This document shows, piece after piece, positions 1 to 64,000 of a DNA stretch of 64,000 nt. Source of the DNA: Malacoraja senta (taxonomy: Eukaryota); contig CM075993.1 of the NCBI GenBank assembly GCA_038087875.1, positions 9,302,001 through 9,366,000 on the forward strand, in the 5' to 3' direction. Within the stretch, counting starts at the first letter, position 1. Each line of letters starts with the position of its first letter. The notes beneath the pieces are model-generated. The model was not told where the DNA came from and did no database searches. It saw only the letters and a program-made list of their open reading frames with translations. A program made the position numbers and the translations under genes.

Positions 1-829
1 AGTTGAAGACACAAAGTGCTGGTGTAACACAGCCTGCAGGGTCAGCCTGGGTCTCTGGAAAACAGGGATACGGGATGTTTTGGGTTGGGACCCTTCTTCA
101 GAATGAGCGCCAAGGGAAAAAAAGCTACAAGAGGATTGGCAGTACAAGCTGACTCTTCATCTGTATCAACCTATTACCTGCGCTTTGTCCTGCCCTCCTC
201 TCTTCCAGCTTTCTTTGTGTCTTTTGCAAACCGTCATCTGCAGTTCCATGTTTCTGTATTCAGTTTGGTAGCTAGATCTCCCTTCCAGAGCAGCCTACCA
301 TGTGGAACCTGAAGTCCATATCAACTTTCTTGATTGCTTCTTCAAAACTCTAAGCAATGTACAAGACACGATCTCCCACATACAAAAACATGCTGTCAGT
401 CCCTAATTAACTCCTGTCTATCCAAATTCATGTACATCTTATCCCTCAGATTCATGTCCAGTAATTTCCTACCACAGATGTTAGGATTACTGGTCTACAA
501 TTTCCTGGCTTTTCTTTTCAGCCCTTCTTAAATAGAGAGCATATCTTGGCACCAAGACATCTCCACGTTAGTTATGGAGAAACTGCAGGAAATTAGCATT
601 GAGGTAGAAGATGATCAGTGATCTTAATAAATGGAGGAGCAATCACAATAGGACAAATGGCCTACAGCCAGTCCTATTTCATACTGCTTTTTCATCGACC
701 TTTCCTTCATTATCAGATCCGAAAGTGGAAATGTTCAGTTAATTGCACAAACTACAATCATTTGCAATAATTTAAATCATGAAACAGAATATGCTTGTAT
801 GCGGACCGAGTTGGAAGTTATATTTCTCA

Positions 830-1822
830 CTAAACCAAGTGCGGACCCTTTGGGTCCCGTCCCCCAACGAAATATTCCACCACTGCCCCCAACGATAGTT
901 CCCGTTGTGACGCCAGAGATCCCCGTTGTGAAGCGAGTCATGGCAACTCTTCCCCAACTGCGCCTCGCCATCCCTCTTCCTACCCCTATCCTCCTCCATT
1001 CCCCCTCATTCTCCAACACCTCCTCCCCCTCCTCTCCATACTCCCTCTTCTTTCCCCTCTCTCCTCCCCCACTCCCCCCTCTCCTTTCCCCTACCCTCAG
1101 TCACTCCCTCCCCCCTCCCCCCTCCCTACCCCCCTCCCTACCCCCCTCTATCTCCCTGCTCCCCACTCCTCACCTCCCCCTATCCCACTCCCCCTCCTCA
1201 CCTCCCCATTGCCCTCCTCGCCCTCTATCCCCCACTCCCTACCTCCCCCACTCCCCCTCCCCTCCTCCCCCACTCTCCCTCCCCTCCTCCCCCACTCTCC
1301 CTCCTCACCTCCCCACCTCTCCCTCTATCCCCCTGCTCCCCCACTCACCTATCCCCACCCCCCACAATGAAAATTGCAATTTAAAAAAAAAATGACACCT
1401 CCCCCTATCCCACCCCCCACAATGAAAATTACGATTTTTCTTTAAAATATAACCTAACCAACAATGCTCGCTGTTAATGAAAACGGAAGAATTTGATTAA
1501 AACTGATTTTTATTTTAAATCACGATTTTTAAAAATGTAAATGAGATTCAGGATCCCATTGTGACGTTGAATGCTGCTGACGGGCAGGGAAAGTGGAAAA
1601 GTGGTTTGAAATTTGATTTTTGTAAAGTTTCAATGTCAATAACGTAAAAATATAGCATCAATCCGAACAAAATGTGTTTCTTTTACATACCAGGATAATG
1701 GTGAGTGAGGTGGGCAAAATATTGTAGCACTATCGTGTACTGTTTTGGCGGGGTTTTGGAATATCGCGCACATGCACGCATACATACAAACAAACAGGAT
1801 TAGAGTTTTAGTAATATATAGA
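830..1822 (-). mobile_element. Non-autonomous Helitron-like element
   Basis: Minus-strand 5' TCTATATATTACTAAAACTCT; 3' hairpin ggacccaaagggtcc followed by gcacttggtTTAG; no TSD. Confidence 0.65.
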
Positions 1823-2467
1823 TAGATATAAGATTGCAGACTGTAGACTTTATACAACAAGAGTGACTAACCACCACTAGTGCTCAAATACATTTAATAT
1901 TACCATTACCAAGCCCCACAATATTGCCAAATGATAGCTATGAAACTAATTGTCTACCTCACCAAGGCATATTTTCACCATCTACAAGGCAAAAACAAGA
2001 ATGTGATTAAATATTCTTCATTGCTTGGATAAGTGCAGCTCCAACATCACCTAAAGAGCCATGCAGTGGTCACTTAATTGGCACTCTAACTATTACCTTA
2101 ATGTTCATTTTACCATCAACAGTGACCATGTTGCAGTGTACACTTCTAGAACGTGCAGTGCTACAGCTCACCACACCATCTTCAACAGCAGCTCTCAAAC
2201 ACATGACCATTACCACCTGGAAAGACCAGTAGAAACTGTGCAAAATCACCACCACCTGTAAATTTTTCACCCTTCATGCATTCATATTGAGTTTCTTTCA
2301 CCGTATCCAACAATTCTATTAGAATACTATTACGAACAGAATGAAGCAGTTCAAATTGGTGGCTCATTATCAGTTCATGGGAAGACAAATGGCACTCTTG
2401 GATTTATTGAGTTGAATAGCTTGTTTCAATGCTGCAAATACTATTTAACATCTAATTTAATATCATA

Positions 2468-3030
2468 TCATATAACTATTAAAACTCTGATCTTGGATAT
2501 GTGTGTGTGTATAATCACATCTTCTCAAAGAAACAACACGCTAACGGTAAAATGTTTACATATTCCGGTAGAGATTTTTTCCGTGCAGTCCAAAATTGCC
2601 TTATCTGAAAAATTCATGCTTTATTTCTCAAATTATTAATGAAAATGTTTAAAAATACTTTGAATTTAAAATGGTTTTAACTTTAAAATCATTCCTCAGA
2701 GCTTCCAATACACTTCGATACAAAGTTGCAAGACAGCAACACTGAATTTTTCAGCTTAATGGCATCTAACAGCAAGTGCACCCGACATTTGCAACAATGT
2801 TGCCATCATAGCTCCTGGCAGGACAGGAAGGAGAGGGTCAATTGGTATTGCAATTGGGGATTGATTTTTTTTTTACTCCAGCGCTGGGGGAGGCTCACGA
2901 GCTATGATCTTTGCTGAGGAGTGCTCGAATCTTACCTTCGGCAATGGGTTGAGTTGGAGAACCACGCCTCCCATGGGGGTTACGGGTAGGGGACAGGTGA
3001 ATTGGGTCAATGGGTCTGCACTTGGTCTAG
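2468..3030 (+). mobile_element. Non-autonomous Helitron-like element
   Basis: 5' TCATATAACTATTAAAACTCTGATC; 3' gggtctgcacttggtCTAG|t. Confidence 0.65.
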
Positions 3031-5439
3031 TATATCATTAAATTTGTCTTCTTGCCTCAGAGTCACTTTGTTTGTGTAATCGTTTTACACACTATTCAAT
3101 GGTTAGAATTACAGCAATCAATGTGAATGGTTTGACCCCTTCACTCTGGTGTCTTCATTTCAAGCATTTTGAATACATTATTGTTTTGGAGCAATAACTT
3201 GTAAATATTCCCACTGTATGACTTTACAACTCAATTCAACAGGGAAAACATGTTATGTAAAAGCAATTTTTTAAATGGAAAATTTACGATTTGGACATGG
3301 TTCCAATCAATTTTTATCCTCATCTAAATTTGTACATAATCATGTACAAATAAAGTAAATTTGACATTTATTTCATCAGAACTTTATATTTAGTCTTAAA
3401 TTTGTTAAATGAACTTTTATTATAAATAGTTTGAATATACATTTTAAGTAAGCCAGCATTTGTTCCGCATGAATTGAATATGTTAAGGGACTGAAGTAAC
3501 AATTAATTTTGTTACTTCATCAGGAAGCTACACTATCCATATTTTAATGTAATCAAGCATTTTCAATTCATTATAGTTTTCGAATTGTACATTTAATTTC
3601 AATTTTCAAGGCACATTGTAAATTACTATGGCTGAAGCAAAGCAAGAATTTCATTGTCCTATCAGAGACACATGACAATAAACTCACTTGACTTGACTTG
3701 ACAATACACTTGAATTTATTGTGAGAGAAAAACTGGTTCTGTATGCATAATGAAATCAAATAGCTATTTTCTCCAATATAAACTGTTAAATTGGCTGTTA
3801 TTTGTATTGTACATAGAAGTGCAATCCAAAAGTACAAAATGGTAACCATGCTTCATCTTCATGACACAAAACTATAAGTAGCTGCAAATAATTAACTTAA
3901 CATAACTTTCCCTTATGGAGTTCAAAACCCAGTTCCAATTTACAAAACCTCTCATGCTTCTCTTCAGATGTTATTCTCATCAAATTATTTATCCCTAGTT
4001 AAACTTTGTAATATTTGCAATAAGTACAAGAGTTCTTTTTAATAGCTAATTGCTATTTCCAGCAAGTATATTAAGGATTATTCCATTATTTTGCATGTCT
4101 TACAAAACACTACAAAGGAACTGTTCTACCTTTTCAGTAAAGCAAATTTGATTACTAAGCAGCTTGTGTTCATTTTAAAACAGACTTAATGCTCCACCTT
4201 ACAGACATGCTGGCTCCAGCTGAATGCAAGATCACTATTTCCAAAACCTCTTGACAAAAGTGCCACGTTGAACCAAACTTGAATCATGCACAAAAGAGAG
4301 AAAACAGAAATTTCTGATATTAGGGATAGCGGAACAGTTTTACATTTAGTCTGAATAAAGCCTTACAGAACTGGAATTCAAATGTAAACATTTCCTCTGA
4401 CCATGTACATATGCAAATCAACAAATACAGCTTCAAATGGAACAGAGTATGGGCTCAAGCACTGACCAATATGTCCAGAAATATTATAGATATGTAAAAA
4501 CAGTCAATCAAATTCGTCAAAGATACTTCATTGATGACTTATGAAGTCATTATGACCGCTCAATACTTATGGTTTGTCCAATATGAAATGAGATATTGTG
4601 TCGTTTGCTGGGCTAGCACTAAAGTTTAATGATGTATTTCATATAGTTTTTGGATGATTTTGGCAAGTTGAGCACTAAATATCCAATTTAGGTAATTTCC
4701 AAATATCCAATTAATGGTCATTTATACAGTGCTGGCGAGCGATTTTCTTAAACTGCAGCTGCACTTGTGATAAAGGTACCTCTACAGCACTGGTAGCTAA
4801 AGAGTGTCAGGATTTTGACTAAAACAATGCTGAAATGGTGATACATATCCAAGTGGACTCCACAAGACATTGCTGGCCTACTGGTTGATAAAGATGGCGA
4901 GTCCTAATTTCACTCTGTTCTATAGTCACCTAGATATTGACCTTTCTGTACATTCAATTCACTCTGTCCACTCTAAACCTGTCTCCTTTGCAAAAAAGAA
5001 AATAACCCTATCCCCATAACTATAATTTTTCAAACCTGGAAGCATTCTCAATTCCTTTCACTTTCTCTCGTGCTATTATATCCTTCCTTGCCGTGTGATA
5101 ACCAGAACTTAACACATTTCCCTAATTAAAGTTACACTAATTTCTAATATCATATAGCCTTTCTCACTAGTTTTATTTGACCAATGAAAACCACTTGCTA
5201 CTTAATCATTGGATTTGTATTTCCTACTCCAAGAACTCTGTGGACATGTATTCCAAGATACTTCATAATGCCTTTCCATTTATCAAATATTGCATTTCCC
5301 AAATGCACTAGTTGACAATTCCATATTGAATTTCATTTGCCACTTGTGCTCAACAAAACAATCAACTGATGTCGTCCTGCAGTCTATAAATTTCTTCACC
5401 ATCAACAATGCATCCAGTTTATGAAATCTATCTATTAGT

Positions 5440-7660
5440 ATACTAAGTGGGACCCGTTGGGTCCCAGTCACGCAGGAAGCTTGGTCCCCCAAAGCAACCC
5501 ATTCCCCAACGCAATATTCCACCGCACACCCATAGCCCCTAACTGCGCATGCGCGGCTCATTTCCCCTCATCCCAGAGCACTCCCTCCCCTCCTCTTCAT
5601 GTGTGGGAGGGATGGGGTTGAGGGAAGTGGAGTGTGTGGCGGGGGGTGTGGGGTGGGAGGGGAGGTGTAGGAGGGGGGAGATGGTGGTCTGTGTGGGGAA
5701 GGAAGTTGTTGGGGGGGGAGTTGTGGGGAGAGGGGTGTGTGGGCGGTTGGGGAGGAAACATAGAAAATAGGAGCAGGAGGTGGCCATTCGGCCCTTCGAG
5801 CCAACACCGCCATTCATTGTGATCATGGCTAATCGTCCCCTATCAATAACCTGTGCCTGCCTTCTCCCCATTTCCCTTGACTCCACTAGTCCCTAGAGCT
5901 CTATCTAACTCTCTCTTAAATCCATCCAGTGACTTAGCCTCCACTGCCCTCTGTGGCAGGGAATTCCAATAATTCACAACTCTCTGGGTGAAAAAGGTTT
6001 TTCTCACCTCAGTCTTAAATGACCTCCCCTTTATTCTAAGACTGTGGCCCCTGGTTCTGGACTCGCCCAACATTGGGAACTTTTTCCTGCAGCTAGCTTG
6101 TCCAGTCCTTTTATAATTTTATATGTTTCTATAAGACTCCCCCTCATCCTTCTAAACTCCAGTGAATACAAGCCTAGTCTTTTCAATCTTTCCTCATATG
6201 ACAGTCCCGCCATCCCAGGGATCAATCTCGTGAACCTACGAGGCACTGCCTCAATCAGAAGGATGTCCTTCCTCAAATTAGGAGACCAAAACTGTACACA
6301 ATACTCCAGATGTGGTCTCACCAGAGCCCTACACAACTGCAGAAGAACCTCTTTACTCCTATACTGAAATCCTTTTGTTATGAAGGCCAACATTCCATTA
6401 GCTTTCTTCACTGCCTGCTGTACCTGTAAGCCAACTTTCAGTGACAAGGACGCCCAGGTCTCGCTGCACCTCCCCCTTACCTAACCTAACCCCATTGAGA
6501 TAATAATCTTCCCCCTAGTTTTTGCCGCCAAAGTGGATAACCTCACATCTATATTATACTGCATCTGCCACGCATCTGCCCACTCACTCAACCTGTCCAG
6601 GTCACCCTGCAACCTCCTTACATCCTCTTCATAGTTCACACTGCCACCCAGCTTTGTGTTATCCGCAAACTTGCTAGTGTTGTTCCTAATTCCATCTTCC
6701 AAATCATTAATATATATGGTGAACAGTTGTGGTCCCAACACCGAGCCTTGCGGCACTCCACTCGCCACTACCTGTCATTCTGAAAAGGACCTGTTCACTC
6801 CTACTCTTTGCTTCCGGTCTGCCAACCAAATTTCTATCCATGTCAACACCCTACCCCCAATACCATGTGCTCTAATTTTAGTCACCAGTCTCCCGTGCGG
6901 GACCTTATCAAAGGCTTTCTGAAAGTCTAGATACACTACATCCACTGGCACCCCTTCATCCAGAAGATTAGTCAAGCAGGAGGGGGGAGCGAGCTCAGAG
7001 AAAAGACGGTGGAAGAGCCATGGGCAAGAGGGGGGTATCACGGGGGGAGGGGAGAGGAGCCAGCGAGGGGGACCAGAGGGATAGTGGCTGGAATTGGCAG
7101 AGCGATGGGGACTCACAGCGGGACCTGGTCGCTGGTCATTCTCCTCCGAGGGATCAGAGTCTCCGCTTTCTGTTTGGCGACATCTCCGGGCTGGGCTGGG
7201 CCACCGACGCTGGGCTGGGCAGGGTGTCCGACTCCGGGCTGGGCTGGGTCTCCCGCGCTGGGCTAGGCTGTGCAGGGTCTCCAACGCTGGACTGCTCGGG
7301 CTGGACTGCTTTGGGTCCCTCCGAAAATTGTGTCCAGTTGGAAACCTCCACCGGCCATCCTCAGCTCTAGTAAAGACGCGATGGCGCAGGAAGGGGCGGA
7401 CCGTCCCGGTGGGTGACAGGGGAAGAGACTAAACCGCGCGGCGCTGAACGGCAGAAGGGATCGCTCTGCGCACGCACGTTTTAAAAGTTTTTTAAAATCT
7501 CGCTAACTTTTACGACATTCAACCGATCGCAACGAAACTTGATGCAATCGCAGCATAGGAGAACGGTGAGTGAACTGCTGAAAAATCATAGCACTTTTGC
7601 GAACCGTTTTTGCGCAAATAGAAAGATCACACAAACCATAAGATAACAAGATCAGAGTAT
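5440..7660 (-). mobile_element. Non-autonomous Helitron-like element containing the CR1 insertion
   Basis: 3' hairpin gggacccaacgggtccc near 5448-5466; actctgatcttg 5' motif near 7647-7658 on the minus strand. Confidence 0.55.
5755..6980 (-). mobile_element. CR1-clade (HER1-like) LINE 3' portion
   Basis: YLDFQKAFDKVPH, SGVPQGSVLGP, KFAD.TKLGG and LVRPHLEYCVQFWSP motifs; ctatgtttc tail. Confidence 0.9.
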
Positions 7661-7719
7661 CCGTCCGTTCTCCATCCGTCCTCCATCCGTCATCCATCTG
7701 TCATCTATCTATCAATCTA

Positions 7720-9223
7720 TCTATCCTATTACTAAAACTCTCATCTTGTCTTCTTCCGGTTTGCGTTGTTTTTAAATTTGCACAAAAACAGTACCCTGTA
7801 TCGCTAGGATTTTATCGCCATCTTACTCACCGTTCCCCTCTGCTGCACGCGCACCATGTTTTGTTCCGATCGGTGAAATATTACAAAAGTTATAGGTCTG
7901 CTATTTGCCAGGACGGCGACGCCCCTTTGGCACCCGCTGTCAATCACAGGCCCCGAGAATAAAGCTGAAGCAGTGGAGTGAGGGCTGTGTTCCACAGGCG
8001 GGGGCTGACTGTGTTCGCGGGCGGGGCTGGCTGTGTTAGCGGGCGGAGCTGGCTGTGTTAGTGGGCGGAGCTGGCTGTGTTAGCGGGCGGGGGCTATGAG
8101 CGCAACAGGTGCTGGGGATGGGAGCCGCTGAGTGAGTCCGGAGCCGGTGAGCCCACACACCCCCCTCCCACACTCTACACCCCCCTCACACCCTACACCC
8201 CCCCCTCCCCTGCATGCCCCCTCCCCCACCCTCTCCCCCCCACACCCCACCCTCCCCCTCTCCCCCACAACCCCTTCACCAAACTCCCCCCTACCACCCA
8301 TACGCTTCACTCCCTCCCACATACACCCCCTCCCCTACCCCAACACCCCCCCTACCCCACAACCCCCCCATACCTCACACCCCCTCCCCACACCACCCCC
8401 CTCCCCCACACACACCCCTCCCCCACACAACACCTTTACAAGAATCATTTTTCCACGCCCTGCCCGTTAGCTGCGTACGATGTCACAATGGGACCCCGAA
8501 TTTAATTTACATTAAAAATTCAAAAAATATCCGTTTTAATCAATTTCTTCTGTTTTCATTCACAATGACATCACAATGGGATCGCGAATCTCATTTACAT
8601 AAAAAAATCCTGATTTTCAAAACCCGTTTTGATCAAATTCTTGGGGGGGGGGTTTCATTTCTTAAAAAACATTGCGATTTTCATTGTGGGGGCGTGGGAT
8701 AGGGGGTAGTTGAGGAGTGGAGGAGCAGGGGGGTAGAGGGAGAGGAGGGGGGTAGGGAGGGGAAAGTGGGGGAGGTGAGGAGGGAGAATGGGGAGGAGAG
8801 GGGATAGATGGAGAGAAGAGTGGGGGATAGAGAGAGGGCAGTGGGGGAGGTGAGGAGGGAGAGTGGGGGGATGGGATAGGGGAGGTGAGGAGTGGAGGTG
8901 GGGTGTAGAGGGATAGGAGGGGGTAGGGATGGGAGAGGAGTGACGAAGGGTAGGGGAAAGGAGAGGGAGGGAAGGAGTGGGGAGGGGAAGAGGGGGAAAG
9001 AAGAGGGAGGGTGAAGAGGAGGAAGGAGTGCTGGGCATGAGGGGGAATGGAGGATAGGGGTAGGAAGAGGGATGGCCAGGCACAGTTGGGGAGGGTTGCC
9101 GTGACTCGCAACACAACGGGGATCTCTGGCGTCACAATGGGAACCCCTCAGCCGCGCCTGTGCAGTATTGCCTGCGCAATATTGCCTTGGGGGCGGGGCC
9201 CAACGGGTCCGCACCTGGTCTCG
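7720..9223 (+). mobile_element. Non-autonomous Helitron-like element with C-rich and G-rich low-complexity interior
   Basis: 5' tctatcctattactaaaactctcatc; 3' gggcccaacgggtccgcacctggtCTCG; similar to the reverse complement of 830-1580. Confidence 0.65.
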
Positions 9224-10607
9224 TGATCTATAAATCTTGGCCCTATATTCAATTCTATGTAACTGACAAATGCCATAGTAGGCAGTGGATCCAATTGTGA
9301 TCTCTGCAAGACCAATGGCAAAGCACACCACTCAAGCCTTCCCTTCATTTTGACCTTAATTTACATGTTCATCAGCATCCTTTGGAGGTATAGATCCAGA
9401 TTTTCAAGTCGTCCTTTTTTACTTATCAATGCATTAGATCCAAATGCGAATTATCACATCTCATCCTTAAAAGACTTGGGTGGAGTCAGAAGGCGAGTCA
9501 AACATTGATGGGATGGGAGGCAATTTGGCCCATAATGTTCATAAAAGCCAATAATGGAGTAACTTAACTTTCTCCCAATTCCTGGCTCTTGGTCGGTTTC
9601 AGTTAACAAATCACATTCTTGCTGAAGTGTGGTGACTTGAACTATACACAGTATTCCGACTATAGATAAACTGTGTTTTATATGTATCTAATTTGCAATT
9701 AACCTTAGCCAATGAAGGCAAGAGCCCTGCATTCTGAACCTCATCTGCCTGTTCTGTTACTTTCAATGATCTACTGACATGCACTCCAGAATCCTTATGC
9801 CCTTCTTAGCATCCTACCATTTATTGCACTAACGAGTAATCATTGCCGGAGGTGAATCACCCAGAATTCAAACAGTTATGGTAGAAGTCTCTGATTAGGC
9901 TTTTAAAAAAAAAATCAATTTTAGCTGGTTCAATTATAGTTATGGACAATGGTAATTAGAAAGTATATTGTTGGATATATGGTGTGGCACTGCCACTGAA
10001 TGTCATAATGAGGTACATACACTCTTACATTTGTAGGGCTCTAAAGTTACTTCCACATATCAGCCTTAGCTTAACTGTTATCCAAGTCTAACTACAAGTC
10101 TTACTTAAGCCCTCCGTTTCTTCCTCCACCAGAAAGGCCTTAAAGCCCTCCGTTTCTTCTTCGACCGCAGAACTAGCAAATCTCCGTCTACGAACACTCT
10201 CCTCCACTAGAGCTTGTCCACACTCTCAACTACTTCTCCTTCAACTCCTCCCACTTCCACCAAATCAATGGCGTAGCCATGGGCACTTGTATGGGTCCCA
10301 GCTATGCCTGCCTCTTTGTAGGGTACGTCGAACAATCCCTGTTCCAGGCGTACACTGGCCCAATCCCCAAAATCTATCTCCGTTACATTGACAACAACAC
10401 TGATGCTACCTCCTGCACCCATCCAGAACTCGTGGACTGCTTTAACTTCACAGCCAATTTCCATCCTGCACTCAAATTCACTTGGACCATCTCCGACACC
10501 TCCCTTCCCTTTTCTTGATCTCACCATGTCCATCACAGGAGATAGACTATCACCTGATGTGTAGGAAAGAACTGCAAATGTTGGTTTAAATCATAGGTAG
10601 ACACATA

Positions 10608-10930
10608 AGACTGAGAAACAAGAATACAACTGTTAAAGACATCAGACAAACCTTAGGCTTACCAAAATCAACTGTTTGGAACATCATCAAGAAGAAAGGG
10701 TGCACTGGTGAGTTTACTAATCGCTAAGGGACTAGTAGGCCAAGGAAGACCTCCACAGCTGATGACAGAATTCTCTCTACAATAAAGAAAAAATCCCCAA
10801 ACACCTGTCCGACAGATCAGAAACACTCTTCAGGAGTCAGGTGTGGATTTGTCAATGACCACTGTCCGCAGAAGACTTCATGAACAGAAATACAGAGGCT
10901 ACACTGCAAGATGCAAACCCCTGGTTAGCC
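10608..10930 (+). mobile_element. Internal fragment of the same Tc1 family (DNA-binding region), no TIRs
   Basis: Colinear with ~18120-18555, and lacks the 100-bp insertion present there. Confidence 0.8.
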
Positions 10931-11037
10931 CTTGCTTTCCCTCTCTCTCCATCCCCTCCCCCTTCCCAGTTCTCCCACCAGTCTTACTGTCTCCAACTAC
11001 ATTGTATCTCTGTCCCGCCCACTACCCTGACATCAGT

Positions 11038-11065
11038 CTGAAGAAGGGTCTCGACCCGAAACGTC
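11038..11065 (+). ncRNA. Minimal hammerhead ribozyme motif in Penelope pLTR (representative of 12 or more copies)
   Basis: CTGAAGA-aGGG-tctcga-CCC-GAAACGTC gives the CUGANGA core, stem II, GAAA and a palindromic ACGU before the putative cleavage site. This is the layout known for Penelope-like elements. Confidence 0.7.
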
Positions 11066-11399
11066 ACCCATTTGTTCTCTCCAGAGATACTGCCTGCCCT
11101 GCTGAGTTACTCCAGCATTTTGTGTCTACCATCAACTATCATCTGATGTCTATTATAGACCACTGACTCCCACAATTATCTCGCCTACATTTCTTCCCAC
11201 CCTACCTTCTGCAAAGACTCTATCCCCTACTCCCAATTACTCCATCTATGCTGCATGTGCTCCCAAGATGAGGTCATACCAGGACATCCGAGATGTCCTC
11301 ATTCTTTAGGGAACGGGGGTTCCCCTCTTCTATCATAGTTGAGGCCCTCACACTTGTCTATCTTCAGTGTAAACCAGCATCTGTAGTTCCTTCCTACAC

Positions 11400-12060
11400 T
11401 TACTAATTGATAAAATGGCTGAGGAATTCTACCAGTGATGTTCTAGGGTGAGGACAATTTGTCACCAATAACCACAAAAATCTTGCTTTGTGGATGGTAT
11501 AATATCAGACTATGGCCAGTTACACTCGATTCCCATTGACTTCAATTATGATAGGACACCTTGATACCACACTCAGGCAAATACTGCCTCAAAGTCAAGT
11601 GCAGTCTCTCAACTTGCTTCTGATTCAGTTCTTTTTAATCTATATTTAACCAAGGATGCAATTCAATCTGGAGGCAAGTAGTCCAGACGAAAAACAAACT
11701 GAACAGTTTATCATTAGGTGTTTCTTGAAAGCATCTTCCTCAATATCTTCCATAACATTGCTGACGATTAAGAGCAGACTGATGAAACGATTCTTGAACA
11801 GATTAGATGTCTTGCTTCTAGTGAACAATCCTTTGTGAGCAATGTTTCTCATTGTTGAGATGGGGCCAACACTGCAGCTTTATACACAAGCATTTTATCT
11901 GAGGCACAGCTGGGCCTAGAATGCAGATATTCAGCATCACAACCAGGTTGCTGAAGCCCATAATGTTTACACTCTGCTTCACCAGCATTCTATGGAGGAA
12001 CAGATAAAGCCTGCATTGTCCAATAACAAGTAATGCCAGACATAAAAAAATCAAAACAGC
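11400..12060 (-). mobile_element. Old, highly degenerate non-LTR RT fragment
   Basis: ISLLLIVSNVME...KHL and downstream ALD..A.F..VW-like remnants on the minus strand. Confidence 0.45.
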
Positions 12061-15000
12061 ATGAATTACCAAAGGAAATCACCATGTTTATTGCCCATGA
12101 TATGATAATGTATTTGCTTAATACTTGACAGTGTATTGTAAACATAATTCTCAATAACTAGTAGAGAGAATCATACAGTAATTCCCCAATGAACCTTGTT
12201 TGGATCAAAATTTATCAATAGGAGTGACAAAACTTGTGAGAAATAATTCTAATAAAATCTTCATTTTAATACACATTCATGAATCTGTCATTGTTTCATA
12301 ATCATGCCAACAATTACTCTTTGTTCAGCTGCGATCTCTGTCAATAAATAATAATATTTGCCCATTATAGTCAGAAACATCACATTATAACTCTTCAGCC
12401 ATGATTTCCTGCAATTTGAAGAACAGCTGTATTCACTCCTATTATCTTTAGTACATATTCCATCTGGACAAACCGAGAGGTCATGATGCTTGCTTCTGCA
12501 ACATCTGGAGGAAATTCTCCCTTTCAATGTCCCAAACTAACCAAATAACATGCACAGGCATAAGCTTCTCAAGGCTTTTTCAATTCTCCCTGAATACAGA
12601 TATTAATGCATTATTTGCAAAAATACACTTAACTCTGCACAATTTTACAAATTAATTCATCAGTAAAATTCCTTCTTGTGGGCAGGTAGACTGCCTGCAA
12701 ATGGAGGATAGTGATGAATTTTTGGGAACAGTTCAATTTGAGAACAATCCTGTTTGGTATTCGTGGTTTACATGGACATTAGTGTGGTTTTGACAAGATC
12801 ATGCATGGTAAGCTGCTCAGAAAGATAAGTCACAAGAGCTGAAAGATGTAGATACCAGAAGCTTGAGTAAAAAATGAAGTGCTGGAGGTACACAGCAGGT
12901 TAGGTAGCATTTATGGAGGGAAATGGATAAGTGTCGTTTTGGGTCAGGTCCCTTTTCCAAGTGTCGTTTTGGGTCAGGTCCCAGTGAAAGTCATGTCCCT
13001 TTTCTTGCTGCAGCAGAATGCACATTGCAACAATGCAATGAGTTCTTCAGATACTTGGAGAAGAGATCAGAGAATGATCCCAGTGGCGGCTTTCTGTGAG
13101 GCAGACAGCAGAGAACCTCCTTCATATTTACTGCAATCAGACTTGCATGCATACTTGAAAAGTCACAATGACAGTGGACTAAGAAAATTAAAGAAGAGGT
13201 GATCATCTAAAACATTGACTATTATTCTTGCTATAGATACTGCTTGACCCCTGAGCATTTCTAGCATTTTCTGCTTATGTTTAAGAATCAAGAAAGGCTC
13301 ACCAAAGACAGTAAGACAGCATTTAAAATCTCTTCAGCTAAGACACATTGATGGAAATATCCTTGATTCCATTCCACAGCACAATATCCACCAGTCCGTC
13401 ACTACCTACTCCCAAGAAATTGAAAACATTAACCATCAGCTGAAAAACATTAAGGCCTCTGAGGCAGACAACATCACATTAACTAACAAAACATGATAGA
13501 GATGTACTTCTCCTCTCATCTCTCTCACATGGAATGAGGGGAACATACTGGAGGATGTCAGAGATGCCACAATAGATTTCATTCTGATAGTACTTAGAAT
13601 GATTTTGATTTAAAAAATTCTGAAACATTTCATCACAATTTTGAGATGTACTAGAGTGTTTCATAATCAGAGAATTAGATCTAATGAAGTCATAAAATAC
13701 TGGAATAACGCAGTGGGTCAGGCAGCATCTTTGAAGAATATGGATAGATGAAGTTTCAGGTTAGGACCTTTCTTCAGTCTGGGTATGCAAATAAAGCTAT
13801 CAATTCATGTTGTTAAGCTGTTTTACTAAGCCTCAAGAAAGCAGTGACTAAAAGTTGCATCATGATTTTAGAAAGAACTTCCAAAGATCAATCTTAGGCT
13901 CCATTTCATTTCTGATCTACATGCTGTCCCTCTGAGGCATTAACTGAAAATACATCACGGTCCACAACATTCAGCTCAAGATTTCCATCACTTCTCACAA
14001 TCCACCTCATTGCCACCATGCAATCAAATTGCATGCCCATTATCTAGCCCTAGTTGAATAGAATCCACCTAATTAAATGTATAAAAAACCTGAAACTTAT
14101 CTTCTGCCTGCACCATAAAATTAGATCCATGCTCACAATAGGCTATTCAATTTTACTATCACTGAACCACACTATTCATAACCTCAACAGAGTACTTGGA
14201 TTGCATAGTGGTAGTGCTGCTACCTCAGCGATTCTGGTTCAATCCTGATCTCTGCTGCTATCTGTGTGGAGTTTGCACATTCTTCCTGAGACCATGTGGG
14301 TTTCCATTAAGTGCTCGTTTCCTTCCACTTTTCAAAATGTGCAGGTTGGTAGGTTAATTAGTGATGAGTGTGTGTGATGTGTGGTAGAATTTGGAGAAAT
14401 GTGCTTGGATAGGACTAATGCACTGCCATTTTTGGCGCCATTATTCAAAGTCTGAAGTCCTGTCAGCCCGTCTGGCCATCTTTGTGACCTAGCGTTGCCA
14501 CCTGCAATCGATCTTGAAGGCGCTGGAGGCATTACCCTGGTTCACTCTCCTCCCAGCCTATGCTCCTCACATCCATTGTCTCCAGCTTCCTCCCGGTCCT
14601 GCCGTCCGACGACCCTACGGGTGGGTTACCGGTACCGTTGACCACCGAGCCTTTAGGCGGGTTCCTGGTCCCGTCGGCCGGCAAGCCTTCGGTTGACGTT
14701 CCACCAAGCGGGTGGACACCGCGACACCTCGGGAAGGCATCTACTGCGAGGCACCTAGGGCCCTTATGCCTATATCTTGCCTTATGTCCAACAATGTTTT
14801 TATATTACAATTCCCATTCTCATGTTAAAATTCCTCCACGGTCTTGCTTTTTCCTAAGACCGTAACTTCTTTCAGGCTTACAGCCCTCCAGGAATTCAGT
14901 TTACCCTCAACTCTAGCATCTTTGCATCACTCATTTCCTGTGTACAAATCTTTTAGTTATTACATCACCAGATGTTTTGTTTTCAAATGCATCTTTTCTT

Positions 15001-15106
15001 TGTTTAGCATATTCCTGATCAATATGCATTGTCTTTTTTTTGGTTCCTTGTCATTTTTTCCCGCTACTCTATAAAGAGTCTTGAAATAATTTCAAGTCAC
15101 TATATA

Positions 15107-16145
15107 TAGGTATGTTACAATACTTGCCTTCAGCGGCGCTGTAATTCTGTCACTGGCCGTGTGCGCGATTTTGGCGCCTTTAAGGGGGGGCGGGGTTAAA
15201 GCGTGGGTTTCTCCTCCCTTGTCCTGAATTATACTTTGTTGGAGTACCAGCTCTGTGGAAGAAGCGTTCCGAGTGCCGTTTTGCGTAGTTTGTTTTAAAA
15301 ATCTCCCAACAAGTTCAGCGTTGGGAATCATTTTAAAATCATCTTCTGAAGCGTCAACGCCAACAACGGGGACGGATTTCACACAAGGGAAAGGTAAACG
15401 AAAGTGCTTTATTTTAATGTATAAACGTTCTCCTTAAGAGGCCTTTAATTCACATTTTTACATGCGACATGGTGATTTTATTCCCCGAATTAACGGCAGT
15501 ATTTTTCATGCCAATACGGGGTTAAATTCACCGCAAATGAACGTTCCAAAAGATCGCGTTCCAGAAATCCTCACTCGCAAGATGAATTAAATCCCCATTA
15601 ATTTACAGGTATTAAACATTCAATTCCTTCCATTTGGCCTGTAAATTCATGAAAATTAGATTTAAAAATTATGTTATATTGTGAATTATTGTGTGAATGT
15701 TATTTGGACACTTAGGCTATTTAAAAATGTTAATCTATTCTTAAGAAATTGATAGATGTTTAGATCTAGTAATTTAATATTGTAATTAGCTACAATTAGG
15801 TAACTAACTAATTATATGCTTTACTTTCATGTCTTCGAAGTAAGATTGTTTCATATTTGTTTCAATGCTTCAATCTATAATAACTGAAAATTTCTTTCAG
15901 TTATCATAATTTTTAAGAAAGTTATGGGCTTTTAACTGTCCTCGATCACAGCTTTTGTGTTAAGTCAATGGAAAAGCAATAGGGAACTAGATGCTAATTT
16001 CTGAGTATGATAATGGCCATAACTTTTTTAATACTGAAGATATGAAAGTGAATTAAGTGTCAAATTAAACTTCTTTTTATGCTTTATCTGATGGGATAAA
16101 TTGCAGACTTTATTTTTAAAATCTCAAAATTTTGTAACATTGCTA
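15107..16145 (+). mobile_element. Non-autonomous internal-deletion derivative (1039 bp) of the hATw-like transposon
   Basis: Same TIRs. Perfect 7-bp TSD CTATATA at 15100-15106 and 16146-16152. Colinear with 34907-~35580 plus ~38812-39179 of the autonomous copy. Confidence 0.9.
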
Positions 16146-17717
16146 CTATATATAACCCTATATAAACACTAGTTAGGTTTTTTGCCATTTACCATTACTT
16201 AGCCCACAGACCTAACCGATCAAGATTCTACTATAATTTTTGATAAACTTCTTCATTGTCTACAATACCATCTATTTTAATGTTATCTGCAAACTTACTA
16301 ATCAGGCCTTATACATTCTCATTCAAATTGATTATATAAATGTTGAGCAACAATGGCCCAGCCCAGTCACAGGCCTCTATCCAAAAAACAACTTTCCACC
16401 ATCACCTCTGTTTCCTGTCACCAAGGCAATTATGTATTCAATTAGCTAGCCCTCCTGGATTTCTTGCGATCTAATCTCTCAGACAAGCCTACCATGCTGA
16501 AGTCCATATGGCCTTGATGAAGTCCATGTAGATAACATCCACCACCCTACTGTCATCATTCCTCTACCACTTCTCTTCAAAAAACTCCAACAGATTTCAG
16601 AGACATGATTTTGTGTACACAAAGTAGTGCTGACTACCCCTAATGAGTCCCTGTCTATTCAAATGCTGGCAAATTGGGCATCTCAGAATCCCTCCCAGTA
16701 ACCTTCCCCCACCACTCAGGCTCACTGGGCTGTAGTTCTTGTCGCTCTTGTTAAAGAATGGCACTATATTGGCCATCCTCTAATTTTCCGGAATTTCATT
16801 TGCGGCTAAAGATGATGTAAATATCTATGCAAGGGCCTCTGCAATTTCCTCCCTGCCTTCCCACAAAGTCTGAGAATGCATTTAGTCAGGTCCCGGGCAT
16901 TTATTCACATTAATGCACTTTAACAGGGTGACACAGTGGCTCAGCTGTTAAAGCTGTTGCTCCTCAGTGTCAGAGACACATGCTTGATCCTGACCTCAGG
17001 AGCTGTCCATTTCTGTGACCGCATGGGCTTCCTCCGGGTGCTCCGGTTTCCTCCTACTTCCCAAATACGTGCAGGTTTGTTGGTTAATTGGCTTTGTAAG
17101 TTGCCATGAGTGTGTACAGTGATAAGAAAGTGAGATAACATATAATTTAGTGAGAACGGGTGATCGATGGTCGGCGAGGACTCGGTAGACTGAAGTGCCT
17201 GGCTGTATCCATGCTCAATCTCTAACAAATGAAACATAAACAGTACCGTAAATTGCCTCCTCTTTGGCAATTTGCACATAGCCCACTACATCACAACATC
17301 ATGTTCTTCTCCACAGTAAAATTTGATAAAATTATAAATGCAAAATTATGTTTGAACAATTTATTGAGTTTCTTAAAATAACTTTTGCTGGTGATAAAAG
17401 GGAACCTGTGGATATGTACTATACTTGATTTCCAGAAGGCATTTGACAAGATGCCACATCAAAGATTATTGTAGAAAATAAAATTTGATAGGGCAGGAGG
17501 TAACACAATGGCATAGACAGAAGTCTAACAATCAATAGGAAATCAAGTGAGGCATACATTTGTCACATTCTAGTTGTAAGTAAAACAAGAAGTGTACTGC
17601 AAGGATTGGTACTGGGGCCTGAATCTGAAGGTACTAAAGGTACAATTACCAAATTGTTGATGACAAAAAGATAGGTAGGAAATGTAATTGTGATAAGGAC
17701 ATAAGGGAGCTCAATTA

Positions 17718-19230
17718 CAGTGCTCTCCATAAAGTTTGGGACAAAGACCTATCATTCCTTTATTTGCCTCTGTACTCCACAATTTAAGATTTGGAATATT
17801 AAAAAATCACATGTGGAAAAAGTGCACATTGTCAGATTTTATTAAAGGCCATTTTTATACATTTTGGTTTCACCATGTAGAAATACAATTGTGTTTATAC
17901 ATAGTCCCCCTATTTCAGGGCACCATAATGTTTGGGACACATGGCTTCACAGGTGTTTGTAATTGCTCAGGTGTGTTTAATTGCCTCCTTAATGCAGGTA
18001 TACGAGCTTTTAGCACCTAGTCTTTCCTCCTGTCTTTGCATCACCTTTGGAAACTTTTATTTCTGTTTATCAACATGAGGTCCAAAGTTGTGCCAGTGAA
18101 AGTCAAATAAGCCATTATGAGACTGAGAAACAAGAATAAAACTATTAGAGACATCAGCCAAACCTTTGGCTTACCAAAATCAACTGTTTGGAACATCATT
18201 AAGAAGAAAGAGAGCACTGGCGAGCTTATTAATCGCAAAGGGACTGGCAGGCCAAGGAAGGCCTCAACAGCTGATGACAGAATTCTCTCTATAATAAAGA
18301 AAAAAAACAGACACCTGTCCCACAGATCAGAAACACTCTTCAGCAGTCAGGTGTGGATTTATCATATTTATCTGAAGAAGGGTTTCGGCCTGAAACGTTG
18401 CCTATTTCCTTCGCTCCATAGATGCTGCTGCACCCGCTGAGTTTCTCCAGCATTTTTGTGTACCGTGGATATATCAATGACCACTGTCTGCAGAAGACTT
18501 CATGAACAGAAATACAGAGGCTACACTGCAAGATGCAAACCACTGGTTTGCCGCAAAAATAGGATGGATGGGTTAGAGCTTGCTAAGAAGTACTTAAAAG
18601 AGCAACCACAGTTCTGGAAAAAGGACTTTTGGACAGATGAGACAAAGATTAACGTATATCAGAGTGATGGCAAGAAAAAGGGAAGTAGAAGAGAAGAAAC
18701 AGCCCAAGATCCAAAGCATACCACCTCATCTGTGAAACATAGTGGTGGGGGTGTTATGGCCTGGGCATCTATGGCTGCTGAAGGTACTGGCTCACTTATC
18801 TTCCTTGATGATACAACTGCTGATGGTAGTAGCATAATGAATTCTAAAAGTGTATAGACACATCCCATCTGCTCAAGTTCAAACAAATGCCTCAAAACTC
18901 ATTGGCCGGCGGTTCATTCTACAGCAAGATAATGATCCCAAATATATTGGTAAATCAACAAAGGAGTTTTTCAAAACTAAAAAAAATTCAATTCTTGAGT
19001 GGCCAAGTCAATCACCCAATTTGAACCCAATTGAGCATGCCTTTTATATGCTGAAGAGAAAACTGAAGGGGACTAGTCCCCAAAACAGGCATAAGCTAAA
19101 GATGGCTGCAATACAGGCCTGGCAGAGTATCATCAGAGAAGACACCCAGCAAATGGTGATGTCCATGAATCGCAGACTTTAAGCAGCTATGGCATGCAAA
19201 GGATATGCAACAAAATACTAAACATGACTA
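17718..19230 (+). mobile_element. Tc1-like DD34E transposon, frameshifted, right TIR not found
   Basis: Starts TA|CAGTG, with direct repeats ccataa.gtttgggaca ~200 bp apart (IR/DR type). ORF pieces carry KGTGRPRK, FWTDETK and QQDNDPK...SPNLNPIE, with 34 residues between D and E. Confidence 0.88.
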
Positions 19231-20144
19231 ATCTTGCGATGCAGGTGCTGGGGATCTACTGCCTCTCAGTCTCTTTATTTATTCCAATAATTTTGTCTTA
19301 ACTAATGCTAATTACTTTCAGCTCTCAGGGTGATTTTCTTTTGTGAAGCCAAACACAAAATATTTGCATAATTTCTATCATTGTTCCACAATATATTTTC
19401 TCCTATCTCGGTCTGCAAGGATTCCACTTTATTCTTTTTCCTGTTGAGCAATCTATGGAAGATTTTAGAGTTATTTTATGTGTAACCCTGGGAGTACTCT
19501 AGTATCTAATTTCCCCGACATATATTTACCTTATCTGTATTTTTGTAGTCAAAATCCTGGAGCTTCTTGCCAACAACTATATGGGTATAGTCCCTCCACA
19601 CACACAAACACACACAGGCGCTCCACACCACAAGTCCCTGAAAGGAAAACAGGTACGATAGAAGTCTCCGAAGCCTTGTATTGAGGGATGAAGGGACTGC
19701 GAATATCCTTCTTAACCTGGGTTACTTGCAGCAAGTCATCTCCTTTTTATGTCTGCTACAACCTGTAACATTGAATCAATGGCCAAGAAAGCACAACAAT
19801 GCCTCTACTTCTTCAGAAGCCTTAGGAAGTTCAGCACATCTCCAACACCTCTTATCAACTTCCACAGATGCACAACAGAAAGCATTCAATTCATCACAGC
19901 TTGGTTTCGCAACAGCTCTCACGAAGACTGCAAGCAATTGAAGAGTTGTGCATGTAGTCCAGTCCATCTGACTGACCATCCTCCCACCTATCAATTGCAT
20001 CTACACGTCCCACAGCCTCAGGAAAGCAGCCAACATAATCAAGAATCATTTTTACACTGGCCAATCCCTCTTTTCCCCTCTCCTGAGGATACAAAAGCCT
20101 GAAAGCAAGCACCAACAAATTCAGCTTCTTCCCCATTGTAATTA

Positions 20145-21535
20145 TTTTTTTTATTTTTTTTAATTTTTATTTATTAGAAGTACATTACATTACAACCACA
20201 TACATTAGTACTCGTCATTTATATCTTCTTACAATTAATGTACTCCATTTATTTTTTACACTAGAAAAGGAAAAGATTGAAAGAAAGAAGAAAGTGAAGG
20301 AAAAAGTGGAAGTGTAGGAAATGTGACAACAAAAAAGGACGAAGACCCTATAAGAGCAAAATTAAAAACAAAAGAAAAAGAGTTAAGAAATAGACCCTAG
20401 GAAAGAAAGAGAGAGAGAAAGAGGAAAAAGAGAGAAACAAATATTTTTATGAGCATTACGTAAATGGGACATACCAACTCTTCAACTATCATCCCCCCTT
20501 ACCTGACCTCAATTTTTTTTTTTAAGTACTTTTGCACCCTATGTTTGTAATAATTCTATAAATGCAGACCACGTCAGGTGGAAGTGATCTGGTTTACCTG
20601 CTAGGAGGAGTCTTATCTCTTCTAGGTGTAATGTTTCAAACATATTTGAAATCCACATATTTATAGTTGGTATTGGAGCCTTCTTCCAAAATTTTAGAAT
20701 TAGCTTTTTTCCAGTTATTAACCCATAGTCCATTAGTTTCTTTTGAAACACATTTAGTTCTGGACTATCTTCCGTTATACCGAAGATAATCCATTCTGCT
20801 TTGGGTATCAGTCTTGTTTTAAATAACTTTGTAAAGATTTCAAAAATTTCATTCCAAAACTTTTGAATTTTTGTACAGAAAACAAATGAGTGCGCTATAG
20901 TNNNNNNNNNNNNNNNNNNNNNNNNNNNNNNNNNNNNNNNNNNNNNNNNNNNNNNNNNNNNNNNNNNNNNNNNNNNNNNNNNNNNNNNNNNNNNNNNNNN
21001 NNNNNNNNNNNNNNNNNNNNNNNNNNNNNNNNNNNNNNNNNNNNNNNNNNNNNNNNNNNNNNNNNNNNNNNNNNNNNNNNNNNNNNNNNNNNNNNNNNNN
21101 NTATAGTGATTTGAGGTTTTGTAATGTACAGTAATATATCATCCGCGTATAAAGATATTTTATTATATGAATCTTTAGTATTATATCCATGGATATCAGG
21201 GTGTATTCTAATTTTTTCTGCTAGCGGTTCAATAATGAGAGCAAACAGCTGTGGTGATAATGAGCATCCTTGTCTATTTCCCCTTGATAGTTGGAATTTC
21301 GAGGATAATATGTTATTAGTTAGTATTCTAGCTGTAGGTTTGTTATATAGTAACTTGATCCATAGAATAAAATTCTCCCCCAGTTGAATTTTTTGTAATA
21401 CTTTGTCCATATAATTCCATTCTACTTGATCAAATGCTTTTTCAGCATCCAGCGAAATGATTGATAATTCTTGATCTTCAGATTTGTGTGAGTGCATTAT
21501 GTTGAGTAGACGTCTCATATTGTTAGATGAGTATC
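20145..21535 (-). mobile_element. 5'-truncated L1/Tx1-clade LINE spanning an assembly gap
   Basis: IISLDAEKAFD.VEW, RQGC.LSP.LFAL.IEPLA and SLYADD motifs; A-rich tail; perfect 15-bp TSD TCCCCATTGTAATTA at 20130-20144 and 21536-21550. Confidence 0.88.
20902..21101. other. Assembly gap (200 N)
   Basis: Run of exactly 200 N. Confidence 1.
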
Positions 21536-23535
21536 TCCCCATTGTAATTAGACTAGTAAATGGTCCACCCATAAGGTAGAAGTAATCCAGATCTTCCAAC
21601 CTACCTCATCATGGATTTGGATTCTCTTTTTATCTGCACTTCCTCTGTAACTGTAACACTTAAATGGTGTGACACTGTATTTTGCACTCTAGTATTTTTC
21701 TCTATGTACCACCTGTTTTGTGTATGGCTTGATTGTACTCATGCATAGTATGATTTGACTGGACAGCATGCAAACAAAACTTGTTGTTGTATATTGTATA
21801 TGCAACAATAATAAATCAATACTCTCATGCAAGCCATATTCTTAATCACCAGTTTCCCAATAAACTCAATTTCAGTGTCAAGCAAAGATGCAAGCAGCTT
21901 TCTTACTATGATTCTACAGCTCAAATCCAACAATGTACAAGGCAAAGTACATTGTCTAAGGACAAATGGGAAGATGTTCAAACTATATTGTGTAGGAACT
22001 GCAGATGTTGGTTTAAACCGAAGATAGACATAAAATGCTGGAGTAACACAGCCCGTCAGGCAGTATCTCTGGAGAAAAGGAATAGGCACCTAGAGAATCT
22101 CCAGATACTGACTGACCTGTTTTATGACCCCAACCAAGCCAAGTGAGTCTCTACATAGGACGGAACTAGATGCGGGTTTACACCGAAGATAGACATTAAA
22201 TGCTAGAGTAACAGCTGGGGCAGGCAGCATTTCTGGAGAGAAGGAATGGATGACATTTCCGGTCGAAACCCTTCTTCCTATTGAGTGTGGGGGAAAGGGA
22301 AACAAGAGATGTAGACGGTGTTGATCATCACCATCTATATCATTCGGTTCCGTTTCTTCTGACGTTCAATCTATATTGTCTCTACTCCAGAACAAAAGTC
22401 ACCCTAAACTTGGACATTGAGCTGCAGTATACAGGCAAAACTTATATTTTATTTATTTATAGATTCACCTCATTTCTACAAAACAACACAAAGTGCTGAA
22501 ATGACAGTTGATCATGCTGAGTTTTCCACAAAATCTTTACCAATCTACCCACTGTAAAACATTGCCATCTGACAATGGAGGTCCATGGCGAGTCCCTGAT
22601 AGGATGGACCCATTTCCAATGTTCCCTCTAATTTTTAGTAGTTCGTGTGTGCAGAAATCTCGTATTGTGCAATTTTTCATGCGGTTACAATGTGTGTGCG
22701 CACTGAATTCTTGTGCAAATATAAACCTGAATTTGTTTCACAATATTTTTGCCATAGCCTCTCTCATGGCTAATAAAACTGTATTGCAGGGCTCGAAATT
22801 AGCGGTTGCCCGGGTGCCACTGACCACTCAAAGCGCCGACGGGCAACCTAAACAACGAGTCATTTTGCCCGACTTGGCAACCAGATACTGGTTTGTACCA
22901 AAGATAGACACAAAAAAATGGAGTAACTCCGCGGGTCAGGCAGCATCTCTGGAGAAAAGGAACGCGACGTTTCGTGTTGGCGGCGGCTGTGCGGGGCAAA
23001 GATACTAGGTGTGGTGTGAGGAAGGGTCGGAGCGAATGACGGGCCCCGAACAGCGGCAGCAGCAGCTCCATCTCCTCCTGCCCGCCCTGATAAGGGCCGC
23101 TGCTTGCAAACCCGCTAACGGCGATAACCGCTTTCGAAACAAACCCTCCTGCACGCCGAGGCCGGGAGGAGGGAGGGAGGGAGAGGCCTCGGCATGCCGG
23201 AGGGTTTGTTTCGAAAGCGGTTATCTCCGTTAGCGGGTTTGCAAGCAGAGGCCCTAATCAGGGCGGGCGGGGTCGGGGGGCGGGAGGAGGAGCAAATGGA
23301 GCCGCTGCTGCTGCTGCCGCTCTGCGAAGCCCGTCATTCGCTTTGACTCGTCTGAAGCAGCTGCACCAAAGATCTTATAGCTATAGAATCTCTGAGCTGC
23401 ACCGCTCGGCCCCGCACCTTGCTGTTGGCTGGCGGAGGAGGGAGGCGGTGGCGAGGAGTTCCCAACGGCCAAGGCAGCAGGGCGATGTTGTCCGAGGAGC
23501 GCTGATCTTCCTTCCTCCCCACCTCGCCCACCCCC

Positions 23536-23572
<37 letters not shown>

Positions 23573-25451
23573 ACGCCACCTCCACCCCCTTAACCTGGGA
23601 CCCCTCCGGCACTGATCCCCATTCCCGCGTCTATTCAGTCCTCACTGACATCCCCTGTGCTCCCCTCCCCATCTACCACCCCCCCCCATCTATTCATCCT
23701 GCGCTGATAACCCTATCCACCTCGCATTGATTCTCCTGCCACCCCCCCCCCCCCCCATCCTACACTGGTTCCCCAATTCACCCTGTACTTACCCCTTTCC
23801 CATCCATCCTGCACTTCTCCTCCATCCATCCTGTACTAATCCCCCATCCATCCTGTACTAATCCACGCATTCATCCCGTACTGACCCACCCTCCATTTAC
23901 CCTGCACCTTCTCCCCCTTCCCCTCATTCATCCTGTAGTGATCCCCCATTCATCCTGCAGACCCTCCGATCCACACTGTACTGACCCCCTCCCATTCATC
24001 CTGCGCTGATCTCCCCCCCCATCCATCCTGTACTTATCCTCCCATTCAAAAAGAATGGGGGGAACAGTCTGAAGAAGGGTCTCGACCCGAAACCGTGCCG
24101 ATTTCCTTTGCTCCATAGATGCTGCCTCACCCGCTGAGTTTCTCCAGCACTTTTGTCTACCCCCATCCATCCCGTACTGAATCCCCCATTCAACACCACT
24201 GACATCCCCTATGCTCTCCCCTCACAATTTTACCTACTCCAACCAACACGTACTAATTCACCTGCCTCATTCCATCCATTCTGCACTGACTGCCTTCTAA
24301 CCCCCCCCCCCCCCCACCATCTATCCACCCCGCACTGATTCACACCCCCCCCCTCCCTGACCCTATTGTGCTGGAAATGTCTTCAGAGCGAACATTGACA
24401 ATGTTTGATAACGGAATGCAATCAAATGTGTTTTAATTCCCAATGTTATTATTTGTTTTAATCCATAAAGATGGATTAATTAAATTGTGAACACGTGAAA
24501 CATTAAAACCGCAGTGTTCGATTGTCACTGCTACCATTGACACGTTATTACAGAATTCATTTTAACGGCAAATCAATGCTCTTAATATGGAGTATCAGTA
24601 CTGTAGTTATTTAATGAGCAACATTCACAACTATACGTACGCATATATTTTACCATGGTCCAGGATTTATTGACACAGGTTGATCATATGCTGAATAATC
24701 CAACCACATTTTTGTTTGGAAGTGGAAAGAACTAATAGAAATTGCATTAATTGCAATGTGTAAAAAGAGTTGAGATACTGTCTTATAATTTTGCTGCGTC
24801 ATTTAGGCTGTGGGCCGAGGAGCTTTATTCCAGTGTTTCGTGACCCAAGTCACCAAACTACATGAAATTTTCACATATTGTGTAAAAAAATCATATAAAT
24901 CACCCCTGAAACTCGTCATGAACAAGACTTGCACATTTTCATTAAATTAGAGAAAAAACGGAAATTTTGGGGGTATTTTTAGTCCAATCAAAGCACGTTT
25001 AACATTGAGTTGTATGCCAGTTGGCCAATCACGCGCTTTGTTTCAGGCTAGCTAGGCAGGGAGCACTGAGAGGGCTTCACTGATGCCTGTTTTACTGGAG
25101 ATTCCGATGAAGATTTTTTCTAGTTCTGTGGAATACATGTCGTGGAAACTTGCAGCAGGGTAATTGTATTAAGTGATAAAAGCATGAAGAAGTCTGAAGA
25201 ATGTGCAGCTAAGTGGAATAAAGTCTTGAAAGCAATGTCCCTGCCTGAGCTGCTGCTGTCAAATTTTGTGAATCAACTGGAACTGAAAAGGTAAGATCTA
25301 AAGTCTGAATTTATGAAAATTAATCTGTATGCACTTTAATTAATTTAATTGCACCTTTATAATGAGAAAAAATGAAATTTGGAGGCTGTACATTCACTCA
25401 TTCATACACTCATTCATTCACTTATTCATACACTCATTCACACATTCACCT

Positions 25452-26617
25452 GTTGCTAGCTGCCTCCGTCTTCAGTCCGGTATCTTTTTGTTTTTTTGTT
25501 ATGTTTGAAGAGCGTTTTTTGTGTTTTTTTTAAAATGTTTTTATGTGGGGAAAGAGGGTACGATAAGGGGGATACCGTCCTTCAGTCACTTCCTTGAGAG
25601 GATGCGACTATTATTCGAGTCGCGTCCTCGCCCCCCCCCCCGCTCAGGCAGCAGCGGAGCAACGTTGGAAACATCGCGGGGCGGGCGATGCCTTACCGGG
25701 GATCGCTGTTTGGAGCTCCGGAGTGCTTGGCCTGCTGCACCGACAGCGCGGTGCTCCCAACGCGGGCGGCGCTGACCAACATCACGGAGTCCTGCGACTC
25801 CACCCGGCTCGGCCTGCGGACTCCGGTGGGAGGTGGCTGTTCTGGAGGTCCAGGCCCTCTCGCCGGGAACGGTGGAACCCCGACGGAGAACATCCTCAGC
25901 GGCCCGGACCTCCAGATCAACCACCTCCCACCGGAGTCCGCAGGCCGAGCCGGGTGGAGTCGCAGGACTCCGCGATGTTGGTCAGCGCCGCCCGCGTTGG
26001 GAGCTCCGGAGTGCTGGGCCTGCTGCACCGACAGCGCGATGCTGTGGTTCGCAGAGCTCCCAACGCGGGCGGCGCTGACCAACATCGCGGAGTCCGGATG
26101 ATCTGGAGGTCCGGGCCGCTGAGGATGTTCTCCGTCGGGGTTCGGCGTCGGGGTTCCACCGTTCCCGGCGAGAGGGCCTGAGCATCGGGCCGCCCGTGGC
26201 GGCTACTGCGGGTGCTTGGGAGGCCCCGACCACGGGTGAACATAGAAACTAGGTACAGGAGTAGGCCCTTCGAGCCTGCACCGACATTAAATATGATCAT
26301 GGCTGATCATCCAACTCAGTATCCTGTACCTGCCTTCTCTCCATACCCCCCTGATCCCTTTAGCCACAAGGGCCACATCTAACTCCCTCTTAAATATAGA
26401 CCAACATCTGGGAAGATCGGCGGGGAGGCTGGCTGGACTATGGTACCTTCCTTAACTTTGGTGCCGCTGTGGGATTATGTTGTGTGTGGACTTCTGTGTT
26501 TGTGCTTTAAAAAAAAATGTTTATTTATTTATTATTTATTTTTATGTTACTTCACTGTAAGGAAAATCCATTTCGTTGTCTCTAGAATTAGATGACAATA
26601 AATTGAATACAACAACA
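25452..26617 (+). repeat. Unclassified GC-rich non-coding SINE-like/non-LTR-derived element, containing a CR1 3'-end insertion at ~26240-26400
   Basis: T-rich 5' part, CpG-rich core and caataaa plus short repeat tail. Similar architecture at ~51560-52459 and ~56495-57140. Confidence 0.5.
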
Positions 26618-26757
26618 ATTCACTCACTCACTCGTTCATTCATTCATTCATTCATGAAGTACATGAACTACATATATATATATATATATAGGTATAATCA
26701 TATGGTTTAAATGGACTGCAACACGGAAATAGGCTGCCCATGGTGTAATATGGGCAT

Positions 26758-26775
26758 TGGCCACTAGATGGCGCT
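26758..26775 (+). promoter_or_regulatory. CTCF-type motif inside the Academ-like element
   Basis: TGGCCACTAGATGGCGCT closely fits the CTCF core consensus; binding not shown. Confidence 0.45.
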
Positions 26776-27330
26776 TACTTTCCGATCTTATTTTCTAATT
26801 AGTTTAATTAATTAATGTGCAGCTTTTGGCAATGACGAGTTATGACATCCTTCTCACTTATATTTCATCTAAATCTGTGGAAAATTTCATGTAGTTTGGT
26901 GACTTGGGTCACGAAAACTGGATTCTAAACACATTTTTGATGCTCGGCCCACAGCCTAATTGTGGGATATATCATGTCTTGATTGGTGAATATGTTTAGT
27001 TTGTGACTTTATTTGAAGCAGAAATAATATGTGAATGCTTCATTGAGTATAATTCCGACTGGCAACTGCGCACTTCGTCCGAGTACATTATCGCACGTGT
27101 CGTGCAAGCCATCCTAAATGACCACCTAAACTGTCATTTGGCAACCTAAAAAGCTGCCAAGGATGGCAACAGGGAAAAAAAGTTAAGCGAGAGCCCTGTA
27201 TTGCCATGTTTTAATAATACAAATATCATATTTGTAGAAATATGAATGCAATTTATGAAGTTATGTATTCAGTTAAGATTTTAACCTATACTTTGAAGCT
27301 TGAACTACTTTGTTCAGTTTGTTGTTCCAT

Positions 27331-27408
27331 TAAATAAAATATCAATGAGTATTTGTTATTTTTATGTGATAAATAAAATATCAATGAGTATTTGTTATTT
27401 TTATGTGA
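27331..27408 (+). repeat. Perfect 39-bp tandem duplication
   Basis: taaataaaatatcaatgagtatttgttatttttatgtga occurs twice in a row. Confidence 0.9.
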
Positions 27409-30400
27409 TACAATGCCGAAATAAAGTCGGGGGGAGGGGATTACAGCTATCTCCTCCTGATGTCTTAGCAGTAACTAAAGGGGAAGAGCATTGTATTCAG
27501 ATGCTGACTTTGTACTTTGTGAACACTGCAAATTACTTGCATTTCTGCATTAGTCTCTTTAAACATTGGGTTTTAGACTGCAGCAAGCAGCCAATCAACA
27601 GCATTGCAGGAGTATCTTCACTGGGAGGACCAGTAGCTCAAGAAGTTGGTTAACCACAGTCTTCTCAATAAATAGATGTTCAATAAATATTGGACAGGGA
27701 AGAATATCATGAAACTCTAAATGAACAAAGACTTCAATGAGAGCCCATTTCCCTCATATATCTTAGTAAAATGGCTATTGTTAATAGTAATCTTTGAAAA
27801 CTGATGCAAGTAGATTATATTGTTTCTAATGAGAAAATCAAGACATACAATACAGTTAATCCTCGTTTTTATGGAACTCTTTATAACGGATTTTGGTGAT
27901 TGCAGATGGACCAACCAACCTTCACCGCCAGTCCAGGCTGAGTTTCTGGCCCATTCCAGGCCAGGCTGCCGACGCTACCCCTAGATCGCACTGCAACCCC
28001 TGCCTCTTCCAGGCCGGGTTACTGATGCCAGCTCGCACCGCCACCCCGGCTGCTTAAAGGCCGAACCTACTGCCGCCACCCCCGGCCCACACTGCTTCTT
28101 TGGCCCCTTCCAGGCTGCGCTGCCACCACAACTGCCGAATCGGCATGCCCAATGCCAGAGCGGGCTGCAGCTGTCCCCGGTGCTGGATTGGGATGCGGAT
28201 TTTGAAATTTGGAAAAAAAATCTCCGCTATAAAATTTCTCCACTGTCATTTATAGCGGATAAATTTTATAGCAGAGATTTTTTGTGCGCATATAAATTTT
28301 CTTTGTGCGCTGGTTGCTAAACGTGTGTGCGCGCTCGCGCACATGCGCACAGCTTGGAGGGAACATTGCCTATTTCTAAATTTTAATGAAGGCAGGCATA
28401 AATGTGAAATTCATCTCCAGCTTCAGTGTGTCAGCTGCATGAGAAAATTTATATTTGCAAAGCAAGATCTCAATCCAGGCCCAATATTCATGGCAAACCA
28501 TGCAGCAGTGATCCCAATAAGCGAATACGGTATTCCGAAAAATGCAAGGAATCATAGGTTTTGTCAAGGTCATTCCCCATAAAGAAAAAGCGAACGAAGT
28601 GCTGGCTGAAGAAACTGTGTATAAATTCTTTATTTTTATCTTTATTCATAATTTATGTAAAAATATTTAATCTGAGGAACGGGGGTGCCGTGTGGTCACA
28701 TTATAGGAAAATTAATGTATTAATGTATTCCAGACTGGAACACAACTATAATAGTTTCTGAGTCTAATTTCACTATTATGCTAATTTCAAGGCAATGGAA
28801 TTCTTTAGCCTCATCTATGAATATGAATGAGAAATGAAATTCTCGATTCCAGAGAGACTCCCATAAATGGTCAACTCCTCATTCCCCCCCAAAGGAACAG
28901 GTAGCAGGAGAGCGGTGTGTAACAGCGAGACAGAGAGGGGGGTAGATGCGAGTGGGAGACAGCGGAGTGCGGGCACACAGACCCGCGCCTCATCCGCAGC
29001 CAGGATCGAACCCGGGTCCCCGGCATCGCAAGTGCTGCCGAACCGCCACTGGACTGGCCCCCCAAGTGTCCCATTCCCTCCTGGTGGGCGGCCAGAGACG
29101 TCCTGGGCGACTCCGGACCGACGACATCAGCGGCCCCAGGCCTACAGCCAGCGCGGTGAAGAAGCACCAATCCCAGCTCAACTACGCCTGTCCTGCTGGG
29201 CTAACCGACAGCCCCGGACCGACGGAACACCAGCACTCCCAAACCCACAACCAGCGTGGAGAAGATGCGCCAACTCCAGCCCAACCCAACTCCAACTGTC
29301 GGGGACCGCTAGCGACCGCCAGCCAACTCACCCGGCGAAAGCCGAGCACCAGCCATCAACGGGGACACACCCAAAGCACTGCAGCAACTCAGCTGGGACA
29401 GGCAACATCCCCAGAGAAAAGGAATGGATGACGTTTCGGGTCGAGACCCTTCTCCAGAGATGTTGCCTGATCCGCCGAGCCACCACAGCACCCCGTGTGC
29501 ATCCCCGCCGATGACCGGTACTCAGCCCCCGCCAGCACTGAGGGGGCCAACCAAAAGTCATTGAACAAGGAGAGAGGCGCAGCTGACGGTCCCCGGCCCG
29601 CTGGGGAATGGCCACTCCGGGAGCCGGAGCAAAGCAGAGCCGAGCCAGCGCCTTCACCCCCATGCCGGCTGCAAGCCCGGCTGACACCACCAGCCACCTC
29701 CGGACAGGGACGGGACACCCGGGAGGAGACGGGGGCGGCCCAGCAGCAACTCAACAGCAACTGCAGCGCCAGAGACCTGAGCTCGACCCTGACCCCACGC
29801 AGCAGCACGATCTCGCTCACTCACCGAAGCATCTTTAGAACTTTGTCTGTGTGTGTATATGTGTCTTTATATTTTCGCCAAAACGCTATGCGGCAAAGAT
29901 CAATTTTTTAATATATTCTGACACAATTTTCCCATCTAAGCAGTGATCAGCTTCATTTAAGATTTGATGCTATTTTTCATGACATTGGTGATTAAAGTTA
30001 AAAAATACGACAAAACTGCCCTGTAAGTTTCGATTGATGACGTCACAATGAGGTGGGCGGCCATGATGGCTCGGGTCGGCGCCCGTTTCACACCCAGAAT
30101 CCTGCATGAGCTTCGAGTGACGTCAGTGGGAGGGCTGCATTTAAATTAATGTTCTGCTTTTTCTGACCCGGCCATCAAGGAGGCTTCGAGACCACGGCGG
30201 TGAAGGAGACATCGAGACCGCGGTGGTGAGGCCTTACGACGATGAATAACCCCCCCCCCCCTGGGTTATTCACACCCACCCTGGGTTATTCACACCCCCC
30301 CCCCCGGCGGGCCCCCTCCCTCCCTCCCCCCGCTGCCTCAAACAAGCAGCCAACACCCCCCCCCCCCCGGGGTTATTCACAACTCCCCGCCCCCTCCCTC

Positions 30401-30459
30401 CCGCTGCCTCAAAAAAGCAGCCAACATCATCAAAGACCTACACCATCCTAGCCACACAC

Positions 30460-31807
30460 CAGGAACGTGCTGTGAGTAATTACTCAAGGTAGGCAGTCAG
30501 TCGGCTTTTAAAAAAGAATCTTAAACCGCGCTTGCGCAGATTGTTCTTTCCGTAAAAATTAAAAATAAAAAGAAGTAACAATTCAATTTGCCCAAGGCAT
30601 TAAAAAATCTCCTTAATTTTGAATTACTGTATGGGTGGGCGATGGAGGATGAAGGCAGGTGGAGAGATGGTGGGAAAAACGGGAGCACACCGGGACAAGT
30701 TGAATCAGTTGTGATCTTATTGAATGACAATACTTGTTCAAGGGACCAATTGGAGGGAGAGTTCCTTTTGCAGCGTGTGGGGAGTCTGGCCAGGGGTTAA
30801 AGTTGCGGGGAGGGCAGGAGTGTTGAGAAGGAGGGGGTCGGGGATCATGCCTGTAACTCACTCACCGCTGCCACAGTGCTCCGGGCACAGAGCCACCGCC
30901 GGGACCTCAGCGCTTTCTGCTGGCCCGCTTACCTCTGGCAGTGCTCTCCGTCTGAACATCTCTCACCTGCCGCTCGCCGGCTTCGCTCATGTCAGCCGCT
31001 TCCCGCAAATCCTTAAATTCTGACAGCCGAGTAACCTCAATTGGTCCCTCGATCATGCTGTCGGAATTTAAAATTGGCTGACATGAGCGAGGCTGGCGAG
31101 CAGCAGGAGAGAGGGTTTCAGATGGAGAGCACTGCCAGAGGTGAGCAGGGGCCAGCAGAAGGGGCTGTCCGGCCCCGGCAGCCGTTCGTAGCCACCCGAG
31201 CTAATTCACTCCCCGGCCACAATGCAGTGGCTCCGCGCCCGGAGCGTCGCAAGTGGGTTACTGGCATGATCCCCGATCCCCTCCTTCACAACGCTCCTGC
31301 CCTCCCCACAACTTTACCCCGGGCCAGACTCCCCAAACGCTGTGAAAGGAACTCTCTCTCTCCCTCCCCCCCCCCCCGGAAATATGGTATTTAAAAACAT
31401 ATAACACCTAGCGATTTACCTACCACATTATTGGTGCACGAACTCCATTCTTCTCTCTTTGTTTCCTAAAATACACTTAAGATAATGATAATCCATATTT
31501 GAAAAACCCACCAAGAAACTTGCGCTGCGCATGAGCAGTACTGCAAAGGCAGAATTTCAGCTGCCTTCAGCTCCCCTTGAAATTTACGGCTTGAAGCAGC
31601 GCCGATGGCATGTGGGCTGCACAGACCTTCGCGTGTTGCAAGTACTGTGCATGAAAGGCACGGAGAATGATGCCTACCTAAGAGATTGATCTCTTAGATA
31701 GGCATAATTCTCCCATGCCTTTACTATTTATATTTAATAATTACCATTTTATAATTTTAGTCAGGGTAGGCAGTGCCTACCTTGCCTACCCTGACGGCAC
31801 GCGCCTG
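30460..31807. mobile_element. Non-autonomous TIR element (CAGG...CCTG, hAT-like) inserted in a Rex/Babar 3' end
   Basis: Left caggaacgtgctgt...caaggtaggca pairs with right tgcctaccttg...acggcacgcgcctg. The flanks rejoin as one LINE 3' end. TSD not clear. Confidence 0.55.
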
Positions 31808-32740
31808 CTCATTTCACCATTGCCATCGGGAAGAAGGTGCAGGAGCCTGAAAACTGTAATGTCCAGATTCAGGAACAGCTTCTTCCCTACAGCCAAGCAA
31901 GCAAGAATTTAATTGTCCTATCTGGGACATATGACAATAAAACACTCTTGACTCTCGACTGCCGCCCGACCCCCCTTGGCACCACCCCCAACCCCCCGCT
32001 CCCCGCCCCCCAACGTGGGGCCGATTGATTACCTCCATAAATTCCATAATTTTCCTTGTGGGTGTGATTGACTCCGGGGGCGCCTGTCTCCGGGGTGAGT
32101 GTGGACCTTTGACCTGGGAATGCACAGTCGGAATACCGAACTCACTTATAGATGTTCATAAATTGGAAAAGCATCCAGGATAGTACTGAAAACAACCGAC
32201 TATTCCAGAAGTACTCAAAAGCCCAGACAGCAGAATAATAGCATCACCACCCTAACTAACTACCCACCTGTCAAGTCATGGCATTAAAGTTACAAACAAA
32301 ATACTGGAGTAACTCAGCAGGTCAGGGAGCATCTCTGGAGAAAAGGAATATGTGACATTTCGGATAACCATTCTTGAGACTCAGGCTAAGGCCACCTCCG
32401 GAAAGGGACAGGACACCCTGGAGGGAACAGGGAGGTCCCAGCAGCAACTCAACAACGCCTGCAGCGGTGGAGACCCGGGCTTGACCCCACGCAGCAGCAC
32501 GATCTCGCTCACTCATCTTTATAACTTTAAAAGTCGCATCTTGTCTGTGTGTGCATACGTAGCAATGTTACAACATTTTGAAATTTAAAAAATCAAGTCT
32601 GCAATTTATCCCATCAGATAAAGCATAAAAATAAGTTTAATTTGACCTAATTCACTTTCATATCTTCAGTATTAAAAAAGTTATGGCCATTTTCATACTC
32701 GGAAAATAGCATCTTGTTCCCTATTGCTTTTCCATTGACT

Positions 32741-34383
32741 TTTCCATTACCTGCCCCCTCGACACTGTCCACTCTGCCCTCCTAAAGGACGTCATTACAA
32801 CAGCTGGTCTCAGAATCCTCGCCATCTTCAACAGCTCTCTGGCCACTGGCACTGTACCTACCTGCTTCAAGCATGCGGTGGTCCAACCACTCCTGAAAAA
32901 ACCTAACCTCGACCCCACATTGCCAAGCAACTACAGACCCATTTCTAAACTGCCTTTCCTCTCAAAAGCCCTTGAAAAGGTAATTTTAAGTCAACTTATA
33001 CCTTACCTTCACCAAAACACTATCTTGGAAACTTTCCAATCAGATTTCAGGGCTCACCATAGCACAGAGTCTGCCTTGTTGAAGGTACACAATGACCTAC
33101 TGCTCACCGTTGACTCCGGCGACTGTGCAATTCTGCTCCTTCTTGACCTCAGCGCAGCATTTGATACTGTCGACCACACCATCCTAATTGACCGTCTCCG
33201 GTATGGGGTTGGTATTGATGGCACTGCCCTGAGCTGGTTCATCTCCTACCTCAAAGGTAGGAGTTTCTCGACTAACATAGGCAACTCATTCTCCTCCCTG
33301 GCTAATCTCTGCTGTGTGGTTCCACAAGGTTCCATCCTTGGCCCCATTCTCTTCTCCCTGTATATGCTCCCCTTAGGCCAAGTCATTGAAAGACATGGCA
33401 TTTCCTTCCATTGCTACGCAGACGATACACAACTCTATCTCCCCCTGATGCCCAAAAACCAATCAAATCTGTTTAACCTTACCCACTGCCTCGAGGATAT
33501 AAAGTGTTGGATGGCCCAGAACTTCCTCCAACTAAACGAGAGTAAGTCTGAGGTCATCCTTCTCGGCCCCTCGGACTCAATCAAAATGATAGCAGGCAGC
33601 CTTGGAAGCCTTACCCCACTACTCAAACCTCACGTCAAAAACCTTGGCGTGATATTTGACTCAGCACTGAAATTTGACAAACAAGTCAATGCCGTGGTAA
33701 AAGCTAGCTTCTTTCAGCTTTGGATGATAGCTAAAATAAAACAATTCCTCCAGTTTGATGACCTCGAAAAGATCATCCACACATTCATCTCCTCCCGCCT
33801 AGATTACTGCAACTCCCATTACACTGGCATCAGCCAATCTTCCCTGTCCCACCTGCAACTGGTCCAAAACGCCGCAGCGAGACTCCTGACGGGCACCCGA
33901 AAAAGGGACATCACCCCGATCCTGGCCTCTCTCCACTGGCTCCCTGTGCGGTTCCGTATAAACTTCAAGATCCCCCTCCATGTCTACAAAGCCCTCAATG
34001 GGCTTGCCCCCACCTACATAAAGAGTCTTCTCACCCACCACTCCACCTCCAGGCCCCTCAGATCGGCCGACTTGGGGTTGCTGAATATCCCACGGTCTAG
34101 GCATAAGCTCAGGGGCGACCGCGCCTTTGCGGTTGCAGCTCCTAGACTGTGGAACAGCATCCCCTTTCCCATCAGAACTGCCCCCTCCATCGACTCTTTT
34201 AAGTCAAGACTAAAGACTTATCTATACTCCCAAGCCTTTCCTGCCGTCCTCTGAGTGAGGGCTACATGTATATATGTATGTAGTTTGTTTTGTTGTGCTA
34301 TTCTTATAACAAATGTAAAGCATTTTGGCCAACGAGAGTTGTTTTTTAAATGTGCTATATAAATAAATGTGACGACTTGACTT
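32741..34383 (+). mobile_element. 5'-truncated L2-clade LINE; RT/C-terminal ORF open to 34254; (GACTT)n tail
   Basis: ORF 32878-34254 carries YRPISKLPFLSK, LLDLSAAFDTVDH, PQGSILGP, YADDTQLY and LHWLPV motifs. The 3' UTR ends aataaatgtgacgacttgactt. Confidence 0.9.
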
Positions 34384-34906
34384 AACTCAAAAGCTGTGAT
34401 CGAGGACTGTCAAAAGCCCATAACTTTCATTAAAAATTAAGAGAACTGAATGAAATTTTCAGTTATTATAGATTGAAGCATTCTGAAACAAATATGAAAC
34501 AATCTTACTTGGATTACCTGAAATTAAAGCATATAATTAGTTAGTTACCTAATTGTAGCTAATTACAAAATTCAATTACTAGATCGAAACATCTATCAAT
34601 TTCTTAAGAAAAGATTAACATTTTTAAATAGCCTGTGTCCAAATAAACATTCACACGAGAATTCACAATATAACATGATTTTTAAATCTCATTGTCATGA
34701 ATTTATAGGCCAAATGGAAGGAATTTAGTGTTTAATTCCCATAAATTAATCGCCATTTAAATCATCTTGCGAGTGGGATTTTGTGGAACGGGACCGATTG
34801 GAACGTTGCATTTGCGGTGAATTTAAACCCCATATCGGCAGGAAAAATACTGCCGGTTCGTATATTTACATAGTCACCTTTTCGCAACGTAAAATTTTGA
34901 TTAAAG

Positions 34907-37900
34907 TAGGTATGTTACAAAACTTACCTTCAGTCGCGCTGTAATTCTGCCACTGGCCGTGTGCGCGATTTTGCCGCCTTTAAGGGGGGGGCGGGGTTAA
35001 AACGCGGTTTCTCCTTCCTTGTGCTGAATTATATTTTGTTGGAGTACCAGCCTCGGTGAAAGAATCGTTCCGGGTGCCGTTTTGCGTAGTTTGTTTAAAA
35101 AATCTCCCAACAAGTTCAGCGTTGGAATCATTTTAAAATCATCTTCTGAAGCGTCAACGCCAACAACGGGGACGGATTTCACACAAGGGAAAGGTAAACG
35201 AATGTGCCCTATTTTAATGTATAAACGTTCTGCTTAAGAGGCCTTTAATTCACTTTTTTTCATGCGACACGGTGATTTTTCCCCCCGAATTAACGGCAGT
35301 ATTTTTCATGCCAATACGGGGTTAAATTCACCGCAAATGAACGTTCCAAATAATCGCGTTCCAGAAATCCCCATTCGCAAGATGATATAAATTCCCATTA
35401 ATTTACAGGTATTAAACATTCAATTCCTTCCATTTGGCCTGTAAATTCATGAAAATTAGATTTAAAAATTATGTTATATTGTGAATTATTGTGTGAATGT
35501 TATTTGGACACTTAAGCTTTTTAAAAATGTTAAACTATTCTTAAATAAATGGATAGATGTTTAAATCTAGTAATTGAATTTAGATGAAACTGATGATTTT
35601 CTTGTTGAGTATTTACTATTTGTTTTAGCATTTAACTTTATCATTTCTACCTTTTTTTCTAAAGCTGCAAATAATAACTTGTTTCTGTTAATGATGTTCA
35701 GTGTTTTTTTTAAAATTTACATTGTAAATAGATGTCTCCAAAGAAGAAATGCAAAATTGTCAATCCAAAAGCCCAGGCAGGCATAGCTAGAGTTCAACTT
35801 GAAGAGAAGTTCTCTGTCATGCCTGAGTCTAAGAGGGATCTTAAAAATGGACACATCTTGTACTTGTATACCTCGTTTGGAAAAAGTCTGCCTGAAACAG
35901 AGAAATCGCTGAGTTCACATTTCTCTTTGTCGGATGCAGAAGGCTATTCATTTGTTACTGTTAAGTTAAAAGTGAAGACTCTCGTTAACCGGACTTTGCT
36001 TGAGTTTAAAAAACTCACCAATCCCAAGGAACTTGGAGTATTTATGGAAATTTGTGATGAAACTTTTAAACTTCCGGAAGGCAGTCAACACATTTCTTTA
36101 GATGACATTCCACTGCCTGGTGCTCAAGATCCTGAATCCTTGACATCTGCCGAAAGCCAAGTGCCCATATTTCAAGACACTGAGGACATGGGCGATGACA
36201 GTCATAGTCTGCATCCTCCACTGAATCTAGCAATGCCAACGACACCTGCTGCCTCACCTGATCCAATGCCATCGACATCTAGTGTTTCAAAAAGATGTAC
36301 CAGAGAATTTCTAAGTCTTTCACCAGGGAAACAAAAATTGACGAAAAGACTAAAGTATATGTACGAATCCAGGGCTGCTCTTTCAACAAAGTATCACACA
36401 AAGATCAGTGAACTTAGGGCACGGTTGAAAACTCCCAAACGTATAGTTAATCAAGCCTTAAAGAGAAAGCAAAACCAAATAGATTTAAAGGACAGAAAGA
36501 TTCAGGAACTCAAAACCAAATTACGTGATAATACTTCTGCACGAGTGCTTGCTAACACCAAGGCAGAGTTTTTGAAACTTAAAAAAGCACACAGACAATT
36601 GCTGATGTTTCGTGGCAGTACGAAAAGGAGGAAAACTGTTTCAATTCACCAGTACAGAAAAGTTCATGAAAATTTAAAGGACAGGGAAGAGGATGTGAGA
36701 CGCCTCGAATTTGACAATCTTGTCCTCAAAGAAACAATCGAAAATCTGCAGGCTGCCAGTATTGTCAAGGCAAAGGTGGGCCAGAAAACCTATTCCTCAA
36801 CAATAAGGATGCATGTGTTTGACAGTATTGTAAACAAAACTCCCACAGCAAACATTCCAATCCTGCTAAGCCAGTTCTACAAGCGGAGTGGACTTCATCT
36901 GGATTATGTTCCTCGACGCAGTGCAGTTGAAGTTATGGCCCAAGAATTGGGAGCTATTGCTGAGTTGCAAACAGCAGAGATGCTCCTTGCAACAAGCGGT
37001 TTGACTGTTGGGTTTGATGCAACCACCCAGGAAGAGACCCACATTAACAGTGTTCATTTCACCACCACAAACAACTGTCTCTCTGCAGCAGTTGATGAAT
37101 TGGCTGGTGGGACTGCTGAGGACTATGCACAACATATTTGCGAAACAATTGACAATTTGTGTAAAACTTACATTTATTTTAATGAGCAAACAAATTTTCA
37201 AGATACAAGACAAAAGATAATCGACAACATTTCAAACACAATGAGTGACAGGTGTGCAGCTAATCATGCTGCTATTAGAATTGTGAGTAGTGAGTGGGGT
37301 AAATATTTGAACGAGCTCTACTGCCACTTGCATCCTCTTGACTCCATTGCTACATCAGTTCGCTCAGCCCTAAAAATGCAGAAACAATCCGGAGGACAAT
37401 TCTTATTTGGGAAAGACTGTCTAGCAGTAAATGCCATACTGCAGATGAGCAAACTTAGATACAAAAACGGAAAAGGGGACCCAAAAGGATTTGTCGCATT
37501 TTTAGATGACAGGAACATCCCCCGAGGTGTCCTCCCACGGTACCGTGGCAACAGATTGCACATACTGTTTCATATTAGTGGCAAGCTGATAGAATATTAT
37601 GATGACTTTGTTGCACTGCTGAATAGCGGAACATCCTGTGGGGGGTTGAAAAGCGCCATCCTCCATGACTTCACCCAGGCTGAAGCAAAAGTAGAACTTC
37701 AGATATTGGGCTTACTTGGCAAATATCTGACTGGGCCTTGGATGAAACGCTTCTACACTTCAAGCCAGAATCAGATCAACCATGTTGATGGCATCAAAGT
37801 GGTTAAAGGGGTGATTGCTGCTCTAAAGGAAGCCACAGAAAATCCAGAGAACATCATATTGGCAAGGGAAGATTTCTTCGGTGAGGAGGTACATCTTGAC

Positions 37901-39179
37901 GCCACATTGAAAAAACTTTGGGAGCTACCAATACATCCACAGTTCAGTTCAAAGATGAGGAGCTGTCTTCAAGCTGTCATCACTGTGTTGGAGAGGCAAT
38001 ATAGTAAATACTTTGAACTTGATGTTACTGAGAAACTGAAGGAGGAGACTGCATCAGCAAGATCACACAACATTGATGCGGAGGAGATAATGGGGATGTT
38101 TAGCTCATCGAAACAGAAATCTCCCAATGCCACCATGTGTTATTTGTCATGTAGGATGCGGGCCTGCAAGAATAGAACAGTCAATTACCTTGATAATCTC
38201 GAGGAGCATCGTAGGGAGGAGGTGCTCTGTAAGGCAATGAAATTGGGGAGAGTGCAGAGGAACAGACGGAAGAAAAAACAGAAGGAATTGAGAGCAGAAA
38301 TCATCAAGCGACAGAAAGGCAAGGAGCATGCTCGGGACACGAAAGAGAGGAAAAAAATAGAAAAAAAATTGAAAGAGACTGATTTAAACAGCATTCGCAG
38401 AGATTATCCAAATTTGGACTACTCCAAATGTGATGATCTACAGGACATACTTAATGGGAAAGTAGTGGGCAGAAAGGCATGTCATGTGTGGTTTGAAGAG
38501 CAAAAACCTGTAGTTTACAATGCCAAAATTGAAAAGTTGAGGAAAAACAAGGTGTACAGAGTTGCTTATTGGTTGCAATCTGACGAGTATGATGATGCTA
38601 CTGATTTTGATATGCCAATGTACCAGCTAGCAGCTGATCTTCTCCTTAAAGATTTGGTCTTTTGCTAGAAATTGTAAATTAATTACCTATCTGTTACGGA
38701 CTTACAGCATATAATACAATAATATTAAAGTTCTGATCTTGAGAATATCACATTTTTGAATTTTCAAAGCAGTCTGGGTGTTTATTACTATTTCCGTCAC
38801 ATCGGTCAATTTTGTAATTAGCTACAATTAAGTAACTAACTAATTATATGCTGCAATTTCAGGTCATCCAAGTAAGATTATTTTATATTTGTTTCAGAAT
38901 GCTTCAATCTATAATAACTGAAAATTTCATTCAGTTCTCTTAATTTTTAAGAAAGTTATGGGCTTTTGACTGTCCTCGATCACAGCTTTTGAGACAAGTC
39001 AATGGAAAGGCAATAGGGAACAAGATGCTAATTTCCGAGTATGAAAATGGCCATAACTTTTTTAATACTGAAGATATCAAAGTGAATTAGGTGTCAAATT
39101 AAACTTCTTGTAATGCTTTATCTGATGGGATAAATTACAGACTTGATTTTTAAAATCTCAAAATTTTGTAACATTGCTA
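34907..39179 (+). mobile_element. Autonomous hAT-superfamily DNA transposon with 7-bp TSD (hATw-like), 4273 bp, apparently intact
   Basis: Imperfect TIRs TAGGTATGTTACAAAA ... TTTTGTAACATTGCTA. Perfect TSD ATTAAAG at 34900-34906 and 39180-39186. One long transposase ORF. A 7-bp TSD is, as I recall, the hATw group property. Confidence 0.88.
35732..38668 (+). CDS. 978-aa DDE transposase (hAT/hATw-like) with N-terminal NLS-like PKKKCK, a coiled-coil-like region and a candidate C-terminal Spin/Ssty Tudor-like domain
   Basis: Uninterrupted ORF between the TIRs. Candidate catalytic residues are D429 (VGFDATT), D506 (TMSDRCA) and E784 (NIDAEEIMG), with C531xxH534 (LYCHLH) and RGNR near residue 605 where other hATs have RW. 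Confidence 0.85.
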   Translation: MSPKKKCKIVNPKAQAGIARVQLEEKFSVMPESKRDLKNGHILYLYTSFGKSLPETEKSLSSHFSLSDAEGYSFVTVKLKVKTLVNRTLLEFKKLTNPKELGVFMEICDETFKLPEGSQHISLDDIPLPGAQDPESLTSAESQVPIFQDTEDMGDDSHSLHPPLNLAMPTTPAASPDPMPSTSSVSKRCTREFLSLSPGKQKLTKRLKYMYESRAALSTKYHTKISELRARLKTPKRIVNQALKRKQNQIDLKDRKIQELKTKLRDNTSARVLANTKAEFLKLKKAHRQLLMFRGSTKRRKTVSIHQYRKVHENLKDREEDVRRLEFDNLVLKETIENLQAASIVKAKVGQKTYSSTIRMHVFDSIVNKTPTANIPILLSQFYKRSGLHLDYVPRRSAVEVMAQELGAIAELQTAEMLLATSGLTVGFDATTQEETHINSVHFTTTNNCLSAAVDELAGGTAEDYAQHICETIDNLCKTYIYFNEQTNFQDTRQKIIDNISNTMSDRCAANHAAIRIVSSEWGKYLNELYCHLHPLDSIATSVRSALKMQKQSGGQFLFGKDCLAVNAILQMSKLRYKNGKGDPKGFVAFLDDRNIPRGVLPRYRGNRLHILFHISGKLIEYYDDFVALLNSGTSCGGLKSAILHDFTQAEAKVELQILGLLGKYLTGPWMKRFYTSSQNQINHVDGIKVVKGVIAALKEATENPENIILAREDFFGEEVHLDATLKKLWELPIHPQFSSKMRSCLQAVITVLERQYSKYFELDVTEKLKEETASARSHNIDAEEIMGMFSSSKQKSPNATMCYLSCRMRACKNRTVNYLDNLEEHRREEVLCKAMKLGRVQRNRRKKKQKELRAEIIKRQKGKEHARDTKERKKIEKKLKETDLNSIRRDYPNLDYSKCDDLQDILNGKVVGRKACHVWFEEQKPVVYNAKIEKLRKNKVYRVAYWLQSDEYDDATDFDMPMYQLAADLLLKDLVFC

Positions 39180-39596
39180 ATTAAAGGCATCCTAAGAAGC
39201 AAGTTTATATATAAAATAAACGGCTTTCTTTTACCTGTCCCGTGCGTGAAATCCGTCCACGTTGTCGGCTTTAGAAGATGCTTTTTAATTTACTCCAGCA
39301 ATTAAATTATCCAGTGCAGTTTAAAATAAATTTAATAAAACCGATGTCAAAGCGATTTTTCTTCAGCGCCTAAACAGCCTGTTCAAAATCGATTTGAATA
39401 GGCTGGAGAAATACCGCATTTTAAACCCGCCCCCCCCTCTCAAAGGCGCCAAAGTCGTGCACACGGGCAGTGACAGAACTGCAGCGCCGCTGAAGGTAAG
39501 TTTTGTAACATACCTAGTATATGTGTGTGTCTTTATATTTTCGCCAAAATGCTATGTGGTAACGATCAATTTTTATATACTGACTCTCAAAAGGAG

Positions 39597-41945
39597 ATTA
39601 AAAAGGCAATGCTATAGTGGTCATGCGAGATTTCAATATGCAGGTAGACTGGGAAAATAAGGTTGGTACTGGACCTCAAGAAAGGGAAATTGTAGAGTGC
39701 CTCCGAGATGGATTCTTAGAGCAGTGTGTACTGGAGCCTACCAGGGAAAAGGCAATTCTGGATTTAGTGTTATGCAATGAACCTGATTTGATATGGAAAC
39801 TCAAGGTAAAGGAACCATTAGGAGATAGTGACCAGGATATGATAAGTTTTACTCTGCAATTTGAGAGGGAGAAGGTGAAATCAGATGTGTCGGTATTGCA
39901 GCTGAGCGAAGGAAACTACAGAGGCCGGGGGTGTCGGTGAAACAGGAATTTCTGGGAATAATTCGGAAGATGCAGGCTCTTTTCATTCCAAAGAGGAAGA
40001 GATTCTAGGGGGAGAAAGAGGCGACCGTGGCTGACAAGGGAAGTCAAGGACAATACAAAACTAAAAGAGAAGGCGAATAACATAGCAAAGATTAGTAGAA
40101 AGCCAGTGGATTGGGAAGCTTTTAAAGATCAACAGAAGGTAACTAAAAAGGCAATACGGGGAGAAAAGATGAAATGCGAAGGTAAGCTAGCCAATAATAT
40201 AAAAGAGGATAGCAAGAGTTTCTTCAGTTATATAAAGAGTAAGAAAGAGGCAAGAGTGGAAGTTGGACCGCTGGAGAATGCTACAGGAGAAGTGATAATG
40301 GGGAATAAAGAAATGGTAGAGGAGCTCAATAATTTTTTTACATCAGTCTTCACAGTGGAAGACACCAGCAACGTGTCTGAAATTCAAGAGAGTCAGGGGG
40401 GTGCAAGTTAGTGGAGTGGCTATAATAAGAGAGAAGGTACTTGGGAAGCTGGAAGGGCTGAAGATGGATAAGTCACTGGACCAGGGTTCTGAAAGTGGCT
40501 TTAGAGATTGTGGAGGCATTAAAAGTGATATTTCAAGAATCACTAGACAGGACTAGTGCCAGATGATTGGAAAATTGCCAATATTACCCCGCTGCACAAG
40601 AAGGGAACAAAGCAGAATAGTGGGAACTATAGGCTGTCTTCGGTGGTTGGTAAGATTTTGGAGTCCATTATTATAAAGGATGAGGTTACGGAGTATGGGG
40701 GCTCTTTCTGGTTGGCTGCCAGTGACTAGCGGAGTTCCACAGGGGTTGCTGCTGGGGCCATTATTCTTCACGCTATATATTCGTAATTTGGACGAGAGGA
40801 TTGAAGGCTTAGTGGCTAAGTTTGCGGATGATACAAAAATAGGTGGAAGCGCAGGTAGTGTAGAGAAAGCATGGACTCTGCAGATGGAATATAGTGTAGC
40901 AAAGTGTGGAGTCATGCATTTTAGTAGTAGGAATAAAGGCGTAGACTATTTTCTAAATGGGTAAAGAATCCAGAAATCGGAGGTGCAAAGGGACTTGGGA
41001 ATGCTGGTGCAGGATTGCCAAAAAGTTAATCTGCAAGTCGAATCGGAGGTAAAGAAACTCAATGCTAGCATTTATTTCAAGAGGGCTTGCATACAAAAAT
41101 AGGGATGTATTGCTGAGGCTCTATAAGGCGCAGGTAAGGCCACATTTGGAATATTGTGAGCAATTTTGGGTACCATATATGATGAAGGATGTGCTTGCTG
41201 GCTCTGGAGGGATCCCAGAGGAGGTTTACGAGAATGATCCCAGAAATGAGCGGGTTAACCTATGATGAACGTTTGTCGGCACTGAGCCTGTGCTTGCTGG
41301 AGTTTAGAAGAATGAGGGGGTACCTCATTGAAACATACAGAATAGTGAAATGCTTCGATAGAGTGGATGTGAAGAGGATGTTTCCACTTGAGGGAGAGTC
41401 TAGGATTAAAGGTCATAGAAGTCATACATTGACTTCTCCAATTTCCGGTAGCCCTTGCTATCTCCTCCCCTTCTCAGCTCCTTTTTTCTTCCCCCCCCCC
41501 CCCCCCTCCCCCAACCTGCATCAGTCTGAAGAAGGGTTTCGGCCCGAAACGTTGCCTATTTCCTTCGCTCTAGATGCTGCCGCACCCGCTGAGTTTCTCC
41601 AGCACTTTTGTCTACCTTCAATTGTCCAGCATCTGCAGTACTTTCTTGAACAACTAAAGATCATGGCCTCAGAATTAAAGGATGTTCTTTTAGGAAGGAG
41701 ATGAGGAGTAATCTTTAGTCAGAGGGTGGTGAATCTGTGGATTCTTTGCCACAGATGGCTGTGGAGGCCAAGTCAGTGGATACTTTTAAGGGTGAGATAG
41801 ATTCTTGATTATTACAGGTGTCAGAGGTTATGGTGAGAAGACAGGAGAATTGGGTTAGGAGGGAGAGATAGATTAGCCATGATTGAATGGCAGAGTAGAC
41901 TTGATGTGCAGAATGGCCTAATTCTACAATCACATGACCTTATGA
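39597..41945 (+). mobile_element. Degenerate CR1-clade LINE (endonuclease to 3' end, internal deletions, pLTR insertion ~41425-41650)
   Basis: DFN..VDW, ILDLVLCNE, SGVPQG.LLGP, KFADDTK and RPHLEYC.QFW motifs in frameshifted ORFs. Confidence 0.88.
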
Positions 41946-44900
41946 AAAAGAATAGGTGATTTTTCAGGTCAAAACCCTTCTTCAGATTGATAAATTAATC
42001 ATAGCATTATCAGCCACCTTAGAACACACAGAATGGAGTAGAAACAAGTCAACATTGATTCAGATACACTACCTACTAGGTTACACAATGCCATAACAAT
42101 GACCTAGACAGCAGCAGTTAAAAGACATGAAAAGTTTGTGCCCATATAATTTCAATGGCATTAATAATCGTTTTCTGTAACAACATAATTTTATGTCTGG
42201 TGCGTTATATGCACAAGGCATCAGGTCACAAGAAGTTGGAATAGACATGCTACTCTACATTACAGCATAGCATCAATACAGTAACAAGACTAGTACAACA
42301 TTTAAAAAGGAATACGGTGTTATATGTCCTTTTTTTCCTGGCTTCAGTGCAAGAAATTGGATCAAATTACTGTTTCAACAAATCTGGTGCAGTTTGTGAA
42401 AATCACTGTAATGACAACAAAAATACGGAATAATAGCAGGAATTCCAGGACCTGTTATCCAGTACGTGTTCCTTCAGGCTTATGACAGTCCATAAAAATA
42501 TACCAGTACAACTTAAAATGAAAAGTATAATTTACAAATAAGTTTTCCCAGACAACTAATAACAATATCAAATAACAAGGGATATTAGGGCAGGTACATG
42601 GATAGGAAAGGGATATGGGTCAATCACGGGCAAATGGGGACTAGCATAGATAGACATCTTGGTCGGCATGGACAAATTGGACCAATGAGCCTGATTCCAT
42701 GCAATATGTCTCTGTATCCTTCATTACAATTGGCAGTTCCCACATAATTAAAAGGTGCAAGTGACTTTCGTGTAACGGCTATTTGGGTAATATAAAATTC
42801 ACCTTCATGAATTTATATGAAAAGTAACAAACGAAACAATTTTCTTTCAACTTGCACTTCTTGACAGAGGTGCAGATGACATGTCTTTAAGTTTGAGAAA
42901 ATTGTAAAACTGAGCTTTTTCGAAGAATGTAGCACCATCCCCTACCAAACAAGGGTGGTGCCTGTACTCTTGTTTCACTTTGATCACTACCAGAAAATTA
43001 TCAATTTATAAACTCACATATATTAATACAAATTGGGAAAGATGTGAACTGAAAATGAGTACACTGTTTCCAAAACACTTAAATGTTTAAATGAGGGGCA
43101 CTAATTAATTCTTCACCAATGCGTGCATCCCTCAGATCTTCTGATATATGCTTCCCAATGTGAAAAATGAGATTCTGGATTTGAGAATGAAGCTCTTCAC
43201 AACCAAGTTTTAAAACAACAGCAGGGGCACCATCTACTCTCCCGACATTTCTAAAAAGTATTTTTTAACTTCTTGTTGATGAGGAGTGGAAGCAAGACTG
43301 AACCGAATAGGTTGATGTGGAATGGAGTCAAGTCAACTCACATTAAGGTTTTGAACATAAAAGGGAGAGTCACAGTTGGATCTACTGTCCCCATGTCCTG
43401 ATGAGTTCAATCAGTTCTTGGCTCCCAATGGGTTGGGGCCGTGGATGTCCTTTATAGCACTTAAGACCCGTGCATGTCCTGGTGATCAGTGAGCTTCCTG
43501 TGCTCTCTCCATTCACTGTCAGTTCTTTGGGTCGTGTGTTTTCTGCTTGACCTCTGTCTGCTAGTGCATGTAGAGCCATTTATTTCCACTAGTAGAGCTG
43601 GTAGAGCCGTCTCAAAGCACTAGAGACTCGGATTCGATCCTGACCTCGGTTGCTATGGAGTTTGCATGTTTTCCCTGTGACCACGTGGGTTTCCTCCGGG
43701 TGCTCAGATTTCCTACCACATACCAAGAACCCGGGGGTTTGTAGGTTAATTGGCCCTCTGTAAATTCTCTGTAATGTGTAGGTAGTAGATGCAAAAGTGG
43801 GATAACATAGAACAAGTGTGAACAGGGGATCAATGATCACTGTGGAATTGCTGAGCCGAACAACCTGTTTCCAGGATGTATTTCCAAACTAAAACATTCA
43901 TTTCTGGTCATTTTAATCTTGGAAGAGAAACCAAGAGTCTCTTAATAGGTTTCAATTATGGTGGACTGGCAAACTGATATCATGAAGCTTCACAGAGTCT
44001 GGAATCAATGTTGAGGATTCTCAGAGCTATCCTTCCTGCCTGTAGATAGACACAAAAAGCAGGAGTAACTCAGTGGGACAGGCAGCATCTCTGGAGAGAA
44101 GGAATGGATGATGTTTTGGGTCGAGACCCTTCTTCAGACCGGTTCCTGCCTGTATATTACTATGCCACCATTCTCGAGTGGGAGTCTAGCCAGTGGGACA
44201 GAATGGGAAAGTATCTAAAAGTATTTGGTACTTTGGAAAATTCCTGAAGAAGAGGTGGTAAGATATGGGTAACAACTCAAGTTGAATTCCTTGTGCTTGC
44301 TTAGACTTGGTCATAGAATGCCCTCTCTTAAATCACAAAAGCAGAACTACGAAATCCCAGTTGGGTGTTTTAATCAATGGCAGGCATGCTTTGGACCAGT
44401 ATTGCATGAGGAAATACTCGTCAAATTTTAAGTGGCACCATTCAATCAGGAAAACCATGCAATCATATTATACTCCAGGTATCATCAATTTTCAACCATC
44501 CAGCATCAAAAAAGACAAAACTAGGTGACAGAATTTGTAGGCCTAATTTTCTAATAGGTAGGCCAGGAAGTTGGAAAGGGCAATTTCTGAATGGGCATAG
44601 GTAGAAAATATTCTCCTAAAATTTTGAAAGGTCCTATAATTTATTCTGTATTTCTATTTACTTATAATAGCATCTATGCAGTGACAAACCCTTCATTGTC
44701 ATATTTGTTGTCTAAAAGCACAAAAATGTTAAATGAATGCTAATGACCTGAAAAGGGGTGGCAAAGAATAATAGCGAGAATACAAGTGCTCCAGATATTA
44801 TGGAATGATTCTGATGGCAAAATATGTACATGTAAAGTTAAATTTCTGCCAGTAGTTCACCACTTTTCCACAGAATATATAATTGCAGCCAAGGTCATGA

Positions 44901-46529
44901 ACACAGAATCAGTGAATTTCAACTTCCTAAGAACTTTTTGGGTTGCAAGAAAATAATTTATTTGTTGTTGAATAAACTGAATTTGTTTTAAGAGATTAGA
45001 AAGCCAAATAACCATTGGATCCAAAAAAAATCTTTGGGTGATGCCCAATTCTTTGAATCTAATCCCACAGAATTTTTTTTTTTTTTAAGTTAAAAATCGT
45101 AGTTTCTAATATGACTAATATCACAAGATTACTTGCTGTAAAATTTTGCAATATTGTAAATTTGCGCTATTTTACTTTCTTGCTAGCTGTCTGTTAAAAT
45201 TCTTCAATCTGATTGGTCATTTTAACAAAATTCTCTGCTGTCATTGTTCGGGATATTGCAAAATCCCCTGCAGAAGATTCCTCAAATGCACCTGGAAAGG
45301 GAGGGATAACGTCAAGACAAGTTTTGTGGCATTCTTTTTGGAACATCAACAGTAATTGTCTTACGCTATCTACAGGTGTCATCCTTTTGTCACTGGCCAG
45401 AAACGTTATGTCATAATTCCAATCTGGAAACATTGTTGGAGGAACTCAGCAGATCAGGCAGCATCCTTGGAGGACATGGATAAGTGACGTTTAGGGTTGG
45501 GACCAAACCGAGACTAGGGTTATTCAGGGACGTTGCCTACCCCCTCCCCCCCCCCCCATATCATTTTGTGTCTTTCCTTCCAAAGCCAACAGCTGTACAC
45601 AAGGTACACAAAAATGCTGGAGAAACTCAGCGGGTACAGCAGCATCTATGGAGCAACGTTTCGGGCCGAAACCCTTAAAGCTGTAAAGGAAAACTACATT
45701 GTTTCAAACTAGAACAGTCACAAGATTGCTATATATGTTGCAGCCAGAGACAAACCGTGAATGCACGTTTTGAATTTGCACTTTAAGAGTAAATTTAATG
45801 TTGTATTTTCCAATCCTTACTAAAGTAGACAGAGGCAATTGAAACAAAAATGTAAAAAAATAGATATATGGATGCACTGTTCACATTATTACCCGTATGG
45901 TTGCCAAACAGCTGTGCAAACTTCTTACAAATAAATCTCAGGGGTTGTAAAGTTATAGCAAAGACCCTTGAGGAACTATGGGAGGGAACTGCAGAAAGTC
46001 TAGCAAAAAATCTTCTAAGAATCACTGAATACTGGAAAGGTTCCTGAAGACAAGTGGAAAGCAATGTTTTATGACTGTTGGCAATCAATGTGCCTCCTGG
46101 GATAAATATAGTTCTATCGTATCGTACAGTATATCACTCTCCTATAAAAAGGTGAAAATTTTGGCCCAAGAAATTACATGCTGATGAGCTTAATGAATAA
46201 TGTTGGTAAAGTTCCAGGAATCTTAAGCAATGATGATCATAGAACATATGGGTAGAAATTAAATCATAATTGAGAGCCAATATGGTTAATAACAAAAAAA
46301 TCTAGGTTGTCTGGCTGACAATAATTAGAAACCATTGCAATCATACTTGCTTGGTAAGTAGAATGTTATTAAAATGTCAAACTGAGCCTGAATAGCAAGA
46401 TAATGCAGCCATCTGACATATTTTTGTTATGCTTGCATTTGAATTCGGTGTAAAGTTCTGGTCCCCATAACACAACATAGATTTTGCAGCCAATACGAGA
46501 CAATAGGCAGCAACCAAAATGAGAGGGAT

Positions 46530-49500
46530 CAGGGCTCGAAATTAGCGGTTGCCCGGTTGCCTATGGCAACCTACAGTCCCGCCGGGCAACCTAAAAGCCA
46601 TGCTATTTTGCCTGGCTTGGCAAGCACCCGTGATACCTATCGTTTAATTCTGAGGGGGCCCCCTCTCTATCTCTCTCTCTCTCTCTCTCTGTCACGCTCC
46701 GTCTCCACCCGCCATCCTTATCCGGGTTCCGGCTCTCAGCTCGCTCCTCATCCGCCGGCAGGACCGGCCGCCTTATAAATGCGCACAACCACGGCCAGCA
46801 CCAAAGATCCTATAACGAGCCAAGCTATAGGATCTTTGACCAGCACATCATTGGCCGTGGTTGTGCTCATGTGCAGAACTGCACATGCGCACTACCACGG
46901 CAACTGGTCGGCGTCGGCCACTTTCTCCCTCCCTTTGCATTGTGGAGACCTGGCCACCATTGCTGACCGGTCGCCGCCTCACCGCGACCGCTGAAAACCA
47001 ACGCAGAATCACTCCCTGGAGCTGGAGTAACTCCCTGGAGTAACTCTTGCTTCTTGGCTTCCTGGTCCTCCAAAAATATTCAAATTTCATTGTCCTATCT
47101 GGGAAAAAAAGAGCTACCTTAAATTTAGTTGTGTCTGGTTGGGTACCTATGGTAGGGTGAAGATGCTTTAATTGTGCGGGGAAGAAATTGGGTGATGTTT
47201 CAGGTAGAGACCCTTCTTTAGATTTCCTCTGGTTTTAGTGTTTCTAGTTTAATTTAAAGATACAGCATGGAAACAGGTCCTTCGGCCCACCGAGTCCATG
47301 CCGACCACCGATCACCTGTACACTCGTTCTATCCCACACATTAGCGACGTAAGTCAAGAGTGTTTCATTCTCTCACGTCCCAGTTAGAACAATGAAATCC
47401 TTACTTGCAGCAGCACAACAATGTTATAAATGAGAAAACAAAACAGTGTATATTTATATATATATATATGAATATATAACTATACACACACACAATATCC
47501 CTCCTACGATTAATAAAGTTCTATCGTATAGTATCAGTGTGTAGGAAGGAACTGCAGATGCTGGTTTAAACTGAAGATAGACAAAAAAGCTGGAGTAACT
47601 CAACAGGTCAGACAGAATCTCTGGACAAAAGAAAAATATTACATTTTAGGTTGGGTTGGAAAAAGGTTCCTGCACACTGGAATGTGGAAGGAAACAAGAG
47701 CACCCGGAGAAAACCCATGCGATCAAAGGGGAAAGGAGCAAACTCCCTAGACAGCACCCATTTTTAGGATCAATTCCGGGTATCTGGCAATTTTAGGCAA
47801 CAACTTTATGGCCAATGTACTGCCCCATAGTCTTGAACTGAATTAAAACATACAGCAGCTGTAAAGGGGGACATAGCGTCACTTAGAGAATTAAGACTGA
47901 AAATGGATAGTTTCTTTTCTTTTAGTAACCAAAGTTATCAACGTATAATTTTTGTGTGTGTTGGAAAATAAAAAATAGTGGCACAGCTGGTGGACTTGCT
48001 GCCTCACACGCCAGAGATCGGTGTTCGATCCTGTCCTCGGGCACTGTCTGTGTTGAATTTGCACATTCTCCCTGCAAGCATGTGGGTTTCCTCCCACATC
48101 CCAAAGACCCATTGGCTTTGTAGGTTAACTTGTCTCTGTAAAGTTGCCCCTAATGTGTAGGGAGTGGGTGAGGAAAGTTGGATAGCAGAACGTGTGAATG
48201 GGTGGACAAAAATGCTGGAGAAACTCAGCAGGTGAGACAGCATCTATGGAGCGAAGGAAATAGGCGACGTTTTGGGTCGAGACCCTTCTTCAAACTGATG
48301 TGAGGGTGCAGGGGGGGGGGCGGCGGGAAGAAGAAAGGAAGAGGCAGAGACAGTGGGCTGAAGGAGAGCTGGGAAGCGGAAGAGAAAGCAGGGATTACCT
48401 GAAATTGGAGGTCAATGTTCATACCGCTCGGGTGTAATCTGCCCAAGCGAAATGTGAGGTGCTGCTCCTCCAATTTACAGTGGGCCTCACTCTGGCCATG
48501 GTGGAGTGGAGCCCAGGACATAAAGGTCGGTTTCGGAATGGGAGGGGGAGTTGAAATGCTGAGCCACTGGGGAAGCTGACACCTAGAGGTTGGAGGAGGT
48601 GCAGGTGAACCTCTGCCGCACCTGGAAAGACTGCTTGGTTCCTTGAATGGAGTCAAAGGGGGAGGTAAAGTGACAAGTGTAGCATCCTGCAGTTGCAAGG
48701 GAAAGTGCCAGGAGAGGGGGTGATTTGGGTGGGAAGGGACAAATTGACCAGGGAGTTACGGAGGGAGCGGTATCTGCGGAAAGCCGACAGGGGAGAAGAT
48801 GGGAAGATGTGGCCAGTGGTGGGTCCAGTTGGTAGACAAAGCTGGAGAAAATCAGCGGGTGACGCAGCATCTATGGAGCGAAGGAATAGGCGACGCTTCG
48901 GGTGGAGAACCTTCTTCAGACTGTCGGGGGGGGGGGGGCGGGAAAAATAAAGGAAGAGGCGGAAACAGTAGGCTGTGGGAGAGCTGGGAATGGGAGGGAA
49001 GGAGGGAGAAAGCAAGAACTACCTGAAATTGGAGAAGCCAATGTTCATACCGCTGGGGTGTAAACTATCGAAGCAAATATGAGGTGCTTTTCCTCTAATT
49101 TGTGGTGGGCCTCTGGCCATCAAGGAGGCCCAGGACAGAAAGGTCGGATTCGGAATGGGAGGGGGAGTTGAAGTGCTGAGCCACCGGGAGATCAGGTTAG
49201 TTATTGCGAACTGAGTGGAGGTGTTGTGCGAAGTGATCGCCAAGCCTGCGCTTGGTCTCACCGAGGTTGATCATATGCTGAATAATGCAACCAGATTTTT
49301 GTTTGGAAGTGGAAAGAGAATAGTAGAAATTGCATTAATTGCAACATGTAAAAAGAGATGAGATACTGTATTGTAATTTTGCTGCATGTCATTGTGGTAT
49401 ATATCATGTTTTGATTGGTGAATATGTTTAGTTTGTGACTTTATTTGAAGCAGAAACAATATGTGAATGCTTCATTGACCATAATTCCAACTGGTAACTA

Positions 49501-49633
49501 TGCACTTTGTCCGAGCACATTATCGCACGGGTCATGCAAGCCTTCTTAAATGACCACCTAAACTGTAATTTGGCAACCTAAAAAGCTGCCGAGGTTGCCC
49601 GACTAGCAACAAAAAAGTTAAGTGAGAGCCCTG
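46530..49633. mobile_element. Non-autonomous hAT5-like element (5-bp TSD), copy 2
   Basis: Same termini as copy 1; TSD GGGAT on both sides. Confidence 0.8.
48195..49270 (-). mobile_element. Penelope-like 3' ends/pLTR tandem fragments
   Basis: FQVRQRFTCTSSNL and KLEEQHL.FRLG.LHPSGMNID fragments, each associated with the recurring pLTR/hammerhead repeat. Confidence 0.75.
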
Positions 49634-49792
49634 GGGATGAAGAAAATGGAATATTGATTACCCAAATTTGATATTCTCACTTCAAAACAGACATTGCAGC
49701 CTGTATGAATCACAAATGGACTTCATATCAACCTGTATCATTCAATCATCCATCCATTCAATCATCCATCCATCAATCCAATCATCCATCCA

Positions 49793-50466
49793 TCTTACTA
49801 AAAGTCTTCCTATTGTTTGTGTTTGTGCCCACGATGTGTCTCTGTGTCAATCTGGTTTTCCTATCTTCTTCCAAATGCTGGACCACAGGCTTCCCATTTT
49901 CACACATCCTACTCACATTTTCCCCCTGGTGGCGATAAACATCTTCACGTCGCATTTCCACCTAAATTTCCAGTTATTAATCGTTGAAATTTTAATAACA
50001 GCCAAAACCACCTTCTCACAGACTGCTTCCAGCCTTCTCAGTGATGTCACAATGTCTCTCACAGTGCACCAATCACAATTCAAGTTGGCTGCCGACTGCC
50101 ACAATGACATCACAATAGGACGTTGCCAACGGTAACAATAGGCTCTCAAGCTGACTGCCAACTGCCACAATGACATTACAATGGGTCGTTGCCAACAGTA
50201 ACGAAGTTGCTGCCCTTCTACCTATATATGGAGGGGCTGCTCATCAAATGCTGGTTGCATTTTGGTCCCACGATCCCGGTATTTCCAAAGTTATTAATCC
50301 TTGAAATTTAAAAACAGTCCCAAAAACACACCCATTTCAGAAAAAAAATTCTAAATGTTATGCTTTGCCCCGCTCGCTGCTTCCCCCTCACCCCCCTCCC
50401 TGCATTGTGGGAGCAGACCTAATGGGTCTGCACTTGGTCTAGTCTATATAACTAAAAGTCTGATGG

Positions 50467-50498
<32 letters not shown>

Positions 50499-51321
50499 TG
50501 ATCACATCCTGTCGAAAAAACGACGCGGTAACGGTAAATTTTTTACATATTCCGGTAGAGATTTTCCCCGTGGAGTCCAAAATCGCCTTATCTGAAAATG
50601 TCATGCTTTATTTCTCGAGTTATTACTGAAAATGTTCAAAAATCGGTTAAAAACTTTGAAATAAAAACGACTGTCCTTCGCTGATGACGTCACAATAGAC
50701 CTGCGTGCAGTTTTCCTCGCGTTGCGAGTGACGTCACCCCCCCACCACTCCCCACCCCCCCACCACTCCCCACCCCCCCTGTTATTCAAAAGACGCAGAA
50801 AGAACGAGCAAGTCGGGTTCTGGATTAAAGCCGCCGAACTTGCAGTCCTTTGTTTGACGCCCCACTGCCCGCCCCGCTCCCCCTCCCCCTTGGCCTCTCT
50901 CCTCTCTCCCCCGGCTGCCAGACCCGTTCCCCTCCTCCTCCTTCCCCCGGCCTCTCTCCTCTCTCTCCCCCACCATCCTCCTCTCTCTGTCTCTGCCCCG
51001 CTCTCTCTATCTCTGCCCCCCCCGCTCTCTACCCCCCCTCCCTCTCTAGACGCGCCTGCAAGTTGGGGACTATGTGTGAATGGATAGGGGGGGATGGGGT
51101 AAAAGGAGCGAATGAATACTAATATAATATCATGGGGGGTGGTTAATGTGTATGTGGGGGGGGGTGGTTAGTGTGTGTGTGGGGGGTGGTTAGTGTGTGT
51201 GGGGGGGAGGTGGTTAGTGTGTGTGTGTCTGGGGGGTGGTTAGTGCGCGTGTGTGTGTGTGTGTGTGTGGGGTGGTTAGTGTGTGTGTGTGTGGTGTGTG
51301 TGTGGGGGTGGGGTGGTGGTG
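49793..51321 (+). mobile_element. Two Helitron-like units in head-to-tail tandem; the second runs into an assembly gap
   Basis: Junction gcacttggtCTAG|TCTATATAACTAAAAG at 50442/50443. Confidence 0.65.
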
Positions 51322-51521
51322 NNNNNNNNNNNNNNNNNNNNNNNNNNNNNNNNNNNNNNNNNNNNNNNNNNNNNNNNNNNNNNNNNNNNNNNNNNNNNNN
51401 NNNNNNNNNNNNNNNNNNNNNNNNNNNNNNNNNNNNNNNNNNNNNNNNNNNNNNNNNNNNNNNNNNNNNNNNNNNNNNNNNNNNNNNNNNNNNNNNNNNN
51501 NNNNNNNNNNNNNNNNNNNNN
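51322..51521. other. Assembly gap (200 N)
   Basis: Run of exactly 200 N after a GT/G-rich low-complexity tract. Confidence 1.
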
Positions 51522-51559
51522 CGTTTAAATCACTTTTTTAAACAATTTCAGTGAGTCTC

Positions 51560-52459
51560 CGTTATGTTTGTAGGAGCTATTCTACTTTTTAATGTTTGGT
51601 GAAGGGGGCAACGACATTTCTAGGTCCCTACCTGGTTGGTGAGGCAGCTTTTTCTCCGGGCTGCCCCGTCGATCCGTCCTCGTGGCCTACCAGCGGGCCT
51701 GGAGCGCCGTTTCCTGGCGGAACCGCCCTGCACCTCGGCTTCAGTGGCGGCACAGCGCTGGGGCGCTATCGTGGAGCGTAGCGGGCGATGCCTTGCCTGG
51801 GTCGCCGCGCTGGATCGACGCGCTGGAGCTCCGGTAAGCTGTGACCGCCGAGGTCAACACCTCCGGGCTGCGGGACTGCGGAGAGGATCGGGCGGCGCCG
51901 ACTTTAACATCGGGAGCCTTGGAGCTCCAAACCGGCGCGGCCTTGTCGGCTTCGGTAGCTGCGGCCTCCGGTGAGGGATGCGGCCGTTCCAGGTGGCCCA
52001 GCCGCTAGAGGACTCTCCCGACGCCGGGGCAACATCACCCGGTGAGAACGGCCAGGAACATCGGGCCTCCGTAGAGGCAATAGCGGAGGACTCAATAGGC
52101 CTGACTTTGGGTGAACTGGGGTTGGGGACTGGACATTGTGCCTTCCCCCACAGTGGAAACCATTGTGGGAGGATGATTTTTGTATGTTGTGTCTATGTTA
52201 GTCTGTGTCCAAGGTGGCAGTCGGAGGGGAGAGTGGACGCTGGCGCGGTTTAGCTGCCGCTGCTCTCTCCTCACATTGTGTTTCTGATTTTCTTTTTTTG
52301 TGTCTTTGGATTGAATTCTGTCTTTCATTTTGTGTAATTGTGATGTCTTTATAACCTATTTTATCCCGATTATTTGTTTTTTTGTTTAACACTGTAAGGT
52401 GTCCTTGAGACTTTGGTATAGGCGCCCACAAATAAAATTTATTATTATTATTATTATTA
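51560..52459 (+). repeat. Unclassified GC-rich SINE-like element with (ATT)n tail
   Basis: CpG-rich core ending aaataaaatttattattattattatt; no credible ORF. Confidence 0.5.
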
Positions 52460-53214
52460 CCTGAAAATCAGTATTTTGCTGAGGAAATCAGTATTTTTAC
52501 GCAGTACCATTTTGCTGAAAAAAATGTTTTTTTTAATGTGCGGTTATACCCATGTAAGAGTAGAAGAATGCATAACTTTGCTACCAATTGACATGTCTTC
52601 TACGCACCTTAATTGACAGCGCATTCATTGCCATCTCTTCGTATACTTTTCACCACTAGTCTTATCCAGAATTCTATCGCTGCTTGCAAAATAATCAAAG
52701 GCTCAAAGAGAATTCCAAAGACTCATTGTTATACGAGAATTTTTCTGAAGAGTCTGTGACCCATAGCGCTGTGGCCATAGCGCTATGTGTAAAGACCATA
52801 GCGCTGTATAAAGCCCATAGCGCTCCAGCCGGTAGCGCTATTTTTAGAACCCAGTGCGCAGTCGACAGCTCTTCGTTTAAATTCCCACAAGTTAAACTGA
52901 CAGCGCTTTGTTTAAACCTGGAGCGGGACAGGCAGCGACTCTGGAGAGAAGGAATGGGTGACGTTTCTGGTCGAGACCCTTTTTCAGATGGAACTGAACT
53001 CCGTATTTAAAATCCGTATTTAACAACGTACATCGTACATCAGTATCCTTATCGCATTTCCGTACAAAATACGGAAAATCTGTACTACTTGGCAGCTCTG
53101 CTAGTGAGAGCCTCATCTATAATGGAAGAGAGGAACCCCCGTTTCTGAAAGAATGAGGATATCTCCGATGCCATGGTATGGAAAACCTCATCCTAGGCGC
53201 CGATGCGGCGTAGC

Positions 53215-53450
53215 TATAGAGTAGTTCTTGATGAGAGAGGTTCACCGATGGGCTAGGTTGTGACCTGCGCCGCGGACGGTGGCCGAGAGAGAGGGAGGTG
53301 TGCTGCTGTAAAATGGGCCCCCGCGCATTCCGAGATAAGTATTGTTTTTATTCTCTCTCGTGCCAATAAATCTGATCTGTAACTCAAAACTGACAAGTGT
53401 GCCTTTTTTCTGTTCTACTAGTCAGATCCTTTAACCAGTTCCTTTGTAAC
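53215..53450 (+). mobile_element. Possible 3' part of a solo LTR
   Basis: AATAAA at ~53366 followed by a U5-like T-rich tract ending TGTAACA. 5' end and TSD not found. Confidence 0.3.
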
Positions 53451-53784
53451 AATACCTCAACAATAATTCTTACTAGAATATCAATCAGCATAGAATCAGG
53501 GTCCTGCATTCCCAGGTACTGCGCTCATTAAATAAAAAAAATACAAGTTCTTACGTACAATTCACAGAATGCTCACAGCATTAAAAGAGGTCAGATTCTG
53601 TTACACCAGCAGTGCAAAAGGAATCCAGCCAATCTCACTCTGTCCTATCTCCAAAGCCCTGCAAAATTATTTTCTCTTAGATACTCATCTCAGAACACTC
53701 CAGTTGAATCAACCCCACTGCTATCCTGGTAGTGCAGCCCAGATACTAACCATTTACCTTTTGTTTTAATCCTCATGTCACTTA

Positions 53785-54340
53785 CGTTAGTGAGACCGTA
53801 TTTAGAATATTGTGTTCAGTTCTAGGCACCATGTTATAGGAAAGATATTGTCAAGCTTGAAAGGGTTCAGAAATGATTTACAAGGATGTTGCCAGGACTA
53901 GAGGGTGTGAGCTATAGGGATAGGTTGAGTAGGCTGGGTCTCTATTGCATGGAGCGCAGGAGGATGAGGGGATATCTTATAGAGGTGAACAAAATCATGA
54001 GAGGAATAGATCGGGTAGATGCACAGTCTTTTGCCCAGAGTAGGGAATCGAGGAACAGAGGACGTAGGTTCAAGGTGAAGGCGAAAAGATTTAAAAGGAA
54101 TCTGAGGGGTAACTTTTTCACACAAAGGGTGGTAGGTGTACGGAACAAGCTGCCAGAGGAGTTAGTTCAGGCTGGGACTATCCCATCGTTTAAGAAGCAG
54201 TTAGACAGATACATGGATAAGACAGGTTTGGAGGGATAGGGACCAAGTGGCAAGCAGGTGGGACGAGTGTTGCTGGGACATTGTTGCCTGGTGTGGGCGA
54301 GATGGGCCGAAGGGCCTATTTCCACACTATATCATTCTAT
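53785..54340 (+). mobile_element. CR1-clade LINE 3' fragment
   Basis: MLPGLEG.SY..RL..LGLY..ERRRMRG...FFTQRVV motif set. Confidence 0.8.
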
Positions 54341-55949
54341 GATTAATCATTCAATGTCTCTTAGTCTCAGAACAGTTTTCTATCAACACCCACCATGGGT
54401 ATCCCATCACATCACTCATTCCATCACAACTCATTCCAAAAGCACGGGAGTGATAGATTAATTGGCCACTTCAAATAAACTGCCACTAGTGTGTAGGTGA
54501 GTGGTAGAATTGAGAGGTGGGGAAGGAAAAGTTGGAAACATGGGAAGAATAACATTTGATTAATGTAAATGGCTGCTTGAAGGTCACCTTGGTGGGCCAT
54601 GGGACCATTTCCATGCTCCATAACTATCGCCCTGAAAAGTCTGTTCCAAGAATCTTAGCATCTCCACTATCTTTTTATAATTGAAACCCCTCATCCATGC
54701 AATCATCTTGGTGAATCATTCTAGCAGTTACATTCTGCCTAGAATGTGGCACCCAGGACTCAATGCTACACTCCAGTAGTGGCTAAACCAGTATATTATA
54801 AATAATTGGTGACGCATATGACAACAGGTGCTGGAATCCTGAACAAAAAATAGTGTTGGAGGAATTCAGCAAATTCATGCAGCGTATGTGGATAGGCTTC
54901 CTGGTCGGGACCCTTCCTCAGACTGATAGAAGTGAGGGAAATCTGGAAAAGAGGTAGGGGTGGAGAAAAGCTTGGCAAGTGATAGTTAGATACAATTGAG
55001 GTGAGAGTCATTGGGAGATGGGTGGAAAAGGCTAGAGTTGATAAAGAGACAAGGGGCGTCAAACAAGAAAAGAAATGTAAACGTGAAATGCAAAATTATA
55101 TTAGCCTGACCCAATGAGTTCCTCCAGCATTTTGATTTTTTCTTTTTAAAAGTTTATTCTGACTCCCTTGCTCATGTTCATCCAATTTTTTTATTTTTTA
55201 TTTAATATGTGCATCAACTACTTGTGCAATTTTCAACAAAATTTGCATTTACCCTGGCTCTAGCTATTTTTGTTTAATCTGATATTGCCTTTACTCATCT
55301 TCCCTACCAAAATGTAACAATTTACTTTCTCTCGATAGAGGGATTGAAAATTATTGGTCATCCATCATTCCGGCTTCTGCCAATTATTTATATCCTGAGA
55401 TGCAGCTTTTGCACAACTACTAGACAACATTCAGAGAAACTTTGGATCGTCTCCCTACTCAAGGGAATGGCGTTTCCCTTATCAACACCATTAAAAGACA
55501 AACACTTAAACATGTCAATCTAATTTTATCAGCTAATTTAAAAGGGACCTTTGCCTCCAAAATAAATAGACCAATACATTTAAAGAGAAATTTGAAACAT
55601 CCAGGGTATGTAGAGGATAGATCGTGGCATTAAAATGGATTGATCTTTGAGTTCTGTACAAATACTCTCAGCTAAATGTGCTCCATTAACTTCTACAAAA
55701 ATAACATGTTTCATATAGTTCTTCTAACATTATCCCAGTCACATTTCAAATTATGAAATTATTGATTGCTGCGAATCGTCAGTCAACAGCTATTCACCAT
55801 TATTCTCATCAAATAACAGGAGCCAACATAACCAAAATGCAGTTGCAAATATTAATAAGGTAACAGCAAATAAAATGGAAAATTATCATATATGATGTAC
55901 TTTAAAACTTTTGTAAACTAATGCTGCTTATTGCATGAAAATGCTCTAC

Positions 55950-56045
55950 CTCTTTCACATTGTGCTCCTGTAAATCCATATGTACATGCACAACGATTGG
56001 GAGCGACGCATCTTCCGTTATTCAAACAACCTTTCTCACAGGTAG
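55950..56045 (-). CDS. FBN1: Next fibrillin-1 coding exon, EGF-like domain: (P)[31 protein letters not shown](D)
   Basis: 96-nt phase 1-1 exon with acceptor atttttcAG and donor GTAGAG, splicing in frame with the 60357-60452 exon. [15 protein letters not shown] fits recalled FBN1 better than FBN2 (CQN..RCIGPNRCACVY). Confidence 0.93.
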
Positions 56046-57635
56046 CTGAAAAATAATTTAAAATAATAAGATTTGTTTAAATCGGTTCCATTTTACAAAT
56101 AAGCGTGTCTGCATACTTTAGCCATGCACGTTTTCCAAAATATTAAGTCCCAGGTATATGCAGTTCAAAATTGTATGTTTAAATAAGGAAGCCAACCATG
56201 GTTAGTCTGATATTGTTTGGTTGATATGCACAACTTACATCAACTTTACAAAATAAATATATATATCAGTGGAAGTATTGAAAGAGATTTTTAATAATTA
56301 ACTATTTGATCATTAGCTACGCAACACACACTGTACTTACGAAGATTGAGTGTTTTATAATGCAGACTCCAAACTTTTACAACAAATGGGAACAAAGGAG
56401 AGCTTGGACAGACGAGGACTTTATTCCTCGGAGCACAGAAGGTTAAAGGGTGATCTTACAGGGCTGTATAAAACAATAACATGAATAGGTATAGTGCCTC
56501 GCCAACAGTCAATCTGTCCTTTCTTCTTTTTTGTTATTTTTAGTATGTGTTAAAAGTATGTTTTAGTGTTCCTTGGTTTGTTTTATGTGGGGGGTGGGGT
56601 AACTTTTTCCAATAGATTTCTTTCCGTATCGTATCTCAGTCCCCACTGCGGCCTAACATCTTGGAGTTGGCGGCCTTTCCTGGAGAAAAACCAGGCCGCG
56701 GGACTTTAACATCGCGAAGCTTGCGATCCCTTTGCCGGGGATCGAAGCTCCAACCGCGGGCCTGTGGACTTTAACATCATTAAGCCCGCGTTCTCTGGTA
56801 AGAAGAGGCCGATTCGGGAGCTCCATGTCACGGAAAGAGTTTCAACCGCCCCGACGTGGGAGTTTCGATCACCCCGACGGGGGCTTCGATCGTCAGCTGC
56901 GGGGGCTTTGATCGCCCCGCCTGCAGATGGTTTGACTGCCCCGACCGCAGGAGAACAAAGAGGAAGAAGCTTGAACTTTATTGCCTTCCATCCCAAGTGA
57001 GGAATAAACATCCACCGCAGTGGATTCCACATGTTAACTTTTATGTGGTTGTATGTCTTGTTGCTTTTCACTTGGTATGGCTGTATGGTAACTCAAATTT
57101 CACTGTATCTTAACTGGTACATGTGACAATAAACTGTCCTTGAAACCTTTAACCTGAGTAAGTAAATCAATAAACAGAGGATATAGGTGTAATAGGAACC
57201 CGAGCAGTATTTTTTTTTCACACTGAGGTTGGTGGTTATGTTCAACCAGGTGCTAGAGGAGGTAGTTGAGGCAGGTACGATAACAGCATTTAAAAGACAT
57301 TTGGACAGGTACACGGATAGGAAGGTATTAGAGGGATATGGGCCAAACTCATTGCTAGGTGGGACTAGTGTAAATGGGGCATAATGGTCGGCACAAACAA
57401 GTTGGGCCAAAATAAATGTTCCCACAACAGAGGGCGAAAAGACATAATCACTCCAGTCACCAATACATGATTCTGTAATCCCTAGCTGATCTGTGCAGAA
57501 AAGGGTAATGGGATAGTCCTAGGACAATAGATCTAATGTTACTTGGGGATGTACAGCAGAAATATAGACAAATAAAGTTGAAATGAACAAATAGAAAAAT
57601 AATGGAAAGAAGGATAGCTGTCAAGTTATTCATGT

Positions 57636-60200
57636 TCATACCATTGGTTGTAAGCTGCCCTTGCAGTTTGTGTGTGGGCTGGCAATGGAGGAGGGACAGG
57701 ACAGAAAGGTCAGTATGGAAATGGGAGTTAAATGGTTAGCAACTGAGAGGACCAGTAGGCATTGGCAGACCGAGCGTAAGTGTTCAGCAAAGCAATCACT
57801 GAGCCTACGATGTACAGGAGACCAAATCGGGAACACCGGATACAGTAGATTAGGTTAGCGTAGCTGCACATGAACCTATGTCTCTCCTGGAAGGATTGTT
57901 GGGGAGAAGGCGGTGGGCGGAGATATCGGGACAAGCGGTTACAGGGAAAGCACCTAGGGAGAGAGTGGGAAGGAATGACTGAATGAAGGAGTTGCAGAGA
58001 GAGAAATCTCTCCGAAAGGGGGTAGAGATGGGTAGATGTAAGTAGTGGTGCAATCATGTTGGGGGAGACTAAAATGTCGGAGTATGATGCTTTGGATGCA
58101 GAGGCTGGTGGGGTGAAAGGTAAGGATCAGGGGAACTCCATCCTTATTGTGTCTGTGCTTGAAGTGGGAGCGAGAGCATTACTACAGGACACAGAGGAGA
58201 TGCAGGTGAAGAATCCATCTATGACAGCCGAGAGGAGAAACCACGTTCACTAAAGAATGAGGACATTCCGGATGTCCTCTAATGTAACGTCTCATCTTGG
58301 GAGCAAATGCGATGGAGACGGACAAATTGAGAGTAGGGGAGAGCATCTTTGCAAGAGGCAAGATGGGAAGTCCAGATAACTATGGGAGTTAGAAGGTTTT
58401 TAGTCAGTCGTCAGTCAATAGTCTGTCCCATAATGGAGACAGAGCTATCAATAAAGGAGAGAGGTGTCAGAGATAGTCTAGGTGAAATTGAGGGCAGGGT
58501 GGAAGTTAGCGGAGAAGCTAATGAAATCAATGTTCTACACAGGTGCGGAGACAGCCCCGATTTGGTCGTCAATGTAGTGGAAAAAGAGTTGGAGGATGGT
58601 GCCAGTGTACATCTGGAACAAAGACTATTTGTCATAACCAACAAAAGGCAGGCATAACTGGGGCCCATGGCTACACCTTTAACTTGGAGAGAGAGGAGTT
58701 GAAAGAGAAGTTGTTGAGCGTGACGACAAGTTCAGCCAGTCGGAGGAGCATGTTAGGAGAGCGAAATTGGTTGGGTCTCTATTCAAGGAGGGGTTTAAGA
58801 CCATCCTGGTGGGCCATGAAGATTTAGAGGGACTCAATGTGCATGGTAAAGATGAGGAAATGAGGGCCTAGAAATTGAAAGTTATTGAAGAGGGGGAGAC
58901 AGGGGGTATAGGATAGAATCAAGGTATGTGGAGTCTAGTTCAATGAGGCAGGAGCGGGCAGAAACAATGGGCCTGCCAAAGCAGTCCTGTTTGTAGATTT
59001 TGGGAAGGAGATAGAAGCAGGCAGTGCAGGGCTGGGGAAACATTAAGGCTGGAGGCTGCAGAGGACAGATCAGCAGAGAGAGCAGAAATAGTCTGGTAGA
59101 TGATGGCTCGGTGTTCATCTGTGAGGTCATGGTCAACGGTTAGGTATGAGGAGATATTCAAGAGCTGCCGCATCGCCTCAGCATAGTGGAGGTTGCCTTG
59201 CAGACTACAATGCCACCTTCCTTATCAGCGGGTTTAAGAAGAATTTTGGGAATGTTGCAAAGTGAGCGATGGGCTGTGCATTGATGGTGAGATCGGAGTG
59301 GATAAGGCGAGTTGAGAAGTCAAGACGGTTGATGTTGCATCAGCAATTGAAAATAAAAAGTGCCAGAGAGGGAAGAAGGCCAGCAGGTGGATTCTAAGGC
59401 AAGGCAAGGCAAGTTTATTTGTATAGCACCTTTCAACCACAAGGTAATTCAAAGTGCTTTACATAAGACATTTAAAGCATTTGAAAGAAACACATATAAA
59501 ATGACATTTAGATATAAAATGATTATTAGATTATTCAGATAAAATAATTACAAAATTAAAAGCAATCAAATAAAATATTTAAAATAGAATAAAACCAGGA
59601 ATAGAAGTTACAGTGCAGTATAGGTAATTAATAAATTGTATTGTTTACTGAAAGGCAGCGGCAAACAGAAAAGTCTTCAGTCTAGATTTAAAAGAGCTGA
59701 GAGTTGCAGCAGACCTGCAGTTTTCTGGGAGTTTGTTCCAGATATGTGGTGCATAAAAACTAAATGTTGCCTCTCAATGTTTAGTTCTGACTCTGGGGAC
59801 ACAGAGCAGACCTGTCCCAGACGATCTGAGAGGTCTGGGTGGTTCATAGCTAAGCAGAAGATCAGAAATGTATTTTGGCCCTAAACCATTCAGTGCTATG
59901 TAGACCAACAGTAGTATTTTGAAATCAATTCTTTGACAGACAAGAAGCCAATGTAAAGACCTCAGAACTGGAGTAATGTGATCTACTAAGAGGAGGAATG
60001 CTGGAGAGGGGAAAAGGGGTAGTCACTGGAGGGGCAAGGACTCCTTACAACAGGTAAAGGTCCAAAGGCAGGGGTGACAGAAGAGCTTTACATCATGGAG
60101 GGTGAGGGTATTAGGGTACAAAGGTATGGCCTCTGTAGGGGACTGACAGATCTGTATTGGAAGGAGGGAGGTTGGCGGGGGGGGTTGAAAATATGAGGGA
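57636..60200 (-). mobile_element. Degenerate Penelope-like element (RT and GIY-YIG remnants)
   Basis: Fragments FYLLPKIYKQDCFGRPIVSA, MGPSYACL and RFMCS.ANLIYCIRCSR in several frames. Confidence 0.75.
59396..59986 (-). mobile_element. 3' fragment of a second L2 family with (GCCTT)n tail, inserted in a Penelope copy
   Basis: Minus strand translates to VDHITPVLRSLHWL..QRIDFKILLLVY.ALNGLGPKYISDLL. The tail reads aaggcaaggcaaggcaag on the + strand. Confidence 0.75.
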
Positions 60201-60356
60201 TATGGATCACGTGCAGGCATATAAAATTGGTCTCGGCATCATGTTCGGCATATATACTGTGGGCCTAAGGGCATATTCTTGAGCTATACTGTTCTAGTAT
60301 CTAATATATGGAACTTCATCAATAAAGATATCAAAAAGGCCTGCAGTAATACTCAC

Positions 60357-60452
60357 GCTGTCCACAGTGTGTCCCAATAAACCCCTTCTGACAAATACAA
60401 TGATCCTCAGCACAAGAGCCACCGTTCATGCATCTAATGTTGCACTGCTGGA
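60357..60452 (-). CDS. FBN1: Fibrillin-1 internal coding exon, EGF-like domain: (x)[31 protein letters not shown](P)
   Basis: Hand translation of the minus strand gives a 96-nt phase 1-1 exon with acceptor ...ttttattacAG and donor GTGAGT. The peptide matches recalled FBN1 [33 protein letters not shown]. Confidence 0.93.
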
Positions 60453-60948
60453 CTGTAATAAAAAAGTTATTTAGGACAGAACATAATCAAACTATTTCAA
60501 CATCCTCATGGATTTGAAAACATGAATGTTAAATACAAATTAAAATGAAATCAAAATATAAAATTGTAACCATTTTGCCCTAAATCAGAAGCATTTAGCT
60601 TAAAAGGAGCATGATAAACTACATTGATAAGATATATATGAACATTTGCATTTAAATAGGCCAGTCCCAGGCAAGCTCCAAAAGTAAACTTTGGTGTTTC
60701 TGTCCTAACTTGCTTACAATAATATAAACAGTTCGAGCTTTAGGCTTCACTAAGTCAGTCAATATTATATGACCACCTTTATTCTTAAATTAGGCAGTTC
60801 CAAGTTGCCAAATACAATTTCCTAAGGCTCATCGCTGATCAGGAATAAAAGGTTAAGCATTGAAGATTTACTTGTACAAGACAATGAGAAGTAAATTGCT
60901 ATAACCCAGGTTAACTAACTACAAATATATGCACGCACCATAGTCAAT

Positions 60949-61434
60949 GTCAAGTCAAGTCACATTTATTTATATAGCACATTTAAAAAACAACTCTCGT
61001 TGGCCAAAGTGCTTTACATTTGTTATAAGAATAGCACAACAAAACAAACTACATACATATATACATATAGCCCTCACTCAGAGGACGTCAGGAAAGGCTT
61101 GGGAGTATAGATAAGTCTTTAGTCTTGACTTAAAAGAGTCGATGGAGGGGGCAGTTCTGATGGGAAAGGGGATGCTGTTCCATAGTCTAGGAGCTGCAAC
61201 CGCAAAGGCGCGGTCGCCCCTGAGCTTATGCCTAGACCGTGGGATATTCAGCAACCCCAAGTCGGCCGATCTGAGGGGCCTGGAGGTGGAGTGGTGGGTG
61301 AGAAGACTTTTTATGTAGGTGGGGGCAAGCCCATTGAGGGCTTTGTAGACATGGAGGAGGATCTTGAAGTTTATACGGAACCGCACAGGGAGCCAGTGGA
61401 GAGAGGCCAGGATCGGGGTGATGTGGTCCCTTTT
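60949..61434 (-). mobile_element. Short 3' fragment of the same L2 family
   Basis: Near-identical reverse complement of ~33900-34383 with a (GACTT)n tail. Confidence 0.9.
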
Positions 61435-62197
61435 TTGAAGAAAGGGAATGCTCAAAGAAATCCCATTGCCAGATGGCATCAGCTTTCTCACAAGGAGGTA
61501 GTGGTATCACTAAATAGCAATCAAGATCTTAATTAAAAGGAGCAGTGAAAAATAACAAACTTTCAACTTTGGTTAATATTTCAGCAATTCTTACTAAGTG
61601 GCCAGAGAGCGGCTTTGAAAAATACTCTGAAGATGCTGTTGACTAACTTCTTGTAACCTAGCCGAGGAACAAATACTGCAACCACAGGAAGAAAGGTGGA
61701 TTGGAGATGGAAATCCAGCAGGTCAAAAATATGAGGATTTATTAGGGAAAAAGTTGGATGTGGATAGCATATATTAAAGTCTATCTATCCTAAGGTTATG
61801 AAACAAACAAACAGCAGACAGTGGAGACTCACTTGGCGTAAATGCAGATTTAATCTGCTTCGCCAAATTCCAACTGACATGTTCCTGCCAAAAAAACACA
61901 TTTTCCTACATCAGTGCATTCCTCCTCTGTTACGCTGCAGCAAAAAAAGTCATTTCTTGGGTTCAAAAGAAGTACTGTTTATGTAAACATAAGTGTTCCC
62001 AACATAACCATAGGAAATAATTTTTTTAATGAAATTTGCACATCACACAATTTCCTGTTTAGAAAATGATAAAATCACTAGTTTGTTCGATTACTTAAAC
62101 TTAACGAAAATAATACTTACATTGTTAGCAATGCACATTATATACTACAATATACAAAATATTGGCAATATTCACCAAAACTGAATACAAGATTCAG

Positions 62198-62495
62198 GGT
62201 GGCAGGGTGGTACAGCAGTAGAGTTGCTGCCTGACAGCGCCAGGGACCTAGGTTCGATCCTGACTACGGGTGCTGTCTGTACAGAGTTTGTACGTTCTCC
62301 CCGTGACCTGCATGGGCTTTCCCCGGGAGGTCTGGTTTCCTTCCACACTCCAAAGACCTACAGGTTTGTAGACAAATTGGCTTGGTAAAATTGTAAATTG
62401 TCTGTAACTTGCAACTAAGAAAGTTAGTGTGTGGGGATCACCAGTCAGCGTGGACTCAGTGGGCCAAAGGGCCTGTATCTCTAAACTAAACTAAA
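62198..62495 (+). mobile_element. HE1-like tRNA-derived V-SINE (representative; others at ~14195-14420, ~16925-17215, ~43590-43890, ~47975-48200 and, on the minus strand, ~47680-47830)
   Basis: A-box/B-box-like ggtggtacagcagtag ... ggttcgatcc; V-domain gttctccccgtg...tggtttccttccacactccaaagac; CR1-like 3' end; (ctaaa)n tail. Confidence 0.8.
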
Positions 62496-63734
62496 GATGT
62501 GCTTTGCAGGATAGATGGCCATTTAAAATTTCTGTAAATTTATACCACATTGGCTGTAACAGAATCATTATATTCCAAGTCCATTCCTATCCACAGTTTC
62601 ACCAGTATTGCAAATAATACAACATAATTTCAGAAGCTTAGGATCAGTTAAATTGTCAGTTAATGATCAAATAGAGGGAGTTTTCTGTTTGAGTATACTA
62701 TTCACTGAGAATTAGACTAACTATCCAACAAGAGCCATCGACACGCATTTTAAGTTCAGGCATTTTAAGTTTTTTATAAAACATTCAGTAATGCGTCATG
62801 TCAGGCAGTGCAATGCTCAATGCAAAGGCACAGCACGTTTATTTTGGTCAGGATAGTTGTTTAGTGCAGTGAACCCTCGTTATAACAGATCATTGGGGGG
62901 GGGGGGAGATGGTGTCCGTTATTGCGTTATATAACGGATGATGTGTTATATAATTATCCATTATAACAGAGTACAGTATTATCATTGTATATAGTTGAAA
63001 CAAAGAACTACAGATGATGGTTAATACACAAAGTGCTGAAGTAACTCAGCAGGTCAGGCAGCATCGCTGGAGAATATGGATAGGTGACGTCAGGACCCTT
63101 CTTCAGACTGATTGAGGTAGTTTCATCTCAAAACTAGGCACTGATGCCGCTGGTCTGCACCAGCCAGACCCTCTTCTGGTGACTGTTCATGACTGTTGTA
63201 ACTCACATTGTAGCCCCTGTGGGCAGCGCCAATGACAACACGCACTCTGTCACTGTGGGGCTCGCTCCCCTCACACCTGCTGTCACTTCAGGTGGAGTAT
63301 GCCAGCAACTCGGCAAGGGGGTGGGGGGAGGAGGTGGAGGCGGCAGCGGGTGGAAGGGGGAAAAAAAGGCCAAGTGGACAAAGCAATGGGAGGAAGCAGC
63401 TGCGGTCGAAGTCAGGGCTATAAACAGCCAGTGAGATGGTACGAGCCAGGGGTGGGTCAGCAGGTCCGTCGGCTATATCCAAAATTCGTTATAAAGGGGT
63501 ACATTAAATTGAGGATTTACTGTATTATTAAATATACCCATCATTCTTTTTCCCTTATTAAATCCTAATTCAATAGCAATATATGTGTAGCTCAGAGTTG
63601 GGTCAATAACAGAAAAGATGTGAGGTATTGCAGATCGGAGCCAGTTCAGGTTGGCTGTGATTGAGACAGATTATAATTTGGTACCAGAATCATTTTCTAA
63701 CTTATATGGTGTCTTTAAGCATTGCAAATATCCC

Positions 63735-63910
63735 TAGGTTCTTAAGAGTTATCAAAAGCTAGATAGGACTCTTAAAAATAGCAGAGTCGGGGGATTTGGG
63801 GAGAAGGCAGGAACGGGGTACTGATTGGGGATGATCAGCCATGATCACATTGAACAGTGGTGGATCGAAGGGCCAAATGGCCTACTCCTGCTCCTATTGT
63901 CTATTGTCAT
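63735..63910 (+). mobile_element. CR1-clade LINE 3' UTR fragment
   Basis: Similar to the reverse complement of 5760-5920; ctattgt repeat tail. Confidence 0.65.
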
Positions 63911-64000
63911 TCCAAAATTATACAACCACAGAATAAAATGTATACAAATTTATACAAATCGTGATTTATACAAAAATTATACAAAATGTGACTTAACTTT

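Follow-up and report, generated by a model that had tools for sequence, protein, structure and literature searches.

The window, i.e. the whole stretch of 64,000 nucleotides of Malacoraja senta DNA analysed here, contains an autonomous element of 4,273 bp at positions 34907-39179. It is flanked on the plus strand by ATTAAAG at 34900-34906 and, from sequence comparison of the flanks, at 39180-39186. This TSD is exact at 7 bp and fails at 8 bp, the chance of an exact ATTAAAG 7-mer at a fixed site being about 1.8e-4. Comparison of the ends delimits 16-bp TIRs at 34907-34922 (5', plus strand) and 39164-39179 (3', minus strand), which read TAGGTATGTTACAAAA and TAGCAATGTTACAAAA and match at 14 of 16 positions. 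Six sites of the window lie within three mismatches of either TIR, all being ends of the three family members present. The two TIRs, the exact 7-bp TSD and the stop-free ORF described in the first-pass annotation were thus confirmed. The 5' subterminal region (34923-35731, plus strand; CpG o/e 1.22 versus 0.50 for the window) is CpG-rich in its first part and AT-rich in its second, and finishes with an acceptor-like AG abutting the ATG; a 5' UTR intron ending at this AG is possible. An Rfam scan of 32400-39700 gave no match.

The element sits inside a reversed, non-autonomous deletion derivative of its own family, relative C (32560-39516, minus strand, about 1,036 bp net), some 330 bp from the 5' end of the latter. 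Contigs from all four sequencing runs, which represent other, uninterrupted family C copies and not an orthologous empty site, join 34899 to 39180 and omit 4,280 bases, i.e. 4,273 plus 7. ATTAAAG is present in single copy in these contigs, and its seven letters fit either side of the join, which independently confirms the length of the TSD. Relative C is also interrupted by a 5'-truncated L2-like LINE (32742-34382, boundaries approximate, plus strand) with a 514-aa stop-free RT frame, of which a partial copy at 60950-61435 is 98.8% identical. The earlier statement that almost every other TE here is degraded must be qualified for this LINE, which also appears young from its open frame and its close copy. 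Neither the nesting in C nor a C-terminal Tudor-like domain of the transposase had been noticed at first pass, the domain being the more unusual feature. A further non-autonomous derivative, relative B (15107-16145, plus strand, 1,039 bp), has the exact TSD CTATATA and one and the same deletion junction as C. As previously claimed, a 7-bp TSD is found at all three family insertions of the window, that of C (GCATACG/GTATATG, at 32553-32559 and 39517-39523) being degenerate and matching at 5 of 7 positions. Because two minus-strand fibrillin-type EGF exons of 96 bp are located at 60357-60452 and 55950-56045 (the latter matching fibrillin-1 chain 5ms9, E 8e-14), we infer that the autonomous element lies in an intron of a fibrillin gene. 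The next fibrillin exon beyond these two was not found within the window.

The transposase ORF (35732-38668, plus strand, as are all its domains) encodes 978 aa with no stop or frameshift, and full-length relatives show 46-64% identity. Its structure model and conservation indicate an N-terminal helical domain (aa 18-108, 35783-36055) that may bind DNA. The conserved Cys/His cluster of a BED zinc finger is absent from aa 1-400 in the alignment, and the N-terminus models as helical. A modelled coiled-coil region follows (aa 198-340, 36323-36751), whose putative role would be oligomerisation and whose sequence matches only other coiled coils. Next comes an RNase H-like DDE core with a helical insertion (aa 395-820, 36914-38191). 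The residues D429, D506, C531-x-x-H534 and E784 are all present in this copy, and are conserved at 98% (D429), 100% (D506, C531 and H534) and 96% (E784) in a 64-row alignment. A CxxH motif after the second aspartate is a feature of the hAT superfamily. The core matches Hermes (8edg) with a Z of 17.2 and an rmsd of 3.9 over 335 aligned positions, covering chain residues 143-609. The next transposases in this structural comparison are ISCth4 (Z 10.0) and the P element (Z 8.3), and all 12 Foldseek rows at E<=0.001 are Hermes. Identity to Hermes is 10-12%, and Hermes is not found by sequence among the 60 best PDB rows of a profile search. Likewise, neither the ORF nor any of the 64 aligned members matches a Pfam family, hAT included; for the hAT dimerisation domain PF05699, none of the 64 gives a Pfam match, and the structural match reaches Hermes residue 609. 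The R-W motif site of Hermes presumably appears as R608-L609-H610, mapped by eye.

Taken with the TIRs and the single transposase, the Hermes match and the catalytic residues bear out the earlier proposal of an autonomous hAT-type transposon, and the models support an autonomous-type DNA transposon with a divergent hAT fold. Like Hermes and other hAT systems (PDB 8edg, 6dwz, 4d1q, 8sjd, 2bw3), it has the DDE core with its large helical insertion and CxxH, short imperfect TIRs, one transposase and non-autonomous deletion derivatives. In contrast to Hermes, with its 8-bp TSD, BED finger and PF05699, it has a 7-bp TSD, no BED finger and no PF05699 match, and adds a long coiled coil and a C-terminal Tudor-like barrel. 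A BED zinc finger is also found at the N-terminus of hATx-6 (PMC8721813). A 7-bp TSD misses the usual 8-bp hAT size and fits exceptional hAT subgroups only. This size, the 978-aa length, the lack of a BED finger and of any Pfam match, and the distinct domain architecture would also suit a separate superfamily-level lineage in the hAT/MULE/P clan, as would the 1,842 relatives retrieved by phmmer and the absence of any transposase family match among the 64 aligned. We regard such a status as improbable, since Hermes, aligned over chain residues 143-609, outscores the next transposase by 7 Z units, and hAT lineages with 5-, 6- and 7-bp TSDs are described (PMC12730594). The Repbase criterion for hAT is convergence with hAT transposases in an iterated profile search (PMC4455052).

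Among hAT subgroups, hATw is characterised by a 7-bp TSD and an aquatic-invertebrate range, and the element resembles it in TSD and host range. The RepeatMasker/Repbase label has been applied to elements of Hydra, Caligus, Branchiostoma and Lymnaea. Membership of hATw is at most a lead. Ends starting with TAGG are shared with hATm, which differs in its TAGGGTG ends, 8-9-bp TSDs and PF05699 (PMC6004678); with ends TAGGTAT/TAGCAAT and a 7-bp TSD, the element falls outside hATm. Fungal hAT7 families have 7-bp TSDs as well and differ in being fungal and in clustering with Ac/Tam3-type families, according to PMC12730594.

The C-terminal aa 893-978 (38408-38665) are predicted to form a Tudor/Spin-Ssty-like barrel (model pLDDT 92.8), a candidate methyl-histone reader. 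Its top structural matches are Spindlin-4 (Z 7.0, rmsd 2.0, 62 of 86 positions aligned) and the RDM15 Tudor (Z 6.9), a Z of 7 being in the middling range for the comparison tool and the Atlas score of 0.80 counting as weak too. Spindlin chains occupy most of its Foldseek list, in which the best E (0.016) belongs to an unrelated bacterial protein. Sequence comparisons gave less: the HMM match with Spindlin-4 has an E of 1.4 and stands behind two unrelated matches, none of 24 members matches Spin-Ssty PF02513 at E<=1, querying PDB with the isolated barrel sequence returned nothing meaningful, and a profile search among longer proteins yielded 12 matches, none with a Pfam family. The module is present in 113 of the 114 relatives long enough to contain it. 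W920, Y929 and Y946, at positions that are 98-100% aromatic among relatives, align with W, W and Y of Spindlin-4 repeat 1, in which these residues are spaced (10, 19) as in the Spindlin1 pocket. The fourth cage position is ambiguous, being either Y953 (69% aromatic) or F959 (88%). D969 (98%) and D974 (92%), paired by eye, are spaced like D184 and D189, the pair by which Spindlin1 holds the H3 N-terminus (PMC3967050). With the Spin/Ssty repeats of Spindlin and the RDM15 and BAHCC1 Tudor domains, its closest counterparts, the barrel has in common its fold, an H-x-W start, the three aromatic pocket positions and the C-terminal D-x4-D pair. Unlike Spindlin, it is a single repeat on a transposase, with 14-18% identity and putative histone binding.

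These features suggest that the barrel is most likely a Spindlin-like methyl-histone reader biasing site choice, a prediction from the model to which we give about even confidence. It could also be a generic SH3-like module that serves to bind DNA or to oligomerise, like the C-terminal domains of integrases, and we take this as a serious possibility, rated somewhat short of even. TraI domains match at Z 6.1-6.2, within 1 Z of Spindlin, a TnsB barrel reaches 4.9, one edge of the barrel is lysine-rich and no Spin/Ssty sequence match is significant; the predominance of Spindlin chains in the Foldseek list, the near-invariant aromatic residues at pocket positions and the Spindlin1-like spacing of D969/D974 argue against a merely generic module. 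With respect to the Spindlin-like reading, no DNA transposase with such a domain was found in the literature searched. Chromodomain Gypsy elements similarly fuse a reader to an integrating enzyme, with a proposed steering of insertion. Gypsy-10_Ec32 bears a Tudor domain in a reader-integrase fusion; the 2025 paper (PMC12477816) presents a Gypsy retrotransposon as the first TE in which a Tudor domain has been reported. In sponges, hAT-chromodomain fusions place a reader on the integrating enzyme (bioRxiv 10.1101/2021.11.30.470311). Unlike in those elements, the candidate reader here is Spindlin-like and on a DNA transposase, and the module is kept across the whole lineage, from cnidarians to fish, versus one species in the other reader-bearing TEs.

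The relatives found are mostly from aquatic invertebrates, including Hydra vulgaris and Caligus rogercresseyi, in agreement with the range initially proposed. The presumed rarity in vertebrates is weakened, as Leucoraja erinacea and four teleosts also have recorded relatives. In the core tree, vertebrate monophyly is rejected (p-AU 6.35e-5, 3 rows versus 9), and the window element falls in a 99/98 clade with chiton and copepod sequences, away from the cyprinid ones. The N-terminal tree groups it with Leucoraja, Aldrovandia and one other row (SH-aLRT 97). The tree path from the window element is 0.53 to Aldrovandia versus 0.35 to Leucoraja, and the disordered linker is 62% identical with that of Aldrovandia versus 28-34% for the named invertebrates; the 0.53 path and the 62% identity appear small for a skate-teleost split. 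From these comparisons, horizontal transfer into the lineage ancestral to the host and its relatives is probable, a reading based on few named sequences. The first-pass annotation had raised such a transfer: the vertebrate copies not forming one clade fits it and is not proof of it. Vertical inheritance from early jawed vertebrates, through old paralogous lineages and losses, would agree with the N-terminal grouping of the element with Leucoraja and the teleost; moreover, ancient paralogy can produce a rejection of vertebrate monophyly, and the nearest full-core relatives (73-74%) are records without a named host. We find vertical descent rather unlikely in view of the p-AU value, the clade with chiton and copepod apart from cyprinids, and the short path and high linker identity to Aldrovandia.

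As to possible vehicles, none of 62 pattern matches for a viral carrier was confirmed. Screening of 30 of 62 metagenome loci for paired ends plus a duplication gave no convincing TSD in the relatives, so the 7-bp TSD is established for the window family only. L009 has both ends (TAGGTATGT), but its flanks are duplicated at neither 7 nor 8 bp; in L001 a single end is present, the same 16 bp as the 5' TIR. XP_055521174, a Tigger transposase joined to an N-terminal piece of this transposase family, is probably a gene model that spans nested elements and not a true fusion.

Dominant ORF contigs in run X1 (depth about 300, sequencing depth not being copy number) differ at 9 of 1,227 bases, and the divergence of this copy from the dominant family sequence is about 0.7-1.2%. 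As anticipated in the first-pass annotation, contig comparison and depth indicate a multicopy, non-domesticated family with low divergence among copies. A domesticated single-copy host gene, to which the long intact frame alone could point, is extremely unlikely given both TIRs, the exact TSD, the insertion inside another transposon, the multicopy depth and the neutral substitutions. Of 11 copy-specific changes, counted with 32 ORF rows among the best 40 of 458 and in contigs that lose rare variants, 8 are non-synonymous and 3 synonymous, for a neutral expectation of 74.6% non-synonymous; if dN/dS were 0.2, the probability of at least 8 would be 0.018. Some of these substitutions leave the wider consensus (E91, L379, Q404). 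The substitutions proper to this copy thus look neutral. In a toy calculation, the frame would stay open at 0.7-1.2% neutral divergence in only 1.4-8% of cases, a result that leans towards the copy being younger or its source lineage being still under selection. These values are tempered by the fact that a scan singles out intact copies.

Deletions 35627->38715 and 35776->38372 are common to all 4 runs and 3 organisms. Identical deletion derivatives in two other species imply that the family predates their split. Depth at 35339 is 3.5e5 and 9.1e5 in organism A versus about 100-200 in D and H, which suggests a lineage-specific amplification of derivatives in A. None of the contig pieces listed crosses a junction specific to this locus. 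As to expression, no RNA run is listed among those containing the element; of the runs guessed to be RNA, six have a share of 0.15-0.20 and one of 0.02. Alternatively, the element could have inserted very recently, might be polymorphic and would then represent a transposon that is active today. In favour of it are the exact TSD, the open frame with all catalytic residues, the improbability of such a frame after long neutral decay, the depth in organism A and the fact that, of the four dominant X1 contigs, two match without any difference over 173 and 307 bases. We nevertheless judge this doubtful, considering at least 11 copy-specific substitutions at a neutral ratio, some off the wider consensus, the 5-7% by which B and C differ from the element at its 3' end, and the presence of the family in other organisms. 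The recent or ongoing activity first put forward is weakened on these same grounds, together with the 0.7-1.2% divergence. The term "young" is appropriate for a multicopy family at about 1% divergence, less so for a copy with neutral-looking substitutions whose deletion derivatives are common to two other species. That this copy still encodes an active enzyme is conceivable from its sequence, at clearly less than even confidence.

We propose, with good confidence, that the locus holds a full-length member of a multicopy family of cut-and-paste transposons from a divergent hAT-fold lineage, with the following mechanism and history. The helical N-terminal domain, which has no BED finger, would bind the TIRs and subterminal DNA, and the coiled coil would oligomerise the transposase. 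Hermes excision uses hairpin chemistry, and by fold analogy excision here would proceed as in Hermes, after which the transposase would join the ends to target DNA at positions 7 bp apart. The Spindlin-like Tudor barrel would be carried on a long helix (aa 825-882) and may, at an even chance, bind the methylated tail of a histone close to the target and bias site choice. The family would have been acquired, probably horizontally, in the lineage ancestral to the host and its relatives and then have been inherited, with a second amplification in the host lineage. This copy would have landed in an older non-autonomous relative within a fibrillin intron and drifted neutrally by about 1%, its frame being kept.

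That a fish harbours an intact hAT-type element is unsurprising alone; the architecture is the surprise. A widespread hAT-fold lineage whose insertion is steered by a Spindlin-type reader, with an intact vertebrate member, transposition-competent after horizontal entry from a marine animal and with a 1-kb donor nearby, is a speculative picture that we hold unlikely as a whole. If the barrel does read histone marks, the transposase would be a natural chromatin-guided cut-and-paste enzyme, with a bearing on target choice by DNA transposons and on vector design. As the locus supplies both an uninterrupted vertebrate ORF and a natural donor to go with it, testing needs no reconstruction. The element may also provide an example, open to dating, of how a transposon entered slowly evolving cartilaginous fish.

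The autonomous element occupies 34907-39179 (4,273 bp) and is flanked by two exact ATTAAAG copies; the target-site duplication (TSD) is exact at 7 bp, and an 8-bp reading does not fit at this site. Its 16-bp terminal inverted repeats (TIRs) are identical at 14 positions, and its transposase ORF (35732-38668) runs over 978 residues without a stop. The first-pass annotation was thus right to describe the element as intact. The window holds six TIR-like sites in all, which are the ends of the three family members. The terminal motif TAGGTATGT is conserved in distant relatives from two metagenome loci, L001 and L009 (59% and 36% protein identity, respectively): the L001 3' end (L001:2881-2896) matches the 5' TIR of the element at 16 of 16 positions, and the L009 relative (L009:128-4335) carries the motif at its terminus. 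An acceptor-like TAAATAG, preceded by an AT-rich stretch, abuts the start ATG on its 5' side (35722-35734), and from this sequence an intron in the transposase 5' UTR is possible.

Sequence words of the window were present in 23 of the 24 sequencing runs listed. Their share was 0.65-0.69 for organism A and 0.31-0.34 for organisms B-H (15 DNA-type rows), equivalent to about 1.2-1.4% and 3.4-3.7% divergence, respectively. Contigs were compared for four of the 24 runs (X1 and X2 of organism A, X5 of D and X15 of H). In X2, two flank pieces, 203 and 169 bases long, showed zero differences at a depth of about 31, and organism A is therefore the host species or very close to it. In all four runs position 34899 was joined to 39180, skipping 4,273 + 7 bases. 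These uninterrupted copies belong to the family of relative C, the non-autonomous member that contains the element; being paralogues, they are silent on polymorphism at the element's locus. They carry a single ATTAAAG in 4/4 runs, which independently sets the duplication length at 7 bp.

Pfam gave no match for the element ORF and no transposase family in any of 64 aligned relatives. When the AlphaFold model of the transposase (mean pLDDT 84) was searched with Foldseek, the 12 rows with E<=0.001 were all Hermes. Hermes aligned with the model at Z 17.2 (rmsd 3.9, 335 residues aligned), followed by ISCth4 (Z 10.0) and the P element (Z 8.3). D429, D506, C531-x-x-H534 and E784 are 96-100% conserved and all present in the element. 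The predicted fold suggests that the transposase works in a hAT-like manner. However, the usual hAT TSD is 8 bp instead of 7 bp, and the hAT BED finger is missing from this transposase. Its N-terminus is modelled as helical, and no zinc-finger pattern is conserved there; a disordered linker comes next, then a coiled coil (aa 198-340). The hATw group has a 7-bp TSD. Subgroups of hAT with 5-, 6- and 7-bp TSDs are described in PMC12730594, and hATw appears as a bare label in the text consulted of PMC12905397, PMC13465017, PMC7878743 and PMC6128900; the hAT features used here were drawn from PMC4455052, PMC8721813, PMC6004678 and PMC9004415.

The four dominant ORF contigs listed for X1 (depth 296-332) differ from the element at 9 of 1,227 bases (0.7%). 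Scaled roughly by depth, X1 would hold about 76 near-identical copies and X2, with its depth summed, 199-371; as depth is not copy number, these figures mean roughly tens to a few hundred. The multicopy state and low divergence agree with the proposed young age in part. However, two internal deletions, joining 35627 with 38715 and 35776 with 38372, were found in all four runs, so that the family and some derivatives are older than the split of A, D and H. Long individual pieces in organisms D and H are 7.5-14% from the element. Among the counts listed, depth at 35339 was 3.5e5 and 9.1e5 in A versus 210 in D and 103 in H. This suggests, as a lead, that derivatives were amplified later in the host lineage, although depth at 35055 is low in organism A also, which tempers this reading.

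Substitutions were analyzed for 40 listed of 458 difference rows, 32 of them within the ORF. By our thresholds 11 ORF changes are copy-specific, 8 non-synonymous and 3 synonymous, for a neutral expectation of 74.6% non-synonymous; at dN/dS 0.2 the probability of at least 8 of 11 is 0.018. The remaining 21 ORF rows, which either vary within A or distinguish A from D/H, are also neutral-like (15 non-synonymous, 6 synonymous). Domestication as a host gene is rejected, in line with the first-pass view. Several copy-specific changes (E91, L379, Q404) depart from the wider consensus; no copy-specific change falls on a catalytic residue. A toy model gives a 1.4-8% probability that an open frame survives 0.7-1.2% divergence, which counts against neutral drift, but many copies and a scan choosing intact ones weaken these odds, which are not decisive.

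Among named records, a Leucoraja erinacea fragment comes nearest to the transposase (75% across an N-terminal alignment of 321 residues), which suggests a skate-like host; the closest relatives over the core (73-74% identity) are among records without a named host. The hATw group is known mainly from aquatic invertebrates. Many invertebrates carry relatives of the transposase, those named including sea urchin, chiton, limpet, snails, annelids, crinoid, sea spider, copepod and Hydra, but so do fishes (L. erinacea and the teleosts Aldrovandia affinis, Anabarilius grahami, Leuciscus chuanchicus and Zoarces viviparus). The core tree was built from 21 of 120 rows, namely all 12 that are named plus 9 unnamed ones. 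It places the element together with chiton, copepod and unnamed rows in a 99/98 clade, with the cyprinids elsewhere, and vertebrate monophyly is rejected (p-AU 6.35e-5). The N-terminal tree (35 rows) groups it with Leucoraja (path 0.35) and Aldrovandia (path 0.53), and the disordered linker is 62% identical in Aldrovandia versus 28-34% in named invertebrates. Both trees would fit the suggested horizontal movement among marine animals; ancient paralogy is a viable alternative. L. erinacea XP_055521174.1 bears the annotation 'tigger transposable element-derived protein 6-like' and combines a Tigger transposase with the N-terminal third of an element-family transposase; it is probably a gene prediction that spans nested elements.

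Of the three family insertions said to have 7-bp TSDs, two are exact: the element and relative B (15107-16145, CTATATA), a deletion derivative of 1,039 bp that differs from the element by 6-7%. Relative C, on the minus strand at 32560-39516 and about 1,036 bp long net of its insertions, matches at only 5/7. B and C have a common deletion junction (35579/38808) with short microhomology, yet their 5' arms differ by about 20% across the first 344 bases; one of them may therefore be a recombinant between subfamilies. The divergence of C from the element is 5-6% at the C 3' end and rises to 11-17% at the C 5' end. The element is nested in C about 330 bp from the C 5' end; this head-to-head insertion leaves long imperfect inverted repeats (34568-34855/35294-35581, 34907-35250/39179-39516). 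Transcription through these repeats could yield double-stranded RNA, and the outer ends of C with those of the element could define alternative excision units. Also nested in C is a 1.6-kb, 5'-truncated L2-like LINE (32742-34382, plus strand) that has a stop-free RT frame of 514 aa as well as a short tandem 3' tail; its insertion site, TTGACTT, matches the LINE's own tail. A second partial copy (60950-61435, minus strand) is 98.8% identical, so this family is young too and the window holds more than one young element. Degradation of the other transposons holds for broken Tc1-like fragments (10605-10793 and 18117-19179; HTH_Tnp_Tc3_2, DDE_3) and for LINE fragments with endonuclease and RT matches (39602-41262, 6484-6774 and 20895-21572, the last adjoining a 200-N gap). 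Long hairpin-like inverted repeats (25749-26008, 23077-23271, 30794-31320; arms 87-108 bp, 86-95%) are probably MITEs of other families.

Host exons were searched by a Pfam scan of 391 stop-to-stop frames of at least 45 aa, after low-complexity filtering. Two minus-strand, fibrillin-type EGF exons of 96 bp (60357-60452 and 55950-56045; fibrillin-1 match, E 8e-14) were found, and a motif search of the window found no next fibrillin exon. Downstream of these exons, the remaining 56 kb or so of the window seem to form a single intron. From this we infer that the element lies antisense within a long fibrillin intron, as the proposed vertebrate intron would have it.

The C-terminal barrel (aa 893-978), after a long helix (aa 825-882), folds alone (pLDDT 92.8). 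In structure it comes closest to Spindlin-4 (Z 7.0, rmsd 2.0, 62 aligned), with the RDM15 Tudor domain just behind (Z 6.9, rmsd 1.8, 57 aligned), then TraI domains (Z 6.1-6.2) and BAHCC1 (Z 6.0). Its Foldseek list is mostly Spindlin chains (E at least 0.017) after one bacterial protein (E 0.016), and an Atlas match (score 0.80) is a lead. Pfam Spin-Ssty matched no member examined. A 24-sequence profile matched Spindlin-4 weakly (E 1.4, third of three matches), aligning W920, Y929 and Y946 to W, W and Y of repeat 1. Their spacing of 10 and 19 equals that of the Spindlin1 pocket, given as W62/W72/Y91 and F141/W151/Y170 in PMC3967050. Over 64 rows these positions are 98-100% aromatic, with Y953 (69%) or F959 (88%) as candidates for the fourth. 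D969 (98%) and D974 (92%) are spaced, by eye, like D184 and D189 of Spindlin1, the residues by which H3 R2 and the H3 N-terminus are held (same source). Among 298 proteins the module occurs in 113 of 114 relatives with at least 120 residues beyond the catalytic glutamate region, a count partly circular because relatives were retrieved with the whole protein; the teleost Zoarces fragment carries it. Full-text literature, which leaves Repbase Reports, Dfam and most subscription papers outside the search, gave no DNA transposase with such a Spindlin-like domain. PMC12477816 calls a Gypsy element the first transposable element reported with a Tudor domain, and bioRxiv 10.1101/2021.11.30.470311 describes hAT-chromodomain fusions in a sponge. 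The barrel is a candidate histone reader, a role to which we give an even chance. The element is real, intact and moderately young; it belongs to a divergent hAT-fold lineage that has 7-bp TSDs, and the Spindlin-like domain spans this whole lineage.
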